From TPA_inf: Saccharomyces (lineage: Eukaryota): DNA of 64,000 nucleotides. How positions within the stretch are numbered: the first letter of the stretch is position 1; each line of letters begins with the position of its first letter. The notes under the pieces are model-generated. The model saw nothing but the letters and a program-made list of their open reading frames with translations, did not search any database and was not told the origin of the DNA. Where the stretch lies: the NCBI GenBank assembly GCA_000146045.2, contig BK006942.2, positions 375,889-439,888 of the forward strand, read 5' to 3'. The position numbers were made by a program, and so were the translations under genes. Below are positions 1-64,000 of this stretch, in pieces.

Positions 1-1273
1 CTACCATCCGATGAATGCACCAACTCCTGCAATGATACCATATCCTGGATCACCAATGCATTCGATTATGCCCAACTCCTCATTACAGCCCTTTTATTCG
101 CAACCCACTGCTGCAGGCGGTCCCGATATGACTACTCCCCAAAATATATCTTCATCACAACAATTGCTGCCAGCTCCGCAATTGTTTCCGTACGGATCAT
201 TCCATCAACAACAACTTCAGCAACCACACTACATTCAACGAACAAGGGAAAGGAAAAAATCAATCGGAAGTCAGAGAGGTAGAAGATTGTCTATGTTAGC
301 ATCTCAAGCTAATGGGGGAAGCACTATTATATCTCCGCACAAGGATATTCCTGAAGAGGATTTTTACACCGTGGTTGGAAATGCGTCTTTTGGTAAAAAT
401 TTACAAATACGACAGCTTTTCAACTGGTGTTTAATGAGATCTCTGCATAAATTGGAGTTGAAGGCTAAAAACCAAGAGGAAGAAGGGGAACTTGAACATC
501 TGACCAAAAAATCCAAGCTCGAATCAACAAAGGCAGAAACTGATTATGTGGATCCCAAACGTCTGGCTATGGTGATAATAAAAGAGTTTGTCGATGATCT
601 TAAAAAAGATCATATTGCGATAGATTGGGAAGATGAGGAAAAATATGAGGATGAAGATGAGGAGAAGATTCTGGATAATACTGAAAACTACGATGACACG
701 GAACTGCGACAACTGTTTCAGGAAAACGACGACGACGACGACGACGACGATGAGGTGGACTACTCGGAAATACAGAGGTCTAGACGTAAATTTAGTGAAA
801 GGAGAAAAGCCCTACCGAAAGAACCAAAAAAACTATTACCTAATAGCAAAAACGTGGAAAACACAAAGAATCTTAGCATTTTAACGAGCAAGGTGAACGC
901 GATCAAAAATGAAGTGAAAGAATGGGCAGTCACTTTAGACACTTCGAGACCAGATCTTGAATGGCAAGAATTGACTTCATTCTCATCACAACCACTGGAA
1001 CCGTTGTCGGATACAGAAGAGCCAGACCTTGCGATTGCAGATGTTGAGACAAAGTTAGAAACAAAAGTCGATGAGCTAAGGTACCAGTCGCATATATTAA
1101 ACTCGCACTCACTAGCCTTAAACGAAATAACAAATTCAAAAGTGAATAAATTGAACATAGAAACAATGAGAAAGATCTCAAGCGAAACGGACGATGACCA
1201 CTCACAAGTGATTAATCCTCAACAGCTGTTGAAGGGATTAAGTTTATCTTTCAGTAAAAAACTGGATTTATGA
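1..1273 (+). CDS. DSN1: Kinetochore MIND complex subunit Dsn1, 3' portion; the CDS continues upstream of the window
   Basis: The ORF is open from position 2 (YYHP precedes the first Met). The translation has the NATAN/poly-Y-proximal region, an acidic D-run and the C-terminal coiled region recalled for Dsn1. Synteny with STS1 and SQT1 supports the call. Confidence 0.8.
   Translation, partial: YHPMNAPTPAMIPYPGSPMHSIMPNSSLQPFYSQPTAAGGPDMTTPQNISSSQQLLPAPQLFPYGSFHQQQLQQPHYIQRTRERKKSIGSQRGRRLSMLASQANGGSTIISPHKDIPEEDFYTVVGNASFGKNLQIRQLFNWCLMRSLHKLELKAKNQEEEGELEHLTKKSKLESTKAETDYVDPKRLAMVIIKEFVDDLKKDHIAIDWEDEEKYEDEDEEKILDNTENYDDTELRQLFQENDDDDDDDDEVDYSEIQRSRRKFSERRKALPKEPKKLLPNSKNVENTKNLSILTSKVNAIKNEVKEWAVTLDTSRPDLEWQELTSFSSQPLEPLSDTEEPDLAIADVETKLETKVDELRYQSHILNSHSLALNEITNSKVNKLNIETMRKISSETDDDHSQVINPQQLLKGLSLSFSKKLDL
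727..750 (+). repeat. (GAC)8 trinucleotide repeat encoding a poly-Asp run inside DSN1
   Basis: gacgacgacgacgacgacgacgac is seen directly in the sequence. Confidence 0.9.
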
Positions 1274-1398
1274 AATAAAAGAAAAAATCAAAAAAAAATC
1301 GGATACTTCTGCATATGTAACATTACACAGTCATACATTTATATATACATATATATACATATTAATGTATTTGAAAAAGCAAAAGAACCATTCTATCC

Positions 1399-2358
1399 TT
1401 AGTTAAAGGGCGAATCAGTAGCAGCGCTACCACTATTGTTATTGTTTTCGTTTGCTGTCATGGTATCGTGGTGGTAAATAATACTTTCTTGAAGTGATAA
1501 TGTTGATGACGATGCTGCTGAAGGGCTACCCATATCTAAAGATTTGAACAGCTGGAGTGGGCGTTCCAATAACCCATTTGAATGTTCATTGTATACCTGT
1601 AATCTTGTCATATGACTTTTCCAGACGGAGCTATTATCTGCTAATAAAATTATCCTGTCACGGGCAACATGTTCAATAAGCGTACACCATACGTGAGACA
1701 ATTGTTCAATGCATTTATCGTAGTAGTAATTATTACTAGCTAATTCAAATCTGGGCAATTTGATAACTAATTCCGTGCAAATGTCTAAGAATTTTAATGA
1801 TGCGTGCAAATTTTCCAAACGTGGTGGAATGTTATCCAGTATGAAATCCACCAAACAGTTTAAGAACTCCAGAATTTGAGGTTTCATTCTCACGAAAGCA
1901 TAGTCATCTAATTTATTACTCTCATAAGACCTATTGTAAGGTATGCTCTGGTAAACGGCTTCTGATTTTTGTTTCAACATGTCCAGACACTTTTGTATAC
2001 TGAAGTCTAATCCGATGACTCTCGTATGTACGCTTTGTTGTATTTCTGGATGTTTTGTCATCAAATCCACCAACAACTGCTGTAATTGGTTCTTGTTCAT
2101 TAGTTCCATGCCTCGTTGCAAGGGCAGAGGCTGCCCTCTGATGAGCGATCCTGGCTGAGGCCTCCTCTTGGAGACGCCCCCATATTTCATCACATTCTTG
2201 TTACGAGGTAGTTCTTCCTCTTCTTGCTCCTCGTTGGCATACCGCCTTTTTTGTTTCACTCCAGCAGTTGGAATCATTACATTGCCTGTGCCTTGTGAAC
2301 TGACTGTACTCTGTGTTATTTTACTGCTGGGTTTAAAACCCCATTCAAACCCCATCAT
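1399..2358 (-). CDS. STS1: Sts1, nuclear proteasome import / 26S proteasome localisation factor
   Basis: 319 aa ORF with the exact length of Sts1, positioned between DSN1 and SQT1 on the opposite strand. Confidence 0.8.
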
Positions 2359-2597
2359 AATGCTATACTGTCCTGTGTTTGTTGCTTTTGCCAGGTACCT
2401 TCGAACACACTAAGTGAGAATACTTGGTTAAGTATATTTTTAAGTAAGAAATTCCCACTCGCCGCATTATCACCCGCCCGCCGTTTCTTTTTCTGGCAAA
2501 ATTTTCACTATGAATAACTAAAGAGATACATTCGATGGGCTTTAGATGAGGCCTTTTGAAGACCAAAACAGCACCAAATAGCGACACATTAAGCGTA

Positions 2598-3893
2598 ATG
2601 GAACCTCAAGAAGAGTTTATAACTACCGAAGAAGTTGAGCAGGAGATTGTGCCCACTGTGGAGGTCGAACAAGACGTTCCCGTTGATATTGAAGGAGAGA
2701 ATGACGACGATGATGAAATGATGAATGATGATGAGGAAGCTTTGGAGGTCGACATGTCCAACAACTCGCTTACCTATTTCGATAAGCACACAGACTCCGT
2801 GTTTGCCATTGGCCATCATCCTAACCTGCCGCTAGTATGTACCGGTGGGGGTGATAACTTGGCACATCTTTGGACATCACATTCACAGCCACCCAAGTTT
2901 GCTGGCACTCTAACCGGTTATGGCGAATCTGTGATTTCATGTTCTTTCACTTCTGAAGGGGGCTTCTTGGTCACTGCCGATATGTCGGGGAAGGTTCTTG
3001 TACACATGGGTCAAAAAGGTGGCGCTCAGTGGAAGTTGGCATCGCAAATGCAAGAAGTCGAAGAGATTGTTTGGCTGAAAACTCATCCCACTATAGCAAG
3101 GACGTTTGCGTTTGGTGCAACTGATGGATCTGTTTGGTGCTACCAGATTAATGAGCAGGATGGTTCTTTGGAACAGTTAATGTCTGGTTTTGTACACCAG
3201 CAAGATTGCTCTATGGGTGAATTCATTAACACCGACAAGGGTGAAAATACGCTGGAATTAGTCACTTGTTCTTTGGATAGCACTATTGTGGCATGGAATT
3301 GCTTCACTGGCCAACAATTATTTAAGATCACACAGGCAGAAATCAAGGGATTAGAAGCTCCATGGATTTCCCTATCATTAGCTCCGGAAACTTTGACCAA
3401 GGGTAACTCGGGTGTCGTGGCATGTGGGTCCAACAATGGTCTTCTGGCAGTAATTAATTGTAACAATGGCGGTGCGATTTTACATTTATCTACAGTGATT
3501 GAACTAAAGCCAGAACAAGACGAATTAGATGCCTCCATTGAATCCATTTCTTGGTCATCCAAATTCTCCCTTATGGCCATTGGCCTTGTCTGCGGTGAAA
3601 TACTCTTATATGATACAAGTGCATGGAGAGTAAGACACAAGTTTGTTCTCGAAGATTCTGTTACAAAACTTATGTTTGATAATGATGACTTATTCGCATC
3701 GTGTATCAATGGTAAGGTTTACCAGTTTAATGCAAGAACTGGCCAAGAGAAGTTTGTTTGTGTGGGCCATAATATGGGGGTTCTTGATTTTATATTACTG
3801 CATCCTGTGGCAAATACCGGCACCGAGCAGAAGAGAAAAGTAATAACTGCAGGTGATGAAGGTGTATCTCTGGTGTTCGAGGTACCAAACTGA
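2598..3893 (+). CDS. SQT1: Sqt1, WD40-repeat ribosomal protein L10 chaperone
   Basis: WD-repeat protein. Starting at the internal Met (MEPQEEF...) gives 431 aa, the length of Sqt1, with an acidic N-terminus. The ORF track starts 14 codons earlier at 2556. Confidence 0.8.
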   Translation: MEPQEEFITTEEVEQEIVPTVEVEQDVPVDIEGENDDDDEMMNDDEEALEVDMSNNSLTYFDKHTDSVFAIGHHPNLPLVCTGGGDNLAHLWTSHSQPPKFAGTLTGYGESVISCSFTSEGGFLVTADMSGKVLVHMGQKGGAQWKLASQMQEVEEIVWLKTHPTIARTFAFGATDGSVWCYQINEQDGSLEQLMSGFVHQQDCSMGEFINTDKGENTLELVTCSLDSTIVAWNCFTGQQLFKITQAEIKGLEAPWISLSLAPETLTKGNSGVVACGSNNGLLAVINCNNGGAILHLSTVIELKPEQDELDASIESISWSSKFSLMAIGLVCGEILLYDTSAWRVRHKFVLEDSVTKLMFDNDDLFASCINGKVYQFNARTGQEKFVCVGHNMGVLDFILLHPVANTGTEQKRKVITAGDEGVSLVFEVPN

Positions 3894-4130
3894 TAGATAG
3901 TCGCGTATACATAAATAACAAAAAAACAAATTCAATAACATAAAATAAAAATACTTTTACATACAGAAGAAGAAACTTTATATATTCGACAAAGGAAAAT
4001 GTAAAAAAAAAAAACACATTATTTTAAAAGAACTGCGCTCATTATCGTCGTTAACGATTTTATTATTACATGTTGAACGTTACATTGTCTTTTTGTCCCG
4101 ATAGGTTGAAAGCTGAAAAAGTATAATGGG

Positions 4131-4496
4131 TCAGAATCTGACAGTTCCGGTAAGTTCTTTGGGGATCCTTCTCTTAGTCCCGGTACCTTTAATTTGCTCC
4201 ATGTATCTTTTAGCAGCTGCTCTACCGAAGCGCAGAATCAATTTTCTAAAAAACAACCCACAAGCATTACACAGGCAAGCAGCACCGTTAGGGCCCTCCC
4301 TCCATTGTAATGAAGTCTTAATCTCTCCACATTGCCCACATGTCCTAGTAATGCCCGTTCTTGGTCGAGCAGGCTGAGAGTCAGCGTTCCTAGGGAGGCC
4401 ATGTTGTGCCTCTGATCCGCTATTCAACAGCAATTGAACGGGGACTTTTTTGAAGGCTGTTCCGTTTGAAATCACAATAGGCAACTTAGTGGACAT
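4131..4496 (-). CDS. GAT4: Small GATA-type zinc finger protein
   Basis: 121 aa. Contains [33 protein letters not shown], a C-X2-C-X17-C-X2-C GATA finger. Length and position match YIR013C. Confidence 0.85.
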
Positions 4497-5197
4497 AGCG
4501 ACCCTGTAATGTTATGTTTCTAGCTAGGAACAGAAAGTGCCAGCTTTTTGAGCAGTTAAAGAGTAAAATGTTTATGTGGTTTCACGGACTTACATGTGAA
4601 AGACTAGCCTGGCGCTATCTAAATTCATGATGAAACTCGATGGCCCTTTCCATGGCACAAAAATCTTGACACATGGATGTGCGCGGCGGCGGTAACCGCA
4701 CCAAGGAAAAAAGGGTCCAATGCCAAGAAATAATAAAACGGACCCTTTTTTCTTTTTTTTTGAAATAAAATTGAAAGAGAAATGCAAACACTTTTCAGGT
4801 TTGAAAAGAAAAGAAAACGTCAAGAATCTTACGCCAAAAGTGCCTAAGATTCAAGTATCTCTGAAAGGCGTACCATTTTCAACAAGGGGCATAGGTGGCC
4901 GCAAACTAGGATAATTGACAACTTAGTTTCATATTGACAATGTCATCGCAATTGAGGAGATAGCCATAATTCGGGAGGGTACAAAACCTGACCTGCTAGT
5001 GTTCAACTAATGCATCATGGGTACTATAGAGAGCATTCTAGTGGTAGAAAAAAAAAAAAAAACAAACTTTAAACCGGGTAATATAAACTTCTCATATGGC
5101 TTTTCTCCAGGGAAAGAAAGGGAAGGGATACTTCAATGACGAAGGCTTAGATGACAAGCTAATACAGAAAGGGAAAGGAGCAGGGCATCGGAAGGAA

Positions 5198-5926
5198 ATG
5201 TTGCATTTGGAAGATGACAATGGACGACAAAGGTCAGTGATAGCGAATTTGCAGAAATTCGTTTATTGCTGCCTGTACTTGAGGTTTATCAAAGATGGAT
5301 CATTATTCTTGATCCTCCTGGGGTGGATAATTTCATCGCTCTGTGATTTCATTCAGGAATTGACACTCAGGTACCTGAAGAAGAACTATTTAGAGGTGGG
5401 CCGCGACAATGATCAGGAAGATGATGAAAGTCTTGCCATCAGAGGGTTAGAAACACCTATTGTAAGAATGATAATAAACAAAGCCATACGATATTACCAA
5501 GGCCTAATACTTCTAGAAACAGCGTACTGTATAGTATACCACATTAGGCTAGACGTATCGAGAGACATATGTTCCAAACCGTACGGATTTGTGATAATGC
5601 TTTTGATAAGGGAATTTACTTGTCCGGTACCCACAGCGTTTCCTAGCAAGCTACTTCTGGTACTACTCGATATTTTATTACTTTTCTGCCAGATTGTAAT
5701 AATAAACGGCTCACTGAGCTCGAGTCTTCAGAACGTGAAACTTATTGTCAAGGAGTTGAATGCAGAAGAAGAGGGCGCACTCAACATTCTCAAACTTAAT
5801 ACCTGGCACATGGATGCAACCGGACCGGAACTCATAGTACTCAAGAATCATGACAAGTCGATTCCTCAACAGGCAGACGGGGATGACGCTACAGAGATCA
5901 CTCCTCTACTGAATATCGCCGAATAA
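5198..5926 (+). CDS. Predicted multi-pass membrane protein of unknown function (YIR014W)
   Basis: Starting at internal Met35 gives 242 aa, the length of YIR014W. The longer ORF begins at 5096. The sequence has hydrophobic segments. Confidence 0.65.
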   Translation: MLHLEDDNGRQRSVIANLQKFVYCCLYLRFIKDGSLFLILLGWIISSLCDFIQELTLRYLKKNYLEVGRDNDQEDDESLAIRGLETPIVRMIINKAIRYYQGLILLETAYCIVYHIRLDVSRDICSKPYGFVIMLLIREFTCPVPTAFPSKLLLVLLDILLLFCQIVIINGSLSSSLQNVKLIVKELNAEEEGALNILKLNTWHMDATGPELIVLKNHDKSIPQQADGDDATEITPLLNIAE

Positions 5927-6059
5927 ATTCAAGAAAGGAAAAGAAAAAAAATTACCAAAATGAAAAGAACGGAAAAAAAAGATGAACAGAAAATAAAACA
6001 ATACGTGGTTCTTCTACTGTCCTTCCCACATCGCCGACAGAGAAAAGACAAGCAAAAAG

Positions 6060-6494
6060 ATGGGCAAGAAAGCACACGGAGGAAAGATGAAACCTGAGAT
6101 CGACGAAAATGGTACTCTGCTAGTACCGCCACCAAGGACGATTGCGAACCAGGACCATTTCCATAGATTAAACTACCTCTACCAAATATCCGCTTACCAA
6201 ACAAGAGCAAGACAGAAAGCAAGAACAGACGCACATACGCCTTTGGCACGCAATTATATCAAATCAATGGACCTAATTAGTAAGAAAACCAAGACATCAC
6301 TGCTTCCTACGATAAAGAGAACAATTTGTAAAAAATGCCATCGGTTGTTATGGACCCCAAAAAAACTGGAAATCACATCCGACGGAGCGCTTTCGGTAAT
6401 GTGTGGGTGCGGTACCGTTAAACGTTTTAATATTGGCGCCGATCCTAATTACAGGACCTACTCGGAGCGGGAGGGTAATCTACTAAATTCTTAG
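6060..6494 (+). CDS. RPR2: RNase P protein subunit Rpr2 (Rpp21 family, zinc ribbon)
   Basis: 144 aa. Has a basic N-terminus and a CKKCHRLL...CGCG Cys4 motif typical of the Rpp21/Rpr2 family. Confidence 0.85.
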   Translation: MGKKAHGGKMKPEIDENGTLLVPPPRTIANQDHFHRLNYLYQISAYQTRARQKARTDAHTPLARNYIKSMDLISKKTKTSLLPTIKRTICKKCHRLLWTPKKLEITSDGALSVMCGCGTVKRFNIGADPNYRTYSEREGNLLNS

Positions 6495-6739
6495 GGTTAT
6501 TGGTAGGGTTTTGGACCAATGTTTTGAGCAGGACAAAAATGCGGAGTTTCCAGATTTTCTTTAAGAGCCGACCCCCCACCCCCTTGCCCCTATACATGGG
6601 GTACGTGCCTGTATTTTGAGGGAAAACTACGACATAAAACACAGGGAAAAAAACGAGACGCCCGTTTGAAGAAGGTAATGTAGGATTCCGTCTTGCCAGC
6701 ATAGCGGATAAACACCGCAAGGAGGTGTTGTGGTCGGTA

Positions 6740-7537
6740 ATGAGTGGCACGAGGTGTTTGCTAGGCGTCGGACTACCAGTTGATGTGACTGCTACGGAAA
6801 CTTTGACTCATGATGAACAAGGACCAGGTGTAGAGCCAGGACCGTGTTCGCGAGGAAGTTCTATAGATGGTCTGCTGCCCTCGTTGCTCGGTCCACATGA
6901 TGATGTGGATGACGATTCGGCGGCTTTTCACAAGTACATGACACTATCGCGAGATGGCGCAGGCGCCATCCATGCTCCGTCATTAGTCGAAGACGCCTCA
7001 AGGAACGACGACGACGACGATGATGAAGACGACGACGACAGTTCCATGTCGCGAGACCTATCCAAGGCTCTAGATATGTCATCGTCATCATCGTCCAGCC
7101 CGCGCGTTCAAAGTCGGCGGCACCGTAGTTCTGTGAGCGCAATATCTGCAATCTTACACCAAGGAAAATCTGGCCGCGAAGACATAACTGGAAGCCTTAG
7201 CGTTCCGGCAGAACAAGAAAAACTCAGTTTTCTTGCCAAAGCCTCGAGTATTTTCTTTCGAAGGAACAGTATGCCCAGAGACAAACATACGCATTCAGTA
7301 TGTCCCGCTAGCCGCCCAGATTCCGAGAGATTTATCGTCACATCTGCAGCCGCGCAGTCTTTACGCCGCCAACAACAACTGGAAGACGCTCAGTACGCTC
7401 GAGTTATTACAAACTTTCGTACTATAGGATGGTGCTCTCCCAGCGAGATAGAGTCTGTGGAATATAAACGGTCCTTGATCAATGCGGAGTGGGACGAAAA
7501 GATCTCGCTTTTGTCTCACGCGCAATGCTATAAATAA
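6740..7537 (+). CDS. Protein of unknown function (YIR016W), Ser/Asp-rich
   Basis: Starting at the second Met gives 265 aa. Contains an acidic poly-D/E run encoded by GAC/GAT repeats at about 7005..7040. Positional match to YIR016W. Confidence 0.6.
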   Translation: MSGTRCLLGVGLPVDVTATETLTHDEQGPGVEPGPCSRGSSIDGLLPSLLGPHDDVDDDSAAFHKYMTLSRDGAGAIHAPSLVEDASRNDDDDDDEDDDDSSMSRDLSKALDMSSSSSSSPRVQSRRHRSSVSAISAILHQGKSGREDITGSLSVPAEQEKLSFLAKASSIFFRRNSMPRDKHTHSVCPASRPDSERFIVTSAAAQSLRRQQQLEDAQYARVITNFRTIGWCSPSEIESVEYKRSLINAEWDEKISLLSHAQCYK

Positions 7538-7667
7538 TAAATATACATATATATATATTTATATGTAGATAGATGTGTGTATATATATGCTAGGTAAAGA
7601 AACGGAAAAATCGAAAAATCGAAGTTGGAGAGGAAAAACAAGACATCAGGCCCGCACGTTTCGCGGG

Positions 7668-8231
7668 CTACCTGCCCATGTTCCGTCTCTTAATGTCATT
7701 CAACAATTTCAAAGACTTAATCTCGTTAATGTCATTGAGCTTTGCTTTCCAAAACTCATTTTCCTTGTTCAATTGCTCTATACGATCGCGAAGTTTGTTG
7801 ATTTGCGTGTTTAAGTTCTGCAGCTTATTCATGTTCTCAAAATTCTTTTGTTTCTTGCGAATGCGGAACCGCTGCGACGCCTCTGTGTTCTTTCTTCTCC
7901 GCTCTTGCTTAATCTTATCCAGTTCGTTAGAAGTGCTCACGGGAGCTTCCTCTTCTTTTACAACAACTGCTGTTGTTGCGGCAACCTTCCCCTTTCTCGG
8001 CTCGCGGAGCTTCTTAAACTGCGAGACATCCTGGCCATTATTTATCATGCTAATGAGCTCCTCCGCGTTGCCACTGCTAACCAGCAGCAATGATAGCAAG
8101 CGCGAGCCCAGCTCTGAATCGCTTGATATCAGGTTCTGTAGATGTTCCGAAAGATTGTTCACGTTCATACCCTTCCTGCTTGCAATGTCAATGTTTGTTG
8201 ATTTCTTTTCCCACCCTTGTTTCGCACTCAT
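7668..8231 (-). CDS. MET28: bZIP transcriptional co-activator of sulfur metabolism (Cbf1-Met4-Met28 complex)
   Basis: 187 aa from the MSAKQGWEKK start. Contains a bZIP basic region plus leucine zipper (RRRKNTEASQRFRIRKKQK...). Its upstream region carries a Cbf1 E-box and Met31/32 sites. Confidence 0.85.
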   Translation of the reverse strand: MSAKQGWEKKSTNIDIASRKGMNVNNLSEHLQNLISSDSELGSRLLSLLLVSSGNAEELISMINNGQDVSQFKKLREPRKGKVAATTAVVVKEEEAPVSTSNELDKIKQERRRKNTEASQRFRIRKKQKNFENMNKLQNLNTQINKLRDRIEQLNKENEFWKAKLNDINEIKSLKLLNDIKRRNMGR

Positions 8232-8375
8232 ATTGACGAACAAAACAATTTGTCTTCGTAACTACCACTGGTTATAAATAGTTAAATTCAAGTTACCTCG
8301 TGTTCTTAGTCATTGGCTGCCCGGCCTTGACTCACGCCAGTGACCTACAACTATGGCGTTTCCGCTTCCCGCCCA

Positions 8376-8384
8376 AAACTGTGG
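8376..8384. promoter_or_regulatory. AAACTGTGG Met31/Met32 binding motif. A second copy, AACTGTGGC, lies at 8508..8516.
   Basis: Exact match to the Met31/32 core, seen twice in the MET28 upstream region. Confidence 0.55.
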
Positions 8385-8443
8385 TGTTAGAAAGTAGAAA
8401 AAGGTGAAAAAAGCGAAACCTAAAACCAAAAAAAAAAAATAAG

Positions 8444-8450
8444 TCACGTG
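8444..8450. promoter_or_regulatory. TCACGTG Cbf1 E-box in the MET28-YAP5 divergent promoter
   Basis: Exact TCACGTG about 215 bp upstream of the MET28 ATG. Confidence 0.6.
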
Positions 8451-8720
8451 CACTCAGTACCCCTTCTATTGTATTTTAGTTTACCTATTGGGCCGGGCGG
8501 GCCCCACAACTGTGGCATCTTTCAGATCATTTTTTTCCAGAATGCATGGAACTGACGAGTGAACTTTTATTCCACGGAAAAGGACAAAAAGGTGCAGTAA
8601 TGGAATGGTCTTTTTGCACGGCAGTGATGTCGCTATCATATCAATCACTGAAAGTGAAGTTAACCATATTACAACAAGTTCACACAACATAAACAGTGTA
8701 ACTAGCATATTATCACAGTC

Positions 8721-9458
8721 ATGGCTCTACCTCTGATAAAACCTAAGGAGTCTGAGGAAAGCCACCTCGCTCTTTTGTCCAAGATCCACGTGTCCAAAAA
8801 TTGGAAACTGCCTCCAAGGTTGCCCCATAGAGCAGCTCAGCGGAGGAAAAGAGTTCATCGACTTCACGAAGATTACGAAACTGAAGAAAATGATGAGGAG
8901 CTACAGAAGAAAAAACGGCAGAATAGAGACGCCCAAAGGGCCTACAGAGAACGCAAAAACAACAAGTTGCAAGTGCTGGAGGAAACCATAGAGTCACTGA
9001 GTAAGGTCGTTAAAAACTACGAAACGAAACTAAACCGCCTCCAAAATGAACTTCAAGCGAAAGAATCGGAAAATCATGCCCTTAAACAGAAATTGGAGAC
9101 CCTTACTCTGAAACAAGCCTCTGTGCCTGCTCAGGACCCTATCCTGCAGAATTTGATCGAGAATTTCAAACCAATGAAGGCGATACCTATTAAGTACAAT
9201 ACCGCTATCAAGCGCCACCAGCACTCGACAGAACTGCCTAGCTCTGTCAAATGCGGCTTTTGTAACGACAACACTACTTGCGTTTGTAAAGAACTGGAAA
9301 CAGATCACCGTAAAAGTGACGACGGTGTGGCCACAGAACAGAAGGATATGTCGATGCCACATGCAGAGTGCAATAATAAAGATAACCCCAATGGGCTCTG
9401 TAGTAATTGTACTAATATCGACAAATCATGTATCGACATCCGGTCCATCATCCACTGA
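8721..9458 (+). CDS. YAP5: bZIP (Yap family) iron-responsive transcription factor
   Basis: 245 aa. Has the Yap-type basic region RQNRDAQRAYRERKNNKLQVLEE and Cys-rich C-terminal motifs. Length and position match YIR018W. Confidence 0.85.
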   Translation: MALPLIKPKESEESHLALLSKIHVSKNWKLPPRLPHRAAQRRKRVHRLHEDYETEENDEELQKKKRQNRDAQRAYRERKNNKLQVLEETIESLSKVVKNYETKLNRLQNELQAKESENHALKQKLETLTLKQASVPAQDPILQNLIENFKPMKAIPIKYNTAIKRHQHSTELPSSVKCGFCNDNTTCVCKELETDHRKSDDGVATEQKDMSMPHAECNNKDNPNGLCSNCTNIDKSCIDIRSIIH

Positions 9459-9751
9459 AGAGAGAGAACTTCTTAATACTTATAAATACGTCATTGAACA
9501 GCTCAACTTTTGTAACGTCAAAAGAACGCACATGAAAGGAGTGACATTGCTTTTTTCTTTGCAAGTTTATTACTGTGGTTATGTGTAAAGAATTAGTTCA
9601 TGGACATTGGCCGCAGAGTGCAAAAGCGTTTTGGACACCCCGCCTTTGGTGTTCTCGCCGCCATATTTTGAGACGTTAGTTTCCGACGAATTGAGCTGAA
9701 GCGGTGGACATTATCTCAAGGTACCGCTTACTATGCCTATACATTCCTGCA

Positions 9752-9771
9752 ATTTTTTTTTTTTTTTTTTT
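9752..9771. repeat. Poly(dT) tract, about 20 nt
   Basis: Homopolymer seen directly in the sequence. Confidence 0.9.
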
Positions 9772-11255
9772 GATAAGTATTACTGGGTAATGGGAAGTAT
9801 AATCACTAGGCATATTATTTTTGACGCAGAGGAGTGGCAGCCTGTCTACTATGTAAATGTAATGGTAGAACCGTTATTATAACGTAAAATAGATCGTACA
9901 TAAGAAAAACTGGACGCAAACCATTTAAATCTAAATGCGAATATGCGTACTGATTATTAACATGATACCATAATTTAGATCTTTCCTTTTGAAAGTCGTG
10001 TCAAATTCTAGTATTGGCGGATGAGATCCTAATGTGCTAAACAATAGAGATAATGGGATCCCCGCAAATTTCATTTTTAAATTGCTTTCCTCTTCTGAGT
10101 TGAACACGAATTTTTGAGAATCTAGCTGTAGTTAGACGTTACGCAAAAGAAGCTTTGGCGCAAGCAAATCTCCTTCCATACTGGTCTCCTTTACGGCTGT
10201 ACGAACACTACCGTAGTGACAAACTGAAAAACGAGGATTTGGTGAGCAGTCTGGAACAGGTAGATGAATCATAAAGCGCAGCAACCATCCTCGAACTGAT
10301 GACAGTACGACTTTTCTCCAAAATAGATATAAAGAAAGGCTGGTTATTCGTGGAGAGTTCAGTCCTCCGTATCTAACCTTGATGAATTAAAACTCAGGCC
10401 AGAACAATCTCTTTAACAGACCTCCATACATACTCTCGGAGCTATATTTTAGTGCGATCAAACTGCGAATAGAATAAAGCAGACGCAAGAGGCAAATTAC
10501 AAACTCTTGCGCTTCCTTTTTAGCGAGCTTGTTAAAGTAGGGTCTGAACGAGAGGCTGTCACAATTGCGTTGCGTTATGCAAAGGATATAACACGGTGCT
10601 GAAGTTAAACTGTGAAACTATACAAGTGGAGGACCCTTTGAGTTTTCTGTAGATAAAAAGGAGAATGTTTCAGAAGAGCGTCAGAGATCTCGAATGACAG
10701 ATCGGTGGCTACCACGAAATCTTATAGGCGTTTCTCTGGGCTCCCTAGTTACGTATAGCGCTGACGTAGTTTAGAAGGGCGCGCGCATTTTTTCTATTGT
10801 TGCCTCTTTTCTCGCTAGCTGGCTTTTAGCATCATGTTCTGCGGATATTATTCTCCGCCCGGAAGGTTCGTGGAAGGCCTAGAATGAGATCTATCAATAA
10901 CGCTACGCAGATTTCTAATGTTACATGTCACGTCGATCTGACATATATCTCCGTCAGGTTCGATCCAGACTCTCTGCGCGCGTACCAAGAGCTTTTTGTT
11001 TCAATAGGAACGGAATTTCCTTTATTGAATGTGGCAACGAACTGCGGAGGGTTATTAGCTTCTTGACACTTTCTTCGTCCATTACGTAGACCTAACGTTG
11101 AAAAGGAGACCTCGAAGAAATTTTAACTCTTGGCACCTCAGAATAAACAAGGTCATCTAGTGCGATGGCAATGCTTCAAAGTAAATGGAGAATTTCGAAG
11201 GCTAGCGTCTCTAGATAAATCTCAGCCTAACCCTTTTACACGAAGTTTTCCCAAC

Positions 11256-11284
<29 letters not shown>
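11256..11284. repeat. Poly(dA) tract, about 29 nt. A (GAAAA)n microsatellite follows at about 11399..11425.
   Basis: Homopolymer seen directly; unusually long for yeast. Confidence 0.9.
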
Positions 11285-11286
<2 letters not shown>

Positions 11287-12598
11287 AGGGCGGTTGTCTT
11301 TGGCATATCGCGAAAATAATAGATCTTATCAAGGGGTTTTTAAGTCATCCTCTGATTATTGGAAGTCATAATCACGTTCAATGGTGGGAGGCCTTCGGAA
11401 AAGAAAAGAAAAGAAAAGAAAATTTTCTCAATCTGAAACAGTCTCTTGTTTACGTTACACTGGCAATTTTAACGGCGAGACTCATCTGAAAAAAGCTATT
11501 CGACTTAGTCCTGTGTTTTTCATTACAGATAATCCTGATCAACGGGTGTACGTTTTTCCATTTTAGGTCAGTATCCTCCCTCTGTGTTTCAAACTAAGTA
11601 TAAGCGCCCACCCTAATTCGCTCGTATCCTTGTGTCAACTTCTTTGCTGCTCTGCAGCTGTAAACAGTTTTTGCGATAAGCCTCACATATGTCAGTGCTG
11701 TAAATACCGGAAATAGAAAGTCACTGTGGTCTGTACCCTCATTTGATTTACGCGGTTAGAAAAGTGGAAACTCTTTCTTAACCGTGTAAATCAAGTATGT
11801 CATTTCAGGAAACTTCCTCAATTCTTGGCGTACTATATTGAGTTGCCAATGTATGAGAGTGGTCGATTTCAATCGGCAACATTCTATCTCGCAATTACGC
11901 AATAAAAATTGACATGGTATGTTATTTTCATCCTTCGGATTTTTCAAACCATTCTGTTATAAGAGATATGTACCATCAATCGCCGACAGCGATACCCTCT
12001 TTAACCTCTAGTAAGAAGGACCCGGCACTTATTGTAATACGTTTAGGGGAAGTAGGTAAATCTGGACCGGTAATACGGCATAACGATCCATTTCGGACAT
12101 CGGGGACATTTCTTTTTTTTCCTTTATTATTTTTTTTTTCTAATGTCCTTACGAATTTCAGGCTCTAACCTTATTTCTTATTAGGACGTGTACTCATTGC
12201 CATCGCAACAATAAAAATAAAACATTAATAAAAAATTAATTAGAGCCTGTAACATAGAGATCAACGCTACTGTAGCGTTAGAAGGACAGTGAGAGAGTGG
12301 CATGACAATTAAAGTTTCTTCCGATTACTTCATGTCATCTGCATTACAAAGGAAGGAAAGATGTTTCGAATTATTTCCCCTTTAAGGTATTTTTGATGTG
12401 AAATTTGACCCCATACTGTGAAAATCAACTGCTAAGAACTCTGTGATCTTCTAAGATAAAAAGGCGGGCCCCTTTTTTCTTCTATATCTATTTATTATCT
12501 AAATATGCTTACATAAGCAAAATATACCGGGGTAGTTAGTGCACGCGGGGAACTACCTCTTTCTTACCGGATCTTGCCGCATCCTTTTTTCTGTTCAT

Positions 12599-12714
12599 TC
12601 TCAGAAAAAAGAGGCTTTTTTTCGTGAATACAGTCCGAAGAGCACTAGAATTTCGGACCGAAATTAGTAATATCTTCTGTACGAAAAAGGAAGACCCCTT
12701 TTCGTACAGAAGCC
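12599..12714. repeat. Cluster of three perfect inverted repeats (palindromes)
   Basis: Palindrome 1: gaaaaaag-aggc-tttttttc. Palindrome 2: AATTTCGG-a-CCGAAATT, a 17-bp perfect palindrome. Palindrome 3: cttctgtacgaaaa-aggaagacccc-ttttcgtacagaag, 14-bp arms at 12674..12687 and 12699..12712. Confidence 0.8.
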
Positions 12715-13683
12715 TTGGTCAATCAGAACAGGCAACGTTGTTTTTTCTACTCCGGAATTTTCTGAGCGAAGACAATCGGCCCTGAAGAGAGGATCAATCG
12801 TGGAAATCTACATCGTCCTCAAGAATTTCTAACGAGACTTCATGTCAAAATTTAACTTTTTTAGCTTTTTTTTAAGGTTGGCCCGCCAAAATCGTAAGTC
12901 TCGGTGCTCTGTTTAGGAAATAAAGAAGAGAAACGTCACCTAAAAAGTTTAAATTGAAGATGTCGTTCTATCTCGCGAATCTTAAATGAAAGACAGAGTG
13001 GGTTGATGACACTAGCGGACTTGTCATTAAATAACCCATGATATCTAGGCACATTAAGGTTAGCGTGGGGGGACGCGAATAATATAAGCATTACTCCAGT
13101 AAACTCACATAGAAAGAAGGAAATATTCTTTGTTCAAAGAGCAAAGGTGCCTGTAAAGATCCTCTTATTCATCAAAGCCTGGTCGAAGATTATTAGTTGT
13201 GCCAAGGCAATATCAGGTTTATTAATCTTTTAGGAAAAATGTAAGGTTGTTACGTCTCTTTCCGTCTCGCGGAAAAACATTTTTACTCAAGCCGTCCGTG
13301 GGATGATTTTTGGTGGTTATCATTTTCCAAGACTCCAGACAAAAGAACGTGCAGGCGCTTGGCAAAAAGAAAAAAAAAAAAAGCGAGAGGGAAAAGTGGC
13401 GCGGTGCCAATACTACCGGTACTTGTTCTTGAATAAGCTATCAGATGGTCAAAATAGGGCTAGAAGAAAAATGGTAAAATAAAGTAAAAAAAGGTAAAAG
13501 ATAATTTTTGAAGAACTAAAAAATATGTAAATGAATATGTATTCTACGGGTAGTTTTCTGCCTTACAAAATTATGGCAGCGAAAACAGAATGGTGGAAGA
13601 AAGTAAAGAGGGTATCGAAATAATATCTTAATTTAAGAATGAAAACATCGTAATGAAGAAACGAACATGTTGGAATTGTATCA

Positions 13684-16600
13684 TTAGAATACAACTGGAA
13701 GAGCGAGTAGCAACCACATAAAGTTTCCAAGAACCTTGATATTAGCAGCACCTTGGTAAGTACTCGAGATAGAAGGAACAGAGTATGTAGCGACTGCAGA
13801 ACCAGAAGCAGATTGTAGTGGACCAGTTAGAGATGGAGATGTGACAACGGGAGCCACGCTAGAAGCAGAAGCTGTTGTAGCTAGTTGGGATGTAGTCTTG
13901 ATTGAAATAGGGTTGGTTGCTGTGGCCACAGTTTCGTAATTCTTGGCACCATTTGAACCTGGAATCAAAGTGGTTATGTAAGTGGTTGGGATGGACTTGG
14001 TTGTGTAACCAGTTGTTGTTTCGCCAGCGGAGTTAGTACCAACAGATGACTCAGTGGTAATAACTGTGGTTGGAATAGCCGTCGTGACAGGGGTGGTAGC
14101 CGAAGGTGCAGTGTTTTCGCCTGCGCTTGCAGAACTTACGATAGTCTTAGCAGAGCATACAGATGTAGTTTCACCGGCAGCGTTTGTAGCAGCAGAACAT
14201 TCAGTAGTGGTTATTGTAGTTGGTACGGCATTAGTGGCAGGAGTTACTGGTGCACTTGGAGCCAAAGTGGTTACATAGGTGGTTGGTACAGACTTTGTTG
14301 TGTAACCAGTTGTCGTCTTACCAGCGGAGTTAGTACCCGTAGAGGATTCAGTGGTAACAACGGTGGTTGTGACAGCTGTTGTAACAAGGGTGGTAGCTTC
14401 AGTAGTGTATTCGCCAGTACCAGTTGAACAAGGAACAGTGGTTGTGACAGTCTTTGGAGAGCATCCAGAGGTAGTTTCACCGGCAGAGTTTGTACCTGTA
14501 GAGCAAACCGTAGTAGTAATAGTGGTTGGGGTGAAATTGGTAACCGTAGTGACTGATGGAGTTGGAGCAATTGTGGTTAGGTAAGTGGTTGGAATGTTTT
14601 TGGTGACAAATGTAGTTGTAATTTCACCACCTGGTTTTGTACTAGTAGAATACTCAGTAGTAACGACGGTGGTTGAGACAACTGTAGTTACAGGTGTGGT
14701 AGGTGAAGTGGTTGTTGATTCCGAGGCGGTTTCGCTTGGACTGGTTGAACATGGAACAGTAGTTGTAATGGTCTTTGGAGAGCATCCAGAGGTAGTTTCA
14801 CCGGCAGAGTTTGTTCCTGTAGAGCAAACTGTAGTAGTAATAGTGGTTGTTGATGATGTAGTGACAGAAGTCGTAGTTGTAGTTGGAACAGTAGTTGTAA
14901 CGGTCTTTGGAGAGCATCCAGAGGTAGTTTCACCGGCAGAGTTTGTTCCTGTAGAGCAAACCGTAGTGGTAATAGTGGTTGTTGATGGTGTAGTGACAGA
15001 AGTCGTAGTTTTAGTTGGAACAATGGTAGTTTCGGTTGTAGAAGAAACAGAGGTTTCTGTTTGACTGCCAGGGTATTTGGATGATGATGGAGTGACAGTA
15101 GTGCCAGTAGAAAAGCTTTCAGTAGTAGAGCTGAATGGAATTGAAGATGGAGCGGAGGAAGTGATGTTGCTAGAGGAAGATGGGGTTGGTACTGGTGCTA
15201 CAGAGCTTTCAGTGGTGGAGCTGGATACTGGAGCAGAAGAGCTTTCAGTAGTAGAGCTTGATGGGGTTGGTACTGGAACAGAAGAGCTTTCAGTGCTAGA
15301 GCTGAATGGGGTTGAAGATGGAGCGGAGGAAGTGATGTTGCTAGAGGAAGATGGGGTTGGTACTGGTGCTACAGAGCTTTCAGTAGTAGAGCTTGATGGG
15401 GTTGGTACTGGAGCAGAAGAGCTTTCGGTAGTAGAGCTGGATGGAGTTGGCACTGGAGCAGAAGAGCTTTCAGTAGTAGAGCTGGATGGAGTTGGTACTG
15501 GAGCAGAAGAGCTTTCAGTGGTAGAGCTGGTTACTGGAGCAGAAGAGCTTTCAGTAGTAGAGCTGGATGGAGTTGGTACTGGAGCAGAAGAGCTTTCAGT
15601 AGTAGAGCTGGATGGAGTTGGTACTGGAGCAGAAGAGCTTTCAGTAGTAGAGCTGGATGGAGTTGGTACTGGAGCAGAAGAGCTTTCAGTGGTAGAGCTG
15701 GTTACTGGAGCAGAAGAGCTTTCAGTGGTAGAGCTGGTTACTGGAGCAGAAGAGCTTTCAGTAGTAGAGCTGGATGGAGTTGGTACTGGAGCAGAAGAGC
15801 TTTCAGTAGTAGAGCTGGATGGGGTTGGTACTGGAGCAGAAGAGCTTTCAGTAGTAGAGCTGGATGGAGTTGGTACTGGAGCAGAAGAGCTTTCAGTGGT
15901 AGAGCTGGTTACTGGAGCAGAAGAGCTTTCAGTAGTAGAGCTTGATGGGGTTGGAGCTGGAGCAGAAGAGCTTTCAGTAGTAGAGCTTGATGGAGTTGGT
16001 ACTGGAGCAGAAGAGCTTTCAGTAGTAGAGCTTGATGGAGTTGGCACTGGAGCAGAAGAGCTTTCAGTGGTGGAGCTGGTTACTGGAGTAGAAGAGCTTT
16101 CAGTAGTAGAGCTGGATGGAGTTGGTACTGGAGCAGAAGAGCTTTCAGTGGTAGAGCTGGTTACTGGAGCAGAAGAGCTTTCAGTGGTGGAGCTTGATGG
16201 GGTTGGAGCTGGAGCAGAAGAGCTTTCAGTAGTAGAGCTGGATGGAGTTGGTACTGGAGCAGAAGAGCTTTCAGTGGTAGAGCTGGTTACTGGAGCAGAA
16301 GAGCTTTCAGTAGTAGAGCTGGATGGAGTTGGTACTGGAGCAGAAGAGCTTTCAGTGGTAGAGCTGGTTACTGGAGCAGAAGAGCTTTCAGTAGTAGAGC
16401 TGGATGGAGTTGGTACTGGAGCAGAAGAGCTTTCAGTGGTAGAGCTGGTTACTGGAGCAGAAGAGCTTTCAGTGGTAGAGCTGGTTACTGGAGCAGAAGA
16501 GCTTTCAGTGGTAGAGCTGGTTACTGGAGCAGAAGAGCTTTCAGTGGTAGAGCTGGTTACTGGAGCAGAAGAGCTTTCAGTAGTAGAGCTGGATGGAGTT

Positions 16601-17787
16601 GGTACTGGAGCAGAAGAGCTTTCAGTGGTAGAGCTGGTTACTGGAGCAGAAGAGCTTTCAGTGGTAGAGCTGGTTACTGGAGCAGAAGAGCTTTCAGTAG
16701 TAGAGCTTGATGGGGTTGGTACTGGAGCAGAAGAGCTTTCAGTGGTAGAGCTGGTTACTGGAGCAGAAGAGCTTTCAGTAGTAGAGCTGGATGGAGTTGG
16801 TACTGGAGCAGAAGAACTTTCAGTAGTAGAGCTTGATGGGGTTGGTACTGGAGTAGTAGTCTTCTTAGTGCATGTCTTAGATGTGGTAGTTTTCTTCTTT
16901 GTACATGGAGTGGTGTCGTGATGAGGAGGTGTAGGCTTTTCCTTTGTGCATGAGGTAGTGGTTGGGGGTGTAGGCTTTTCCTTAGTGCATGAGGTAGTGG
17001 TTGGTGTAGCAGGAGCGGTGGTTGATGATGATGTAGATGACTCGGAAGTGCTAGATGTAGTGGTAGATGACTCGGAAGTGCTAGATGTAGTGGTAGATGA
17101 CTCGGAAGTGCTAGATGTAGTGGTAGATGACTCGGAAGTGCTAGATGTAGTGGTAGATGACTTCGTACCGCCACAATTATTGTCACAATCTATGTTCCAA
17201 TAGAAGCCTGGGAAATCCGTTTGAGAGTGGCCTTGATTGTCATAGTTGTTACAACCAGTAGACAAATCAAAAGATGTAGTTCCCCATTGCCAGGAGCTTG
17301 CATATTGAGCGGCACTACCTTGCAAATACTCGAATTGAATTTGGAAGTTAGGCATCCACACCTGACAGCTGTTGACATCTTGTGTGGCATAAACTTCAAA
17401 AGTGGCTGTGAAATCAGTTGGGTTGTCAATCAAATAGGTATTTTCGTTGTAACCGTATAGTTGGACGGTACCTTTTGGACCAGTGACACCAATGATTTTC
17501 AAAGACCATAGATACTTCAGGTCAATATTTTCTTTACCTTTGACATGAATAGTGATTTGGTATGTGTTGTCTTGAACCCAAGAAACGGAAGTCACATCCA
17601 AAGTATACTGCATGATATTTTGCTGGTCCATGTGCCAATTGAAGTCTAAGTTGGGACAGCCATTAACGATAGAATTACAGCTAGTTCCTTCGGAGGATCC
17701 TCTTGGAACTAGTGCAGTTGGAAAACCCAAAGCCGAGTTAAATAGAAGCGAAAGGACCAAATAAGCGAGTAGAAATGGTCTTTGCAT
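13684..17787 (-). CDS. FLO11: GPI-anchored cell-surface flocculin/adhesin (mucin-like), Flo11/Muc1
   Basis: 1367 aa, the exact S288C length. Has an N-terminal signal peptide and the Flo11 adhesion domain, a huge Ser/Thr-rich tandem-repeat middle region, and a C-terminal GPI signal (hydrophobic tail). Confidence 0.95.
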   Translation of the reverse strand: MQRPFLLAYLVLSLLFNSALGFPTALVPRGSSEGTSCNSIVNGCPNLDFNWHMDQQNIMQYTLDVTSVSWVQDNTYQITIHVKGKENIDLKYLWSLKIIGVTGPKGTVQLYGYNENTYLIDNPTDFTATFEVYATQDVNSCQVWMPNFQIQFEYLQGSAAQYASSWQWGTTSFDLSTGCNNYDNQGHSQTDFPGFYWNIDCDNNCGGTKSSTTTSSTSESSTTTSSTSESSTTTSSTSESSTTTSSTSESSTSSSTTAPATPTTTSCTKEKPTPPTTTSCTKEKPTPPHHDTTPCTKKKTTTSKTCTKKTTTPVPTPSSSTTESSSAPVPTPSSSTTESSSAPVTSSTTESSSAPVPTPSSSTTESSSAPVTSSTTESSSAPVTSSTTESSSAPVPTPSSSTTESSSAPVTSSTTESSSAPVTSSTTESSSAPVTSSTTESSSAPVTSSTTESSSAPVPTPSSSTTESSSAPVTSSTTESSSAPVPTPSSSTTESSSAPVTSSTTESSSAPVPTPSSSTTESSSAPAPTPSSSTTESSSAPVTSSTTESSSAPVPTPSSSTTESSSTPVTSSTTESSSAPVPTPSSSTTESSSAPVPTPSSSTTESSSAPAPTPSSSTTESSSAPVTSSTTESSSAPVPTPSSSTTESSSAPVPTPSSSTTESSSAPVPTPSSSTTESSSAPVTSSTTESSSAPVTSSTTESSSAPVPTPSSSTTESSSAPVPTPSSSTTESSSAPVPTPSSSTTESSSAPVTSSTTESSSAPVPTPSSSTTESSSAPVPTPSSSTTESSSAPVPTPSSSTTESSVAPVPTPSSSSNITSSAPSSTPFSSSTESSSVPVPTPSSSTTESSSAPVSSSTTESSVAPVPTPSSSSNITSSAPSSIPFSSTTESFSTGTTVTPSSSKYPGSQTETSVSSTTETTIVPTKTTTSVTTPSTTTITTTVCSTGTNSAGETTSGCSPKTVTTTVPTTTTTSVTTSSTTTITTTVCSTGTNSAGETTSGCSPKTITTTVPCSTSPSETASESTTTSPTTPVTTVVSTTVVTTEYSTSTKPGGEITTTFVTKNIPTTYLTTIAPTPSVTTVTNFTPTTITTTVCSTGTNSAGETTSGCSPKTVTTTVPCSTGTGEYTTEATTLVTTAVTTTVVTTESSTGTNSAGKTTTGYTTKSVPTTYVTTLAPSAPVTPATNAVPTTITTTECSAATNAAGETTSVCSAKTIVSSASAGENTAPSATTPVTTAIPTTVITTESSVGTNSAGETTTGYTTKSIPTTYITTLIPGSNGAKNYETVATATNPISIKTTSQLATTASASSVAPVVTSPSLTGPLQSASGSAVATYSVPSISSTYQGAANIKVLGNFMWLLLALPVVF
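15100..16860. repeat. FLO11 intragenic tandem repeats. The 36-nt unit encodes TSSTTESSSAPV and the 45-nt unit encodes PTPSSSTTESSSAPV.
   Basis: Dozens of near-identical units are visible on both the nucleotide and protein level. Additional repeat families lie at 14400..15010 (three copies of about 150 nt) and 17020..17165 (five 30-nt units). Confidence 0.95.
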
Positions 17788-17995
17788 AGTGTGCGTATAT
17801 GGATTTTTGAGGCCTACAAAAGTATATTTTAATTAGAACCACAACATGACGAGGGATAATAACTGATGAATAGGGTGCTTTTTATACGTTTATTTTAGGA
17901 AGCAAGAGATCCTTTTTATCAATTGGGAACCCTTCAACAATTTGTACTGGTAAGTCTATGAGTTATCCGTTCTTGAACTAGAAGAGAGCGCAGTA

Positions 17996-20900
17996 ACGTA
18001 AATGCTTGAACATATTTGTTAAGGTAAATAAAACTGCCCTAATTTTTTATTTAATTCGAACACGGACATTCCTCAGATAAGACAAGTCTAACAGTTAATT
18101 CAAAGTAGAAAGAGCTTAATTTCTCCGTAAAAGAACGAAGTATATTGCGATGATGCCTTGAATCCCAATTGGTAACTCTATGACATTTTTGTAAAGGTTA
18201 CCTCATCAGAAGAGAACGGACCTAAAAAGATGACCCACATTTCTCTAGAAACAATCGTACCCTAATAGTTGCTTTAAATTGCTCAGCGGTCAAGAAAACG
18301 TATCATAATGTTATTCTATTCTTGAGCAGGCACTTTTAGGGTTGGGCAATGTCCTCAAAGTAAATATTAGTAAACAAACGAATACCTCCAAATCCATTGA
18401 ATTGAAAATCCATTCCAAGCTCTGCGCTTCCAATTGTTAATCACACCACCGATAGGCAATAGAAGTTCTGTCCGTGAAGATACCGCAGAATGAGTTGTGC
18501 CCGTATTGTTGCACCTAATTACGGAATCCCAAGGTATGCGATGTCCCAGTACGACCGTTAAAAAGACAACATGAATGACTGATCTGTTTAAGAGTATAGG
18601 CAGAAATAAAAAAGTTTGTGCAATGCCTGACAAAAAAAAGCTAATTTTTCTTTTAAGAAAGAATGTCATTCTTTTACCGCAAAGTTAATTTCTGCCTACA
18701 ATCACCTTCTAAACGCTCGGACTGATTGCCTTGAGCAATCAGCAGTTCTTTGAAGCCACTGTCGCAACAAAGAAAAAGAAAAGGGAAGTCCATTCTTAGC
18801 CCCAAAGAAAAGGATGACAAAAAAAAGAAAAAAAGTTAACTCGTACCAGTAAAGCCTAATTTTGCAGTGATCGCTAGCCCCAGAGAAGGACTAAAGACAA
18901 AAAGGACCCACTCGATAGGAAAATAACGGCCGAAACTCTTTGGGCGACATTTTCTTGTTAAGAAAACAGAAGAAAAAAACCTTAATTTGAACTTTCCAGG
19001 CACACCCAAAAAGGATTATGCTTATGTAATGCCACATTCCGAGAAACTGAAAGGCAAAAAAGAAAAAGCCTTTTTTTTCCTGCCGCGAAAGTTTAATTTG
19101 CCTACCGGCGTTCCTATTGGAGTCAGGAAAAGATCACTAGGAATTACAGCTGTGAGAACATACTCTGGGGCTGGCGTAGGCACACAATCCGGTATTCCTA
19201 AAGTTTTGTGGTACAAAACTCCATACCTAAAACATAAAACAAATCTCACCCGTGGATCCTTTTATTCATAATACCCCGTCCTGCACGCCGTGGAACTGAG
19301 TCTAAGTTGACAAGGCTACGAATGAATTTTGGGAAATGCATACGAAGAGGACTGAAAAAGTAGCAGGTTTCATGTGGTGGAAATACCGATTAGCGCATTC
19401 ACATTCGTGTTAGGGTCCGTTTTCCCGCACAGCTTTCGAAATATGAAACAATGTCCGTCTGCGTCAGCAGCTCAGATAAGGAAAAAAGAGATGGTAAAAA
19501 ACATTCGAGAAAAACAAGTACTGCAGGTGCATGTCCTCAATGCATGCAAGTGACCGTTTTGGGGTGGTGAGAACCATCACTAATTAAACTTTTCCTATTT
19601 TTTGTCTTTACAATATTCATTAGTCTTCATTCGCATTGGGTGTTCTACAGAAATGCTGGGCAAATCTGGAGATGGGTTGATACGCTAGCGTTCCTACTTG
19701 TAAGGGAGCAAAGATGTTAGATTTTTCTGTTTTGGAATTTTAGCTTTCTGTCCACCTTAGGTGTATGGCTCGGCTCTCGATGAGAATAGGAAAGTATTCC
19801 GCACTAACCGATGGGGGGTTGTTCTTACCGTAAAACCACACTTGAAAGCTATACGTAGTTGGAACCCCAAAACGACGGTATGAAATGAGGGATACATTAG
19901 GGGACAAAAAGGACTAGTAATTTCTTTGAAATTTGTAATAATAATTCGAAAAGTTGAGCATCCTTAATCTGACATGGCACACAGATGAAAAGGTGTTGAA
20001 AGCACTGTAAAAGAGGTTAAGAAATATCCTCTTTTCAACGAGCTTCATTTTGAGTATAATATGTTTATATTTGTCGCTGGCCCTGAGATGCTCAACTGTA
20101 AGTAAAACATCGGATGTGTGGATAAAAAGAACATGGAAAACGAGTGCAGCAACGACTATATTTAAAATAGTATCATTCATAATTCGATAGATGGACTTTT
20201 CAGCTACTTGTAAACGGCGAAATTGTGTCTAAGTTGTGAATGAGCTTTTCATTTTCATTTGCGTACCGAAGTGGTAAAACTGACGACCTAAAGTACGATA
20301 TACGGAATAAAGCAAGTTCTAATACTCTCTGCAGTTTGACCAGTGCTACTTGGCGCTGTTCATTCCAATTAGCCGTAAATTTGTGAAATAGATCCCAAGA
20401 TAATCTCCGTTTTATTTGCTTCCAAAGAGGTTATCTTTTTAATAGTTGGCATTTTCTAGCTTCTTGGTTGCTATAAGGCATAGTTGAAGTGCAGTGAGAG
20501 GAAGAGGGGAACTCACGGAAAGAGACTCCTTATACTTTTGTCAACCGGTGTGTTCCAAAATTCGCTAGTTAAACGTTTTATTAGCAGCGGTCCCATTGAG
20601 CCAAAACCCCGCTGAGCGTTGCGACACAATCTGATCATACCACATAATCATTGCAGCGCCTACTTTTTAACTTCTAGCAGCCAAATTGTTATTCAGATTT
20701 AGTTGGCGGTACGACTCCTTACAGCAGTAAATTATTCGAATTAGTAACAAACGAGTGATTGGTATGTGGAGATAGGAAACGAAGACTGAGCAGAAGCACC
20801 CACGCTAAGTAATTGTATTCTTGAATTGGGAGCCTGAAGAATTATGATCAAGCTCAGCATCTTTCCGTAGCGTCTTCGAGAATTTGTCCTGTGAGCGGAA

Positions 20901-21194
20901 GGTTGAAAGTTATAAATGATGTCTTATTTTTTTGCATGATCTCCCCAGACCCAGATGTCATCTGTAAAGAATTTAGTAGGACAATTGAAGACGCTGTCTT
21001 CCAATTGATTCAGCGAAACCTTTTCTTAAGATCATTCATATTCTTGTCAAAACACAGATCAGCGTCATATTATTCTTGTCTCGACATTAGGCCGTAATTT
21101 CGTCGAAGAAAAATGATCTATGTCATTGTAAATATCTACAATTCCAGCTATTTACGATAATCACGTTAGAATCTTTTGAATGAATGTCTTTCGA
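17996..21194 (-). ncRNA. ICR1: ICR1 long ncRNA, transcribed through the FLO11 promoter toward FLO11 and interfering in cis. Coordinates are approximate.
   Basis: Established knowledge: a roughly 3.2 kb ncRNA initiating about 3.4 kb upstream of FLO11. It is placed by offset from the FLO11 ATG. It is not visible from sequence alone. Confidence 0.4.
20100..21100 (+). ncRNA. PWR1: PWR1 ncRNA, antisense to the 5' end of ICR1 and promoting FLO11 expression. Coordinates are approximate.
   Basis: Established knowledge: a roughly 1.2 kb transcript on the opposite strand in the distal FLO11 promoter. Placement is approximate. Confidence 0.3.
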
Positions 21195-21405
21195 TACTTT
21201 TCCACGCTTGAAAGTTCGCATTCTTTTGGCGTTTTGTATCCTTATTATTCCAAACTTTGATCCGTTTCAACAACGGAAAAGGGAAAAATGAAAAAGTGCT
21301 GGTAAGTGAAAAATTATGAAAACTCGCTAAACGGCGAAGTTTAGATGTGAGACAAGCAGCAATGGAAGTATAGGTTGGTATTGAATATCTGTGGTTACTC
21401 TAAAG

Positions 21406-22497
21406 ATGTCTCCGAAGAATATAACAAGGTCGGTGATCCCGGCTATAGATTTGTATTGCCGCAAAGCAAATTTTAAAACTCTAAAATCATTGTCGATGAT
21501 CCTAGGTAGTAAAAAAGAATGGTATGACACTAAAAAGGCGCCATTGAGAACCTTTTTGGTCTCTCGATGTGGCATTTTCGAGCAGTTGAGGGGTCGTCTC
21601 GTTGAAGATGGCAAAGTCAACTTGTTTAGTGTTTTCCTGACAAACGACTCATTTTCTTTTTGCAAGATGACCGTTGATGATAAGTTCAACACTAGCTTGG
21701 TCGATTGGCAAAAAATACCCTTTGACAGTACATTTGCAACTGACAGAAGACAGAATATCAGTTTACTACCTGTTGATACACTGTTTGCAACTGAAAAGAT
21801 CATATCGATTCTTGGTGTATCTCCTAATATGACGAATCTTGTTTCTATAGAAAGAGAGCGATCAGACCTGGTGGATTTTAATTGTAAACTGCAATCAAAC
21901 ATCCTAGAACACCTACTATACGCGAAATGCCAAGGAGTGTACGTAACTTCTACCAATGAAAAAGCTCGTTTGCTTGCAGCTGTCTGCAATCCTGAATTCA
22001 TTGACACCTTCTGGTGCGAATTGACTCCCATAAGAGTCTCATTAAAGGAAAACCCTTCCATTTCTGTACCTCGAGAATATCAGATGTACGATCCGGTGGT
22101 ACGTGCCACTATAAAGGAGGTTGTCACCAAGCGATTACTGCGATCCGCCTTCGATAATGACATCGACCCGCTAATGTGTCTTCATTTGGATAAAGGCTGG
22201 AAACTTAAATTCCCCATACTATCCTCGACAACGGGCCTAAACTTCTCCCTGAAGGATTGTCTTTCCCTGGACACAGGAAAAGATGCATCTGATATGACAG
22301 AGGTGTTTCTCGCTACTATGGAGTCGAGTAAAGTTCTTCGTACGTATAGCAACCTCGTTGACATTGTGATGAAGGACAATGGTAGGTTGGACTCAGGCGT
22401 CCTAAAGCAATTCAACGACTACGTTAAGCAAGAAAAGCTCAATCTACAACATTTTCAGGCCGGTTCCTCAAAGTTTCTCAAAGGCGCAAAGATATAA
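21406..22497 (+). CDS. MRS1: Mitochondrial group I intron splicing factor Mrs1 (RNase H-fold / cruciform-cutting-endonuclease-like)
   Basis: Starting at the second Met gives 363 aa, the length of Mrs1. Position fits between FLO11 and SEC11. Confidence 0.8.
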   Translation: MSPKNITRSVIPAIDLYCRKANFKTLKSLSMILGSKKEWYDTKKAPLRTFLVSRCGIFEQLRGRLVEDGKVNLFSVFLTNDSFSFCKMTVDDKFNTSLVDWQKIPFDSTFATDRRQNISLLPVDTLFATEKIISILGVSPNMTNLVSIERERSDLVDFNCKLQSNILEHLLYAKCQGVYVTSTNEKARLLAAVCNPEFIDTFWCELTPIRVSLKENPSISVPREYQMYDPVVRATIKEVVTKRLLRSAFDNDIDPLMCLHLDKGWKLKFPILSSTTGLNFSLKDCLSLDTGKDASDMTEVFLATMESSKVLRTYSNLVDIVMKDNGRLDSGVLKQFNDYVKQEKLNLQHFQAGSSKFLKGAKI

Positions 22498-22844
22498 TCC
22501 TCTTATATAGCATGTAAATAGAAAGTACGTAAAAAAAAGCTACTATTGACTTTATTCTCCGTGAGGGCGGTTCTTTCTGTAGCTGTTGGTTTTTTCCAGA
22601 TCTTATGTGACACACCTGCACAACAATGTCATTCTCTGTCAGCTGCAAGACTCCCAAGACCACGAAGCTGCTGGTATCTTCTATTTCAGAGAGCGCTGTT
22701 GCTCTTATTATTATTACCATACGTATACTTTTTTCCATTGGCAAAAGCGATTTCAAAAAAATAATCTCCAAGGAAATAAATGGTGCAGAAACAATATACT
22801 ACAGAAATATACCGGAAAGTAAACCCCAAGGGAGTTAGCACAAG

Positions 22845-23348
22845 ATGAATCTAAGATTTGAATTGCAGAAACTATTGAACGTTTGCTTTTTGTTTGCATC
22901 TGCTTACATGTTCTGGCAAGGCTTAGCCATTGCTACTAATAGCGCTTCTCCGATCGTGGTGGTGCTTTCAGGCTCCATGGAACCAGCTTTCCAAAGGGGT
23001 GATATCCTTTTCCTATGGAATAGAAATACTTTCAACCAAGTAGGTGATGTCGTGGTGTATGAGGTCGAAGGGAAACAAATCCCCATTGTGCATAGAGTTT
23101 TGAGGCAACATAACAATCACGCGGACAAGCAATTCCTCCTGACCAAAGGTGACAATAACGCCGGCAATGATATCTCACTATATGCTAATAAGAAAATTTA
23201 CTTGAACAAGTCAAAGGAGATTGTAGGGACCGTCAAGGGCTACTTTCCACAACTAGGGTACATTACGATTTGGATTAGCGAGAACAAATATGCCAAGTTT
23301 GCATTGTTAGGTATGTTGGGGTTGAGTGCTCTGCTGGGGGGCGAGTAG
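22845..23348 (+). CDS. SEC11: Signal peptidase complex catalytic subunit (18 kDa)
   Basis: 167 aa. Has an N-terminal TM segment and a conserved SGSMEP catalytic serine motif, characteristic of Sec11/SPC18. Confidence 0.9.
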
Positions 23349-23888
23349 TTCGCCAAGTTTTTTTGGAACGATGTTTACGTACTTTGTATTTGTGCTTATG
23401 GTCTTTAACTTGTTTAATTATATAACCATAACCATTCGGTCCACGCTGAAAACAAAATATTGTCTTAGGACACGCTTTGAGAATTATTGAAAAAGGAGCT
23501 CCCACAGTGATGTAGGCAATTCAACAGAGATGATTTGTGTCATTTTTTATAAGGTGATACCGTCGCTCATTAACTCGATATCTTGAAAAGGCATATGTGT
23601 CGGTAATTGAGACCGCTAGGTTTAACTTCTCGAATAAAAAATGGTCTAAGCTGCATAAGCATATAGAATTGTACAATCAGTGTATAGGTAGAGCAGAAGC
23701 AGTCCAAGATTCGAGCTAATAATACTCATATAATATCCATCGCGATGGGTATTATATGAAACATAACAATCGTACATGGTGATTGAAAATAATAGATGAT
23801 AAGAATCATTTTCAAATAATAGTGTAGATCTTAAAAACTCTTGGCCTGTTTAGACGAGCGGCAGAACGACAGGCAGCCATACTATCAA

Positions 23889-26801
23889 ATGGACCCTCAC
23901 CAATCACCAGCTGATAATGCCGCATCGCCTACGAAGAGCGTGAAGGCAACCACTAAAAATTCGTCCACGAATAATAATGTCAATAGCAACAACAGCAATA
24001 ATAACAGTAACCATGATATACTGAATTTTAATGATAACTATACTACCATTCTGCAACATTTGGCAAACGACCATCCTAATATACTGAGGGAGAAAGGAGG
24101 ATCACAACAACAACAGCATCAGCAGCAGCAACAACAGCAACAACAGCAGCAACAACAGCAGCAACAACAGAGCCTGGATACCCTTTTGCACCATTATCAA
24201 AGTTTACTCTCCAAGAGTGATAATGCAATAGCCTTTGATGACAATGTTAGTAACAGCGCAGATCATAATGGCAGTAATAGCAACAATAATAACAACAATA
24301 ATGACATATCTAGTCCCGGTAATCTGATGGGATCTTGCAATCAATGTAGATTAAAGAAAACAAAGTGCAACTATTTTCCCGACCTAGGCAACTGTCTCGA
24401 ATGTGAAACGTCAAGAACTAAATGCACCTTCAGTATTGCTCCAAATTATTTGAAAAGAACGTCCTCTGGGGCAAACAATAACATGCCAACCTCTTCAAAC
24501 TCCAAACGAATGAAAAATTTTGAAGACTATTCGAATCGCTTACCCAGTAGCATGCTCTATAGACATCAACAGCAGCAGCAACAGCAACAGCAGCAACAGC
24601 GTATACAATACCCCAGATCCTCTTTTTTCGTCGGTCCGGCCTCAGTTTTCGATTTGAACTTGACCAAGCATGTAAGACTAGATAATGTTGACCAAATACA
24701 GCTATCAAAAACTTTATCATTAAGAAAGGTGTCTCCTACCGCACAGTTTATTCTTCAGGACGATTTTGACACGACCCTTCATAGTAAGCAAGAATACGAA
24801 GTTGATTTGGTCGAAAATCTGGTACATCCGCACGGTCACCTTTTAGTAGAGATTTTCTTCAAATTGATTCATCCTTTTCTTCCAATTTTACACGAACGTG
24901 TATTTTTGGAAAAGTATTCTAGATCTTATAGAGAACTCACTGCGCCTTTACTGGCATCCATTTACTCACTGGCATTACAATATTGGGATTTTCATCCTGC
25001 ACTTTTGGGGTTCCCTAAACCCGATGTAACTGCTCAACTAAACAATATCGCATTGGAAACATTTTATGCTCGAGTTGGAAGGCCAAAATTGAGCATTATA
25101 CAAACAGGCCTTTTGATTTTGCAATGCCGTAGTGAATGTCATAACAACTGGGTCCTCTGCTCCAGCGTAGTGGCCCTTGCAGAGGAATTGGGGCTCGGGG
25201 TTGAATGTAATGATTGGAAACTTCCCAAATGGGAAAAAGATTTGAGAAAGAGATTAGCGTGGGCAGTTTGGTTGATGGATAAATGGTGTGCATTAAACGA
25301 AGGTAGACAATCCCATTTAATTTTAGGTAGGAACTGGATGATCAAGCTATTAAACTTTGATGATTTTCCTCTGAATTCGCCCACTATTTTAAATTCCTTG
25401 CAAAATGACCAGTCGGGGTCTTCACCCTCGTCATCAAATGATGTGAAAAACCATCAGATAGCATTTGGTAACTTGCCCATATTTAACATAAACCCCACTT
25501 TAGAAGATTTCAAGAATGGAACGCTTATGTTTCAACAAATGGTTTCCTTGAGTATAATTCTTGGGGAAATCATGGACACATTTTACACTCAGGGATCCAT
25601 GACAATAAACAAAAGCATTGAACAGGTATTGAAACTGGCAAAGCCGTTGCAACTGAAATTAAGAGAATGGTACCATTCCCTACCCAAGAATTTGTCAATG
25701 AGTTATGCCACGCCACAAAAATTGAACTCAAATTCAACTTTAACTCTAGCTTATTTTGCCACGGAAATTACGTTACATAGGAAAATTATCTGTGCCTTGA
25801 ATCCTCAAACTCCAAAGGAACTGGTTCAAGTATGCAGGACTGCTGCAAGAACCAGGCTTGTAGCAGCAATTGAATTTATAAGAGATCTAAAAAACGAACA
25901 TATTAATGCTTTTTGGTATAACTGCTCAACTGGAAATCTGATGCTAATTGGAACATTTGCTGCCCTGCTGTATGTGACTTCAGCTACGAAGGAAGAGGCT
26001 ATGATTTTCAGAGATTATGTTAGAAATTATACCTGGGTATTGAAGATAGGTTCCAAATACTTTGATAAACTATCGAATGCTTTGAATAATATGCATTTAC
26101 TATTTGCACAAATTCCTGGTCTTCTGACCGATGAACCGGTGGTCGTGAGCCCTAACTCTAACATCAATTCCGTTAACCCACAAAGGTCAGGTGTACAATC
26201 GCAAATCCCAATACAATTTAACGTGGGATCACCTGCCATGACCGAGCAAGGATCTCCTTTAAACCAGTGGAAGAATTTGCCCCAGGAAATCTTGCAACAA
26301 CTAAACTCCTTTCCCAACGGTACGACCAGTACAACAACGCCAGTAAACCCCACTTCCAGACAAACACAACTAGAATCGCAGGGAAGTCCAGCCATAAATA
26401 GTGCTAATAATAATAGCAACAACACGCCTTTACCATTTGCGCCAAATAAGTCTTCTAAAAAAACTTCACAATCTTCACCAAATGTTACGCCCTCTCATAT
26501 GAGCAGACACCCCCCCTCTAATACATCTTCACCAAGAGTCAATTCCAGCACAAATGTCAACTCTAATACACAAATGAATGCTTCTCCCTTGACCTCAATT
26601 AACGAAACCAGACAAGAGTCAGGTGACGCTGCAGATGAAAAAACAGCAGGAAGAGAAAGAACCGCCAACGAGGAATCATCAACGGAACTCAAGGACGATA
26701 ATCCAAACTCGAACCAGGAAACAAGCGCAACTGGTAACCAAACTATAAAAATGAATGATGATAAAAATGTAACAATTAACACAAGGGAAACCCCTCTGTA
26801 A
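23889..26801 (+). CDS. DAL81: Zn2Cys6 transcriptional activator Dal81/Uga35 (induction of allantoin, GABA, urea and amino-acid permease genes)
   Basis: 970 aa from the MDPHQSP start. Has a Zn(II)2Cys6 cluster CNQCRLKKTKCNYFPDLGNCLECETSRTKC, poly-Gln tracts and a fungal TF middle domain. Confidence 0.9.
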   Translation: MDPHQSPADNAASPTKSVKATTKNSSTNNNVNSNNSNNNSNHDILNFNDNYTTILQHLANDHPNILREKGGSQQQQHQQQQQQQQQQQQQQQQQSLDTLLHHYQSLLSKSDNAIAFDDNVSNSADHNGSNSNNNNNNNDISSPGNLMGSCNQCRLKKTKCNYFPDLGNCLECETSRTKCTFSIAPNYLKRTSSGANNNMPTSSNSKRMKNFEDYSNRLPSSMLYRHQQQQQQQQQQQRIQYPRSSFFVGPASVFDLNLTKHVRLDNVDQIQLSKTLSLRKVSPTAQFILQDDFDTTLHSKQEYEVDLVENLVHPHGHLLVEIFFKLIHPFLPILHERVFLEKYSRSYRELTAPLLASIYSLALQYWDFHPALLGFPKPDVTAQLNNIALETFYARVGRPKLSIIQTGLLILQCRSECHNNWVLCSSVVALAEELGLGVECNDWKLPKWEKDLRKRLAWAVWLMDKWCALNEGRQSHLILGRNWMIKLLNFDDFPLNSPTILNSLQNDQSGSSPSSSNDVKNHQIAFGNLPIFNINPTLEDFKNGTLMFQQMVSLSIILGEIMDTFYTQGSMTINKSIEQVLKLAKPLQLKLREWYHSLPKNLSMSYATPQKLNSNSTLTLAYFATEITLHRKIICALNPQTPKELVQVCRTAARTRLVAAIEFIRDLKNEHINAFWYNCSTGNLMLIGTFAALLYVTSATKEEAMIFRDYVRNYTWVLKIGSKYFDKLSNALNNMHLLFAQIPGLLTDEPVVVSPNSNINSVNPQRSGVQSQIPIQFNVGSPAMTEQGSPLNQWKNLPQEILQQLNSFPNGTTSTTTPVNPTSRQTQLESQGSPAINSANNNSNNTPLPFAPNKSSKKTSQSSPNVTPSHMSRHPPSNTSSPRVNSSTNVNSNTQMNASPLTSINETRQESGDAADEKTAGRERTANEESSTELKDDNPNSNQETSATGNQTIKMNDDKNVTINTRETPL

Positions 26802-26952
26802 TATAAATAATAGCACATAAGTAAAAATGGAATACGGTAATAACTATATAGAAATATCTTCTGCAGGACCAAGGTTACTGAGTGGTGAATGTAAAATTAT
26901 TTATTCGCTTGCGTTATATTTACATGTGGTATATCCGGATGCATAGAGCCTA

Positions 26953-27603
26953 CTATAGAAATTTTGGGATTTTATCATGTTCTTTGGCGATTTCATTCAA
27001 ATCACCTGGTTGGTTCATCATCATATGGACATCACCACTTAGGTAAACCTTTTCATCTTCTTTTTTCGACTTTTCTAAATCTTTTAGAACATTCAAATCA
27101 GTGACAATCCCTTCTTTGTTCTTAACGCCAGCATCTGGAGTTTTTTCGATTACTTCTTTTTTTGCCTCGTCTATTATACTTTGCCAGATCTCTTCCAATG
27201 ACTCTTCCTTAGGAACCACAATATCAGTCTCATCTTCCTTCATCCCAGTTGCGTTCTTGCCGACGATTCCTAAACGCAAATTCACAAGTTTCAATTCATC
27301 ATCTGCGTCGAAGTCTACCTTTCCATTATTATCATGAACCCTCCGTATCAGCTCTTTCAATTTATCAAGTTTTAGCTTATATTTCCTTTCCATATCAATA
27401 ATGTTCCTTTTCTCGGCTATTACTGCGTTTAATATCGACCCAAATATCATTACCAAAAGTAAAGGTTTGATCATTGTTTTATCAAATCTTGACTTTCTCT
27501 TAATGCCCGCATTTGCTGATGCAACAGTTCTAGCGGTTATCTTTATGGGAGCAAGGCTCCTTAAAAATAGACCATTTCTTAACACTTGTCTTGCCATAAA
27601 CAT
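26953..27603 (-). CDS. INA22: Mitochondrial inner-membrane F1Fo-ATP synthase assembly factor (Ina22)
   Basis: 216 aa with one predicted TM segment and a coiled-coil region. Length and position match YIR024C. Confidence 0.65.
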   Translation of the reverse strand: MFMARQVLRNGLFLRSLAPIKITARTVASANAGIKRKSRFDKTMIKPLLLVMIFGSILNAVIAEKRNIIDMERKYKLKLDKLKELIRRVHDNNGKVDFDADDELKLVNLRLGIVGKNATGMKEDETDIVVPKEESLEEIWQSIIDEAKKEVIEKTPDAGVKNKEGIVTDLNVLKDLEKSKKEDEKVYLSGDVHMMMNQPGDLNEIAKEHDKIPKFL

Positions 27604-27770
27604 TTTTCCTTACACCTTTTACGTATGACTTGTCTTTCCTTGTTGTTACTTTTTCCCTGCTCATTATATCACATAAGATGTAAATTAGAGGATGCGTAAA
27701 ATAGTTCAACTGTGCTACGCCACATCAGAATACCGACAACCATAAACAGCGGCGAAGAGAAGACAAAGCA

Positions 27771-28877
27771 ATGGCAAGAGCGTTGAGGGATATATCATTA
27801 TTCAATGATATAAGAAAGGATCAAAATTCGGCAGGAGCCAAGCATGAGAGATATAACATGAGAGATCTCCGAAGTAAGAAGAACCAGCATGTAAATGGCA
27901 TAGATGATTATGAAGATGATTCGCTTGACAGATTTATAAGAAGGAAGAAATCCAGAGTTGTGAAATACATTCCATCATTGTCAGCGTATAATGTGTTCAA
28001 TGAATTTCCTTACTATCCTACGTCAGCCAGTCAGTTACTAGACGGCAAATTAGACGAATTTCTAATGCTGTCAGAACAATACAAAAGTAGATTACCCAAA
28101 ATACGCAAGCTAGGATGGAATAGATTCAAACCAATAGGCATTAATAAAACTATGTACGAATTAGAAATGCTAAGGTCTCGAGCACGAGCTCAAAACGCGG
28201 AAGGGAACAATGAGGAAGACTTCAGGCAGCACGATTCTAGAGAAGAGGATCCAAGAAACAATGGCTCTATAGGACGCGTGATACTGCCTCATATTCTACA
28301 GGAAAATGAAGAATATGATACTGGTGAGGGTGTTACAGGATTGCATAGCATGCCAAATGACAGTATGGCCATACTTGCGAATAACAGTGCTAATAATTCG
28401 CAAAATGAGGAAGTATCAGAGGAGGATGAAATATCATACGATTATGATGCAGAGTTCGATCATGTTGTAGATGAGGATGATAATGAGGAGGGAGAAGTGC
28501 CGGGGGAAGGTGTGGAAGGTATAGAAGTTCAGAGAGAGAGAATTGTGCCGGATGACTTATTAATGAGACCCACTTCACTGTCACGCTCCCTACAACAGTT
28601 TGTGGAAGAGGCTCATCATTTAGATAGAAACCCATATGATATTGACAGTGATAACGACGGAGAAGATTCAAAGGTAGAACTGGACATGAATCCGGATTTT
28701 GAAGATGACGTGGGAAGAGAGCATGATTATAATAGCGAATACAGCCAAGAGCCGACTTCTTATGGTGGGATTACACCTGATCTAGCGAGTAATTGGAGGA
28801 ATTGGACTAGGGAGAGGATAACTAGTTTAGATGAATTAATGGAGAGACGAGCCAGGCAGCAACGAGGTCAAGATTAG
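27771..28877 (+). CDS. MND2: Meiotic APC/C regulator Mnd2
   Basis: 368 aa, highly acidic. Length and position match YIR025W. Confidence 0.75.
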   Translation: MARALRDISLFNDIRKDQNSAGAKHERYNMRDLRSKKNQHVNGIDDYEDDSLDRFIRRKKSRVVKYIPSLSAYNVFNEFPYYPTSASQLLDGKLDEFLMLSEQYKSRLPKIRKLGWNRFKPIGINKTMYELEMLRSRARAQNAEGNNEEDFRQHDSREEDPRNNGSIGRVILPHILQENEEYDTGEGVTGLHSMPNDSMAILANNSANNSQNEEVSEEDEISYDYDAEFDHVVDEDDNEEGEVPGEGVEGIEVQRERIVPDDLLMRPTSLSRSLQQFVEEAHHLDRNPYDIDSDNDGEDSKVELDMNPDFEDDVGREHDYNSEYSQEPTSYGGITPDLASNWRNWTRERITSLDELMERRARQQRGQD

Positions 28878-28984
28878 AAAAATGCTCTCCTCAGCACCAA
28901 AATTCATCTATCTATTAAGATGTATACATACACAAGTGCACCAAAAGTGCTTAGTGGTAGTTATATTTGCTGATTATATCTAAG

Positions 28985-30079
28985 TTATCTATTTACTTTC
29001 TCGGATTCAAAATTAACCATGTTGGGCAAAGCAGTGGATTGTAAGGGAAATTGATCCACTTTACTAGTTTGCAGGTGGATAGCGGGGATGACCCACTTAC
29101 CACAACTGCACCTAGATCCTTTCCAGTTGTAACCGCCAACTTTACTTGAACAGCCTGGACATGAAAACTTCCCTTCTAACTCTTGCTTGCCTTGTAGTTC
29201 AGGTTGCATCCATTTTAAAGGTTCGATGAAAAAATGAGAGCAATTTGCTTGTGACTCTTGAATATCAATAATACGATGGGAGTTGGCGGCCCTCTTGATG
29301 AAGTGTCCCTCTGATGATTCCTTACTTGGTGGGTCATGCGCGATGAAAGATGTAGATAACGCCAATTTGGTTCTGCACTTCTTACATCTCACTGCGGTGA
29401 CCTTGCTCTTCTCAGCTTCAGTTAATTTATCCAAGTCTTGCGACGACTCCGAATCTTTAAACATTCCAGAATTGGAGACCAATTCGCTGCCCGATGGATC
29501 TAACTTGATAGATTGCTTCAGCTTCCACTGCTTATAGGCTGGGTTGTCGAAATCGACAAAATCTCCACCCATTTTCTCAAAGAGATGTAATTGTTCCATG
29601 AAATTCTCGTTTGGCTCAACACTCGGTTTCTTCCTCTTGACAGCGTGCATAGCCATTGATAGTGACAATCCATAACGATACATTAGGTAGGCTACTATGA
29701 AGGTTACAGATCTCGAGAGTCCTGCTTGACAATGAGCAAAAACAGCACCACGTTGTGGTTTCTTCTTGAAATCTACTAATCTGGGCGAATACTCAACTTC
29801 ATTGGGGAACAAGCATTGATCAATGAATCGGTTCGTTTCATCGAAGTATTGCAGCACATCAGTCACATCATCATCATCGATGGGTATGTTTTTTAGCGTG
29901 TAACCTTTCCTTATTAGATACTCTGGAATGACCTGGAATTTGATAACAGAAAGAATATGAGTAATGTTAAATTCTGCACCCAATGGTCTGTGGTCAATAA
30001 TTGGACGGATTCCGCCAAGATATATGCCTCCTAATATCCTGGTAACTTCCTCGTCTACTGAGTTTGCATTTCCAGCCAT
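28985..30079 (-). CDS. YVH1: Dual-specificity protein phosphatase with a C-terminal zinc-binding domain
   Basis: 364 aa. Has the HCQAGLSRS catalytic CX5R motif and a Cys-rich C-terminus. Confidence 0.9.
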   Translation of the reverse strand: MAGNANSVDEEVTRILGGIYLGGIRPIIDHRPLGAEFNITHILSVIKFQVIPEYLIRKGYTLKNIPIDDDDVTDVLQYFDETNRFIDQCLFPNEVEYSPRLVDFKKKPQRGAVFAHCQAGLSRSVTFIVAYLMYRYGLSLSMAMHAVKRKKPSVEPNENFMEQLHLFEKMGGDFVDFDNPAYKQWKLKQSIKLDPSGSELVSNSGMFKDSESSQDLDKLTEAEKSKVTAVRCKKCRTKLALSTSFIAHDPPSKESSEGHFIKRAANSHRIIDIQESQANCSHFFIEPLKWMQPELQGKQELEGKFSCPGCSSKVGGYNWKGSRCSCGKWVIPAIHLQTSKVDQFPLQSTALPNMVNFESEKVNR

Positions 30080-30371
30080 CTTCCCTGTAATTTCTTGCTG
30101 CTTTTACTGCTTTCTCTGCGTTATACCTGTATTAGATGCATTCGATGAGCTGAGGTATAATTTTTTTTTTCAGTTAGATTTCTTTTTTTTAGCGCTAAGA
30201 AAATTTCAAAATTGCAGCCGTGGAGACCCAGATGGATATATTGTAGATCATTAAAAGTTGTGTCATCTCAAACTAAGAGTGGTTAATATATGTATGTGTG
30301 TAAATAACTTTTTATAAATTTGTTTCTTTTATTTCTATAGAATTTCTTTAATAAAAATTTGCAACTTTAGT

Positions 30372-31754
30372 TTAACGTCTAGAATCAAGCAAAGTTTGAC
30401 CCAATGGTGTTTTCGAGACTCCGTTGGCATTCGTATATACCACCTGGCCTCTTAATATGGTTTTCAAAACTGTGCCCTTGACCGTCATCCCGTTGTAGGC
30501 AGTCAATTTGTTTTTGAAGTAGACACTTGAATTACTTATTTTATGTTTACTTGCAGTATCAAATACCACCAAATCAGCATCGTACCCGGGAGCTATAGTG
30601 CCTTTTTGGTGAGATAGTCCTACCTGATGGGATGTATTTTTACAGCACCATGTAACGATATCGACCAAAGAGCAGCCTTGGGTAAACATCAATGGCAAAC
30701 CTAGTCCGACGGAAGCGATTCCTCCCCAAGAATCGAAAAAGTCACCTTTTTGCAAGTTCTTCAACTCAGGGGTGCATGGCGAATGGTCGCTCACTACTGA
30801 GCCTATAACACCTTCACGCAAAGCGTCCCATAGGCCTTGGCGATTAGACTCAGAGCGGATGGGTGGACAACATTTAAAGTAGGTGGCTCCGTCTGGGATC
30901 TGCTCTGCAGCAATACACAAATAGTGGAAACAAGTCTCTGTTGTGACTGGTAGCCCTGACGCACGTGCCTTTCTGATCAAGGGAATTGCTTTCATTGATG
31001 CCAGATGAACTATATGTACAGGAGGAACTGGTCCATTTCTGGCTCTCAAGCATTCGAGAATCAAATTGATGGCGTCTATTTCGAAAGAATCCGGCCTCGA
31101 GGACAAAAACGAAGAATATTCACGATGGCTTTGCTCGGGTTGCTGTTGGTCCTCATGTGCCTTGGGCAACTCAGCATGAAACATCATCATGGTATCCTCC
31201 TCGGCTAAGACCTTCAAGGCTTCTTCTATATATTCTTTGCCAATTGGAGGGAATTCTTCCACACCAGAATCAAGCAAGAATCCTTTGAACCCGCGAACGC
31301 CAGCTTTGACAAGCGGAATTAAGTCTGGCAAGTTGTGTGGTACCAGTCCACCCCAAAACCCAACATCGCACCACATTTGGCCCTCAGCAGCTTCCAATTT
31401 AATTCGGAAATTCTCCACATTTGTTGTGGGAGGAATAGCATTTAGCGGCATATCAACCACCGTTGTGACCCCGCCACTAATAGCAGCTTGAGTTCCAGTT
31501 TCGAATCCTTCCCAGCTAGTCCTACCGGGCTCGTTCAAGTGAACATGAGAGTCCACAAGTCCAGGCAGAATTGTACATGGAGATACGTTCTCCAGCGTAT
31601 GTATTTCATATTTGGTTATCTCAGTTTTCTCCATAACCACGGAGCCTTCTAAAACATCCAGAATCGTGCCTGATTCGGTCGAATACACAATAGTCGCAGG
31701 TTTATTTGCACCATTGATAATGACATGGTCGGAAGTGATGGCATTGATAGGCAT
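30372..31754 (-). CDS. DAL1: Allantoinase (cyclic amidohydrolase)
   Basis: 460 aa. Has the DSHVHL metal-binding motif of amidohydrolases and is the first gene of the DAL cluster. Confidence 0.9.
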   Translation of the reverse strand: MPINAITSDHVIINGANKPATIVYSTESGTILDVLEGSVVMEKTEITKYEIHTLENVSPCTILPGLVDSHVHLNEPGRTSWEGFETGTQAAISGGVTTVVDMPLNAIPPTTNVENFRIKLEAAEGQMWCDVGFWGGLVPHNLPDLIPLVKAGVRGFKGFLLDSGVEEFPPIGKEYIEEALKVLAEEDTMMMFHAELPKAHEDQQQPEQSHREYSSFLSSRPDSFEIDAINLILECLRARNGPVPPVHIVHLASMKAIPLIRKARASGLPVTTETCFHYLCIAAEQIPDGATYFKCCPPIRSESNRQGLWDALREGVIGSVVSDHSPCTPELKNLQKGDFFDSWGGIASVGLGLPLMFTQGCSLVDIVTWCCKNTSHQVGLSHQKGTIAPGYDADLVVFDTASKHKISNSSVYFKNKLTAYNGMTVKGTVLKTILRGQVVYTNANGVSKTPLGQTLLDSRR

Positions 31755-32579
31755 CTTTGTTCTTCGCAGTATTTCACTTTTTTTTTGCCTATACGTTTTT
31801 GCGAAATATACACTTTTCTAACCTAATTAAAGATAGCTAAAAGAAAAAGGGGTACCTTCAATTACAAGATACCAGTAGAAACTCATCACTTTTGCGTTAC
31901 CTCATCATTGTCCCCTTCGATGAGATATGCCTCCTCTATATAGATAATTAAGCACCGCAATTTTGAACCACTTCTCCTGATAAAGTTCCATCAGTCCACC
32001 ATCAACACATTTGCGCCTATTCGATGATCCGCAGTAAGGGACAATAGAATCGAAACATGCAGTTCCTTTCTTTCCTGCAATTCTCGGGTCTAATGTGGCT
32101 CGAGGGTATCTCTTATCGGTATTACTTTCTTATCAATGAAAAATTTCTGCCAGGGAAAATGCGCCCGCTTTTTTTCCGGCCATCCTTACTCGCTGTCGCA
32201 TACAAAATAGCGCCTCTAATCTAGTTGCGATAAGGAATGTGTATGTGTAATTGAAGATCCAGGATGTTTTCCTTTTCAGGGAGATGAGAAGGAATAATAG
32301 GATGGATTGACCGCTTTGCTGTCACGTCGATAAGGTTCCTTTAAAAATTGTGTCCAATGATTAGCATAGAGAGGTAGAGTATCAGAGAAACAAGTTTGTA
32401 ATCGAGAAACTTGATCTGCTAGTGTTGAGCATAGAAGGCTAGGAAAACATGGGGAAGAAAAAAAAAGTATAAATAATTAGCTTGATGAGTAGTTTGAATA
32501 TATATGTTACTTTAGTTTCCCTTTTTGACCTTTTATATTCATCTACATCTTGTGATATAAAACATCAACAAAGACGAGA
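31755..32579. promoter_or_regulatory. DAL1-DAL4 divergent promoter with multiple GATAA (Gln3/Gat1/Dal80) sites
   Basis: GATAA/GATAAG occurs at 31942, 32223 and 32321, and CTTATC at 32111 and 32130. There are partial UIS-like GAAAATGCGC / TTTTGCGTT elements. Confidence 0.6.
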
Positions 32580-34487
32580 ATGGCTAACGACGCTCTAAGT
32601 GCTATTTTCAGTAATCCTTCGAGGAAAGGTGTCCAACCCTCCACATCTATTGTGTCATATACAAACAATGAAGATGATATTATAGATGTGGAAAATGGGA
32701 AGTTCAACAAGAACAAGAATATCAACACTAATGTGTATGTGGACAACTCCTCAATAGAGGAGAGCGAAGTCGTGCCCTTGCCCGAAACAAAGTCCATCTG
32801 GAGTAAAATATACTACGATTTCATTGTGTTAGACAAGACAACTTTGAATGTTTCGTTGAAAGAGTCGTTCTTGTATAACAGAGACTTGAAACCGGTTGAA
32901 GAAGAAAGAAGGTGTTGGTCCTGGTTCAATTACTTATATTTCTGGCTGGCAGACTGTTTCAATATTAACACATGGCAAATAGCTGGTACAGGTCTACAAC
33001 TAGGTCTGAATTGGTGGCAATGTTGGCTTACAGTTTGGATCGGCTACACTTTTGCAGGTATCTTCGTAGTATTGAACTCGAGATTTGGTTCCGCATATCA
33101 CTTATCTTTCCCTATTACTGTTAGGGCCTCATTTGGTATATTCTTTTCTATGTGGCCGATTATAAATCGTGTCGTGATGGCTATAGTATGGTATGCCGTG
33201 CAAGCCTGGTTAGGTGCAACGCCCGTGGCACTGATGCTAAAATCTATTTTTGGCAAGAATCTGGAAGATAGAATCCCAAACCATTTTGGTTCTCCAAATA
33301 GCACTACTTTTGAATTCATGTGTTTCTTTATATTTTGGGTGGTCAGTATACCATTTGTCCTAGTGGCTCCTCATAAAATCAGGCATTTATTCACAGTAAA
33401 AGCAGCTTTGATCCCCTTCGCAGCCTTTGGATTTTTAATCTGGGCTTTGAAGAAATCGCACGGTAAAATTGAGTTGGGGACGCTGAATGATTATTCACCT
33501 CATGGTTCCGAATTTTCATGGATATTCGTTAGATCCCTAATGGCCTGTGTTGCTAACTTTGCCGCTTTGATTATCAACGCCCCTGACTTCGGTAGATTTG
33601 CCAAAAATCCTCAAGCGTCTTTGTGGCCACAATTGGTTGCCATCCCATTGTTCTTCGCCATAACATGTTTGATCGGTATCATTGTTACTGCGGCCGGTTA
33701 TCACTTATATGGGGTTAACTATTGGTCACCACTGGATGTACTTGGTCAATTTTTGGAGACCACTTACACCAGAGGTACTAGGGCTGGTGTGTTCTTGATT
33801 TCTTTTGTATTTGCCTTAGCTCAACTGGGTACAAACATTTCTGCCAACTCTCTGGCATGTGGTGCTGATATGACGGCTTTGTTTCCAAGATATATTAATA
33901 TTAGAAGAGGTTCTTTATTCTGTGTGGCAATGGCTCTATGTATCTGTCCATGGAACTTAATGGCCAGTTCAAGTAAGTTCACCAGCGCTTTGGGTGCTTA
34001 TGCAATTTTCCTTTCCAGTATTGCTGGTGTCATTTGCGCGGATTATTTCGTAGTAAGAAGAGGATATGTGAAATTAACACATTTATTCCTGGCACAGAAG
34101 GGTTCCTTTTACATGTTTGGAAACAAATTTGGTGCCAATTGGAGGGCCTTTGTTGCGTATATTTGCGGTATCGCTCCAAATTTACCAGGTTTTATAGGTG
34201 ATGTTGGAGCTCCAAAAATTACGGTTTCAGAGGGTGCAATGAGGTTATACTATTTAGGTTATCCGGTAGGTTTCTTTATTAGTGCGGTGATATACCTCAT
34301 ATTATGTTACTTTTTTCCTGTCCCTGGTACTCCCGTAACCAATTTTCTGACAGAGAAAGGATGGTTCCAAAGATGGGCTTATGTTGAGGACTTCGAGCAA
34401 GATTGGAAGAATGAGTTACGTAGGGATGACCTCTGCGATGACACAGTCAGTATCTATGATGGCACCGAGGAAAAGATAGTTTACTAA
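32580..34487 (+). CDS. DAL4: Allantoin permease (NCS1 family transporter)
   Basis: 635 aa with about 12 TM segments. Resembles uracil/allantoin permeases. Confidence 0.9.
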   Translation: MANDALSAIFSNPSRKGVQPSTSIVSYTNNEDDIIDVENGKFNKNKNINTNVYVDNSSIEESEVVPLPETKSIWSKIYYDFIVLDKTTLNVSLKESFLYNRDLKPVEEERRCWSWFNYLYFWLADCFNINTWQIAGTGLQLGLNWWQCWLTVWIGYTFAGIFVVLNSRFGSAYHLSFPITVRASFGIFFSMWPIINRVVMAIVWYAVQAWLGATPVALMLKSIFGKNLEDRIPNHFGSPNSTTFEFMCFFIFWVVSIPFVLVAPHKIRHLFTVKAALIPFAAFGFLIWALKKSHGKIELGTLNDYSPHGSEFSWIFVRSLMACVANFAALIINAPDFGRFAKNPQASLWPQLVAIPLFFAITCLIGIIVTAAGYHLYGVNYWSPLDVLGQFLETTYTRGTRAGVFLISFVFALAQLGTNISANSLACGADMTALFPRYINIRRGSLFCVAMALCICPWNLMASSSKFTSALGAYAIFLSSIAGVICADYFVVRRGYVKLTHLFLAQKGSFYMFGNKFGANWRAFVAYICGIAPNLPGFIGDVGAPKITVSEGAMRLYYLGYPVGFFISAVIYLILCYFFPVPGTPVTNFLTEKGWFQRWAYVEDFEQDWKNELRRDDLCDDTVSIYDGTEEKIVY

Positions 34488-34918
34488 ATAAAAATCCCAA
34501 TTTATTCTCTTACCAGTAGTGATCAGGAGAATTGATAATTTCTTCAAAACACCTTAATATTCGTTCTGTGTATTTTTATGTACCTTTCTTAATCAAATTT
34601 ATCAGCTTCATACATGCATTCCCGTCTGAATAATGTACTGATGATTAGCTAAACCGTCATCAACCTACCAAACTTGCGCTTGTTTGAGCCTATCAGAACT
34701 CCGGATAATTCCGACATCTTATCTTTGACTCGAATTAGCGATAAGATAAAAACACAGGAACCACAATGAAATTCAGCTGGAAGAAAAGTCTAAATTATAG
34801 ACACATTTTCTGAGATCAAATGCTATAAAGGAATGGAAGTGCATTTTGCTATGATATGGGGAAATTATGAAGCCGATCAAACAATTAATTGTATCTAATC
34901 GGTCTCTTCTTTAGAAAA

Positions 34919-35950
34919 ATGAAGTTTTTTAGTTTGGCAGATGAGGCAGAATTTAAGTCAATAATCATTTCAAAAAACAAAGCAGTAGATGTTATAGGAT
35001 CTAAGTTAGGTGGTCAAGTGGTTTCTTTTTCAGATGAATGGTTTGCTTCTGCTGAAAATTTAATTCAGCCAACTGCTCCTATAAGGGATCCTACCAGATT
35101 TGTTCATTCAGGCGCATGGTACGACGGCTGGGAAACACGAAGACATAATGAGATGGAATACGATTGGGTTATCATCAAGATGGGAGTCGCTGCTGCCCAT
35201 ATTATTGGTGGTGAAATTGACACTGCGTTTTTCAATGGTAATCATGCACCATTTGTATCAATAGAGGCGCTCTATGACGAGGGCGAAGAAGGTAATATAG
35301 TGGAAGATGACTCGCGTTGGGTTGAGATTGTTGAGAAATTTGAGTGTGGTCCTTCGCAAAGGCATCTTTTCGTTAGAGGCAACGGCCTTACTAAAGAAAG
35401 GTTTACTCACATCAAGCTGAAGATGTACCCCGATGGAGGAATCGCCAGATTTAGATTATACGGAAGAGTTGTTCCTCCAGAACTCAAAACGAAGGATCAT
35501 ATAATTGACTTGGCTTATGTTTGCAATGGTGCTGTCGCTTTAAAGTATTCTGACCAACACTTCGGTTCAGTTGATAATTTGCTACTGCCAGGTCGAGGTC
35601 ATGATATGTCGGACGGCTGGGAAACCAAAAGATCGAGACAACCAGGTCATACTGATTGGGCGGTAATTCAACTGGGCAGGGAGTCTTCTTTCATTGAGAA
35701 GATTATTGTTGATACGGCACACTTCAGGGGGAACTTCCCTCAGTTCATTACCGTGGAAGGTTGCTTGAAGGAGTCAGAATCAAGTGAGAACACTGGTGAA
35801 GGAACATGGGTAGAGCTAGTTGGTAAGTCAAAGACGGGGCCTGACAAAGAACATGTGTATGAAATACGTAAGAGTATAAGAGTCTCCCATGTCAAATTAA
35901 CGATTATTCCAGATGGAGGAGTGAAAAGAATAAGAGTTTGGGGGTACTGA
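34919..35950 (+). CDS. DAL2: Allantoicase (duplicated allantoicase repeat)
   Basis: 343 aa from the second Met. An internal duplication is visible (GSKLGGQVVS.../GSVDNLLLPG...). GATAAGATAA and CTTATC lie upstream at about 34708..34748. Confidence 0.9.
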   Translation: MKFFSLADEAEFKSIIISKNKAVDVIGSKLGGQVVSFSDEWFASAENLIQPTAPIRDPTRFVHSGAWYDGWETRRHNEMEYDWVIIKMGVAAAHIIGGEIDTAFFNGNHAPFVSIEALYDEGEEGNIVEDDSRWVEIVEKFECGPSQRHLFVRGNGLTKERFTHIKLKMYPDGGIARFRLYGRVVPPELKTKDHIIDLAYVCNGAVALKYSDQHFGSVDNLLLPGRGHDMSDGWETKRSRQPGHTDWAVIQLGRESSFIEKIIVDTAHFRGNFPQFITVEGCLKESESSENTGEGTWVELVGKSKTGPDKEHVYEIRKSIRVSHVKLTIIPDGGVKRIRVWGY

Positions 35951-36147
35951 TAAATACTTAACTACTGTATATTTTAAACCAATGCACTCTTGGCACTTTA
36001 AAAGTAAAGGTATAAATGTAGTTAAAAGTTTTTGTTTTGATAATTGAATGTTTTCATTTCGCTATCCCCACGCTACTTTATTTACTTCTTCTTCTTCACG
36101 ACAAAACATTAAAATTTACACTCTATAAAAAACAATCATATTTCTAT

Positions 36148-36882
36148 TTATTTTTGTGAGTTGACAAATCTTATCATAGTGATTAGAATCTGTAAACCGA
36201 TCTCAATCGTGTCCAGAAACAGCGTGCCATCCCTTTGGAATGTTTTCGCCAGTTTATTTTGCAAACCCGAGAATCCTGCACAACCTAATATTACAATGTC
36301 TGAATCAAGCTTTTTAATATTTTCGCGATATATAATTTCTGCTATCTGCTGGAAATTTTCTGGACTATGTAGGTCGAGGACCTGTAAATCAGTAGATACC
36401 GTACCTTTCCATAAATTTTTGTTAACTGTATTCCCTGTCAAGAATTTCGATTCCACAGAGTTATTCAATATTGGAATCCATTCTTTATTTGAAGTAATAA
36501 TAGAGAACTTCTTTCCAACCAAATTGCAATAATTAATACTACTATCTAATAACCCAACAATAGAAACATCTGCTTTTTCTTTAGCAGCTCTATCCTTTAT
36601 CTTTGCTACCAAAGGATGATCTGAAAAACAGGCAATTAATATCCCGTTGAATTTCTGAAAGTAATATACCGACTCCTGGTCATCAATTAAGAGGGGAAGA
36701 CAGGCCTCCATACTTTTAATACTTGTTTCCTGCCCATCAATTTGTGGTGGCGACGTGTCTGGCCCTGTGAAATAACTGATTTTACATGATTCCATTGAAA
36801 AAGTCTTTTCAATGGTTTCCCGCAAGGACACCGTCATTGACTTCGAACTATTAGGATTCACAACAAGTATTCTTGTTTCCAT
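36148..36882 (-). CDS. DCG1: Dal80-controlled gene product, Asp/Glu-hydantoin racemase-like
   Basis: 244 aa. Length and position match YIR030C within the DAL cluster. Confidence 0.8.
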   Translation of the reverse strand: METRILVVNPNSSKSMTVSLRETIEKTFSMESCKISYFTGPDTSPPQIDGQETSIKSMEACLPLLIDDQESVYYFQKFNGILIACFSDHPLVAKIKDRAAKEKADVSIVGLLDSSINYCNLVGKKFSIITSNKEWIPILNNSVESKFLTGNTVNKNLWKGTVSTDLQVLDLHSPENFQQIAEIIYRENIKKLDSDIVILGCAGFSGLQNKLAKTFQRDGTLFLDTIEIGLQILITMIRFVNSQK

Positions 36883-37126
36883 CGTTCGATAATTTGCTTA
36901 GCTAGTTTTTCTTTGTTCTTTTGATTTTCCTGAGGTAAGAATTAGTAATTCAGTTTCCTTACATATTCTCGCTTCAAAGGCTTAAATATGATCTGGCATG
37001 GAGAAAAAATATGAGTTCAATTTGTCATACCTTATCAGGCCTTATCAGCTCAAATTTGATTGGATTATGCGTTAAAACAGCGCCTAAAATTCTTCGAATA
37101 TTCGTCAGGTTATGTACGTATACATT

Positions 37127-38791
37127 CTATAATTTACTTAAGTCAACTGGTTTGGCACTTGGCTTAATAATTTCATCATACAATAAAGTGGTCAAGAAGT
37201 CGCTAAAGATTTTACCAGTGACTTCAGGCAAAAAATACTTGGCTGCCAAGGCAAACTTGTTCTTTTCACCCAGCGGACTTGCTGAAGCCAATTTTGCAGT
37301 CTCTTCATTTAATATCTTAGCGGTCAATTCTGGAGTTACTTTGTCACCGGTATCACTTAAGACAACACCATGTTTAACCCACTGGTACAATTGACAACGT
37401 GATACTTCCGCAGTAGCGGCATCTTCCATCAAATGATTAATTGGGACACAACCAGATCCCCTTAACCAAGCCTCCATATATTGTAGGCCAATATCCAAGT
37501 TTACTCTGATTCCCTCAGTAGTGACTTGAGCATCTTGAATCTTCGTATTCAATAAATCAGATGATGTAACATGTACATCCGGGACAAAATATATTTGATT
37601 TGCTGTACCCATGTTACTGAAAACTTCATTACAAATCGGTGCCAATGCTGGGTGTGCTACCCATGACCCATCATGCCCATTCTTCATTTCTCTAATTTTG
37701 TCATTACGAACTTTGTTCATTGCAGCTTCATTAGCCTTTGGATCATCTTTTATGGGGATTTGGGCAGCCATACCACCCATCGCATGGACCCCTCTACGGT
37801 GACATGTATTGATCAATCTTTTCACATAAGCATCCATAAAAGGTGAAGTCATAGTCACTAGATCCCTATTTGGCAAAACGTGTTCAGGCAAGTTTCTCAG
37901 TTTTTTAATGGTCGAAAATATGTAGTCCCAACGACCACAGTTCAAACCGCTTGAATGTTCTCTTATTTGATAGATAATCTCCTCCATTTGGAAGGCCGCT
38001 GGCAAAGTTTCAATCAGAACAGTGGCCCTAATGGTACCGCGGGGCATTCCAATAAAATCTTGTGCAACACAGAATATGTCATTCCATAGTTTTACCTCCA
38101 TATGGTGCTCCATCTTTGGTAAGTAAAAATAAGGTCCTTTACCAATTTTAACTAACTCTTTAGCGTTATGGTAAAAATATAAACCAAAATCGAAGATGGA
38201 AGCACTAATCGGTTCATCATCTATGTAAAGGTGCTTCTCCACCATGTGCCAGCCACGAGGTCTGACAATTAAAGTGGGCAGTCTTGAAATGTCATCCTTC
38301 AACCTGTACTCCTTTCTTGGTGTCTTGAAATCGATTTGATTTCTAATGGCATCATAAAGATTAACTTGTCCGTAAATCATGTTCTCCCAAGTTGGAGATG
38401 AAGAGTCCTCGAAATCAGTCATATATGTCGTTACTTCAGCATTCAAAGCGTTGACTAACATATTTCTCAATGGTGGCCCAGTAATCTCGCTGGATCTGTT
38501 GATCAAACCAGGGGCTGGGATAGCACCTTGCCATGTAGGATCGTTCCTGATTTGTTCGGTTTCCGGCAAGAAATCAAATCGGTATTCACCAGAGTCTAAC
38601 TTTGATTGTAAATTGCTTCTGTTGGCTAAAAGCTGTTTCCGTGTTGAATTGAAAGTTCTATGCAGCAAAACAATGAACTCTAAGGCATCTTTTGTTAAAA
38701 TATCAGCTACAGTAGTTTTGGAAGGTTCAAATTGAGGAGTCGTGTCGATGTCTGCGTATAGAGCAGTGTTGTCCAAGCTTATCTTCACCAT
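37127..38791 (-). CDS. DAL7: Malate synthase (allantoin pathway isozyme)
   Basis: 554 aa. Has conserved malate synthase motifs and a C-terminal SKL peroxisomal targeting signal. Confidence 0.95.
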
Positions 38792-39007
38792 TGTTCAGTG
38801 CTCTTTACCGTGCCTATGACACATACTCTAAGTGATATCAACTGCACAGAAAGTGAAGAATTAAGACTACATGCGTAAATGTCCCCATTTTATACTTATT
38901 GCTTCACCAATTGACGAAACTATCCAATCTTTGTGATACTTTCACGATGTACCTTATCCAAGATAAGCCAAAACTTATGAAATTCAATTTATGTGATAAG
39001 AAAAGCA

Positions 39008-39019
39008 AACGCAATTTTC
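39008..39019 (-). promoter_or_regulatory. UIS-ALL element (GAAAATTGCGTT in the gene orientation), the Dal82/Dal81-dependent inducer element, in the DAL7 promoter
   Basis: Exact 12-mer AACGCAATTTTC on the + strand is the reverse complement of the UIS consensus. It is flanked by GATAAG/CTTATC sites at 38953, 38962 and 38993. Confidence 0.7.
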
Positions 39020-39141
39020 CAAAATCCGCGGTATTCTATCGCACCGCAACTTTCAGCGGAGATTTTATGTCGATAATCGTAAACCTATGAAATTACTAAT
39101 ACATGAACATTTACATATTTACTTCGCCCACAGTCGCAGAA

Positions 39142-39729
39142 TTAGATGATAATACAAACGTCGCCATCGCTGTAGTGTTCTTCCACACAGTCCTTCTCGG
39201 GCCTGTCAGGGTCCAGACTTTCGTAGATTAAGACTGAAAAATCCAAATGTTCTTCCTTGCCAAGTACTATCATGGGCGCATGCCAGGTACCTAAGCCATA
39301 GGTAACGGCCTGATTACCCAAACATGTAAAAGCCCTCAACGTAGACAAGTCTGGCTTATTTCCAATTTCTTTAGCGACTACTACCAAGTATGCTACTTCC
39401 GCTGACGTTCTCCCCATAGGCACAAACGTCTGCGTACTACACGGATGCTTTTCGAGGACTTTGATAGAATGAGAAATCGCCTGATTGGAGCCTTGAGTGA
39501 ATACTCTATTCAGGTGCGGCTGTGGAAAGCAACGGAATAGGTTCCAATTGGGAACTTTACTGGTAGATTTATTCTCTACCTGGCTTACTTGAAGCAATTT
39601 GATCGCTGTTCCCTGGTTTGCACCTTTTTCAAGGTTTTGCATCCTTGAAATCTCTTCATCTGGCGAAATTATCGTCCCATACTCCTCGAAGGACTCTTTC
39701 GTCAATGTCTCCGCCACCACGGTCACCAT
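39142..39729 (-). CDS. DAL3: Ureidoglycolate lyase (ureidoglycolate hydrolase)
   Basis: 195 aa. Last gene of the DAL cluster. GATAAG at 39753 and CTTATCTTATC at about 39880 lie in its promoter. Confidence 0.85.
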   Translation of the reverse strand: MVTVVAETLTKESFEEYGTIISPDEEISRMQNLEKGANQGTAIKLLQVSQVENKSTSKVPNWNLFRCFPQPHLNRVFTQGSNQAISHSIKVLEKHPCSTQTFVPMGRTSAEVAYLVVVAKEIGNKPDLSTLRAFTCLGNQAVTYGLGTWHAPMIVLGKEEHLDFSVLIYESLDPDRPEKDCVEEHYSDGDVCIII

Positions 39730-40235
39730 ATCTTTGCTTCAAAGATTTTTTGCCCTACAAGATAAGCATCAAGAGCGATTGGATGACAGTTACTGACTTA
39801 TATATGCGAATGCACATGAATAGACCGCATATGCTTCTTATCAGTCTTACCTCGCTTATCTTTCCCCATTTATTTGCCAATCCATCTTATCTTATCTGGC
39901 ACTTTGTCTCAGGGTTAGTGTTACAAAAAGGCTAGGACTTATTTCCAAAATTCTACTTTTGAAAATAACCCTAACAATAAAAGCAAGGGCATTCTGATGT
40001 TACCCTAGAAATGTCGTATTTCTTTTTATATCGTGGATCATGACAAAAAACTCAACATTTTCAAATGGGTGAGCTCTAAACCAGAAAATACAGCCGCCGA
40101 AAGCCTTTTAAAAGGACAGCGGCGCTTGATCAACAGTCGTTCTTGGGGTCGTTAAGACTAGATCCTGCTTCCCCCCCTTATTGTGCATTTAAAGGCACTT
40201 ATTGAAGGTCATTTTGGCGAACAGAACATTTCGTT

Positions 40236-43200
40236 ATGCAGCAGAACAGTGAGTTCTTAACGGAAACACCTGGAAGCGACCCTCATATATCTCAATTGCA
40301 CGCGAATAGCGTAATGGAATCACAGCTCTTGGACGATTTCCTCCTGAACGGGTCTCCCATGTACCAGGATGATAGCATGGCGCATATTAATATTGATGAG
40401 GGTGCTAATTTCCAAAATTTTATCAAGACAGATGAGGGTGATTCGCCCAACCTGTTGTCTTTCGAAGGTATCGGTAACAATACTCATGTCAACCAAAACG
40501 TGTCCACTCCACTGGAGGAGGAAATGGAAAGTAACAGAGCCTTGAAGGAGGAAGAAGAGGACGAGCATGAAAATAAGGTTTTTAATGAAAAAAATATAGG
40601 CAACCCTGCTCATGACGAGATTGTATTTGGAAGAAAGGAGACGATTCAATCTGTTTACATAAATCCTTTAGATTACCTTAAAGTGAACGCAGCGCAGCTA
40701 CCTTTGGATGTAGAGGTCTCAGGTTTGCCACAAGTATCTAGAGTGGAAAATCAACTGAAACTGAAAGTGAAAATTACGTCTGAAACACCACTAAACCAAA
40801 GCATGCTTTACTTGCCTAGCGATTCCATTTCAAGAGAAAAGTTTTATTTAAAAAAAAATATCGAGGATTTTTCAGAAGACTTCAAGAAAAATCTTCTGTA
40901 CATCAATGCGTTTGTTCTATGTGCGGTCAGCAACAGAACGACAAATGTTTGTACCAAGTGTGTTAAGCGAGAACAAAGAAGAGCCGCTAGAAGGAAATCA
41001 GGTATTGCAGACAATTTACTCTGGTGTAATAATATTAATAGAAGGTTAGTCGTGTTCAATAACAAACAGGTTTTCCCCATAATGAAAACTTTCGATAATG
41101 TTAAGGAGTTTGAATTAACTACCAGGCTAGTTTGTTATTGCAGGCACCATAAGGCAAATAATGGCTTTGTCATATTATTCACTATAACAGATTGGCAAAA
41201 TAGACTGTTGGGTAAGTTTACGACAACACCTATTATGATCACGGATAGAAAACCAGCAAATATGGATACCACCAAGTTTAATAACACTACTACCTCGTCC
41301 AGAAGGCAGCTAACGGAAGAAGAATCTACCACAGAATATTATTCAACGGATAACAACCAATTGAGCAAAGACGAAAATATGCCATTTCAATATACTTATC
41401 AACACAACCCATATGATAATGACAGTCAAATGAATAATATTCCACTGAAAGACAAAAACGTACCATTCCCATATTCCATCTCTCAACAGACAGATTTGCT
41501 TCAGAACAATAACTTATCACTGAACCTTTCTCTGCCCAATCAGCATATTCCATCACCAACATCTATGAGCGAAGAAGGCTCAGAATCATTTAACTATCAT
41601 CATCGCGATAATGACAATCCCGTCCGTACTATCTCTTTGACAAATATTGAACAACAGAGTCAATTGAACCAACGGAAAAGAGCACGCAATAATTTGGAAA
41701 ATGACATTGGTAAACCCCTATTCAAGCATTCCTTTTCAAATTCAATCAGTGCAACAAATACGATGAATCCAGCTTTACATTCAATGCAAGATTTCTCAAT
41801 GAAAAACAACAACAATAATTTGCCATCAATTAATCGCGTTATACCTTCACAAGGCCCAATCAATGGTGGTATCGAAGTTACATTACTGGGTTGTAACTTC
41901 AAAGATGGTCTTTCTGTAAAGTTCGGCTCTAATCTTGCCCTTTCTACGCAATGCTGGAGTGAGACCACGATCGTCACTTATCTCCCTCCCGCTGCCTACG
42001 CGGGTCAAGTTTTCGTCTCTATTACTGATACGAATAATGAAAATAATAACGATGACCTTCCCCAAGAAATTGAGATCAATGACAATAAAAAGGCCATATT
42101 TACCTATGTTGATGATACTGATAGGCAACTGATTGAATTGGCTTTGCAAATTGTGGGATTAAAAATGAATGGTAAGTTAGAAGATGCAAGAAATATCGCG
42201 AAGAGGATTGTTGGCAATGATTCTCCTGATAGCGGTACAAATGGCAACAGCTGTTCAAAAAGCACAGGTCCCTCTCCAAACCAACACAGTATGAATCTGA
42301 ACACAAGTGTTCTTTACTCCGATGAAGTCTTGATACAAAAAGTTATAAAATCATTGAACATAAATTCCAATATTTCCATATGTGATTCATTAGGGAGAAC
42401 TTTATTACATCTTGCCTGTTTGAAAAATTACTCAAGCCTTGTGTATACATTGATTAAAAAGGGTGCTCGTGTTAACGATATTGATTCCTTTGGGCTAACT
42501 CCATTACATTTTGCTTGCATAAGTGGTGACCCTAAAATTATTAAGATGCTTTTAAATTGTAAAGTAAATTATTCACTGAGGTCACACAACGGATTAACTG
42601 CAAGAGAAGTATTCATAGCAAACCACATTCATTCAAAGGAAATAGACAAAAAACAAGATAACAGAGACAACCATAAGTTTGTTCATAATGACACTTATAT
42701 CAGCGAAGTATTGTCATTGTTTGAAGAATTCCAAAACGGTACGAAGTTTACCGATAGTGTAGAAACAGACAGTAATTATTCTATTAGCAGGAAATATTCA
42801 CAATCCAGTTTCAATTCAAGCCTGCTAGACAATGAATCTTTGAATGAGAACTTATTCGAAAGCCAAAGCATGATAAATCCCACTTCTATGGAGATTCAGC
42901 ATCCAACCTTGCAACTATTTGAGAATTCAAGTTACTCTGAGTACGACCAAAGTGATTTCGAAGAAGACGGGGATGAAGATCTGTTCGTCACTGACGAAGT
43001 AGAAAAACCAGGTGTTGCATGCAGGGAGGAACAAAGCGAACTCCTTGATATTGGATCTAGCGCCAACGAACCCGAAGAGGATAATGGTAGTACATCTCTC
43101 TGGAATAGAGTTTTACATCGAATTAATGATGACTTACCAAAATATGAGGATCTGTTCCCGTTGTCTTGGGGTAAAGATGATAAATTGAAAACCACAAATC

Positions 43201-43577
43201 AAGACAGTATTGTGGAGCAGTCAGCATCTAATATTGAAAACTCTGAAAATTCGGAGGAAGAGGATTATGAGGAAGAGGAAGAATTTTTGAAAAAACAGTT
43301 TAACAGATTCTTCCAAAACAAACAAAACTTCCGAAATGATAAAATGTTAATATTTTTCTGGATACCCTTAACACTACTACTTTTGACATGGTTCATCATG
43401 TACAAATTTGGCAACCAAGATAGTTCCATCAATCATATAAGCGAATTAATCTCAGAGTACTTGAGAATTGCATTAGCAAAGTTCTTGCTGGGAAATGAAA
43501 GGATGAAAACTGCATTCAGGTCAAAATTATCAAACCTGCAAACAACAAGAATGTTGAACGATTTAATTGTCAGTTAG
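40236..43577 (+). CDS. MGA2: ER-membrane-tethered transcription factor regulating OLE1 (IPT/TIG domain, ankyrin repeats, C-terminal TM anchor)
   Basis: 1113 aa. Has an IPT-like region, ankyrin repeats (LLHLACLKNYSSLVYTLIKKGARVND...), and a C-terminal hydrophobic anchor (IFFWIPLTLLLLTWFIMY). Confidence 0.9.
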   Translation: MQQNSEFLTETPGSDPHISQLHANSVMESQLLDDFLLNGSPMYQDDSMAHINIDEGANFQNFIKTDEGDSPNLLSFEGIGNNTHVNQNVSTPLEEEMESNRALKEEEEDEHENKVFNEKNIGNPAHDEIVFGRKETIQSVYINPLDYLKVNAAQLPLDVEVSGLPQVSRVENQLKLKVKITSETPLNQSMLYLPSDSISREKFYLKKNIEDFSEDFKKNLLYINAFVLCAVSNRTTNVCTKCVKREQRRAARRKSGIADNLLWCNNINRRLVVFNNKQVFPIMKTFDNVKEFELTTRLVCYCRHHKANNGFVILFTITDWQNRLLGKFTTTPIMITDRKPANMDTTKFNNTTTSSRRQLTEEESTTEYYSTDNNQLSKDENMPFQYTYQHNPYDNDSQMNNIPLKDKNVPFPYSISQQTDLLQNNNLSLNLSLPNQHIPSPTSMSEEGSESFNYHHRDNDNPVRTISLTNIEQQSQLNQRKRARNNLENDIGKPLFKHSFSNSISATNTMNPALHSMQDFSMKNNNNNLPSINRVIPSQGPINGGIEVTLLGCNFKDGLSVKFGSNLALSTQCWSETTIVTYLPPAAYAGQVFVSITDTNNENNNDDLPQEIEINDNKKAIFTYVDDTDRQLIELALQIVGLKMNGKLEDARNIAKRIVGNDSPDSGTNGNSCSKSTGPSPNQHSMNLNTSVLYSDEVLIQKVIKSLNINSNISICDSLGRTLLHLACLKNYSSLVYTLIKKGARVNDIDSFGLTPLHFACISGDPKIIKMLLNCKVNYSLRSHNGLTAREVFIANHIHSKEIDKKQDNRDNHKFVHNDTYISEVLSLFEEFQNGTKFTDSVETDSNYSISRKYSQSSFNSSLLDNESLNENLFESQSMINPTSMEIQHPTLQLFENSSYSEYDQSDFEEDGDEDLFVTDEVEKPGVACREEQSELLDIGSSANEPEEDNGSTSLWNRVLHRINDDLPKYEDLFPLSWGKDDKLKTTNQDSIVEQSASNIENSENSEEEDYEEEEEFLKKQFNRFFQNKQNFRNDKMLIFFWIPLTLLLLTWFIMYKFGNQDSSINHISELISEYLRIALAKFLLGNERMKTAFRSKLSNLQTTRMLNDLIVS

Positions 43578-43726
43578 TCTGCTTTTTTACGTATATATAT
43601 ATATATATGTGTGTATAATGAAAAGACAGTACACTTAAAAGAAGAGAAAGTCATTTAAAAAAAGTCAAAAAAAAATTAAACTTGTAAATGTCAGCGTAAC
43701 GATAATGTATATACTTTAAATGTAAA

Positions 43727-44884
<1,158 letters not shown>

Positions 44885-45035
44885 TTATCTTATGGTATGC
44901 CTCCTAAAATACCAGTTTCCGTCAGGGAAGATGGGCTTTTTATATATTTCATCGTGGTTTCTCGAGGATGACTTTATGACTCTTTGTCGCTGAAATCGCA
45001 GGGGAATTTTGGCGGTTGAGAGCGGAATTCCAAAT

Positions 45036-45044
45036 TCCGCTGGA
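45036..45044. promoter_or_regulatory. Lys14 site TCCGCTGGA (TCCRNYGGA) in the LYS1 promoter. A Gcn4 element ATGACTC lies at 44976..44982.
   Basis: Exact consensus matches, about 190 bp and about 130 bp upstream of the LYS1 ATG. Confidence 0.55.
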
Positions 45045-45137
45045 AAAAAAAAATAATAATGCAAAATGTATAAATGTATAAGAGTCTTTTTTGACTCATC
45101 GACTTAGTATGTAACAATTTATATGTACCTGCTATCC

Positions 45138-45902
45138 TCAAGGCATAAAGTCCGCCAAGGCAGGGTCATTATAGCTCAAGTACTGTCCATTAACACCGTC
45201 AGGAATACCATGAAGGGCCAATTTGGCATAAACTGTAGCTGGCACAGAGCTATCCAGCAACTGGTTATTCTCCTTTAAACCTCTAAACATCTTCAATTGC
45301 TCTGCACTCATGGAGGAAGGCCCCACGTTCTCCCTAATGTTAACTTGCATATCTGTGTCCACAATACCTGGGGCGACGGCAATGGCTTTCACTTGCCTTT
45401 CCTCGTTGGCCAGAGTCATGGCGAAGTGGTTCAGAGCGGCTTTTGAAGAACCGTAAGCTCCCCAACTGCTGAAGTACATGTTACAGGCGTCCGAACTGAC
45501 GAATACCACGTTACCGTTGGTCTTCTTCAATTCAGGTAACGCAATGCCAACCAAGGAAACAATGCTGAAGAAGTTGATGTCATACAGCTTCTTCCAAGCG
45601 TTGACATCAATCTCGTTGACATTTTGCACGGGCTCTAGGACACCAGCGTTGGCAACCAAGGAGTCGATCTTGCCGTGGCCCTTAACAGCAGCGTTAACCA
45701 ACTGCTTCAACACGGAATCCTCGGTAATATCACCGACAACGTAAAAAAACCTGTCGCCATACTTCTCTTTCAACTTCTTCAAGGGTGCCTCAGACCTGGC
45801 TACACCGTAAACAACCGTGTCCTTGTCCAAACTGAAAAGAACATCCACGATGGACTTACCGATACCTCTGGAAACACCTGTAACTAAAATAACTTTACCC
45901 AT
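45138..45902 (-). CDS. Short-chain dehydrogenase/reductase (NADPH-dependent), YIR035C
   Basis: 254 aa. Has the TGxxxGIG Rossmann motif and the YxxxK catalytic motif (YGSSK). It is a paralog of the adjacent IRC24, about 50% identical. Confidence 0.85.
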   Translation of the reverse strand: MGKVILVTGVSRGIGKSIVDVLFSLDKDTVVYGVARSEAPLKKLKEKYGDRFFYVVGDITEDSVLKQLVNAAVKGHGKIDSLVANAGVLEPVQNVNEIDVNAWKKLYDINFFSIVSLVGIALPELKKTNGNVVFVSSDACNMYFSSWGAYGSSKAALNHFAMTLANEERQVKAIAVAPGIVDTDMQVNIRENVGPSSMSAEQLKMFRGLKENNQLLDSSVPATVYAKLALHGIPDGVNGQYLSYNDPALADFMP

Positions 45903-46185
45903 GTTTTTTTAACCTGTTACACGCTGTAGTTAGACCCTTTTTTTTAGGTACAATATTCTTCCATTGCACTTGATCTTTTTCGTTTACGTATATATATGCA
46001 AAAGTTAATGTTCATACTGTCTTCTCTTCATTTCTTTGAAAACACCGCGGAATTCCTTCGGTGATACATTCAATCCGGTTCTTGGCACAGAAATGGCCGC
46101 ACAAAACTGTCGCTCATCGCAAACCCAATAAAAGTTTAGTAGCTAAAAACTATAACTATACCCTTTTACATAATATAGTTTAGTA

Positions 46186-46977
46186 CTAGCCCTGCACCGG
46201 CCCCAGTCGCTCATCGTTGTAGCGGAGATATTGACCGTTCAAAGAGTCGGGAATACCTTTCAGGACGAGTTGCGCTAGTACCGCCGCAGGCACCTTTGGG
46301 TCCAGCAGTGACGAAGTCTTGTACAATTGAGTAAACCTCTCGAGAGCCTTGGGTGTCATGCCCTGAGGACCCAATGTTTCCCTAATATCTTTCTGCATCT
46401 GCGTGTCAACGACGCCCGGTGCAATACACACGGCACGCACTTTATCACTGGGCTCTTCACTGGCAATGTCCATGGCAAAGTGGTTTAATGCGGCTTTCGA
46501 GCAGCCGTACGCCGACCATCCGTTATATGGTTTCACACTGGCTCCAGAGCTGACGAAGACAATGTTGCCTACAAATGGCGAGCTCTTCAAGAGGGGTAAA
46601 CACAGTGCCACCAAAGAGACAATGCTGAAAAAGTTCACATCGAACAGCCGTTCCCACTGCTTGATGTCGTGTTCGGAGTTGGACTGGGAGATGGACTTCA
46701 CCGGTTCTAGCATCCCCGCATTTGCGACAATACCGTCCAGTTTTCCATGCTTTTGCCGGATTTCCTCCACCAACGCTTCCATTCGAGACCTGTCCGTGAT
46801 GTCGAGGACACGATAGACAAATTTGTCTGCACCGTATTCTCTTTGCAAAGACTGCAGACCAGCTTCCGTTCTTGCTACGCCGTAGACGATGCATTCATCG
46901 TCCTCTTCGATAACAGTTTTCACCAATTGCAGGCCAATCCCACGGGAGGCACCTGTAATCAAAATAACCTTGCCCAT
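46186..46977 (-). CDS. IRC24: Short-chain dehydrogenase/reductase (benzil reductase)
   Basis: 263 aa. SDR motifs TGASRGIG and YGCSK. Tandem paralog of YIR035C. Confidence 0.85.
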   Translation of the reverse strand: MGKVILITGASRGIGLQLVKTVIEEDDECIVYGVARTEAGLQSLQREYGADKFVYRVLDITDRSRMEALVEEIRQKHGKLDGIVANAGMLEPVKSISQSNSEHDIKQWERLFDVNFFSIVSLVALCLPLLKSSPFVGNIVFVSSGASVKPYNGWSAYGCSKAALNHFAMDIASEEPSDKVRAVCIAPGVVDTQMQKDIRETLGPQGMTPKALERFTQLYKTSSLLDPKVPAAVLAQLVLKGIPDSLNGQYLRYNDERLGPVQG

Positions 46978-47239
46978 ATCCCTTCTTTGACAGATTATAA
47001 GTTGTTTCTCTTGTTGCTGTTCGCGACAGCCCTTATTTCCTGTATTCCTTCTTCTTTTTCTGCATTATCGTTTTTAGCCACTTTACGAAAAAGGTCAAAA
47101 AGTGAAAAAAAGAGGGAAAAAACCATGAGGAACAGTATGCTCCCTTAATATCGGAAAAGCAATAGTAATAAAAACAGCATCAGAGCTTTCCACGTCTCTC
47201 TCTTCCAAGCTGTCATCTCGTAAAGTATTCAAGTTTATC

Positions 47240-47731
47240 ATGTCAGAATTCTATAAGCTAGCACCTGTTGACAAGAAAGGCCAACCATTCCCCTTCGACC
47301 AATTAAAGGGAAAAGTGGTGCTTATCGTTAATGTTGCCTCCAAATGTGGATTCACTCCTCAATACAAAGAACTAGAGGCCTTGTACAAACGTTATAAGGA
47401 CGAAGGATTTACCATCATCGGGTTCCCATGCAACCAGTTTGGCCACCAAGAACCTGGCTCTGATGAAGAAATTGCCCAGTTCTGCCAACTGAACTATGGC
47501 GTGACTTTCCCCATTATGAAAAAAATTGACGTTAATGGTGGCAATGAGGACCCTGTTTACAAGTTTTTGAAGAGCCAAAAATCCGGTATGTTGGGCTTGA
47601 GAGGTATCAAATGGAATTTTGAAAAATTCTTAGTCGATAAAAAGGGTAAAGTGTACGAAAGATACTCTTCACTAACCAAACCTTCTTCGTTGTCCGAAAC
47701 CATCGAAGAACTTTTGAAAGAGGTGGAATAG
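47240..47731 (+). CDS. HYR1: Thiol peroxidase of the glutathione peroxidase family (Gpx3/Orp1, the H2O2 sensor for Yap1)
   Basis: 163 aa. Has the VASKCGFT active-site Cys motif, FPCNQF and WNFEKFL GPx signatures. Confidence 0.9.
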   Translation: MSEFYKLAPVDKKGQPFPFDQLKGKVVLIVNVASKCGFTPQYKELEALYKRYKDEGFTIIGFPCNQFGHQEPGSDEEIAQFCQLNYGVTFPIMKKIDVNGGNEDPVYKFLKSQKSGMLGLRGIKWNFEKFLVDKKGKVYERYSSLTKPSSLSETIEELLKEVE

Positions 47732-47920
47732 GCAGGTCTTCTTCTTTTGAAGTTAGGTAAAGCTTAGTTTTCTTTTATATTTCCTGATAATACATACTCG
47801 CTAGTCAAACCTGTCAATTATTATGTGTCGCAACAGACTATATACGTATACATACATATGTATTGAAGTGTGTGAACGAATTACGCGGCTGCTAGTGCCG
47901 TACGAACGCAACAAAACGGT

Positions 47921-48625
47921 TTAGAAATTGCTACCTAAAGCACGCGCCTTTTCCTTAGAAGCAGCATACGACTCCTCTGAGGTTATGGTCTTTAACCATT
48001 TGGAAATGGCAGGATAATCCTCTGGTGCGGCAAACTTTCTTTCAAACGCCATCTGCAAAGGGAAAGACATCAAGATATCGGCACCGCTCAACTTCCCATC
48101 AACCAGGTAGCCGTTATTTTTGGAAATTTCACCCTCCACAAAGTCGAACTGGTTCTTAACTTCACCACTAGAGTATGCCTGACTGATCTTGTCTGCCACT
48201 TTTCTTGCCAAGTACGAAATAGGGAAGGGCATACCAGAATCCTTCACCTTTGAAAGAATGAACTCAATCATTAAAGGTGGTTGCAAGGAACCTTCTACAT
48301 AAAACAGATAATAGTTAATCTGGTCTGCAATATCAGCATCTTCGCTCATTAAAACGTGTGAATGATCAAAATGCTGCAAGACATATTGGAAGATGAAACC
48401 GGACTCGGCAAGTATCTTCTTCTTACCAGTTTCTCTGTCTTGAACTTCTAACAATGGAGATCTTCCTAATGGGTGAATTTTCTTTAATTCTGGTGGAGCA
48501 CGGAAGTTAGCATCTCTTTTATAAGGGACAATTTCATATTCAAGGTTCAAATGGTCTAATAACCACAAAAGTCTGAACGCTCTGGAATGGTCCAACCAAT
48601 GGACTTTGATAATTGGCAACGACAT
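47921..48625 (-). CDS. GTT1: Glutathione S-transferase
   Basis: 234 aa with a GST N- and C-domain pattern. Position matches YIR038C. Confidence 0.85.
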   Translation of the reverse strand: MSLPIIKVHWLDHSRAFRLLWLLDHLNLEYEIVPYKRDANFRAPPELKKIHPLGRSPLLEVQDRETGKKKILAESGFIFQYVLQHFDHSHVLMSEDADIADQINYYLFYVEGSLQPPLMIEFILSKVKDSGMPFPISYLARKVADKISQAYSSGEVKNQFDFVEGEISKNNGYLVDGKLSGADILMSFPLQMAFERKFAAPEDYPAISKWLKTITSEESYAASKEKARALGSNF

Positions 48626-48725
48626 AATGCTTCCTTGATTTACCTTTTCCCTCTCATTTTAGGTTGTTGTAAAAAATATCAACGATCGTTTTATATATAA
48701 GGATTCTGCCATAGTATTTCAACGT

Positions 48726-48870
48726 TATCCACTTCCCCTAAATTTTCACCATACTGGAGCGAGCGGGTACGAGGTGAAAATCATTAGTAAATGGCCGTAG
48801 CATGAAAAGTGCGATTGTCATAGTAACAAGGAGGGGCTTATCCTTGGCTATTGCGAGGCACCCCCTCTGT
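48726..48870. promoter_or_regulatory. GTT1 upstream stress elements: three STREs (CCCCT at 48735..48739, AGGGG at 48832..48836, CCCCT at 48862..48866) and a Yap1-type TTAGTAA at 48784..48790
   Basis: Exact motif matches within 250 bp of the GTT1 ATG. Confidence 0.5.
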
Positions 48871-51800
48871 TGCTAACGGAGGTTGTAACTGCCGGTGGTG
48901 GTTTTCCTATTAGGCTAGCCTTGGCATACAGATCACCCTTAGGGCCCACTTTGGTGTGAGCTTGAGGTGCTTAACTTTGTCAATACAAGACGGGCTGGGC
49001 TAAGCCTTGTAAAAATCCTCATTTGAGCAATGTACTAGTTATAAGCGCAATAGGTGTTTTTTGGACACCCTGTTTCCGTAATATGTCCTCCCCCAAGGGA
49101 GCTTACACTCTTGAGTAAAGTCTTCTTCAAAAAAGTAAGGTCAAACCCCGAAACTGAACGCCATGCATTTCCCCCAGCCAGATGTATGTTACTATCAAAG
49201 ATCTTATCCATGCAATGTCAAGTTACCGTATAGAACCGATGACGCACTGCTCCGTGCCCATGAACTGCATTTTACCGACGGTATTTGGCTAAAGAAGAGA
49301 GGAGCTGATTCAATACAAACTGTTCGTAAACAATTACGATTCTAAGGATACTAGAAGCAGCAGCGGAATGAATAGACGGTAACCTTACAAGAGAATAAGT
49401 ACGGTTGCACTAGTAATATATATAGAAAGTGAAAGCTGGCCTGTTTTCTTTACCGTCACCTGCGCAGTGCGAGCCAAGAAAAAAATAAAATGATACAAGG
49501 AAAAAAAAAAGTTGAGCAGGAAGCAACTTTATTTGCTCAGGATGGTAGGCTATAACTTTTCTTGCAGTAGTAATTACAATGGTGGTCACTTCATTGAAAA
49601 CAGCTTCTAGTACGATAAGTGGCCGGCGTTGGACATGAACAATATCTGCGATATTATACCTACCAAATCCGAGGTTAAGCTTCCCGCCTTAGACCGTAGC
49701 TGCAATGATTCAAATCAACAATGTCGCTTCCGTAAACCTCTCGTTATATATGGTAATAATATTAGCGATTACTTACGTATCTTCTACCAGTAAGCAAAGC
49801 AAATTCTCCATATTCTAATTGTATTGACCACGGCTGTAAAATTAACTAAGCCACTCATTCTTGGATGGTTCTATCTGACACTTGTCTGTATGAAAGTATT
49901 ACTGATTAGCTCTACTTTAATCAATATGAGAAGGAACACACGGCTAAAACCATTCTGCGTACTTATTAATACTTCTCAGGAATAATTGAAGCGATGCAGT
50001 GTAATCTGCGGTAAGAGCATTAATCTTTAGTAAATATATTGGTTGAGAAAAGCGAAGCTTATCGCGTGTCATCGTGCATAGCACTGATTAAAAACATAAT
50101 TGCCCATGCACTAGCGAAATGAGCCCAGTCCTTAATCCATACGTGGTCGTGCTTTACTGAATATCAGAAGATGCAAAGGCTCTTTTCAATTATCTAGTAC
50201 ATTGAACTTAGGAATGTGGGGAAACTGAAGGTCAAGGAAAAAATTAGCGCCATATGTTGGTATGATGTCAATAGCAGTAGAAAAATATATAGACAAGAAA
50301 GACGGGGGAGTAAGAAGTTCTGCTCGAGGGTATGGGAAACCACAACAAGGTACAATATTCTTACATAACGTTATTATTATTTCTTTCTCCATTTTTCATT
50401 ATCAATCCTTGAATTTCAGCTCCAACTAAATCTGATGACCGTCTCTCACTTTCTATATCGTTCTCTACACAGTATATTATAATATACCAATAACACGAAC
50501 TCCAGTCAGTAGATCGTTGCCGATCTTCATTCTAACAAGACAAGAGATGAAAGTATTACAACAGAAAGATGGCACTTGTACTTATTAAAGTAGAAGTGGA
50601 TGTATTAGTCCTGGATATGCTTTATTTTTGAAGCATAAGAACAATAAGAACATCTTCTTAGCCGGCTGAATAATCGCTGATAATTCGATTTTAAAAAGAA
50701 AAGTACATCGAAAATTATGTGCTAAACAAGATATTAAACTTTTCTTCTTTCGATTGCACCAATCTGAGGGAGCAATTCATAAATGGCTGAAAAGAAAAAG
50801 AAATGGTTTGTGCTTTCGATTAGTTGCTTTTACAAAATTCTTGTCCTTGGTTTGAAAGGTCAACGGGTATGAGGACGGAGTTGGAACGTGGTAAAAAACG
50901 TTCATATTTGCCTACCTGTCAAATAAGCATACAGCGATAGCGACATTTCCCCTTTAGTTGGCGCACATATTTTACTAGGTTAGAGAGAATGTATGAGAAA
51001 GAAACTAAAATTTGAAGCAAGAAGGTACCATAAAAAACCTAATATATGTCTATTTTTGGAAGTATTTTTTGTGCAAACGGCACGCTATTGAGAGAAAATA
51101 AAGAAATGTTCGTACTTACTTCCATTAAGAACAATATCAACGTGCTTAACCGGCTAGAAACTGCGGAGGAAAATACGTGGGGGTATAAACTGTTCTGGGA
51201 CGATTGTGTCAGGCACAGAGTCTTCTAGAAGAAATGAGGGAAATCAATTTGGAAAAACGGCAACAGTATTTGTAAGCGCTTTCCAGTAAAATAACGAAAA
51301 AGAGAAAACTTCAGTACCACTATTTATGAAGGCACACCAAACTTTTTGTTTTTACGAGCGGCAATGACATCAAGAATGGACCCTATAACACGAAACATTG
51401 TCTAAAAAAACTTTTTGCCTTTTTTTTTTTCACTGGTTTTCAGGCACATTTTAAAATTTACATAATTTCTTCTAGAAAAAGTTTAAAAAGCTATATTTTG
51501 CCTGAATAGCCTGGAACATTCAAGGCACCAGGAACCATGAATTAAGATTATAGACTTTTTGACTGCAAAAAGCGGTTCATATGACGGATTACGAGATGTC
51601 CGTTCGCTTTGTGTCGAGCTTACGAAGATTGACGTAACCTTCGTTTAGGTTCGAGGTGTGAGGTGCATTACATCATGAAAGAGTATTATTACAGCATATG
51701 ACATGTTTCAGTAGAGCAAAGAGAGAAGGAAAAGGACCAGATGAAATGTCTGGCCAGGCCTTCAATAAGCAAACTGAGTGGAACATGTTTGCCCAGTCCT

Positions 51801-54609
51801 TCCGTTTAGGCATGCTTATATAACGCTGCATGTTGAGGGTTTTTTATGTATTTTTAGCAGGGTATCCGAGGATTTAGGTCATGAAAGTTTTCTACTTCTT
51901 CCTCATCTCGAGAGCTAGGTAAGAGTCTCGATTTCATTATGGCAATCTTGATAAATACACTGGAAGCAAAGTGTTTTCTTAAAAAGAAGAAATTACCGTG
52001 TTCTTGTGTTACCCAAAAATACTCCAGGATCTCTTACCATACATAGAAAGCATTCGGAAAAATGTTGAAATCGGTTAGCCAAGAATATCGATAATATGTC
52101 GCAGTAGAAGTTAAAGACAGATAGGAGAAGCTTGGTATAACACATGTATGACAGTAACTTTAGTTCTTAACGTACAACGATTGATATCTCATAGATTGAA
52201 TACGGGGAGAGAAACACAAGAGAGCCCCATTTTGGATGCCAAAGAAAAGGATAATGGCAGCCATAGAGCCTTTGTCGCCCCTATACCGTTCGTGCACGAA
52301 TAGATGATTTACAACGTCCTCCTAAACATCATAATAGACTCAATGAAGGCCGTTACAGTGACGCGGCGTCTGAATCATTGAACCTATAAGTTTGCTCCCA
52401 CTTTCTTGGCAAAAAGTCTGGTGTTTTCGAAAGAAAATTTTGCTGTTCATTTCTTGAAATGAATCGGCTTACCAAATTCATACCAGCAGTGGTCATCTTA
52501 CCTAAGATTTCTCTTCACATTTTCACGCAATATCTTCAACAGAATTTGAAGGACAATCTCATATCTGGATAACTCTGTTTATTTTGCTTTTATTTTATAC
52601 TTTAATGCTGTGAGTGTTTTATGCCGCTAAATACTGTTCTCTGTATATGCCAAACGTTCTTGATAAAACCGTCAACCGATAATAACAATGTAGGAGAGGC
52701 CTTTTAACAAAATTGAACGGGTTGTAATGAGGATTAAGAACTTTTTTAGTTTTGTTTTGATGTACGCCCGGATTTGCTCACCTCTTCATTCTGGCTACGT
52801 CTCCTATTTACTTTTCAGGGCTAGTGCAGTATCATTGAGTCCATTGAAGAAGAAAAAGCCTCAATAATACCAAGAGTACTTTCGATCAAGCGGATTCTCA
52901 AAAAAATTTCCACTGTTACTATTTTTTTATTTTGGAGAGTGAAAATGAAATAATAATGAATGCAAATCCTCCATAGTTCGTCAAAATATCATATTTTCAA
53001 AACCTTCCATCTTTTTCTCAAACCTCTATGATTGAGTATGAGTTATCCAGTACCAGCGCCCATCACGATACCTTAAATAGTAAGAGACAACGGCAAATTA
53101 TTAAAGATTACAAAATAACTCGAGAGTAGCGCATCTAACTGACTTTGATCAAGGTTGCCACTATTCAAATTGATGCTACTCTATTCAAACAGTGGTTCTG
53201 AGCTCAATACGGTCAAACCTTGTGTAAGAAGAAGAATGTCAAGGAAAAAGAAACTCTTAGTGCTAAAAGAAATTGGGCTGCTAGAGCTGCTTCTGCCAAG
53301 ATCAAATCTCACATGTTTATCATTCATGAGCACCGGTGGTTTCTTTATAAACTGTTTCAGCCACATATCATCTGGGCACACCGAAAACTTGTTAGTTTTA
53401 ACTGATGATACCTCCTGTTTGAAGTTCATTTATCCTTCATATCACTGGTAAAGCGAACTCTTCTTCGACGTCAAAGATCAGTAAATTCTTGATAAACGGA
53501 TAGTTAGAGTGATATTTTTTATCTAAAACGCCCCTTTTTGAATTAATTCAAACATTTGATTTACTGTACCTGGTTTGGCAACAACTTTATTACCTAAACA
53601 AGAAATAGCAAAATGACGAATAATATCAGCCGCTGTTACAACAAACTTACAGTACCATGTTTTCGTAAGGGTAATAATATTATCTGTACGGAATACATAT
53701 TGGCGGAAAAAGCACAGTCCAGCTCGCGAGATATGCAATATTCTCAAACAGACATATATTGTTGCCCTCTTTTTAACCGTCTATTGATAAAGTAATTGTG
53801 CTTCTCTCTAAATAGCGGGCACTTCCATTATATATATATTTTCCAGAAATTTTGAGTGGCGTATCTCTTACATACTACTAACACTAATCCTGGATTCTTA
53901 CACCAATTTATAGCGTTATACAGTTCAATTGAGTATAATGAATCATAGACTTTATTATAAAAGTAGTTTTAACAAGAGGAATGTTAATAGTTCATATAAT
54001 TGATTATTAGCAGAAAAGATTCACCTAAAAGATGTAGGGGCAGGTAATCAAACCGATGTTATCTAAAAAAAAAAGACATATAATTAACTTCGTTAAATTA
54101 GAAAATGCGGATGTTTCTTTGCGTCATAGTGTGGACTTGATAGAACAATACCTCAAGCTACCTTTGCATTGAGTATGACGTATTATGTAGGATATATGTG
54201 GCGAGTGATTAGATAGATTTTTTTAGCTGCACTTAAAAACAGTCAGGGCTGGGCGGCAAAGTGGAAGGTAAGTAAAGAAAAAATGGTAAGATAAGGAAGC
54301 CGCGATGGAGAAGATGAAACATTCACTGCTTTTTAGCACTGTGTTATTCTTCTTGTTAGCTTATTTGACAATATTCGCCATTGCGTTGGCCCTGGGGAAA
54401 AAGTGTGCACTTATAAGGTCGTTACTATCTTTATTGCAGTTAACAGTCTTCGTCATATGTATAATCATTACGCTGTAGGTTTCTTATTTTTATATGAAGC
54501 AGTGATATATAACATAATAAAGTTTCATCGCCTTTTACACAGTATATAGGGCTTCACCTATACAGTCCCACACAGTAACACACTGCGAAACTATGTATCT
54601 CTTCTCTAC

Positions 54610-56223
54610 TTATAAAAGAAAATAAGATATGAAGGACAATAATGAAAAGGAGAAAGAAGAACGGTATTTGTAACCTGCATTTTGTTTTTTAGTGGTGCTT
54701 TCGCTAGAGCCGCCACTACTTGAGAAAGAACTAGCATCATCGCTTTGGGCTGCGGTGGCAAGCAATGATTTGTACTGTGAAAATTCCGAATACGAGGTCC
54801 AGCTGACATTAATAAAATCTCCTGTTCCGATGGGACTACCGGGCTTATATACCCATGTACTAAAGTATCCGGGAGCAGGGGTGGCACCTGGGACAGTATC
54901 GGAGATAACCTCAATATCTTCTTCTTGATTATTAAAGCTAGCCTGAGCAATAGAAATTTCGTAGTTTTCTAAATCGTAGACTACATATGCGTCGACAAGG
55001 AAAGCATCTCCCAGCATATAAGTGGACTCGGATTGCTTAACATTTAAAACGCAACGATCCTTAGCTGATGTTACGAAATTGGATATGTTTGCCGATATAT
55101 TAAATCCTCCAAAGTCGACGGACAGTAAAGTATCGTTCACTTTTGAACAATCAAAGATGTAGCCTTGGTCGTCAGAGCTGTACTCTCCGTCAAAACTTTT
55201 GCCGATTGCTTCTGCAATTTCGGTGGGTAAATAGGAGAAAGTTGTGCCAGAATCCAACATCACTGGAAATTGAATATCCGAAACAGTTTTATTGCCAGAT
55301 TCACTATCCAAAATTGCCACACTTTGTGCAGTAATAATCATCCCAGGATTTGAGCCAAGGGTATTGAATGCCTGCAGCATAGGCAGGGTGTAAAGCTGTC
55401 CTGTGTACTTACTTTTGTCCACTGCACCAAACAAGATGCTCCCGAAGTGTGCATCAGGTCCATTCAAAAATAAAGAATACGCTATTTTATTAATCTTTCC
55501 CTGATTTTTTAATTCCATTGGAAAGTTATCATATATGAAAGGTGTTCTGTTCAATGCCAATGCGTATTCGATACCATCTGTAAATTCTGCAATGGGAAGC
55601 GATATGCCTAAAATGCCACTTGGATTGCCTATTGTATCATTTGATACACCAAAAGTGAAATCATTTAGAGTAATATTTTCGAAAGAGACAACATCCGTAC
55701 CATAAGTCCCTGCATAATACGTACCATCTCCGTATGTGTTATTGAAAAACGTCGCATTATTCTCAAAAGTAGATGAGTTGCTTGCATCGAATGTACCCCA
55801 ATAAGAGCAGAGAGTGTTATAAGCTTCTGATGAGATGGTAGTCGAAGGAAGCCCATTGAACGTTGCTGTGAGCTCGTAATTATCAGTTGAAGCGTAGTCA
55901 GATCCGTCAGACATCGATTTGCAATAGGCAATGTCAGCATTATTCACAATCATATCTGAAGAGCCAGTATCTAACTGTAGGTACAACGTTTGTGGAGGCG
56001 TTCCGATTTCCATCTTGACAACATACACTCCTATTCCATTTATCACTGTGGTGTTAAGAACCTCATTTCTTTTGAAGACGGTAGAAACATCCTGTGTGCA
56101 TATATTTATAATATCAGCCAACTTTTGAACAGGAAACTTAACATAGGAACTTGCGGAAGACCCTAAAACGGTCAATGAACACATCAATGATGACAACAAA
56201 GAGAGGATGGAAATCAATTGCAT
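54610..56223 (-). CDS. YPS6: GPI-anchored yapsin-family aspartic protease
   Basis: 537 aa. Has a signal peptide, two DTGSS/DSGTT active-site motifs, a Ser-rich C-terminus and a hydrophobic GPI tail. Confidence 0.9.
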
Positions 56224-58040
56224 ATTGATAGCTTTGCGTTGTCTTCAAATATCCTTATTTTCGAAAGAGACAAAATTTAACAACTGATCAACCAATGAAA
56301 AAAGAGAACAAGGAAGAACGATGAAAAACCCTATTCCAAGATCATAACACCTTATATACTCTCAACTTTGAAAGCAGTTCCAAAGCTTAAATCCTCGAAG
56401 AGTACTGCTTGCATGAGGTTTACGCAACAGGTCTAGTCAGTTTTAACTCCTCGGATATCTCGAGATATTTTGCTGTAGTGAGCGACAGGGTAGCAAATTT
56501 TTGGACCCTTAACCCCTTATACAAATTACCACCATATGTTCCTTTTCTGCAGCGAAAACCTCGGTGTTGTCAGAAACAATTTAAGAAAAGCACAGGCGAA
56601 ATTGGGCTTGCACTGGGTGATCAACAATGCCAGAAATAAATGAGAAGCTTTTTACTCTTGCTTTTGCTTCTTCCTCTTTATGTTCAAGCCAGCCAAGCTA
56701 TGTTATAGTGTTGAATGTCTTGAACCGTTATAGTTTCTAAAAATAACTTTACATTTTGTTATGCAATCTTCATCATCTCGAACTTTTCAACAAACGTTCA
56801 ACAGTGATGGTCTTCCCCAGTGAACCAAAAGACATATGACGCTCGTATGGTATGTTAAAAACAACATAGAGGATAGTAGGTCGGGGTTTATTGTAGAAAG
56901 GACATAAATAGTTGACGTGGTAAATTTTCATCAACTAAAGCCACATCTATTTTGCCAAGTAGGAGATAATGTAATATGTAGAGGGATCGAGATTTACTGA
57001 AGCCTCACGTGAGGGCAATCTGGAATCAGATTGCACTGGTTTGCACCATACCTCTCAAAGAAGAAAACGTACTACTTTTTTAGTTGAGTATGGATAGGGT
57101 AGTGTTTCCTAAAGTTATAAGGTAAAAGGGGCAGAGGAAAAGTCGATAATAATTTGAAAGAAACTTGCTTCCATATTCACAAAGGAGCTGGATACTTCAT
57201 GTCATCCGCACATATATCTACAAAAATTTCAACTTTTTGAGGTTGATACTAAGTCTTTCGCTACCAAAATGAAAGAAATCAATTTGGAGAGACTTAGGCT
57301 GAATATTTCCGCGTTCTCTCTGGGGATGAAAGATTTCTTACTGCAAAGAGTTTCAGTATTTACGGATTGGTTACAATTTTTTTTTTTTATCATAATCAAT
57401 TCTTTGAATATCAACTTCTCTCAATACCATCCGCCTCTCAGCGGCTACAATTACGTAATTGCACCAAGGCCTTCGCCGAGAGTTTACATATTTGCAGACC
57501 CTAACAGTATACGACTCCCAACACACGTTTAATGTTGTACGAATTCAAGAGATAGAAATATTTCTTGCATGGAAGCCGTTTAGAGCAGACTGAATATGGG
57601 CTTAGACAATAAGCTTCTGTACGAGGGTCCAAATCTAAAATTCGGATATTCTTTTTGACCGAAAAAGGAAATGTCACAGGCACAGAAAAGGGTTTTATAA
57701 GGCACCTCGGCACCCTATAATTGGCATTCCCACATTCTGCGCATACGAATACACATGAGTGCCATAAAACAATACTCCACATACGAAGTCTATGAAAGAT
57801 GTATGATTCGTTCAGAAACAAGGTCATCTCCATAGAGATAATGAGATTGTGTGAAAGATGAGATATGGAGGATATGTGAGGTGCTAAATGAGCACCTGTT
57901 AACGAATCGTTTAAGTAGTGATGACTGATGAAGGCATGGGTATAAATAGAGCTGCTTCAACTGTATGTCTTTGAGAATATGTTTTTATTCCTTTCTTTCC
58001 TGTTAAGCTTATATCAGCACTAAAAAACAAAACAAATATA

Positions 58041-58415
58041 ATGGTCAAATTAACTTCAATCGCTGCTGGTGTCGCCGCCATCGCTGCTGGTGTTGCCGCT
58101 GCCCCAGCCACTACCACTCTATCTCCATCTGACGAAAGAGTTAACTTGGTCGAATTGGGTGTTTACGTCTCCGATATCAGAGCTCATTTGGCCCAATACT
58201 ACTTGTTTCAAGCAGCTCATCCAAGTGAGACCTACCCAGTTGAAATTGCTGAAGCTGTTTTCAACTATGGTGACTTCACCACCATGTTGACTGGTATTCC
58301 AGCTGAACAAGTCACCAGAGTTATCACTGGTGTTCCATGGTACTCTACCAGATTGAGACCAGCTATCTCCAGTGCTCTATCTAAGGACGGTATTTACACT
58401 GCTATTCCAAAATAG
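58041..58415 (+). CDS. PAU15: Seripauperin (PAU/TIR family cell-wall mannoprotein)
   Basis: 124 aa. Has a signal peptide with repeated [13 protein letters not shown] and the conserved PAU core. Subtelomeric location. Confidence 0.85.
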
Positions 58416-59384
58416 AGACATGCCTTTACGAATGAGATTCCATAGACATTGAAAGTAACGAAAAAATGAAATAAAAAATGCTTTCAATATAAATACAGCT
58501 GATTACATATAAACATATATTAATATTATAAATTCATTTGCTTTCACGAACTACCGGCTGGGCGTCAATATAATAGGGAACGCATAGTTGCTCTTTTATC
58601 TTTCTCACAACTAGGGGTTTTTTTATGTGAGCTGTACGGAATAGGCCAGTTTTACAACAGGATTCGTAGATCAGAATCCGTTCAAGCTATTCACCTGTTA
58701 CAGCAGTAGAGTTGCTCTTGTCTTGACCCGTGAATATTAAATACTGTAGAACCAGAACGGATACTTGAATATATTCAACGATGGGAAAATAAAAAGACAT
58801 ATAAGAAAAATGTGCTAGTACGGTAAGGAGGATACTGAAAAGAAAAGGAAAATATAGTTTAAAATAGTAAAGATAACCCACTTTCGTTATGGGTTTAGTG
58901 AGGGTTGGTAACGAACCGTAGCGCGGTGTAGTATGCTGTGAATAATTGTACTTTAGCATAGTTAACATTACAATCTTTGTACGTTTATATAACAAATATG
59001 ATAGAGTATGAGAAAAATTAAATGATACATTTTGAGGTTAAGGTTGAAACTATTATATGGAAGAAAGGTGGAATATAGTTAGGGCCAAAATGACACTATA
59101 AATGACATGATGTGAGCCTTAGTAAGGTGAGAGCTACGCTTCCTGGTTTAAATCAAAACCGAGAGCCCAAAATATTATCGGTATCGACGTAACATTTCAA
59201 TGTCATTCAAGCTTAAAGGAGATCAGCGCAAATGCGTGAAGTCTTAGTCATTGTAAATGCGATTTTTCTTTGTTGAAGGTGAAGTCGGAAAATTCACATG
59301 ACTGCAAAAAAATCCTAGTCTACAGTATGGTAACCAAAAAATGCTATATATACATATGTCCTGCATGAAAGAGAGGGCGAGTTT

Positions 59385-60095
59385 TCAGTTTGACAAGCTT
59401 TCTCTTATTGCTGCTATTCCTCTCTTTTGTTTGCCATTTTCAAAATTTGTTTTGTCTAACCATTCTTCAAAGGTTTTACGAATGCGTAACCATTCTTTAT
59501 CGATTATTGAAAACCATTGAGTGTCGCGAGTGCGACCCTTATATACCACCACTTGTCGAAACGTGCCTTCATACTTAAAGCCTAAGCGCATCGCTGCCCT
59601 CCTTGACGGCCCATTTAAACTATCACACTTCCACTCATATCTCCTGTATTGAAGATCATCAAATACATACTTCATTAACAGAAATTGAGCTTCAGTTGCA
59701 ATAATCGTCTTCTGTAATTCTGGTGAAAAAACAACATATCCAACTTCTAGTGAACCGTTGGCTTCATCGATTCTTATTAAGCACAATGTACCAACGGCAC
59801 GTTCAGTCTCTTTATTAATAATTGCGAAAGGCACAGTATCTTTAGTTTCATTGAGTTCCTTAATGAATTCTAGATATTCCTCCAAGTTAGTGAATGGTCC
59901 CGCAGGTAAATACGTCCATAATTTTTGGCCTGCCTCACTATAGGCACTAAAAAGTTCCGAACCATGTCTTTCTCTATCTAGAGGTTCTAGTCTGCAAGTG
60001 TTACCTTTCAATACAACTTTCTCTGGGAAGGCCCTTGTTGTCCAACCTTCGACGTCAGCACCAACTTCTTGCCCAAATATATTTAAATTCGCCAT
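59385..60095 (-). CDS. GNAT-family N-acetyltransferase of unknown function (RimJ/RimL-like), YIR042C
   Basis: 236 aa. Has GNAT motifs A/B ([19 protein letters not shown]...[10 protein letters not shown]). Confidence 0.8.
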
Positions 60096-60190
60096 AATTG
60101 TTTCTACTGAAGGGCATTATTTCCAGGTTCAGAGGCGGGAAAATTCTTGCAAGGCGTCCTCCCATGCTATTTTTATATCATTGTTGATTG

Positions 60191-60223
60191 TTTATCAACC
60201 TCTTATCAACCTCCTATCAACCT
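60191..60223. promoter_or_regulatory. Three tandem roughly 11-bp repeats (TTATCAACCTC) giving GATAA/GATAG sites, followed by a TATA box, in the YIR042C promoter
   Basis: tttatcaacctc-ttatcaacctc-ctatcaacct is seen directly. In the gene orientation it reads GGTTGATAG-GAGGTTGATAAG-AGGTTGATAAA followed by TATAAAAATA. Confidence 0.7.
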
Positions 60224-61154
60224 TTGAAGAATGGCTCAAAAAAAAAACAACCTTCCATTATGAACCAATAAACAGAGCAAATATCACGTGCACAAAGAAC
60301 TACGAACTTTTTGACTTTCACACTGGCGATGATCCAAGACGTATTACAGTACAAGAGATCTGCTTTATTGTAAGCCCAGTAAACAGCTTCTTATAGACTC
60401 TGCAAATATAGGTACAGAGTTTGCATAATTTTCTAATATACACTTATGCCTTATGATAATCCCAATTTTGAGAAGGAGACAAATTCAGCGAGTGGCGTAT
60501 AAGTGCGTGCGCTATTGAAACAAATCTCACATAAATGTGTTTATGATCAGCAATAACCTTATCGATGCAACAGAAAATGTGATTCGCGAAATTTGCATCT
60601 TTCTTTTCAAAAAATATTTCAAAAACAAATTGCCAAGAGATGATGAAAACAAATCACTCAATTCAAGTTAAATAAGAACTCGTGTATATATAGAAAATAT
60701 GAGGAAATGTACTCCATTTCAACTGCTTGACTTTAAAATGATGCTGGCTCATGAGAAGCCTCCAAGAAATAATATCGGTGTTACTATTCCAATACTTTCG
60801 ATCCGCTCTGTGCTAAATAGGCAAACTCAAAAGTAATAAATACATACACATATTACGGAGATTTGTGCCTTTAAGGAATATAAATTATAATTATCTGCTA
60901 GTTTACATTTTAATGGCTCCAAACATTTATTTTCTAGAAGTGCTCCTTAATAAACAATAATCTTAAAAGAATAATTATGGAGCGTGTCCGGTTGTAATTA
61001 ATACTCAGTAATTATATATAATTTGAGAATTATGCTCGTGTGCATTTTCTTCCAATATATTATACTCTGAACCATGTCGTGCTGTGTGCATAAAATTGCT
61101 CGATGAAAATCTTAACCCACCTTTTAGGTTGAAAAAAACATGTTCACTTTTTCA

Positions 61155-62291
61155 CTAAAGACTTGTTACCACGGATTGTGCTTCTTTAACGTATGGCCAT
61201 AGCTCAACGTTCAACGAAGCAAACCACATAGTTTTTTTTAAAGATAAAAGGCGATAGAAAAAGCAGCTAAAAAACCATTCACAGTCAAGTCCATCGTAGA
61301 AAAACTCTTCATTATTCCAGACTTTTTTCTCAAACAAATACCTATTCATTTTCTTTGCAATTTCGTCCCATCCATTCGCACCGCTTTCTTGCTCATTTAT
61401 AATAGTTGACAAGAACTGCATCTTGTGTTCCATTTTAACGGATAAAACAATCATTCCCATATTTTGGAAATCTCTCGTCATGATAAAAAACATTACTACC
61501 GGAAACAAGAAACGTGATATAAGGTCAACATTTCCAGACGTGTAGACAATTAAAAAATAATAAAGGAAGACTTGTAAACACCGCAGCTTGAAAATCCTTT
61601 TAAGAATCCAGGTAAGCTTAAATCGGTAAGCTTCTTTGGGAAGTTTAGCATCTTCTAGGCCAACAGGGCTCCATGATTTTTCAGTATTAAACAACTTCCA
61701 TTGTTTTTCAACTTCTGTAAAATAAACTCCCAATGCTTCTTCAATGTAAGAGACGGAATCCTTAAATGACTTAACCTTGGCAGCTTCGTCTTTTTTCAAA
61801 GAGAAGGGTTCGAGAAGGGTTGTTCTGAACGCTTCTTGGCAGCCCATGGCATTGAAGAAAAAGTACCTAGTATTCCAAGCCTTATTTTCATATAAGTACG
61901 AATTTAGATTTGCTGCAACGATTTCCCAATTATGAGTATCCAAACTTGGTGCGTTTTTAGTAATATCTTTGCAAAACTGAGTGAGTTGTTTCGATAAGGA
62001 GCGCTTACGAGAAGGTTCACGAATAACAAGGAGAAATATTGGTCCCAAAACCAGGACAAGAAGTGAAACTATAAATTGGTAAACCCAATTGTTGGAAAGT
62101 TTCCATCAGATGCTAAGTGGTAGCCATAATAGCATCCAGATGCGAAACGCTAAAGACTTGTAAATTTCATAACAAAACCAGGTCAATTCGTTTCGGAAAA
62201 CATCCTGGGGTAAAACAGTCTTTTGGGATTCGAGCTGTTTGAAGGATAACACATCTACGCTTTTCTCATCTTTGACTTCATTCTCTTTCAT
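61155..62291 (-). pseudogene. COS (DUP380) family pseudogene interrupted by frameshift/stop (YIR043C + YIR044C fragments)
   Basis: The 61-aa ORF MKENEVKDEKSVDVLSFKQLESQK... is the COS N-terminus. The 297-aa ORF is the COS body but lacks continuity. The break lies near 62049..62105. Confidence 0.8.
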
Positions 62292-63099
62292 TTGGTAGTG
62301 AGATGGCAGTTCGAGGTTTTTTTATTCAAAGTAATAACTTCTTCCTTTTCGCTTTTATGTAGCAGAAAAAAAAGCCGCCGAAGCGCGCGCGTTCGTGCAA
62401 TCTCATGATAGAAAAAGGGCAACAATGTTGGGCTATTTTAGACAAAGAAACTCAGCTATTCGAAAAGGGCATCCATTTCATTTCCGGTTTTCTATCTAAG
62501 TTACTCGATAGTCGTAATAATACTTTTATAAAACTTTAATGCGGGTACTTTGAGAGCGTGTCATAACTTTGGCTTACGTTTTAAGGTGCGACCGGCAATG
62601 TCACTGCTCGCACAGCAGTTGCCGCCTGAAATGAAACACATATTTAAGCGTAGATTGCCTGTGAGAAAACTGTGTAAACATATAGTAGAAAATAGACGTA
62701 GCTGTCACAAATATTTACACGGGAAAGAGTCTGGCCTACGAGTATCTTACATGAAGATTCATAGAACCAATTTATTTCCCTATATTGATAACCTTTCGAT
62801 ACCATTTTAATGCCTTCTCCTTATGTTTGTTGTCACTGTAAAACGGATCAAAGCAAAAACTTAGAGGTATGGTGGTACTCAGATCATGCATGACCTCTGG
62901 GTAATTACCACTTCTCCCGCTTGTTTTGAGATTCTGTATATAAATATTGCAAACAAAAGGATAGAGCGCAAATGACAGACCTTATAGTATAAATTGTTCG
63001 TTTAATCATGCGTCAGTGTGAGATTCCATGACAATAGTATGGGAAGATAGGGCGAAGTGAAAATATCTGTATGACTATAGAGTGCAGTTATATTACAAT

Positions 63100-63926
63100 A
63101 TATTAAATAGAGCATAGTGGTACGACGATATTAAGGAACTTTTACATTAATGACGTCATGGTAGTGCTCATACTTCAAGTCAAAGTGTTTATTTCGTAAA
63201 GTTGAAAGGTAAAATATTTTTATGTTTAGGTGATTTTAGTGGTAATTTTTCTGTAATATTGACATAAGTTTATAAAAATTGAGTGGTTAGTATATGGCGT
63301 AAAAGTGGTATAATGTATGCATTAAGAGCAGTTATACAATATTTGGAGCCGCTGAATGAGATATAGATATTAAAATGTGGATAATCGTGAGCTTTATGGG
63401 TAAATGGCACAGGGTATAGACCGCTGAGGCAAGTACCGTGCACAATGATGTGAGTGCATTTGTACTGATTTAGTGAGAGATGGGCCATGGAGTGGAGTGG
63501 AATGTGAGAGTAGGGTAAGTTTGAGAGTGGTATATACTGTAGCATCCGTGTGCGTATGCCCTATCAGTATACAATTAAAGGTGAGTATGGCATGTGGTGG
63601 TGGGATTAGAGTGGTAGGGTAAGTATGTGTGTATTATTTACGATCATTTGTTAACGTTTCAATATGGTGGGTAGAACAACAGTATAGTGAGTAGCAGATG
63701 GTGGATGGTAGGGTAATGGTAGGGTAAGTGGCAGTGGGGTTGGATATGGGTAATTGGAGGGTAACGGTTATGGTGGACGGTGGGTTGGTGGTAGTACGTA
63801 GAGAGATGGATTGTGGTTCGGAGTGGTATGGTTGAATGGAACAGGGTAACAAGTGGGGAGGAAGGGTAATGGAGGGTAAGTTGAGAGACAGGATGGTTAG
63901 GGTTAAAGTAGGGTAGTGTTAGGGTA
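63100..63926. repeat. Subtelomeric X element: core X plus combinatorial STR repeats with TTAGGG Tbf1 sites
   Basis: There is an ARS consensus TTTTATGTTTA at 63217..63227 and an Abf1-like ATCATTTGTTAACG at about 63643. A G-rich repeat block with GGTTAGGG/GTAGGG motifs spans 63590..63926. Boundaries are approximate. Confidence 0.6.
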
Positions 63927-64000
63927 GTGTGGTGTGTGGGTGTGGGTGTGGATGTGGTGTGGATGTGGTGTGGGTGTGGATGTGGGTGTGGTGTGTGTGT
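63927..64000 (+). repeat. Telomeric TG1-3 repeats (TEL09R), G-strand 5'->3' toward the end
   Basis: Irregular (TG)1-3 G2-3 repeats run to the last base of the window. Confidence 0.9.

Follow-up and report, generated by a model that had tools for sequence, protein, structure and literature searches.

The FLO11 adhesin locus of Saccharomyces cerevisiae: a repeat-built coding sequence below a 3.6-kb non-coding promoter

Related adhesins, related promoters, and the identity of the locus

The adhesins Flo1, Flo5, Flo9, and Flo10 are, like Flo11, modular GPI cell-wall proteins with a Ser/Thr-rich repeat stalk of variable length; however, where they carry a PA14 lectin domain, Flo11 carries a fibronectin-III-like Flo11 domain. 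The Flo11 domain of BSC1, an S. cerevisiae paralogue at a different locus, shares about 65-75% identity with the A domain described below, but the BSC1 protein is short (about 300-370 aa) and does not have the long B-domain array. With regard to regulation, the closest described systems are SRG1-SER3, IRT1-IME1, and pHO-lncRNA, where, as with ICR1 at FLO11, a sense non-coding RNA (ncRNA) runs through the promoter downstream of it and represses that promoter in cis (PMC8113380, PMC6097775). FLO11 differs from these systems in that it adds an antisense ncRNA, PWR1, which interferes with ICR1, and does so on a much longer promoter; its two-RNA toggle is also tied to competition between Flo8 and Sfl1.

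The window, as we call the whole stretch of 64,000 nucleotides that was analysed, contains a minus-strand open reading frame (ORF) within the right arm of the chromosome, 46 kb from the telomere repeats at the end of the window. We assign this interval, with a probability of roughly 0.93, to the FLO11 (YIR019C, MUC1) adhesin locus of S. cerevisiae, an S288C-type allele with a 3.6-kb promoter subject to competing Flo8 and Sfl1 and to ICR1/PWR1 variegation. The gene and its divergent neighbour are:

13684..17787, minus strand: FLO11 coding sequence, 1367 aa plus stop, ATG start (ORF list, translation, Pfam, identity to PDB 4UYR)
21406..22497, plus strand: MRS1, 363 aa (Pfam Ydc2/MRS1 PF09159, E=2.6e-47), which bounds the promoter

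The exact 1367-aa protein is encoded by nine NCBI S. cerevisiae contigs, one of which is 99.97% identical to the window over 14.1 kb. The neighbours MRS1 (orthologues of which were found in five other species) and SEC11 and the subsequent gene order match, and the synteny holds in other species too. Published primers for PWR1, ICR1, and the flor-yeast deletion are exact, unique matches inside 17788..21405. Compared with the FLO11/MUC1 reference allele of S288C, the window has the same protein length, and no difference was detected. A 13-bp promoter insertion, AAGAGAATGTCGC, is absent here, which is the S288C state; it is present in strain AEL and was reported for Sigma1278b (PMC2780560). The FLO11 loci of Sigma1278b and flor yeasts have the same gene, promoter architecture, and repeat units as the window, although in most flor strains 111 bp of the promoter are deleted inside 18700..19173 and the repeat cores are longer (PMC4182726), whereas the promoter here is undeleted. 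The locus, its repeats, and its long promoter are already known; gene identity, repeat anatomy, promoter length, non-coding nature, conservation pattern, and length variation were all observed directly in this analysis.

Domain and repeat anatomy of Flo11

Outside the main repeat array, the following parts of the protein were delimited:

17725..17787, minus strand: putative N-terminal secretion signal, aa 1-21, MQRPFLLAYLVLSLLFNSALG (hydrophobicity)
17209..17661, minus strand: A (adhesion) domain, aa 43-193 (PF10182, E=1.3e-71, full 151-position profile)
14368..14682, minus strand: region with two amyloid-core sequences, VVSTTV (14665..14682) and VTTAVT (14368..14385)
13687..13728, minus strand: hydrophobic tail at the C-terminus, GNFMWLLLALPVVF, presumed to signal GPI attachment (the last 14 aa average 1.89 on the Kyte-Doolittle scale)

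Residues 21-211 are 100% identical to PDB 4UYR, the solved S. cerevisiae A domain deposited as "flocculation protein FLO11", and the A domain is 91-93% identical to its counterparts in S. mikatae, S. kudriavzevii, and S. uvarum. The Flo11 domain PF10182 was the sole match in a Pfam scan of the protein, which found no PA14 lectin domain. The first 21 residues are almost invariant among orthologues and hydrophobic (mean Kyte-Doolittle 2.0 versus -0.37 for the whole protein); their role as a signal peptide, the GPI anchoring, and the amyloid role of VVSTTV and VTTAVT follow the published architecture of this GPI cell-wall protein (PMC8617999). The product would thus be a secreted, GPI-anchored cell-wall adhesin consisting of a signal peptide, a fibronectin-III-like A domain that would mediate homotypic adhesion, a long Ser/Thr-rich stalk built from 36/45-nt tandem repeats, and a C-terminal region predicted to carry the amyloid-core sequences and the GPI signal.

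Three sets of repeats were found:

17033..17162, minus strand: short proximal repeat SSTSESSTTT, 30-nt unit, 4.3 copies, 100% identical to one another (Tandem Repeats Finder, protein motif positions)
15202..16833, minus strand: main tandem array of the B domain, 38 SSTTESS-core units, each 36 or 45 nt long (spacing count)
14752..15022, minus strand: C-terminal long repeat, 132-nt unit, 2.1 copies, unit containing CSTGTNSAGETTSGCSPKT (Tandem Repeats Finder)

The earlier note, written from the sequence, had described FLO11 as a highly repetitive ORF of 1367 aa with more than 35 tandem Ser/Thr-rich repeats of 36 or 45 nt. The ORF list, translation, Pfam match, and 4UYR identity agree on the former, and two counts bear out the latter: the 38 units are separated by 12 aa (36 nt) in 16 cases, by 15 aa (45 nt) in 20, and by a single 45-aa gap, and Tandem Repeats Finder reported a period of 45 nt with 39.2 copies at 15226..16853. 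Serine and threonine together account for 50% of all residues and for 62% of those in the repeat region, and the protein contains the CSTGTNSAGETTSGCSPKT motif three times. The other Saccharomyces species that were compared also mix 36- and 45-nt repeats; the 12/15-aa pattern recurs in S. mikatae, with 15 and 18 copies.

The claim that these repeats drive length polymorphism was likewise borne out. The FLO11 allele of S. cerevisiae strain AEL is about 1.5 kb shorter, that of Sigma1278b has nine more repeats (PMC2780560), and core sizes range from 2.0 to 4.8 kb in flor and wine strains (PMC4182726). Across species, the protein of 1367 aa here has orthologues of 1472, 1565, and 1938 aa. Near-identical tandem units would expand and contract through slippage or recombination, and the gain or loss of units would change stalk length, altering adhesion and hydrophobicity.

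The FLO11-MRS1 intergenic region

The features that define the size, coding content, and conservation of this region are:

17788..21405, no strand: FLO11-MRS1 intergenic region, the FLO11 promoter, 3618 bp (ORF and Pfam boundaries of both genes)
18367..18669, minus strand: internal ORF, 100 aa (ORF list)
18987..19271, plus strand: internal ORF, 94 aa (ORF list)
19914..20180, minus strand: internal ORF, 88 aa (ORF list)
18807..19157, no strand: highly conserved promoter block, -1370..-1020, 350 bp (mean identity 0.82, 60% invariant columns)
17879..17886, minus strand: TATAAAAA at -99, the sole consensus TATA on the FLO11-sense strand (pattern scan)

As the earlier note had it, the upstream region reaches MRS1 over about 3.6 kb: it measures 3618 bp, compared with a median intergenic gap of about 320 bp within the window, and 3387-3639 bp in six Saccharomyces species. 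No Rfam family and no tRNA were found in the gap. The description of the region as free of ORFs stands only in part, because ORFs of 100, 94, and 88 aa are present, although all are broken in other species. Conceivably, one or more of them could be an unannotated protein-coding gene, and two S. cerevisiae assemblies do have a gene call at the 100-aa ORF; however, we consider this extremely improbable. In S. mikatae, S. kudriavzevii, S. arboricola, S. uvarum, and S. eubayanus, all three ORFs meet stops within 8-69 codons or have no start codon, and no gene is called in the gap in any of these five species. Comparison with other Saccharomyces species revealed no conserved ORF within 17788..21405, and conservation in the gap takes the form of short invariant islands without 3-nt periodicity. 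The 3.6-kb region is genuinely non-coding and serves as a control region on which many inputs converge.

Conservation in the block at -1370..-1020 exceeds that of the MRS1 coding sequence (mean identity 0.75, 51% invariant columns) and of neighbouring intergenic regions (identity 0.56-0.57). Both the Flo8/Sfl1 site and the flor-yeast 111-bp deletion are located by the literature in the region of this block (PMC8617999, PMC4182726): Flo8/Sfl1 binding was reported at about -1200 (PMC8617999), and the PCR primers for the deletion (PMC4182726) map to 18700..18721 and 19150..19173. TTC/GAA-rich elements lie inside the block, around -1187..-1165. The block, 350 bp between about -1.0 and -1.4 kb, is the most conserved one and forms the sequence-constrained core of the promoter, which agrees with the published view that the activator Flo8 and the repressor Sfl1 compete there. 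Other conserved islands include a Ste12-type PRE at -1657 and, at -1250, a 13-mer containing a TCS, both of them invariant. Closer to the gene, TATAAAAA lies within a well-conserved stretch (-118..-69, mean identity 0.78) and is likely the FLO11 core promoter.

Candidate Ste12/Tec1 sites and the published ICR1/PWR1 transcripts

The motif scan and the six-species comparison yielded these elements:

19444..19450, plus strand: PRE TGAAACA, candidate Ste12 site, -1657..-1663, single copy in the promoter
19401..19417, minus strand: invariant 17-mer GACCCTAACACGAATGT, -1630..-1614, with a TCS-like but non-consensus CATTCG at 36 nt from the PRE (six-species comparison)
19027..19039, minus strand: invariant 13-mer GAATGTGGCATTA, -1250, holding the only fully conserved TCS (CATTCC, 19035..19040, plus strand; six-species comparison)
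18487..18492, minus strand: TCS CATTCT at -700, adjoining the published zinc-finger target CTGCGGTATCTTC (motif scan)

The PRE noted earlier at 19444 is present, and one may ask whether it and the TCS matches are chance occurrences without a regulatory role. On the one hand, TGAAACA is found once against 1.10 expected, a count matched or exceeded in 207 of 300 shuffles. Of the nine CATTCY copies, eight are incompletely conserved, the exception being 19035, and the CATTCT at 18487..18492 is kept only in S. mikatae and S. arboricola. The filamentation response element reportedly described by Madhani and Fink in 1997 combines a PRE with a consensus TCS about 14 bp apart. No such composite Ste12/Tec1 element was found in the promoter, where the CATTCY closest to the PRE (19035) is about 400 bp away and only non-consensus CATTCA/CATTCG lie at 36-47 nt from it. 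On the other hand, the PRE (TTGTTTCA) is identical across the six species, although the sequence flanking it diverges, and invariant 7-mers are just 1.6-2.6% of those in the promoter; thus, conservation rather than frequency supports it as a candidate site. The TCS at 19035 sits in an invariant 13-mer, and CATTCY is about twofold enriched (nine copies versus 4.2 expected), a count reached in only 7 of 300 shuffles. The CATTCY motifs noted earlier are present, although most of them are not conserved. The literature gives Tec1 and Ste12 as FLO11 activators with MAPK input (PMC8617999, PMC1939876), and the zinc-finger target CTGCGGTATCTTC, described as adjacent to a Tec1 TCS (PMC1939876), maps to 18476..18488. 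Taken together, an origin of these matches by chance appears unlikely.

Transcription factor occupancy and both ncRNAs are taken from published work. The earlier note had invoked ICR1, PWR1, Flo8/Sfl1 competition, and Ste12/Tec1 input from the literature; the papers agree in placing them here (sources for the regulatory account are PMC8617999, PMC8113380, PMC4398931, PMC4182726, and PMC2780560), and neither ncRNA is visible in the DNA itself. ICR1 is a 3.2-kb sense ncRNA in the FLO11-MRS1 intergenic region (PMC8113380). PWR1 is an antisense ncRNA of about 1-1.2 kb that overlaps the 5' part of ICR1. Their approximate positions are:

17990..21200, minus strand: approximate extent of ICR1, about 3.2 kb (literature length fitted into the 3.6-kb gap and, in part, the reported SGD annotation; ends approximate)
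20883..20901, minus strand: PWR1-specific reverse-transcription primer site (primer from PMC11827858, a unique exact match in the window)

A minus-strand primer anneals to plus-strand RNA, so this site marks DNA covered by the Watson-strand PWR1. Transcription of ICR1 across the promoter would occlude it, PWR1, promoted by Flo8, would interfere with ICR1, and jointly the two would lead to variegated on/off expression of FLO11. S288C carries a flo8 nonsense mutation that keeps FLO11 off (PMC2780560); therefore, the toggle would not operate in this background. FLO8 is located outside the 64-kb window.

Alternatively, the promoter could be long merely because it holds many conventional UAS and URS sites, with ICR1 and PWR1 being non-causal by-products of pervasive transcription. 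At least four UAS and nine repression elements across 2.8 kb are cited in PMC1939876, and conservation is concentrated in discrete islands, as is typical for factor binding. The least conserved part of the promoter, -3000..-2000, lies around the primer site of PWR1 and towards the 5' portion of ICR1 (identity 0.46, versus 0.56 in ordinary neighbouring intergenic DNA, and 10% invariant); thus, the sequence offers no support for a conserved RNA product. Furthermore, PWR1 changes did not follow ICR1 or FLO11 expression in one study (PMC11827858). However, a mechanism based on the act of transcription also predicts low sequence conservation, and conservation therefore cannot separate the two views. 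Terminator insertion or promoter deletion in ICR1 or PWR1 has reportedly altered the on/off switching of FLO11 in cis. The passages of PMC8113380 and PMC6097775 that relay Bumgarner 2009 and 2012 credit both ncRNAs with strictly cis-acting causal roles, and we consider the by-product explanation very unlikely. In W303, published RNAPII and R-loop signal extends over about 3 kb, matching ICR1.

FLO11 identity and chromosomal setting

The locus is FLO11 itself and not a look-alike, as every sequence-level defining feature that we tested was found. The features of the window that bear on this region are as follows:

8721..9458: bZIP gene, 245 aa
9459..13683: ORF-poor stretch, 4225 bp
13684..17787, minus strand: FLO11, ATG-started ORF, 1367 aa
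17788..21405: FLO11-MRS1 gap, referred to as the promoter
21327..22061, minus strand: 244-aa ATG ORF
21406..22497, plus strand: MRS1 (Pfam Ydc2/MRS1)
48626..54609: 5984 bp lacking ORFs of ≥150 aa
56224..59384: 3161 bp lacking ORFs of ≥150 aa
63900..64000: TG1-3 telomere repeats

The 1367-aa FLO11 ORF claimed in the earlier note was recovered unchanged from the ORF list and by translation. Its sole Pfam domain is Flo11 (PF10182; aa 43-193, E=1.3e-71), and residues 21-211 are identical to PDB 4UYR, described as "flocculation protein FLO11" from S. cerevisiae. The exact 1367-aa protein is encoded by nine S. cerevisiae contigs at NCBI (0.2-1 Mb), one of which matches the window with 99.97% identity across 14.1 kb. 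A 167-aa signal-peptidase ORF comes after MRS1, the gene order beyond likewise matches, and the gene order of the FLO11 region is common to five other Saccharomyces species. From the neighboring genes, we place the window on the right arm of S. cerevisiae chromosome IX. Because it terminates in TG1-3 telomere repeats, the FLO11 start codon lies 46.2 kb from the chromosome end.

The stretch downstream of the FLO11 stop codon, which extends to the bZIP gene, is also ORF-poor: its longest ATG ORF has 84 aa, no Rfam or tRNA match was found within it, and it aligns to other Saccharomyces species in patches only (~68-72% identity). With long ORF-poor stretches on both sides, FLO11 is therefore alone within a ~12-kb domain; two more such stretches are found nearer the telomere. 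Running antisense over the MRS1 start and extending into the FLO11-MRS1 gap, the 244-aa ORF is a gene call in a single assembly (GCA_030034595.1, CP125382.1); it has no recorded Pfam match and is probably spurious. S. cerevisiae also has a short paralogue with the Flo11 domain, Bsc1p (~300-370 aa), which is 65-75% identical to the N-terminal (A) domain of Flo11 and differs in size among strains (303, 313, 332, 338, and 373 aa).

Repeat anatomy and length variation

The earlier note counted more than 35 tandem, Ser/Thr-rich repeats of 36/45 nt in FLO11 and proposed that they drive length polymorphism. The count holds, and direct comparison confirms that length is polymorphic. There are 38 SSTTESS cores in the protein, spaced by 12 aa (16 times) or 15 aa (20 times), which corresponds to 36-nt and 45-nt units; degenerate units fill one 45-aa gap between the cores. 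Ser and Thr together make up 62% of the main array (the B domain) and 50% of the whole protein. Tandem Repeats Finder delineated four arrays:

14752..15022: 132-nt array, 2.1 copies
15226..16853: main array, 45-nt period, 39.2 copies
16928..17004: 39-nt array, 2 copies
17033..17162: perfect 30-nt array, 4.3 copies

An assembly artifact as the source of the main array was rejected: the same allele is present in nine contigs, and the same pattern is seen in other species.

Lengths of orthologues were taken from loci reached via MRS1; a protein search with the A domain yielded chiefly truncated or incomplete entries, from which no distribution of allele lengths could be drawn. In S. eubayanus and S. 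arboricola, runs of N interrupt the assembled FLO11 repeats, and these two assemblies contributed only promoter and A-domain sequence. With 1472 aa for the S. mikatae protein, 1938 aa for S. kudriavzevii, and 1565 aa for S. uvarum, sizes range from 1367 to 1938 aa between species, and the A domains of these three orthologues retain 91-93% identity. Mixed 12/15-aa spacing is found in the S. mikatae array too (15 and 18 copies), with the unit SSTTESSSTP versus SSTTESSSAP in the window, and the S. kudriavzevii and S. uvarum arrays have unit variants of their own. We read these species-specific variants as a signature of concerted evolution inside the arrays.

Length also varies within S. cerevisiae. 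In strain AEL (GCA_030035995.1; L004, 10001..12600), FLO11 is ~1.5 kb shorter through the array, with only ~8 core repeats, and contains an in-frame stop at codon 351 followed by a frameshift further on; the allele may be a genuine pseudogene or a naturally short form, or the repeats may have been misassembled from long reads. Sigma1278b has nine repeats more than S288c (PMC2780560), and in flor and wine strains the FLO11 core ranges from 2.0 to 4.8 kb, its size correlating with hydrophobicity and velum formation (PMC4182726, PMC8617999). The GCA_030034595.1 assembly encodes an identical 1367-aa Flo11, has 97.6% identity to the window with many synonymous changes along the repeats, and carries 34-bp insertions at two places, in the promoter and directly past the FLO11 stop codon. 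We presume that it resembles a designed synthetic chromosome rather than a natural strain, given the loxPsym-sized inserts and recoded repeats.

Uneven constraint on a large non-coding promoter

FLO11 serves as a model for intragenic tandem repeats that generate fast adhesion variation, for very large eukaryotic promoters that integrate MAPK, PKA, and other signals, and for paired cis-acting ncRNAs that give heritable on/off expression. This biology is already known; our analysis confirms the observation and supports its interpretation. The additions are modest, namely a six-species conservation map of the promoter and the question that this raises, whether species other than S. cerevisiae share the ncRNA pair.

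The distance from the FLO11 ATG to the MRS1 ATG is 3618 bp, where ORFs of ≥150 aa in the window lie a median of 320 bp apart, and the FLO11-MRS1 gap measures 3387-3639 bp in all six species (S. cerevisiae, S. mikatae, S. kudriavzevii, S. arboricola, S. uvarum, and S. eubayanus). Thus, the upstream region has the ~3.6-kb size given in the earlier note, but it is not ORF-free, as ORFs of 100, 94, and 88 aa sit within it. In the five other species these ORFs run into stops within 8-69 codons or have no start codon, and the assemblies of these species have no gene calls inside the gap. Hidden genes were therefore rejected, and the gap is non-coding. A gathering-threshold Rfam scan of 9000..24000 gave no match (neither ICR1 nor PWR1, the reported sense and antisense ncRNAs of this promoter, has an Rfam counterpart), and ARAGORN detected no tRNA anywhere in the window. 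A TATA scan of the promoter detected the probable FLO11 core TATA at -99 (negative positions count from the FLO11 ATG), one plus-strand TATA at 20911, and no others, and gave no help in placing ncRNA starts.

We aligned the promoter from the six species and strain AEL and scored each region in two ways: how many of the five other species match the window, as a mean fraction, and what fraction of columns is invariant.

Table. Conservation of the FLO11 promoter and neighboring regions (region: mean identity; invariant columns)
Whole promoter: 0.60; 26%
MRS1-SEC11 intergenic: 0.56; 24%
SEC11-DAL81 intergenic: 0.57; 26%
MRS1 CDS: 0.75; 51%
SEC11 CDS: 0.86; 72%
FLO11 A-domain CDS: 0.86; 70%
Promoter block -1370..-1020 (18807..19157, 350 bp): 0.82; 60%
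Promoter -3000..-2000: 0.46; 10%

Judged from this alignment, constraint on the FLO11 promoter appears to be very uneven across the genus. The block at -1370..-1020 is conserved beyond the adjacent MRS1 CDS (0.82 versus 0.75), whereas the region from -3000 to -2000, toward the 5' part of ICR1, scores below ordinary neighboring intergenic DNA. The block coincides with a published Flo8/Sfl1 site at ~-1200 (PMC8617999) and with the amplicon that serves to detect the flor-yeast 111-bp deletion, the primers for which (PMC4182726) map to 18700..18721 and 19150..19173. It also contains a TTC/GAA-rich element at ~-1187..-1165, by inference a sequence type that an HSF-like protein such as Sfl1 might bind. 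Four runs of at least 10 nt, sized 12, 13, 17, and 18 nt, are invariant in the six-species alignment of the promoter:

-1630..-1614: GACCCTAACACGAATGT
-1252..-1240: GAATGTGGCATTA
-1144..-1133: GGCCGTTATTTT
-1067..-1050: CTTTACTGGTACGAGTTA

The PRE (TGAAACA, a candidate Ste12 site) and the CATTCY motifs (candidate Tec1 sites, TCS) reported previously are present. TGAAACA occurs once (19444..19450, plus strand) versus 1.10 copies expected from dinucleotide-preserving shuffles; its frequency is therefore no evidence of function. All six species share the PRE without change (TTGTTTCA as read on the FLO11-sense strand), while its flanks diverge. Since invariant 7-mers are rare (1.6% of the promoter, 2.6% locally), there is reasonable support for this candidate being functional. 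CATTCY was observed nine times versus 4.2 expected, a count reached in 7/300 shuffles. The only fully conserved copy, at 19035, lies inside the invariant 13-mer; an inverted pair at 18660/18667 is retained in four species, and the copy at 18487 in three. Adjoining the latter is a zinc-finger target that has been placed next to a Tec1 TCS (PMC1939876). No consensus TCS was found near the PRE, and the classical composite filamentation element is thus absent. STRE, Gcn4, Mig1, Nrg1, Rim101, Rme1, and TTTGC patterns were not enriched over shuffles in the promoter; counts of short degenerate consensuses are uninformative in such AT-rich DNA. The precise candidate elements come from the conservation map: the invariant PRE, the invariant runs, and the -1370..-1020 block.

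The ICR1/PWR1 toggle and the strain background

The toggle mechanism has been established mostly in Sigma1278b. DNA sequence cannot reveal ncRNAs; ICR1, PWR1, and factor binding rest on published experiments. ICR1 (~3.2 kb) runs in the same direction as FLO11 and spans most of the promoter, and PWR1 (~1-1.2 kb) is antisense, overlapping ICR1 in its 5' part. By promoting PWR1, Flo8 brings about interference with ICR1; when Sfl1 blocks PWR1, ICR1 runs and the FLO11 promoter is occluded, with Rpd3L and Hda1 contributing to the toggle (PMC4398931, PMC8113380, PMC6097775, PMC11012152). In W303, RNAPII and R-loop signals over ~3 kb fit ICR1 (2025 bioRxiv preprint), and balancing selection was reported at ~-2800 of the promoter (PMC6834051). 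A tentative and rather unlikely reading of the uneven constraint is that either the toggle is a pure act of transcription with freely turning-over promoters, or only S. cerevisiae has the ICR1/PWR1 pair. In the latter case, the ~3.5-kb gap in other Saccharomyces species would be kept for another reason.

The PWR1-specific RT primer (PMC11827858) maps to 20883..20901 (~-3100), a site that adjoins the least-conserved stretch and is itself conserved no more than is usual for intergenic DNA (its 50-bp bin scores 0.45); the primer is a minus-strand sequence, in the expected orientation. The "ICR1" RT primer from the same paper, CCAGATTTGCCCAGCATTTC, matches the minus strand at 19650..19669, on which ICR1 and FLO11 also read, and as printed would anneal to plus-strand (Watson) RNA and not to ICR1. 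Either the wrong primer of the pair was printed or the "ICR1" signal came from an antisense transcript at ~-1870.

S288C carries a flo8 nonsense mutation and expresses FLO11 only once FLO8 is restored (PMC2780560); FLO8 lies outside the window, and the flo8 state of this allele's genome is taken from the literature on S288C. The window allele is S288C-type and lacks AAGAGAATGTCGC, a 13-bp insertion present at -1178 in AEL. This insertion is a local duplication within the most conserved promoter block (window ~18951, -1164) and is absent from the five other species. The same string was described as inserted in Sigma1278b "at -1976" (PMC2780560). Because the sole occurrence of AATGTCGC in the window promoter is at -1164, the printed -1976 may be a misprint for ~-1176.

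Follow-up and report, generated by a model that had tools for sequence, protein, structure and literature searches.

The 64-kb stretch of DNA analysed here (hereafter the window), which is the right-terminal part of Saccharomyces cerevisiae chromosome IX and carries TG1-3 telomere repeats at 63927-64000, almost certainly contains the DAL cluster YIR027C-YIR032C in its reference-strain form, with its allantoin pathway, its co-regulation through GATAAG and Dal82 elements and an origin by relocation after the whole-genome duplication (WGD). Six adjoining, non-overlapping DAL ORFs occupy positions 30372-39729 between YVH1 and MGA2 and are arranged as DAL1(-) DAL4(+) DAL2(+) DCG1(-) DAL7(-) DAL3(-), which is the order that had been proposed in the preliminary description and that proved correct from the ORF coordinates and the exact S288C protein matches. 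All six products are residue-for-residue identical to Dal1, Dal4, Dal2, Dcg1, Dal7 and Dal3 of S288C and, because the protein matches are exact, their identity is realistically beyond refutation. Compared with the S288C cluster, the six proteins, their order and orientation, the YVH1 and MGA2 flanks and the distance to the telomere repeats were all the same, and no difference was found. The locus is textbook biology that, as had been said of it beforehand, was already described by Wong and Wolfe in 2005 and in later papers, and it offers nothing new for yeast biology. The DAL cluster is a classic eukaryotic metabolic gene cluster built by the relocation of unlinked genes, and it has served as an argument that gene order is under selection, be it through co-regulation, chromatin domains, epistasis or the avoidance of toxic glyoxylate.

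The assignment of the genes was supported by domain and family models. DAL1 (30372..31754, minus strand) encodes an allantoinase of 460 aa with the Pfam domain Amidohydro_1 (6e-47), which matches NP_012293.3 exactly and scored 481.7 bits against the allantoinase model TIGR03178 (cut-off 357.85). The product of DAL4 (32580..34487, plus strand; 635 aa; exact match NP_012294.3) is an allantoin permease of the NCS1 family, with Pfam Transp_cyt_pur at 3e-178 and 629 bits against TIGR00800 (ncs1), above the curated cut-off. DAL2 (34919..35950, plus strand), whose start was taken as the ATG at 34919 whereas the mechanical ORF list begins at a TTG at 34889, encodes a 343-aa allantoicase that is identical to ALLC_YEAST, has two repeats of Pfam Allantoicase (3e-101), exceeds the cut-off of TIGR02961 with 434.7 bits and matches the solved PDB allantoicase 1sg3/1o59 over residues 1-343 (E 1e-239). 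For DAL7 (37127..38791, minus strand; 554 aa; exact match NP_012297.3), the domains MS_N, MS_TIM-barrel and MS_C as well as 877 bits against TIGR01344 (malate_syn_A), again above the curated cut-off, identify a malate synthase isozyme of the malate synthase A type. Ureidoglycolate lyase is encoded by DAL3 (39142..39729, minus strand; 195 aa), with Pfam Ureidogly_lyase at 3e-45 and an exact match to ALLA_YEAST. In this pathway, which allows baker's yeast to draw its nitrogen from allantoin and whose steps are those of established yeast biochemistry, Dal4 imports allantoin, Dal1 opens its ring to give allantoate, Dal2 converts allantoate to urea and ureidoglycolate, Dal3 forms a second urea and glyoxylate from the latter, and Dal7 combines glyoxylate with acetyl-CoA to yield malate. 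The claim that the cluster covers a complete pathway holds from allantoin to urea plus glyoxylate or malate but not beyond that, as DAL5 and DUR1,2 are located outside the cluster (PMC11869459).

The sixth gene, DCG1 (36148..36882, minus strand; 244 aa; exact match DCG1_YEAST), belongs to the Asp/Glu/hydantoin racemase family (Pfam Asp_Glu_race, PF01177, 4e-30) and probably encodes an allantoin racemase (EC 5.1.99.3). When the PDB was searched with the Dcg1 family profile, only bacterial allantoin racemases matched (3qvj at 5e-15 and 5lfd at 3e-11), the E-values being weak, 6e-6 and 1.5e-5 respectively, when the single sequence was used. Both family membership and two catalytic-type cysteines were found in Dcg1: Cys85 and Cys201 are invariant across 20 fungal homologues and align with the cysteines of the IACFGD and LGCGGM motifs of the two bacterial enzymes. 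Dcg1 thus shares the Pfam family and both active-site-type cysteines with bacterial HpxA/AllR (3qvj, 5lfd), but the sequence similarity between them is low, no NCBIfam model matches Dcg1 and no enzymology of the yeast protein was found. Judging by homology, Dcg1 probably supplies (R)-allantoin to the S-specific allantoinase by racemisation. The protein has been named "allantoin racemase" or "probable allantoin racemase" in papers in which we found no activity data (PMC3646786, PMC11869459).

The cluster is telomere-proximal because only 24-34 kb separate it from the chromosome end, which lies 24,271 bp from the start of DAL3. Its left flank is YVH1 (28985..30079, minus strand; exact match NP_012292.3) and its right flank is MGA2 (40236..43577, plus strand; exact match NP_012299.1; Pfam SPT23_MGA2_DBD, TIG and Ank), both of which are outside the pathway. 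The first PAU gene, at 58041, is separated from the cluster by some eight ordinary ORFs, among them MGA2, LYS1 and, outermost, a YPS-type aspartyl protease, and it is followed by a DUP/COS gene at 61155. The word "subtelomeric" in the preliminary description is thus loose: the cluster is telomere-proximal, but it is not within the subtelomeric families, as the PAU and DUP/COS genes lie further out at 58-62 kb and the cluster is on their centromere-proximal side. Across the 64-kb window, no tRNA genes were detected by ARAGORN and no RNA families by Rfam.

The spacers of the cluster point to a common regulation by nitrogen. Five promoter-bearing spacers with a total of 2356 bp contain 24 GATAA sites, a density of 10.2 per kb. 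The remaining intergenic sequence of the window (21.7 kb), which served as the background instead of the genome, has 3.09 per kb, so that the enrichment is 3.3-fold (P about 5e-6). For GATAAG, the corresponding densities were 6.8 and 0.6 per kb (11-fold, P about 1e-9). Moreover, full conservation across S. cerevisiae, S. uvarum and S. arboricola was seen for 12 of the 24 GATAA sites, compared with 12% of the other 5-mers of these spacers (P 7e-6). Taken one spacer at a time, the GATAA counts of the promoter-bearing spacers were only modestly above those of dinucleotide shuffles, 15 to 99 of 1000 of which reached the observed number. The support is strong because of the pooling, the GATAAG form and the conservation rather than because of single-spacer counts.

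In the divergent DAL1/DAL4 promoter (31755..32579), there are six GATAA sites, of which five are retained in both S. uvarum and S. arboricola and four are GATAAG, a number that was reached by 3 of 1000 shuffles. The DAL2 promoter, which is also the DAL4 3' region (34488..34918), has six sites, a density of 13.9 per kb that 15 of 1000 shuffles reached, and the two at 34740 and 34745 are preserved as a pair in the three species. Three sites were found in the DCG1 promoter/DAL7 3' region (36883..37126), including two GATAAG at 37032 and 37042 that are 10 bp apart, the former being conserved in the three species. Three of the four sites in the DAL7 promoter/DAL3 3' region (38792..39141) are GATAAG (1 of 1000 shuffles reached three), with conservation in three species at 38962 and 38995, while all five sites in the divergent DAL3/MGA2 promoter (39730..40235) are GATAAG, which no shuffle out of 1000 reached, and the three species share those at 39761 and 39892. 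The convergent DAL2/DCG1 spacer (35951..36147; 74% A+T) comprises two 3' ends and no promoter, and its sole GATAA at 36039 is neither above the shuffles (455 of 1000 reached it) nor conserved. The preliminary description had every intergenic region carrying multiple GATAA sites, which is true of the five promoter-bearing spacers but not of this one; its expectation of an above-average density was borne out relative to the rest of the window's intergenic sequence, with conservation in addition. An ARS has been reported in the DAL2-DCG1 spacer (PMC3419248); an exact 11/11 ARS consensus is absent from that spacer, which has two 10/11 matches only, and the reported ARS was not confirmed from the sequence alone.

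The DAL genes are separate transcription units that are co-regulated via the GATAAG clusters, elements of the UAS-NTR and URS-GATA type, in every promoter-bearing spacer. Under nitrogen catabolite repression, Gln3 and Gat1 would activate and Dal80 and Gzf3 would repress through GATAAG, the binding being taken from the literature. The binding of Gln3, Gat1, Dal80 and Dal82 as well as H2A.Z and Hst1-Sum1 chromatin have been described at the DAL cluster (PMC3419248).

Elements for induction were also predicted. The DAL7 promoter carries at 39008..39019, on the minus strand in the orientation of DAL7, the UIS(ALL)-type dodecamer GAAAATTGCGTT, a predicted Dal82 site and its sole exact occurrence in the 64-kb window. 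This dodecamer is the UIS(ALL) sequence reported by van Vuuren/Cooper in 1991. S. uvarum has the same core, CGCAATTTT, and the dodecamer is also matched by the published Dal82 motif AAaNwTgyG (PMC1435934). A second Dal82-like site in the same promoter, at 39045, is identical in S. cerevisiae, S. uvarum and S. arboricola, and further ones were located at 31956 and 32344 in the DAL1/DAL4 promoter and at 34670 in the DAL2 promoter; the motif AAANWTGYG did not occur in either the DCG1 or the DAL3/MGA2 promoter. Counting UIS motifs per promoter, as had been suggested, thus showed an enrichment in the DAL spacers, where 5 of the 18 matches in the window fall in 3.7% of the sequence (P 4e-4). The DAL1/DAL4, DAL2 and DAL7 promoters would contain the UIS elements through which Dal82 and Dal81 induce transcription, for which binding is again known from the literature.

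A comparison with other yeasts showed which features of the cluster are stable. The clusters of S. uvarum and S. arboricola are collinear with that of S. cerevisiae and have the same layout and flanks. In Naumovozyma castellii, the six DAL families lie next to one another with the DCG1-DAL7-DAL3 block preserved, and the promoter spacers are rich in GATAA (7.2 compared with 1.2 per kb), whereas the order DAL2-DAL4-DAL1, the flanks and the position about 10-20 kb from the contig end differ; the enrichment thus recurs in an independently arranged cluster. Kazachstania/Huiozyma naganishii likewise has the six families side by side, the same block and GATAA-rich promoter spacers (6.3 compared with 2.8 per kb), but its cluster has a different order and seven genes, with an extra DAL5-like MFS transporter between DAL2 and DAL3, and lies in the interior of its chromosome, at 555-576 kb of 993 kb, unlike that of S. 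cerevisiae.

These comparisons bear on whether the adjacency matters at all. It could be functionally neutral, a by-product of rearrangement-prone chromosome ends with the GATAA elements inherited from the former locations of the genes, and the positions near the chromosome end in S. cerevisiae and near the contig end in N. castellii would fit this, as would the function of DAL5 and DUR1,2, which are GATAA-regulated genes under nitrogen catabolite repression and are unlinked (PMC11869459). We consider this explanation unlikely: the cluster has stayed intact despite inversions in N. castellii and despite a changed chromosomal site and the recruitment of a seventh gene in K. naganishii, its presence in post-WGD species is all-or-none (PMC4629796), and engineered inversions altered both expression and fitness (PMC3419248).

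The origin of the cluster by relocation is supported by the contexts of DAL2 and DCG1 and by the DAL-free YVH1-MGA2 site in non-WGD yeasts, in which the tracing covered two of the six cluster genes, DAL2 and DCG1, together with YVH1. DAL2 is solitary in Torulaspora globosa and Zygosaccharomyces rouxii, where it has common non-DAL neighbours (Methyltransf_16, zf-C2H2, Dus, Cupin_5 and Peptidase_M28), and DCG1 is solitary in T. globosa and Lachancea thermotolerans, also with common neighbours (ArfGap, Pmp3, RPAP1, Kre28 and Fumble). In T. globosa and Z. rouxii, a single gene separates YVH1 from MGA2; it encodes a prenyltransferase-alpha (PPTA), and the interval contains no DAL gene in either species. 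This synteny agrees with the relocation of dispersed genes that the preliminary description had put forward. Relocation as the origin of the cluster is attributed to Wong and Wolfe (2005, Nat Genet 37:777), whose work we cite via PMC3419248 and PMC4629796, and the DAL genes were reported to be dispersed in all non-WGD species (PMC4629796). After the whole-genome duplication, the dispersed genes would have been relocated into the telomere-proximal slot between YVH1 and MGA2.

The reverse history, in which the cluster is ancestral and its dispersal in non-WGD yeasts is secondary, a break-up rather than an assembly, draws on the DCG1-DAL7-DAL3 sub-block, which has the same relative order and orientation in all of the clustered species examined; being common to them, this block must be old within the post-WGD yeasts. 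An ancestral cluster is nevertheless highly improbable because identical dispersal in separate genera, with the same neighbours of DAL2 in Torulaspora and Zygosaccharomyces and of DCG1 in Torulaspora and Lachancea, is unparsimonious, and both the empty slot in the two non-WGD species and the dispersal reported for all of them stand against it. A horizontal acquisition of the whole block, for instance out of an allantoin operon of bacteria, has bacterial family counterparts for all six genes in its favour (AllB, allantoicase, ureidoglycolate lyase, malate synthase A, NCS1 permease and allantoin racemase), but it has a negligible probability and is refuted because orthologues are present in non-WGD yeasts, where the traced genes have vertical counterparts with 38-66% identity at conserved sites, and moreover the DAL genes occupy both strands and have promoters of the eukaryotic type, the G+C content of the cluster (0.37-0.42) is the same as that of the surrounding chromosome, and DAL4/FUR4 and DAL7/MLS1 are WGD paralogue pairs (PMC4629796).

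DAL81 encodes an activator that is needed for the induction of the DAL genes. A DAL81-like ORF of 970 aa at 23889-26801, for which an exact-sequence look-up gave no match, was assigned from its position, its domain content and the S. uvarum and S. arboricola orthologues. It is 3.6 kb from DAL1, with three unrelated genes between. Since the synteny with non-WGD yeasts is broken exactly between MND2 and INA22, DAL81 may have been moved beside the cluster, although it is doubtful that the functional DAL neighbourhood exceeds the six genes in this way, that is, by a rearrangement rather than by chance. In T. globosa, a Zn-cluster gene in the vicinity of YVH1 gave no DAL81 match; judging by its neighbours, it is probably PUT3-like.

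Among other yeast catabolic clusters, GAL1-GAL10-GAL7 resembles the DAL cluster in being separately transcribed and co-regulated, and the two are named alongside each other (PMC3419248, PMC4629796). It differs in having three genes, regulation by Gal4/Gal80 and a conserved internal site, which is outside this window.

The ORF list of the window contains six non-overlapping long ORFs that span exactly 30372-39729, and the gene content, order, orientation and coordinates proposed in the preliminary description were borne out by this list, by the Pfam and NCBIfam assignments and by exact matches to S288C proteins. The genes are DAL1 (30372-31754, minus strand, 460 aa, Pfam Amidohydro_1), DAL4 (32580-34487, plus strand, 635 aa, Transp_cyt_pur), DAL2 (34919-35950, plus strand, 343 aa, two Allantoicase repeats), DCG1 (36148-36882, minus strand, 244 aa, Asp_Glu_race), DAL7 (37127-38791, minus strand, 554 aa, malate synthase N, TIM-barrel and C domains) and DAL3 (39142-39729, minus strand, 195 aa, Ureidogly_lyase). 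The start of DAL2 was set at ATG 34919, which gives the 343-aa protein; the TTG at 34889 in the ORF list results from the use of bacterial start rules and is artefactual. Curated NCBIfam cut-offs (equivalog or subfamily models) were exceeded for allantoinase, allantoicase, malate synthase A and NCS1, and Dal2 is the crystallised yeast allantoicase (PDB 1sg3/1o59, E 1e-239). The interpretation of the locus as the reference S. cerevisiae DAL cluster, which is already known, is supported with two small corrections.

According to established yeast biochemistry, Dal4 takes up allantoin, allantoate is the product of Dal1, urea and ureidoglycolate are those of Dal2, urea and glyoxylate are those of Dal3, and Dal7 leads from glyoxylate to malate (PMC11869459, PMC3646786, PMC4589623). 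DUR1,2 (urea breakdown) and DAL5 (allantoate uptake) are encoded elsewhere, which leaves six of the eight proteins of the pathway to the cluster (PMC3419248, PMC11869459); the cluster can therefore be called complete, as it had been, only as far as urea and glyoxylate. In the PDB, a family profile of Dcg1 built from 20 fungal homologues matched bacterial allantoin racemases and nothing else (5e-15). Moreover, Cys85 and Cys201 were invariant among these homologues and aligned with the paired cysteines of the bacterial enzymes. Dcg1 is named a (probable) allantoin racemase in PMC3646786 and PMC11869459, a literature in which we found no assay of this activity. Judging from these similarities, Dcg1 is probably an allantoin racemase, which is the sole inferred step of the pathway.

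ORFs starting with ATG and at least 100 aa long were collected, the longest being kept where they overlapped, and the DNA outside them was treated as intergenic. The five promoter-bearing spacers of the cluster (31755-32579, 34488-34918, 36883-37126, 38792-39141 and 39730-40235; 2356 bp) contained 24 GATAA sites on both strands, i.e., 10.2 per kb, compared with 67 in the remaining 21.7 kb of intergenic sequence (3.09 per kb) and 2.6 per kb in coding DNA. This enrichment over the other intergenic DNA (conditional binomial P 5e-6, with the 64-kb window as the background) upheld the proposed excess over background density. It was stronger for GATAAG, to which the NCR GATA factors bind, with 16 sites in the promoter spacers versus 13 in the other intergenic DNA (11-fold, P 1e-9). 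For single spacers, the GATAA counts were modestly above those of dinucleotide shuffles, being reached by 15 to 99 of 1000, while the GATAAG counts were clearer (0 to 48 of 1000). Each of the five spacers had at least one pair of sites no more than 35 bp apart. Multiple GATAA sites had been described for every intergenic region of the cluster; this is true of the promoter spacers but not of the DAL2-DCG1 spacer (35951-36147), which lies between two convergent 3' ends, has no promoter and carries one GATAA, at chance level and not conserved, as a regulatory reading of the sites predicts. This spacer is 74% A+T, and its ARS consensus matches are only 10/11 (36103-36113, minus strand; 36140-36150, plus strand); an ARS between DAL2 and DCG1 was reported in PMC3419248.

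S. uvarum and S. arboricola have all six DAL genes at the orthologous locus, in collinear order. A three-way alignment of the five promoter spacers with S. cerevisiae showed that 12 of the 24 GATAA sites were identical in all three species, compared with 281 of 2312 other 5-mers (12%; P 7e-6). Enrichment of GATAA and GATAAG was seen again in the cluster spacers of N. castellii (7.2 versus 1.2 per kb) and K. naganishii (6.3 versus 2.8 per kb), where the genes are arranged differently and the convergent spacers were likewise site-poor. The N. castellii cluster (locus L001, 9526-20303) has the order DAL2-DAL4-DAL1-DCG1-DAL7-DAL3, with DAL2-DAL4-DAL1 inverted relative to S. cerevisiae, and lies about 10-20 kb from a contig end, adjoining Flo11-domain and Sir1-like genes; neither YVH1 nor MGA2 was present within 10 kb of it. 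The K. naganishii cluster (locus L002, 9486-21026) differs in its mid-chromosome site and in a seventh gene, a DAL5-like MFS transporter.

The published Dal82 motif AAaNwTgyG (PMC1435934) had 18 matches in the window. The promoters of DAL1/DAL4, DAL2 and DAL7 accounted for five of them (P 4e-4), those of DCG1 and DAL3 for none. The dodecamer GAAAATTGCGTT, which we take to be the DAL7 UIS, had a single exact occurrence in the 64 kb, within the DAL7 promoter (39008-39019) and in the DAL7 orientation. The known regulators are Gln3/Gat1, acting via UAS-NTR, Dal80 via URS-GATA and Dal81/Dal82 via UIS (PMC3419248). Sequence elements for these regulators are present, enriched and conserved at the DAL cluster.

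For two of the six genes, DAL2 and DCG1, and for the target site, synteny with non-WGD yeasts reproduced the relocation that Wong and Wolfe concluded (summaries in PMC4629796 and PMC3419248). The DAL2 orthologues of T. globosa and Z. rouxii share a neighbourhood of Methyltransf_16, a large zf-C2H2 gene, Dus, Cupin_5 and Peptidase_M28, with no other DAL gene within 10 kb. DCG1 in T. globosa and L. thermotolerans stands alone in a second common neighbourhood (ArfGap, Pmp3, RPAP1, Kre28 and Fumble) on a chromosome other than that of DAL2. At the target site, the order LYS1, WD40, MGA2, PPTA, YVH1, MND2 in T. globosa and Z. rouxii corresponds to MND2, YVH1, six DAL genes, MGA2, LYS1 in S. cerevisiae. 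The YVH1-MGA2 interval of the non-WGD yeasts holds a single PPTA-repeat gene (prenyltransferase alpha, RAM2-like; 8924-9859 in the T. globosa locus L005, 8802-9731 in the Z. rouxii locus L006), which is gone from this track in S. cerevisiae, where the six DAL genes take its place (30080-40235). This gene is presumably RAM2, kept beside SPT23 on the sister region. In T. globosa the target site is already near a chromosome end, with YVH1 about 29 kb into the chromosome record; in Z. rouxii it is about 56 kb from a contig end. Additionally, a 970-aa ORF with Zn2Cys6 and Fungal_trans domains and a long polyQ tract (23889-26801, plus strand), immediately left of INA22 (YIR024C), is by position YIR023W, i.e., DAL81, the activator required for DAL gene induction. 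Only 3.6 kb (three genes) separate it from DAL1. Its position is kept in S. uvarum and S. arboricola, but in T. globosa and Z. rouxii the regions up to 10 kb from YVH1 contained no DAL81; the synteny break relative to the non-WGD yeasts falls between MND2 and INA22.

The final 74 bases of the window (63927-64000) are irregular TG1-3 repeats, and exact-sequence look-ups found Ina22, Mnd2, Yvh1, Dal1, Dal4, Dal2, Dcg1, Dal7, Dal3 and Mga2 identical to the S288C reference proteins. Together these identify the window as the right-terminal 64 kb of the reference-strain chromosome IX. The true subtelomeric zone is 58041-64000, with a PAU (seripauperin) gene (58041-58415), a GNAT gene (59385-60095), a DUP/COS-family ORF (61155-61847) and an exact ARS consensus (63218-63228). 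The DAL cluster, termed "sub-telomeric" in the literature (PMC3419248) and in the preliminary description, is indeed near the end (24.3 to 33.6 kb), but "telomere-proximal" is more accurate. Between it and the PAU and DUP/COS families and the telomere there are about eight ordinary ORFs, beginning with MGA2 and LYS1, which keep their synteny with the non-WGD yeasts, and reaching as far as an aspartyl protease of the YPS type. Just distal to LYS1 are tandem short-chain dehydrogenase paralogues (45138-45902 and 46186-46977, both minus strand). The 6 kb between a GTT1-like GST gene and the YPS-like protease gene (48626-54609), unusually long for yeast intergenic DNA, had no ATG ORF of at least 100 aa, tRNA, Rfam match or internal repeats.

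On the far side of the window, FLO11 (13684-17787, minus strand, Flo11 domain, 1367 aa) contains about 1.6 kb of tandem repeats in 45/81/126-bp units (15216-16853), the source of the strong GC skew at 14-18 kb. Its 3.6-kb upstream region (17788-21405) has a short 100-aa ORF (18367-18669) as its sole ORF. Between a bZIP gene and the FLO11 3' end lies another long interval with few ORFs (9459-13683, 4.2 kb), which includes a 29-base poly-A run at 11256-11284.

Follow-up and report, generated by a model that had tools for sequence, protein, structure and literature searches.

The subtelomeric acetyltransferase gene YIR042C of Saccharomyces cerevisiae: bacterial affinities of the protein, a tandem GATA repeat in the promoter and the probable substrate class

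Background

YIR042C is among the remaining open reading frames (ORFs) of Saccharomyces cerevisiae without an assigned function. The reading frame itself, the GNAT domain that it encodes and the sensitivity of the gene to Dal80 are already on record, and the gene has been used to report Sir2 spreading and Rpd3 anti-silencing at telomere IX-R. The only substrate assay that we found in the literature is one in which a GST-YIR042C fusion made in Escherichia coli did not acetylate 5-methoxytryptamine. Directly upstream of the coding sequence lies a short tandem array of GATA motifs, from which a first-pass annotation of the locus proposed a nitrogen-regulated acetyltransferase, possibly acting on an amino-acid analog or amine; the same annotation regarded horizontal acquisition as worth testing. 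The locus thus poses three questions: 1) Does the GATA array place the gene under nitrogen control? 2) Where did the protein come from? 3) What might it acetylate?

We hold, with moderate confidence, that YIR042C encodes a functional GNAT from a subfamily of bacterial origin, which would N-acetylate a small amine and would be expressed from a compact nutrient-stress promoter with plausible GATA input. These results do not overturn current knowledge of the gene.

Results and discussion

The gene and its chromosomal setting

The window, i.e. the whole 64,000-nucleotide stretch that was analysed (contig BK006942.2, positions 375,889 to 439,888), contains the features collected in Table 1. The ORF coordinates, together with the 99% identity of the 236-aa product to S. 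cerevisiae database proteins, agree with the identification of the gene as YIR042C. The subtelomeric setting described earlier, between a PAU gene and a COS pseudogene, was likewise recovered, with both flanks identified and the COS/DUP neighbour broken by the splitting off of its N-terminal piece. The DAL (allantoin) cluster, said to lie 20 kb away, was found at 30.4-39.7 kb of the window, which agrees with that distance, and encodes an allantoinase, a permease, an allantoicase, a malate synthase and a ureidoglycolate lyase. Rfam found no RNA families in the 56-64 kb segment of the window. Comparisons of YIR042C with S. uvarum, S. mikatae and the second S. cerevisiae copy gave dN/dS values of 0.06-0.15; the gene is under purifying selection.

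Table 1. Features at and around YIR042C, in window coordinates; negative distances are from the ATG
Feature	Position	Strand	Basis or remark
SRP1_TIP1/seripauperin (PAU) gene, flank	58041..58415	+	
YIR042C coding sequence, 236-aa GNAT acetyltransferase	59385..60095	-	ORF, ATG to stop
Conserved C-terminal helical extension, residues ~199-231	59403..59501	-	subfamily mark
GNAT catalytic core, residues 44-174 (Acetyltransf_3)	59574..59966	-	Pfam PF13302
TATA box TATAAAA, -82	60171..60177	-	motif scan; kept in S. uvarum and the second S. cerevisiae copy
11-bp tandem repeat x 2.9	60192..60223	-	Tandem Repeats Finder
Degenerate Gcn4-type site TGAGCCA	60232..60238	-	aligned with TGACTCA of orthologous promoters
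Poly(dT) run, T10 on gene strand	60238..60247	-	read from sequence; conserved in alignment
CCAAT-type element TTATTGGT, -176	60264..60271	-	matches consensus TNATTGGT; motif scan
Cbf1-type E-box CACGTGA, -195 (TCACGTG on + strand)	60284..60290	-	motif scan
DUP/COS family ORF, flank	61155..62048	-	N-terminal piece separated, at 62106..62291

The tandem GATA repeat and its promoter context

Tandem Repeats Finder reports a repeat of period 11 and consensus TTATCAACCTC (2.9 copies at 95% matches, score 57), which reads AGGTTGATAG-GAGGTTGATAAG-AGGTTGATAAAC on the gene strand and lies 15-45 bp before the TATA box. Its GATA cores lie at -123 (GATAG), -112 (GATAAG) and -101 (GATAAA) from the ATG. The earlier description of three tandem repeats of about 11 bp followed by a TATA box therefore stands, with the correction that two of the units hold a canonical GATAA and one a GATAG. 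The number of units is 3, 2, 1 or 0 among close relatives: S. uvarum has two and the second S. cerevisiae copy one. Only the S. cerevisiae copy in the window has the third GATA unit, and the first repeat unit of this copy stands where S. uvarum and the second S. cerevisiae copy have GGTKCTTCGAA.

Across the window GATAA is not enriched (193 observed versus 208 expected). Same-strand GATAA pairs within 12 bp number 5 in 64 kb against 1.8 expected, with three of the other four such pairs falling in the DAL cluster, and for three same-strand GATA motifs within 25 bp the count is 5 where 1.4 would be expected, at least one such triplet being present in 68% of shuffled windows. Exact GGTTGATAA occurs in this repeat only; the rest of the window shows no enrichment of it, and hence it is not a dispersed motif. 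Taken together, the structure of the repeat, the chance counts and the confinement of GGTTGATAA to it indicate one local tandem duplication rather than independent selection of three sites. The weight of the GATA sites thus derives from their position by the TATA box and their partial conservation in S. uvarum.

Upstream of the repeat, the CCAAT-type element, which we take to be a putative site of the HAP complex on the strength of its consensus, is conserved at -170 in S. uvarum and at -166 in the second S. cerevisiae copy. The E-box is found at -189 and -184 in the same two promoters and is absent from S. mikatae. The window's TGAGCCA departs from the Gcn4 consensus TGASTCA by one mismatch, and the S5 table of PMC6413948 does not list YIR042C under 'Genes with Gcn4 binding sites'. 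Perfect TGASTCA sites occur at -139 in S. uvarum and at -133 in the second S. cerevisiae copy; Z. rouxii has one at -213, two Lachancea species have theirs at -101 and -111, and L. dasiensis has sites at -123 and -354. Orthologue promoters outside Saccharomyces have a recurrent Gcn4 site and GATAA at background counts, and GATA clusters are absent from the orthologue promoters of S. mikatae, Torulaspora and Lachancea. We propose that the GATA tandem is probably a recent elaboration of the Saccharomyces lineage. The locus would then offer a small example of promoter turnover, in which a Gcn4 site was lost and GATA units were gained by tandem duplication.

The resulting promoter would be a compact one, in which an E-box of Cbf1 type is followed by the CCAAT box, the T-run, the decayed Gcn4 site, the three GATA units and, last, the TATA box. 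Such an arrangement could integrate nutrient-stress signals atop subtelomeric chromatin effects, the pairing of factors with sites being inferred.

Nitrogen, chromatin and sulphur inputs

The proximal promoter contains at least two GATAA(G) sites, as expected of NCR genes, and the GATA tandem plausibly provides input from GATA factors (Dal80, Gln3, Gat1), even though one unit of the three is the non-canonical GATAG. A stronger form of this reading, in which YIR042C is a bona fide NCR gene that Gln3 and Gat1 activate via the three GATA sites and Dal80 represses, as with the DAL genes, we consider doubtful. It would account for the head-to-tail placement of the sites, 11 bp apart and directly upstream of the TATA box, for the two units kept in S. 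uvarum and for the preponderance of DAL promoters among the other close GATAA pairs of the window. It is also favoured by the presence of YIR042C in the 'Dal80-Repressed (232)' RNA-seq list, obtained on proline (Ronsmans et al. 2019, PMC6413948 S5 Table). On the other hand, the gene is absent from the 754 NCR-sensitive genes of the same study, which are those induced on proline relative to glutamine, showing no difference of two-fold or more between glutamine and proline, and also from its lists of 1269 Dal80-bound promoters (S1), of promoter/ORF binding (S8) and of Gat1-bound genes (S9). The PMC6413948 compilation does cite the gene as nitrogen-regulated, from Wu et al. 2004 only and not from the screens of Godard 2007 or Scherens 2006. 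The density of GATAA in the YIR042C promoter, 2-3 per 300 bp, is well under the 5-6 of the DAL promoters, and the orthologues that lack GATA clusters further speak against it. Moreover, since many MET/sulphur genes and CIT2 share the Dal80-repressed list, the effect of Dal80 on YIR042C may be indirect. The earlier claim of a nitrogen-regulated gene is therefore partly supported, by the Dal80-repressed list and the Wu 2004 citation, with the absence of the gene from the Gln/Pro NCR list and from the Dal80 and Gat1 binding lists speaking against it. We propose that YIR042C does not belong with the DAL genes among the classical, strongly NCR-sensitive genes.

Alternatively, the tandem might be a neutral product of replication slippage, with expression set mainly by chromatin, i.e. 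Sir spreading versus Rpd3L and other boundary factors. That one duplication of an 11-bp unit yields all three sites, that the copy number varies among close relatives and that similar triplets arise in most shuffled windows would all be expected under this alternative. It also draws on the drop of YIR042C mRNA in rpd3 and many other chromatin mutants, which is Sir-dependent, and on the lack of any reported GATA-factor ChIP signal. We nevertheless regard it as unlikely: S. uvarum and S. cerevisiae have in common a conserved block from -200 to -70 that includes at least one GGTTGATAAG, whereas the sequence further upstream is not conserved, and both the placement of the repeat just upstream of the TATA box and the change in expression on loss of Dal80 weigh in favour of a functional array.

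About as unlikely, in our estimate, is that YIR042C responds mainly to methionine/sulphur limitation or belongs to the retrograde response, with control via the E-box (Cbf1-Met4-Met28), Rtg1/3 or both, and with GATA input secondary. In a published table its signal rises 3.2-fold from 176 in the wild type to 562 in met15-delta and is 133 in met15-delta rtg3-delta, i.e. the rise is Rtg3-dependent, and this pattern matches those of BDS1, SUL1, MET5 and SEO1; as the cultures were day-3 stationary ones, the met15-delta effect may be indirect. The conserved CACGTGA and the derepression of sulphur genes alongside YIR042C in dal80-delta (PMC6413948) point the same way. Against this, the 1059 bp upstream of YIR042C contain no Met31/32 site (TGTGGC), the promoter has no Rtg1/3 R-box (GTCAC) despite the Rtg3-dependent expression, no perfect RYAAT Met4-recruitment motif could be read beside the E-box, and the main texts of the Met4-regulon papers searched do not name the gene. 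We retain the reading of a compact promoter in which GATA factors are one plausible input among several nutrient-stress signals.

A predominantly bacterial GNAT subfamily

Profile comparisons of the YIR042C protein recovered Pfam Acetyltransf_3 (PF13302; E=1.2e-16, 62 bits against a gathering cut-off of 25.4, profile positions 11-138 of 138) and Acetyltransf_1 (E=7e-6). The AF2 model (pLDDT 89.6) predicts a GNAT alpha/beta fold, and its top Foldseek matches are all GNATs, led by 3tcv (TM 0.89-0.94) and followed by 3pzj, TTHA1799, PA3270 and SpeG. Profiles and predicted fold both agree with the initial assignment of the protein to the GNAT N-acetyltransferases. A 29-sequence alignment of yeasts, Proteobacteria and Actinobacteria has 51 invariant columns, which include E117, Y150-R151-R152, W155, C157, N161, S164 and R170-L171-G172-F173 in the core, and W202, W212-L213, N217, G221 and Q223 in the C-terminal extension, where the model places helices at 199-213 and 227-235. 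PDB 3tcv matches at E=4e-61 over query residues 13-231 and thus covers this extension; as the subfamily is uncharacterised, the match provides a structure without a function, and our literature search found no papers citing 3TCV or 3PZJ. As judged from these sequence comparisons, the subfamily appears tightly conserved and overwhelmingly bacterial.

The canonical Q/R-x-x-G-x-G/A motif, which follows strand beta-4 and binds the acetyl-CoA pyrophosphate, is only partly kept: at this place yeast has Q128-K-T-I-I-A133 and bacteria have K/Q-R-T-P-x-S, with the central glycine lost, and the backbone amides may still bind acetyl-CoA despite this loss. YIR042C would be a functional single-domain GNAT of the Acetyltransf_3 type, probably acting as an acyl-CoA-dependent N-acetyltransferase. 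Of the bacterial-like RimJ/RimL resemblance claimed for it, the bacterial-like character is upheld, and identity with the RimL/RimJ equivalog is ruled out by a score of 33.9 bits against a cut-off of 184 (NCBIfam NF007539). The SpeG spermidine N1-acetyltransferase equivalog (NF011709) is ruled out as well, at 26.5 bits against 218 and a structural TM of 0.53-0.58. PA3270 and the 8gx-series structural neighbours, which are GNAT toxins of toxin-antitoxin systems, share 24-26% identity with YIR042C and were judged too distant to inform.

Origin of the yeast genes

Bacterial proteins are 46-57% identical to YIR042C, much like Lachancea (53%), and the bacterial matches of the sequence search, at 52-57%, stand level with Zygosaccharomyces, Torulaspora and Lachancea. 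At least 600 bacterial loci from many phyla carry a relative. With a yeast-only profile the bacteria come straight after the Saccharomycetaceae, as they do in a single-sequence search, and fungi other than Saccharomycetaceae are absent from the best 120 matches of either. The tandem-double GNATs that top a search of representative sequences were rejected as fungal relatives, being bacterial. Contamination as the source of the yeast copies is ruled out by their embedding in long yeast chromosomes: in eight species YIR042C-type genes lie on contigs of 0.4-1.8 Mb, with PAU, IMD, YPS, MFS and other yeast genes as neighbours.

Neighbour-joining trees (about 234 columns, rooted on the 3pzj paralogue) unite the yeasts in one clade, with bootstrap support of 89% for 98 taxa and 57% for 109 taxa, and the topology of this clade resembles the species tree. 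In this phylogeny with bacteria the yeast clade nests among them in about 95% of bootstraps, bacteria without yeasts being monophyletic in only 4.7% of 300. The nearest sisters, Entomomonas, Acinetobacter nectaris and A. pollinis, are weakly supported, and we suspect these three to be AT-rich, in which case a shared amino-acid composition could draw them towards the yeasts.

Horizontal acquisition is consistent with these data, short of proof, and the probable direction of transfer is from bacteria to yeasts. The nesting of the yeast clade within bacteria implies that any such transfer was ancient and followed by vertical descent; it would predate the Lachancea-Saccharomyces split, so that the suggestion of horizontal acquisition gains from the bacterial affinity and the nesting, and a recent subtelomeric gain is not the reading that they favour. 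Most probably, a bacterial gene entered an ancestor of the Saccharomycetaceae and was subsequently inherited vertically, moving among subtelomeres and duplicating. We found no previous mention of YIR042C as a horizontal-transfer candidate in a literature search, and Rolland 2009 does not contain the word 'acetyltransferase'.

That YIR042C instead descends vertically from an ancient GNAT of eukaryotes or fungi, very well conserved and with no horizontal transfer, is very improbable. Such descent would suit the resemblance of the Saccharomycetaceae part of the tree to the species tree; one paper reports homologues in Saccharomycopsis, and more distant fungal homologues could exist, because only the best 120 matches carry names. 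Yet, even with the yeast-only profile, more than 85 bacterial clusters outrank any non-Saccharomycetaceae fungus or other eukaryote, and the yeast clade is nested among bacteria. Furthermore, the mean identity between Saccharomyces and bacteria (51%) is close to that between Saccharomyces and Lachancea (53%; 56% among bacteria), which is implausible across a more than order-of-magnitude gap in divergence time, and therefore disfavours vertical descent unless the gene arrived late. If the bacterial origin is true, an ancient gene would join a short list of this kind in the Saccharomyces lineage, and would have been kept under purifying selection throughout the history of Saccharomycetaceae.

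Bacterial gene neighbourhoods and the substrate class

In 27 of the 71 bacterial loci with enough upstream DNA, a divergently transcribed regulator with GntR and Aminotran_1_2 domains (MocR-type, PLP-dependent) lies upstream of the acetyltransferase gene, less than 200 bp away in 25 of them. This pairing spans Beta- and Gammaproteobacteria, Streptomyces and Opitutaceae. About 60% of the bacterial loci are without a MocR gene. The bacterial neighbourhoods are heterogeneous; among the other contexts are an AsnC/Lrp regulator paired with an EamA exporter, an operon of MFS and GNAT genes next to an AcrB pump, a LIV-type ABC transporter, LysR regulators and a second GNAT. As a test of a vitamin-B6 link we looked for PNPOx-like, FMN-reductase and ABM genes within 5 kb in 80 bacterial loci and found none; the PLP connection therefore rests on the regulator type. 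Fusion partners (a second GNAT, dUTPase_2, FMN_red, PNPOx, ABM, a TIM-barrel and an alpha/beta hydrolase) were set aside as too diverse to serve as a functional clue.

The MocR neighbour hints at a small amine or amino-acid-like substrate, and it is from these bacterial neighbourhoods that the probable substrate class of YIR042C is drawn. Its most likely activity would be N-acetylation of the free amino group of such a compound, either detoxifying it or withdrawing it from metabolism; detoxification in particular is suggested by analogy. We know of no MocR regulators in yeasts, and control would therefore have been rebuilt there with yeast factors. If true, this would tie a very large bacterial GNAT subfamily (at least 600 loci in many phyla, with two orphan crystal structures) to a testable substrate class via its MocR-type regulator.

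A more specific conjecture, which we regard as quite unlikely as it stands, is that YIR042C and its bacterial kin form a family that N-acetylates and thereby disarms a natural amino-compound antimetabolite; in bacteria the divergent MocR-type regulator would detect the compound by way of its PLP cofactor and induce the gene, and the yeasts would have captured the gene from bacteria and rewired it to their amino-acid and nitrogen stress factors, Gcn4 first and later, in Saccharomyces, GATA factors. Candidate antimetabolites would be PLP-reactive amino-acid analogues or a B6-related amine. Were it to hold, a resistance function would have passed between kingdoms, with a convergent logic of induction by the stress that is relieved.

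It is very unlikely that YIR042C is a RimL/RimJ-like protein N-alpha-acetyltransferase acting on a ribosomal or other protein: the RimL model is indeed its best NCBIfam match (E=2e-8), Acetyltransf_3 is the RimJ/RimL family, several sources label homologues 'RimJ/RimL family' and conservation as high as 51 invariant columns would fit a macromolecular target that is itself conserved, but the RimL score is far below its cut-off, the bacterial genes lie outside ribosomal contexts, beside MocR/AsnC/LysR regulators, EamA/MFS transporters and a second GNAT, the RimL-type structures matched are without the C-terminal extension and align over only 166-194 residues, and a patchy distribution in yeasts, with a gene that we take to be non-essential, argues against a core translational role. 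Small-molecule acetylation thus appears likelier than acetylation of ribosomal proteins.

Comparison with known systems

The UAS-NTR/URS-GATA elements of NCR genes, as in the DAL cluster, resemble the YIR042C promoter in having clustered GATAA(G) sites near a TATA box and a Dal80-sensitive mRNA. The YIR042C promoter differs from them in its two canonical sites, against 5-6 per 300 bp, and in the origin of its sites from one tandem duplication; neither a response to Gln versus Pro nor a ChIP peak of Dal80 or Gat1 is reported for YIR042C (PMC6413948).

With respect to the enzyme, Mpr1/Mpr2 of S. cerevisiae Sigma1278b is a non-essential subtelomeric yeast GNAT that N-acetylates and detoxifies azetidine-2-carboxylate and has a role in oxidative stress. 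YIR042C is likened to it by analogy and not by sequence comparison, and Mpr1 is absent among the homologues retrieved with YIR042C. RimL/RimJ of E. coli and the C-terminal domain of MccE, which share the Pfam family Acetyltransf_3 and the GNAT fold with YIR042C, are acyl-CoA-dependent acetylators of alpha-amino groups, and RimL and MccE also acetylate aminoacyl-nucleotide antibiotics. RimL-like structures are only about 20-25% identical to YIR042C, and its subfamily is set apart from the RimL type by the additional, conserved C-terminal extension and by other bacterial gene neighbourhoods. An independent study that predicted MocR regulons also placed RimL-family acetyltransferases in them (Suvorova & Rodionov 2016, PMC5320631). 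The RimL- and RimI-family members of these MocR-type (PdxR/PdxW/PdxQ) regulons show the same kind of pairing as the YIR042C orthologues, a likeness in gene arrangement; the bacterial orthologues of YIR042C differ from those regulons in having no PNPOx-like gene within 5 kb in 80 loci.

The closest counterpart is 3tcv, a GNAT of Brucella melitensis, which together with bacterial GNATs of about 235-245 aa forms one subfamily with YIR042C, united by the C-terminal extension and the invariant residues. YIR042C is 44% identical to 3tcv in a structural alignment and up to 57% identical to other bacterial members. Unlike these kin, it is eukaryotic, subtelomeric and placed under a yeast nutrient-responsive promoter.

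The gene and its protein subfamily

The layout around the intact ORF of the table is that of S. cerevisiae chromosome IX at its right end, and the ORF is YIR042C; S. cerevisiae database proteins are 99% identical to its product. The product matches Pfam Acetyltransf_3 above the gathering score (E=1.2e-16), with Acetyltransf_1 as a weaker second match. In comparisons with S. uvarum, with S. mikatae and with a second S. cerevisiae copy, dN/dS is 0.06-0.15; YIR042C is a real gene under constraint. A yapsin-type aspartyl protease gene lies farther left of the neighboring seripauperin gene, and the COS/DUP gene upstream is broken in two: a 61-aa ORF holds the N-terminal part and a 297-aa piece the rest, which fits a pseudogene (YIR043C/YIR044C).

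The nearest solved structure is 3tcv, an uncharacterised GNAT of Brucella melitensis (E=4e-61 over residues 13-231), followed by 3pzj from Chromobacterium; all subsequent structure matches are RimL-like, PA3270-like or SpeG-like GNATs with 18-26% identity. The AlphaFold model of YIR042C (pLDDT 89.6) superimposes on 3tcv with a TM score of 0.89-0.94. The first-pass annotation is right in its identification of the gene as YIR042C and of the product as a GNAT-fold protein. RimL and SpeG were considered as more specific identities, and the respective NCBIfam models score far under their cut-offs; YIR042C is therefore neither enzyme. Alignment of the yeast and bacterial members contains 51 invariant columns, and the hallmark of the subfamily is a conserved C-terminal extension with the invariant positions W202, W212-L213, N217, G221 and Q223.

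Features of the YIR042C region (window coordinates; negative positions are bp from the YIR042C ATG on the gene strand)
Feature	Position	Strand	Context
Intact 236-codon ORF (YIR042C)	59385..60095	-	ORF call
Seripauperin gene	58041..58415	+	neighbor
DUP/COS ORF in two pieces	61155..62048 and 62106..62291	-	neighbor
Allantoin-degradation (DAL) cluster	30.4-39.7 kb		
Cbf1-type E-box CACGTGA	-195		conserved block
TTATTGGT, match to HAP CCAAT consensus	-176		conserved block
T-run			conserved block
Gcn4-type site, TGACTCA in S. uvarum and the second S. cerevisiae copy, TGAGCCA in the window	60232..60238		conserved block
GGTTGATAA units, then TATA box			conserved block
11-bp unit, 2.9 copies (Tandem Repeats Finder)	60192..60223		
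GATA cores of the repeat	-123, -112, -101		
TATAAAA	-82		

A probable ancient bacterial origin

Identity to YIR042C is 82-89% for the Saccharomyces orthologues, 59% for Zygosaccharomyces and 51-55% for Torulaspora and Lachancea; bacterial proteins from Cedecea, Ralstonia, Arthrobacter, Burkholderia and Streptomyces, at 52-57%, stand at the level of these three yeast genera. With a profile built from the yeast clade only, bacteria rank immediately behind Saccharomycetaceae, with no fungus from outside this family among the best 120 matches; the bacterial affinity noted on first inspection is upheld. A scan of one genome per prokaryotic species gave at least 600 matches, and those listed include Beta-, Gamma- and Alphaproteobacteria, Actinobacteria, Chloroflexi, Gemmatimonadota, Verrucomicrobia and Myxococcota.

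In neighbor-joining trees rooted with the 3pzj paralogue, the yeasts form a single clade whose internal branching resembles the species tree. This clade is nested among bacteria; trees that unite all bacteria to the exclusion of the yeasts make up only 4.7% of 300 bootstraps. The closest sisters of the yeasts are, with weak support, Entomomonas and the nectar species Acinetobacter nectaris and A. pollinis; we suspect that these genomes are AT-rich, in which case a shared amino-acid composition could draw them to the yeasts. A Saccharomycopsis homologue of YIR042C reported in the literature lies outside the scope of these trees. Mean identity is 53% between Saccharomyces and Lachancea, 51% between Saccharomyces and bacteria and 56% among bacteria, values that vertical descent from an ancestor shared by bacteria and eukaryotes can hardly explain. 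The data are best explained by one old transfer into the lineage of the Saccharomycetaceae, after which the gene would have been inherited vertically and, later, would have moved to the subtelomeres and duplicated. The horizontal acquisition raised in the first-pass annotation, for which a phylogeny including bacteria had been proposed as the check, is consistent with the nesting of the yeasts among bacteria, with the amendment that the transfer was probably old and followed by vertical inheritance. The evidence for an ancient bacterial origin is new here.

Subtelomeric copies

S. mikatae carries the gene in at least three identical copies, on three chromosomes (loci L001, L002 and L003), each within the same block of IMD (IMPDH), GNAT, PAU and yapsin genes near a chromosome end, which is therefore a duplicated subtelomeric cassette. 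The second S. cerevisiae copy (L007, L008), found in some strains at another subtelomere, is 89% identical to YIR042C, lies on a different contig, about 20-30 kb from its end, and adjoins a PAU gene and a Zn-cluster transcription factor gene; a further protein variant (P0006) is 87% identical. In S. cerevisiae, S. uvarum and S. mikatae alike, the GNAT gene is accompanied by a convergent PAU (SRP1_TIP1) gene, and the two stay together although the locus lies on different chromosomes (window 58041..60095; L001, L004, L007). When the window ORF (59385..60095) was compared with S. uvarum (L004, 4001-4711) and S. mikatae (L001, 4001-4705), dS was lower for S. cerevisiae-S. uvarum (0.59) than for S. 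cerevisiae-S. mikatae (1.55), the reverse of what the species tree predicts, and the S. uvarum promoter is alignable with that of the window whereas the S. mikatae promoter is not. The dS order and the alignability of the promoters suggest paralogue sorting or introgression among the subtelomeric copies.

Promoter history and the GATA repeat

Alignment of the upstream region of the window with those of S. uvarum, the second S. cerevisiae copy and S. mikatae identifies the stretch between about -200 and -70 as a conserved block. The S. mikatae promoter is unrelated, with none of the E-box, CCAAT, T-run, Gcn4-type, GATA-unit and TATA elements present. The GATA units number three in the window, two in S. 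uvarum and one in the second S. cerevisiae copy, the extra unit of the window standing in place of GGTKCTTCGAA; the promoters of orthologues farther afield have GATAA only at background level. A perfect TGASTCA occurs at -101 to -213 in Zygosaccharomyces rouxii, Lachancea nothofagi and L. lanzarotensis, and L. dasiensis has two sites. A 300-bp promoter stretch would hold such a site by chance with a probability of about 0.04, and the recurrence of the motif in distant orthologues therefore marks the Gcn4-type site as the ancestral conserved element. Across Saccharomycetaceae, TGASTCA is the most widely conserved upstream element (S. uvarum, the second S. cerevisiae copy, Z. rouxii and three Lachancea promoters). 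The window copy has lost its Gcn4 consensus, and the GATA tandem is an elaboration within the Saccharomyces lineage; this history of Gcn4-site loss and GATA-unit gain is also new.

On the gene strand the repeat reads GGTTGATAG-GA-GGTTGATAAG-A-GGTTGATAAAC. The three tandem GATA repeats followed by a TATA box, as first described, are present, but only two of the three units carry a canonical GATAA. The tandem is statistically not rare: GATAA is not enriched across the window, and 68% of shuffled windows contain three same-strand GATA within 25 bp. GATAA pairs within 12 bp number 5 in the window against 1.8 expected, and besides the repeat's own pair three of the four fall in DAL promoters. The 9-mer GGTTGATAA has no occurrence in the window outside the repeat, and the three GATA sites are the outcome of one local duplication. 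The YIR042C promoter has 2-3 GATAA per 300 bp, as against up to 5-6 in the DAL promoters. The densest clusters of the window (5-6 per 300 bp, close same-strand pairs included) lie in the DAL intergenic regions, at 34450-34750, 37030 and 38850-39900, and provide an internal yardstick of a strong nitrogen catabolite repression (NCR) promoter.

Published expression data

The nitrogen control envisaged in the first-pass annotation is partly sustained by published data. YIR042C is included in the 'Dal80-Repressed (232)' RNA-seq list of Ronsmans et al. 2019 (PMC6413948), but it is not among the proline-versus-glutamine induced genes of that study, and is missing from its 1269 Dal80-bound promoters and its Gat1-bound list; the gene is marked there as previously nitrogen-regulated by one reference only, Wu et al. 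2004 (reference 62). The Dal80-repressed set (S5 Table) also holds a big sulphur/methionine block (CYS3, CYS4, SUL1, MET3, MET14, MET32, SAM1, SAM2, MUP1, JLP1, MMP1, MHT1 and SEO1) and CIT2. Hence the change of YIR042C in dal80-delta could run via other pathways, and derepression in this mutant, taken alone, is no evidence of direct GATA control. In the data of Johnson & Johnson 2014 (PMC4022668), the YIR042C probe signal is 176 in wild type, 562 in met15-delta and 133 in met15-delta rtg3-delta. Other studies have used expression of the gene to follow how far Sir2 spreads at telomere IX-R, and its mRNA drops in rpd3 and other boundary mutants.

The published data support nutrient-stress regulation of YIR042C with possible GATA-factor input; membership in the core NCR regulon is not supported. 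The original case for NCR was overstated, and omitted the E-box, the CCAAT box and the decayed Gcn4 site as promoter inputs. The annotation of YIR042C and, in published supplementary tables, its Dal80 sensitivity were already known.

Bacterial gene neighborhoods and substrate

GST-YIR042C produced in E. coli is reported not to turn 5-methoxytryptamine into melatonin. Bacterial gene order is the most informative clue to function. A divergent upstream regulator of the MocR type (GntR+Aminotran_1_2) is present in 27 of the 71 bacterial loci with enough upstream sequence, and lies at most 200 bp from the GNAT gene in 25 of these 27, usually at 50-150 bp. This association, likewise new here, spans Beta- and Gammaproteobacteria, Streptomyces and Opitutaceae. 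Other bacterial contexts are: 1) an AsnC/Lrp regulator with an EamA exporter; 2) a LIV-type ABC transporter; and 3) in A. pollinis, an MFS-GNAT operon next to an AcrB pump. In about 10% of the bacterial loci a second small GNAT of the Acetyltransf_1/7/10 type is directly downstream or fused, as in the 392-aa proteins of Cedecea.

Several observations in yeast touch on vitamin B6 and PLP. The PLP-synthase genes SNZ2 and SNZ3 share the met15-delta induction and Rtg3 dependence of YIR042C (PMC4022668, supplementary file 2), the L. nothofagi orthologue has a pyridoxal-kinase-like gene 3 kb away (L099, 7963-8726), and a class-V aminotransferase gene is upstream of the Z. rouxii orthologue (L096, 1225-2541). 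These are scattered hints of a theme that may be coincidence. A specific vitamin-B6 link is unsupported, because no PNPOx-like gene was found near the 80 bacterial loci examined.

The bacterial neighbors and the Gcn4 site of the yeast orthologues suit, though they do not prove, N-acetylation of a small amine or amino-acid-like compound. GabR, PdxR, TauR and other MocR regulators sense amino compounds via a PLP cofactor. Predicted MocR regulons include RimL-family acetyltransferases (Suvorova & Rodionov 2016).
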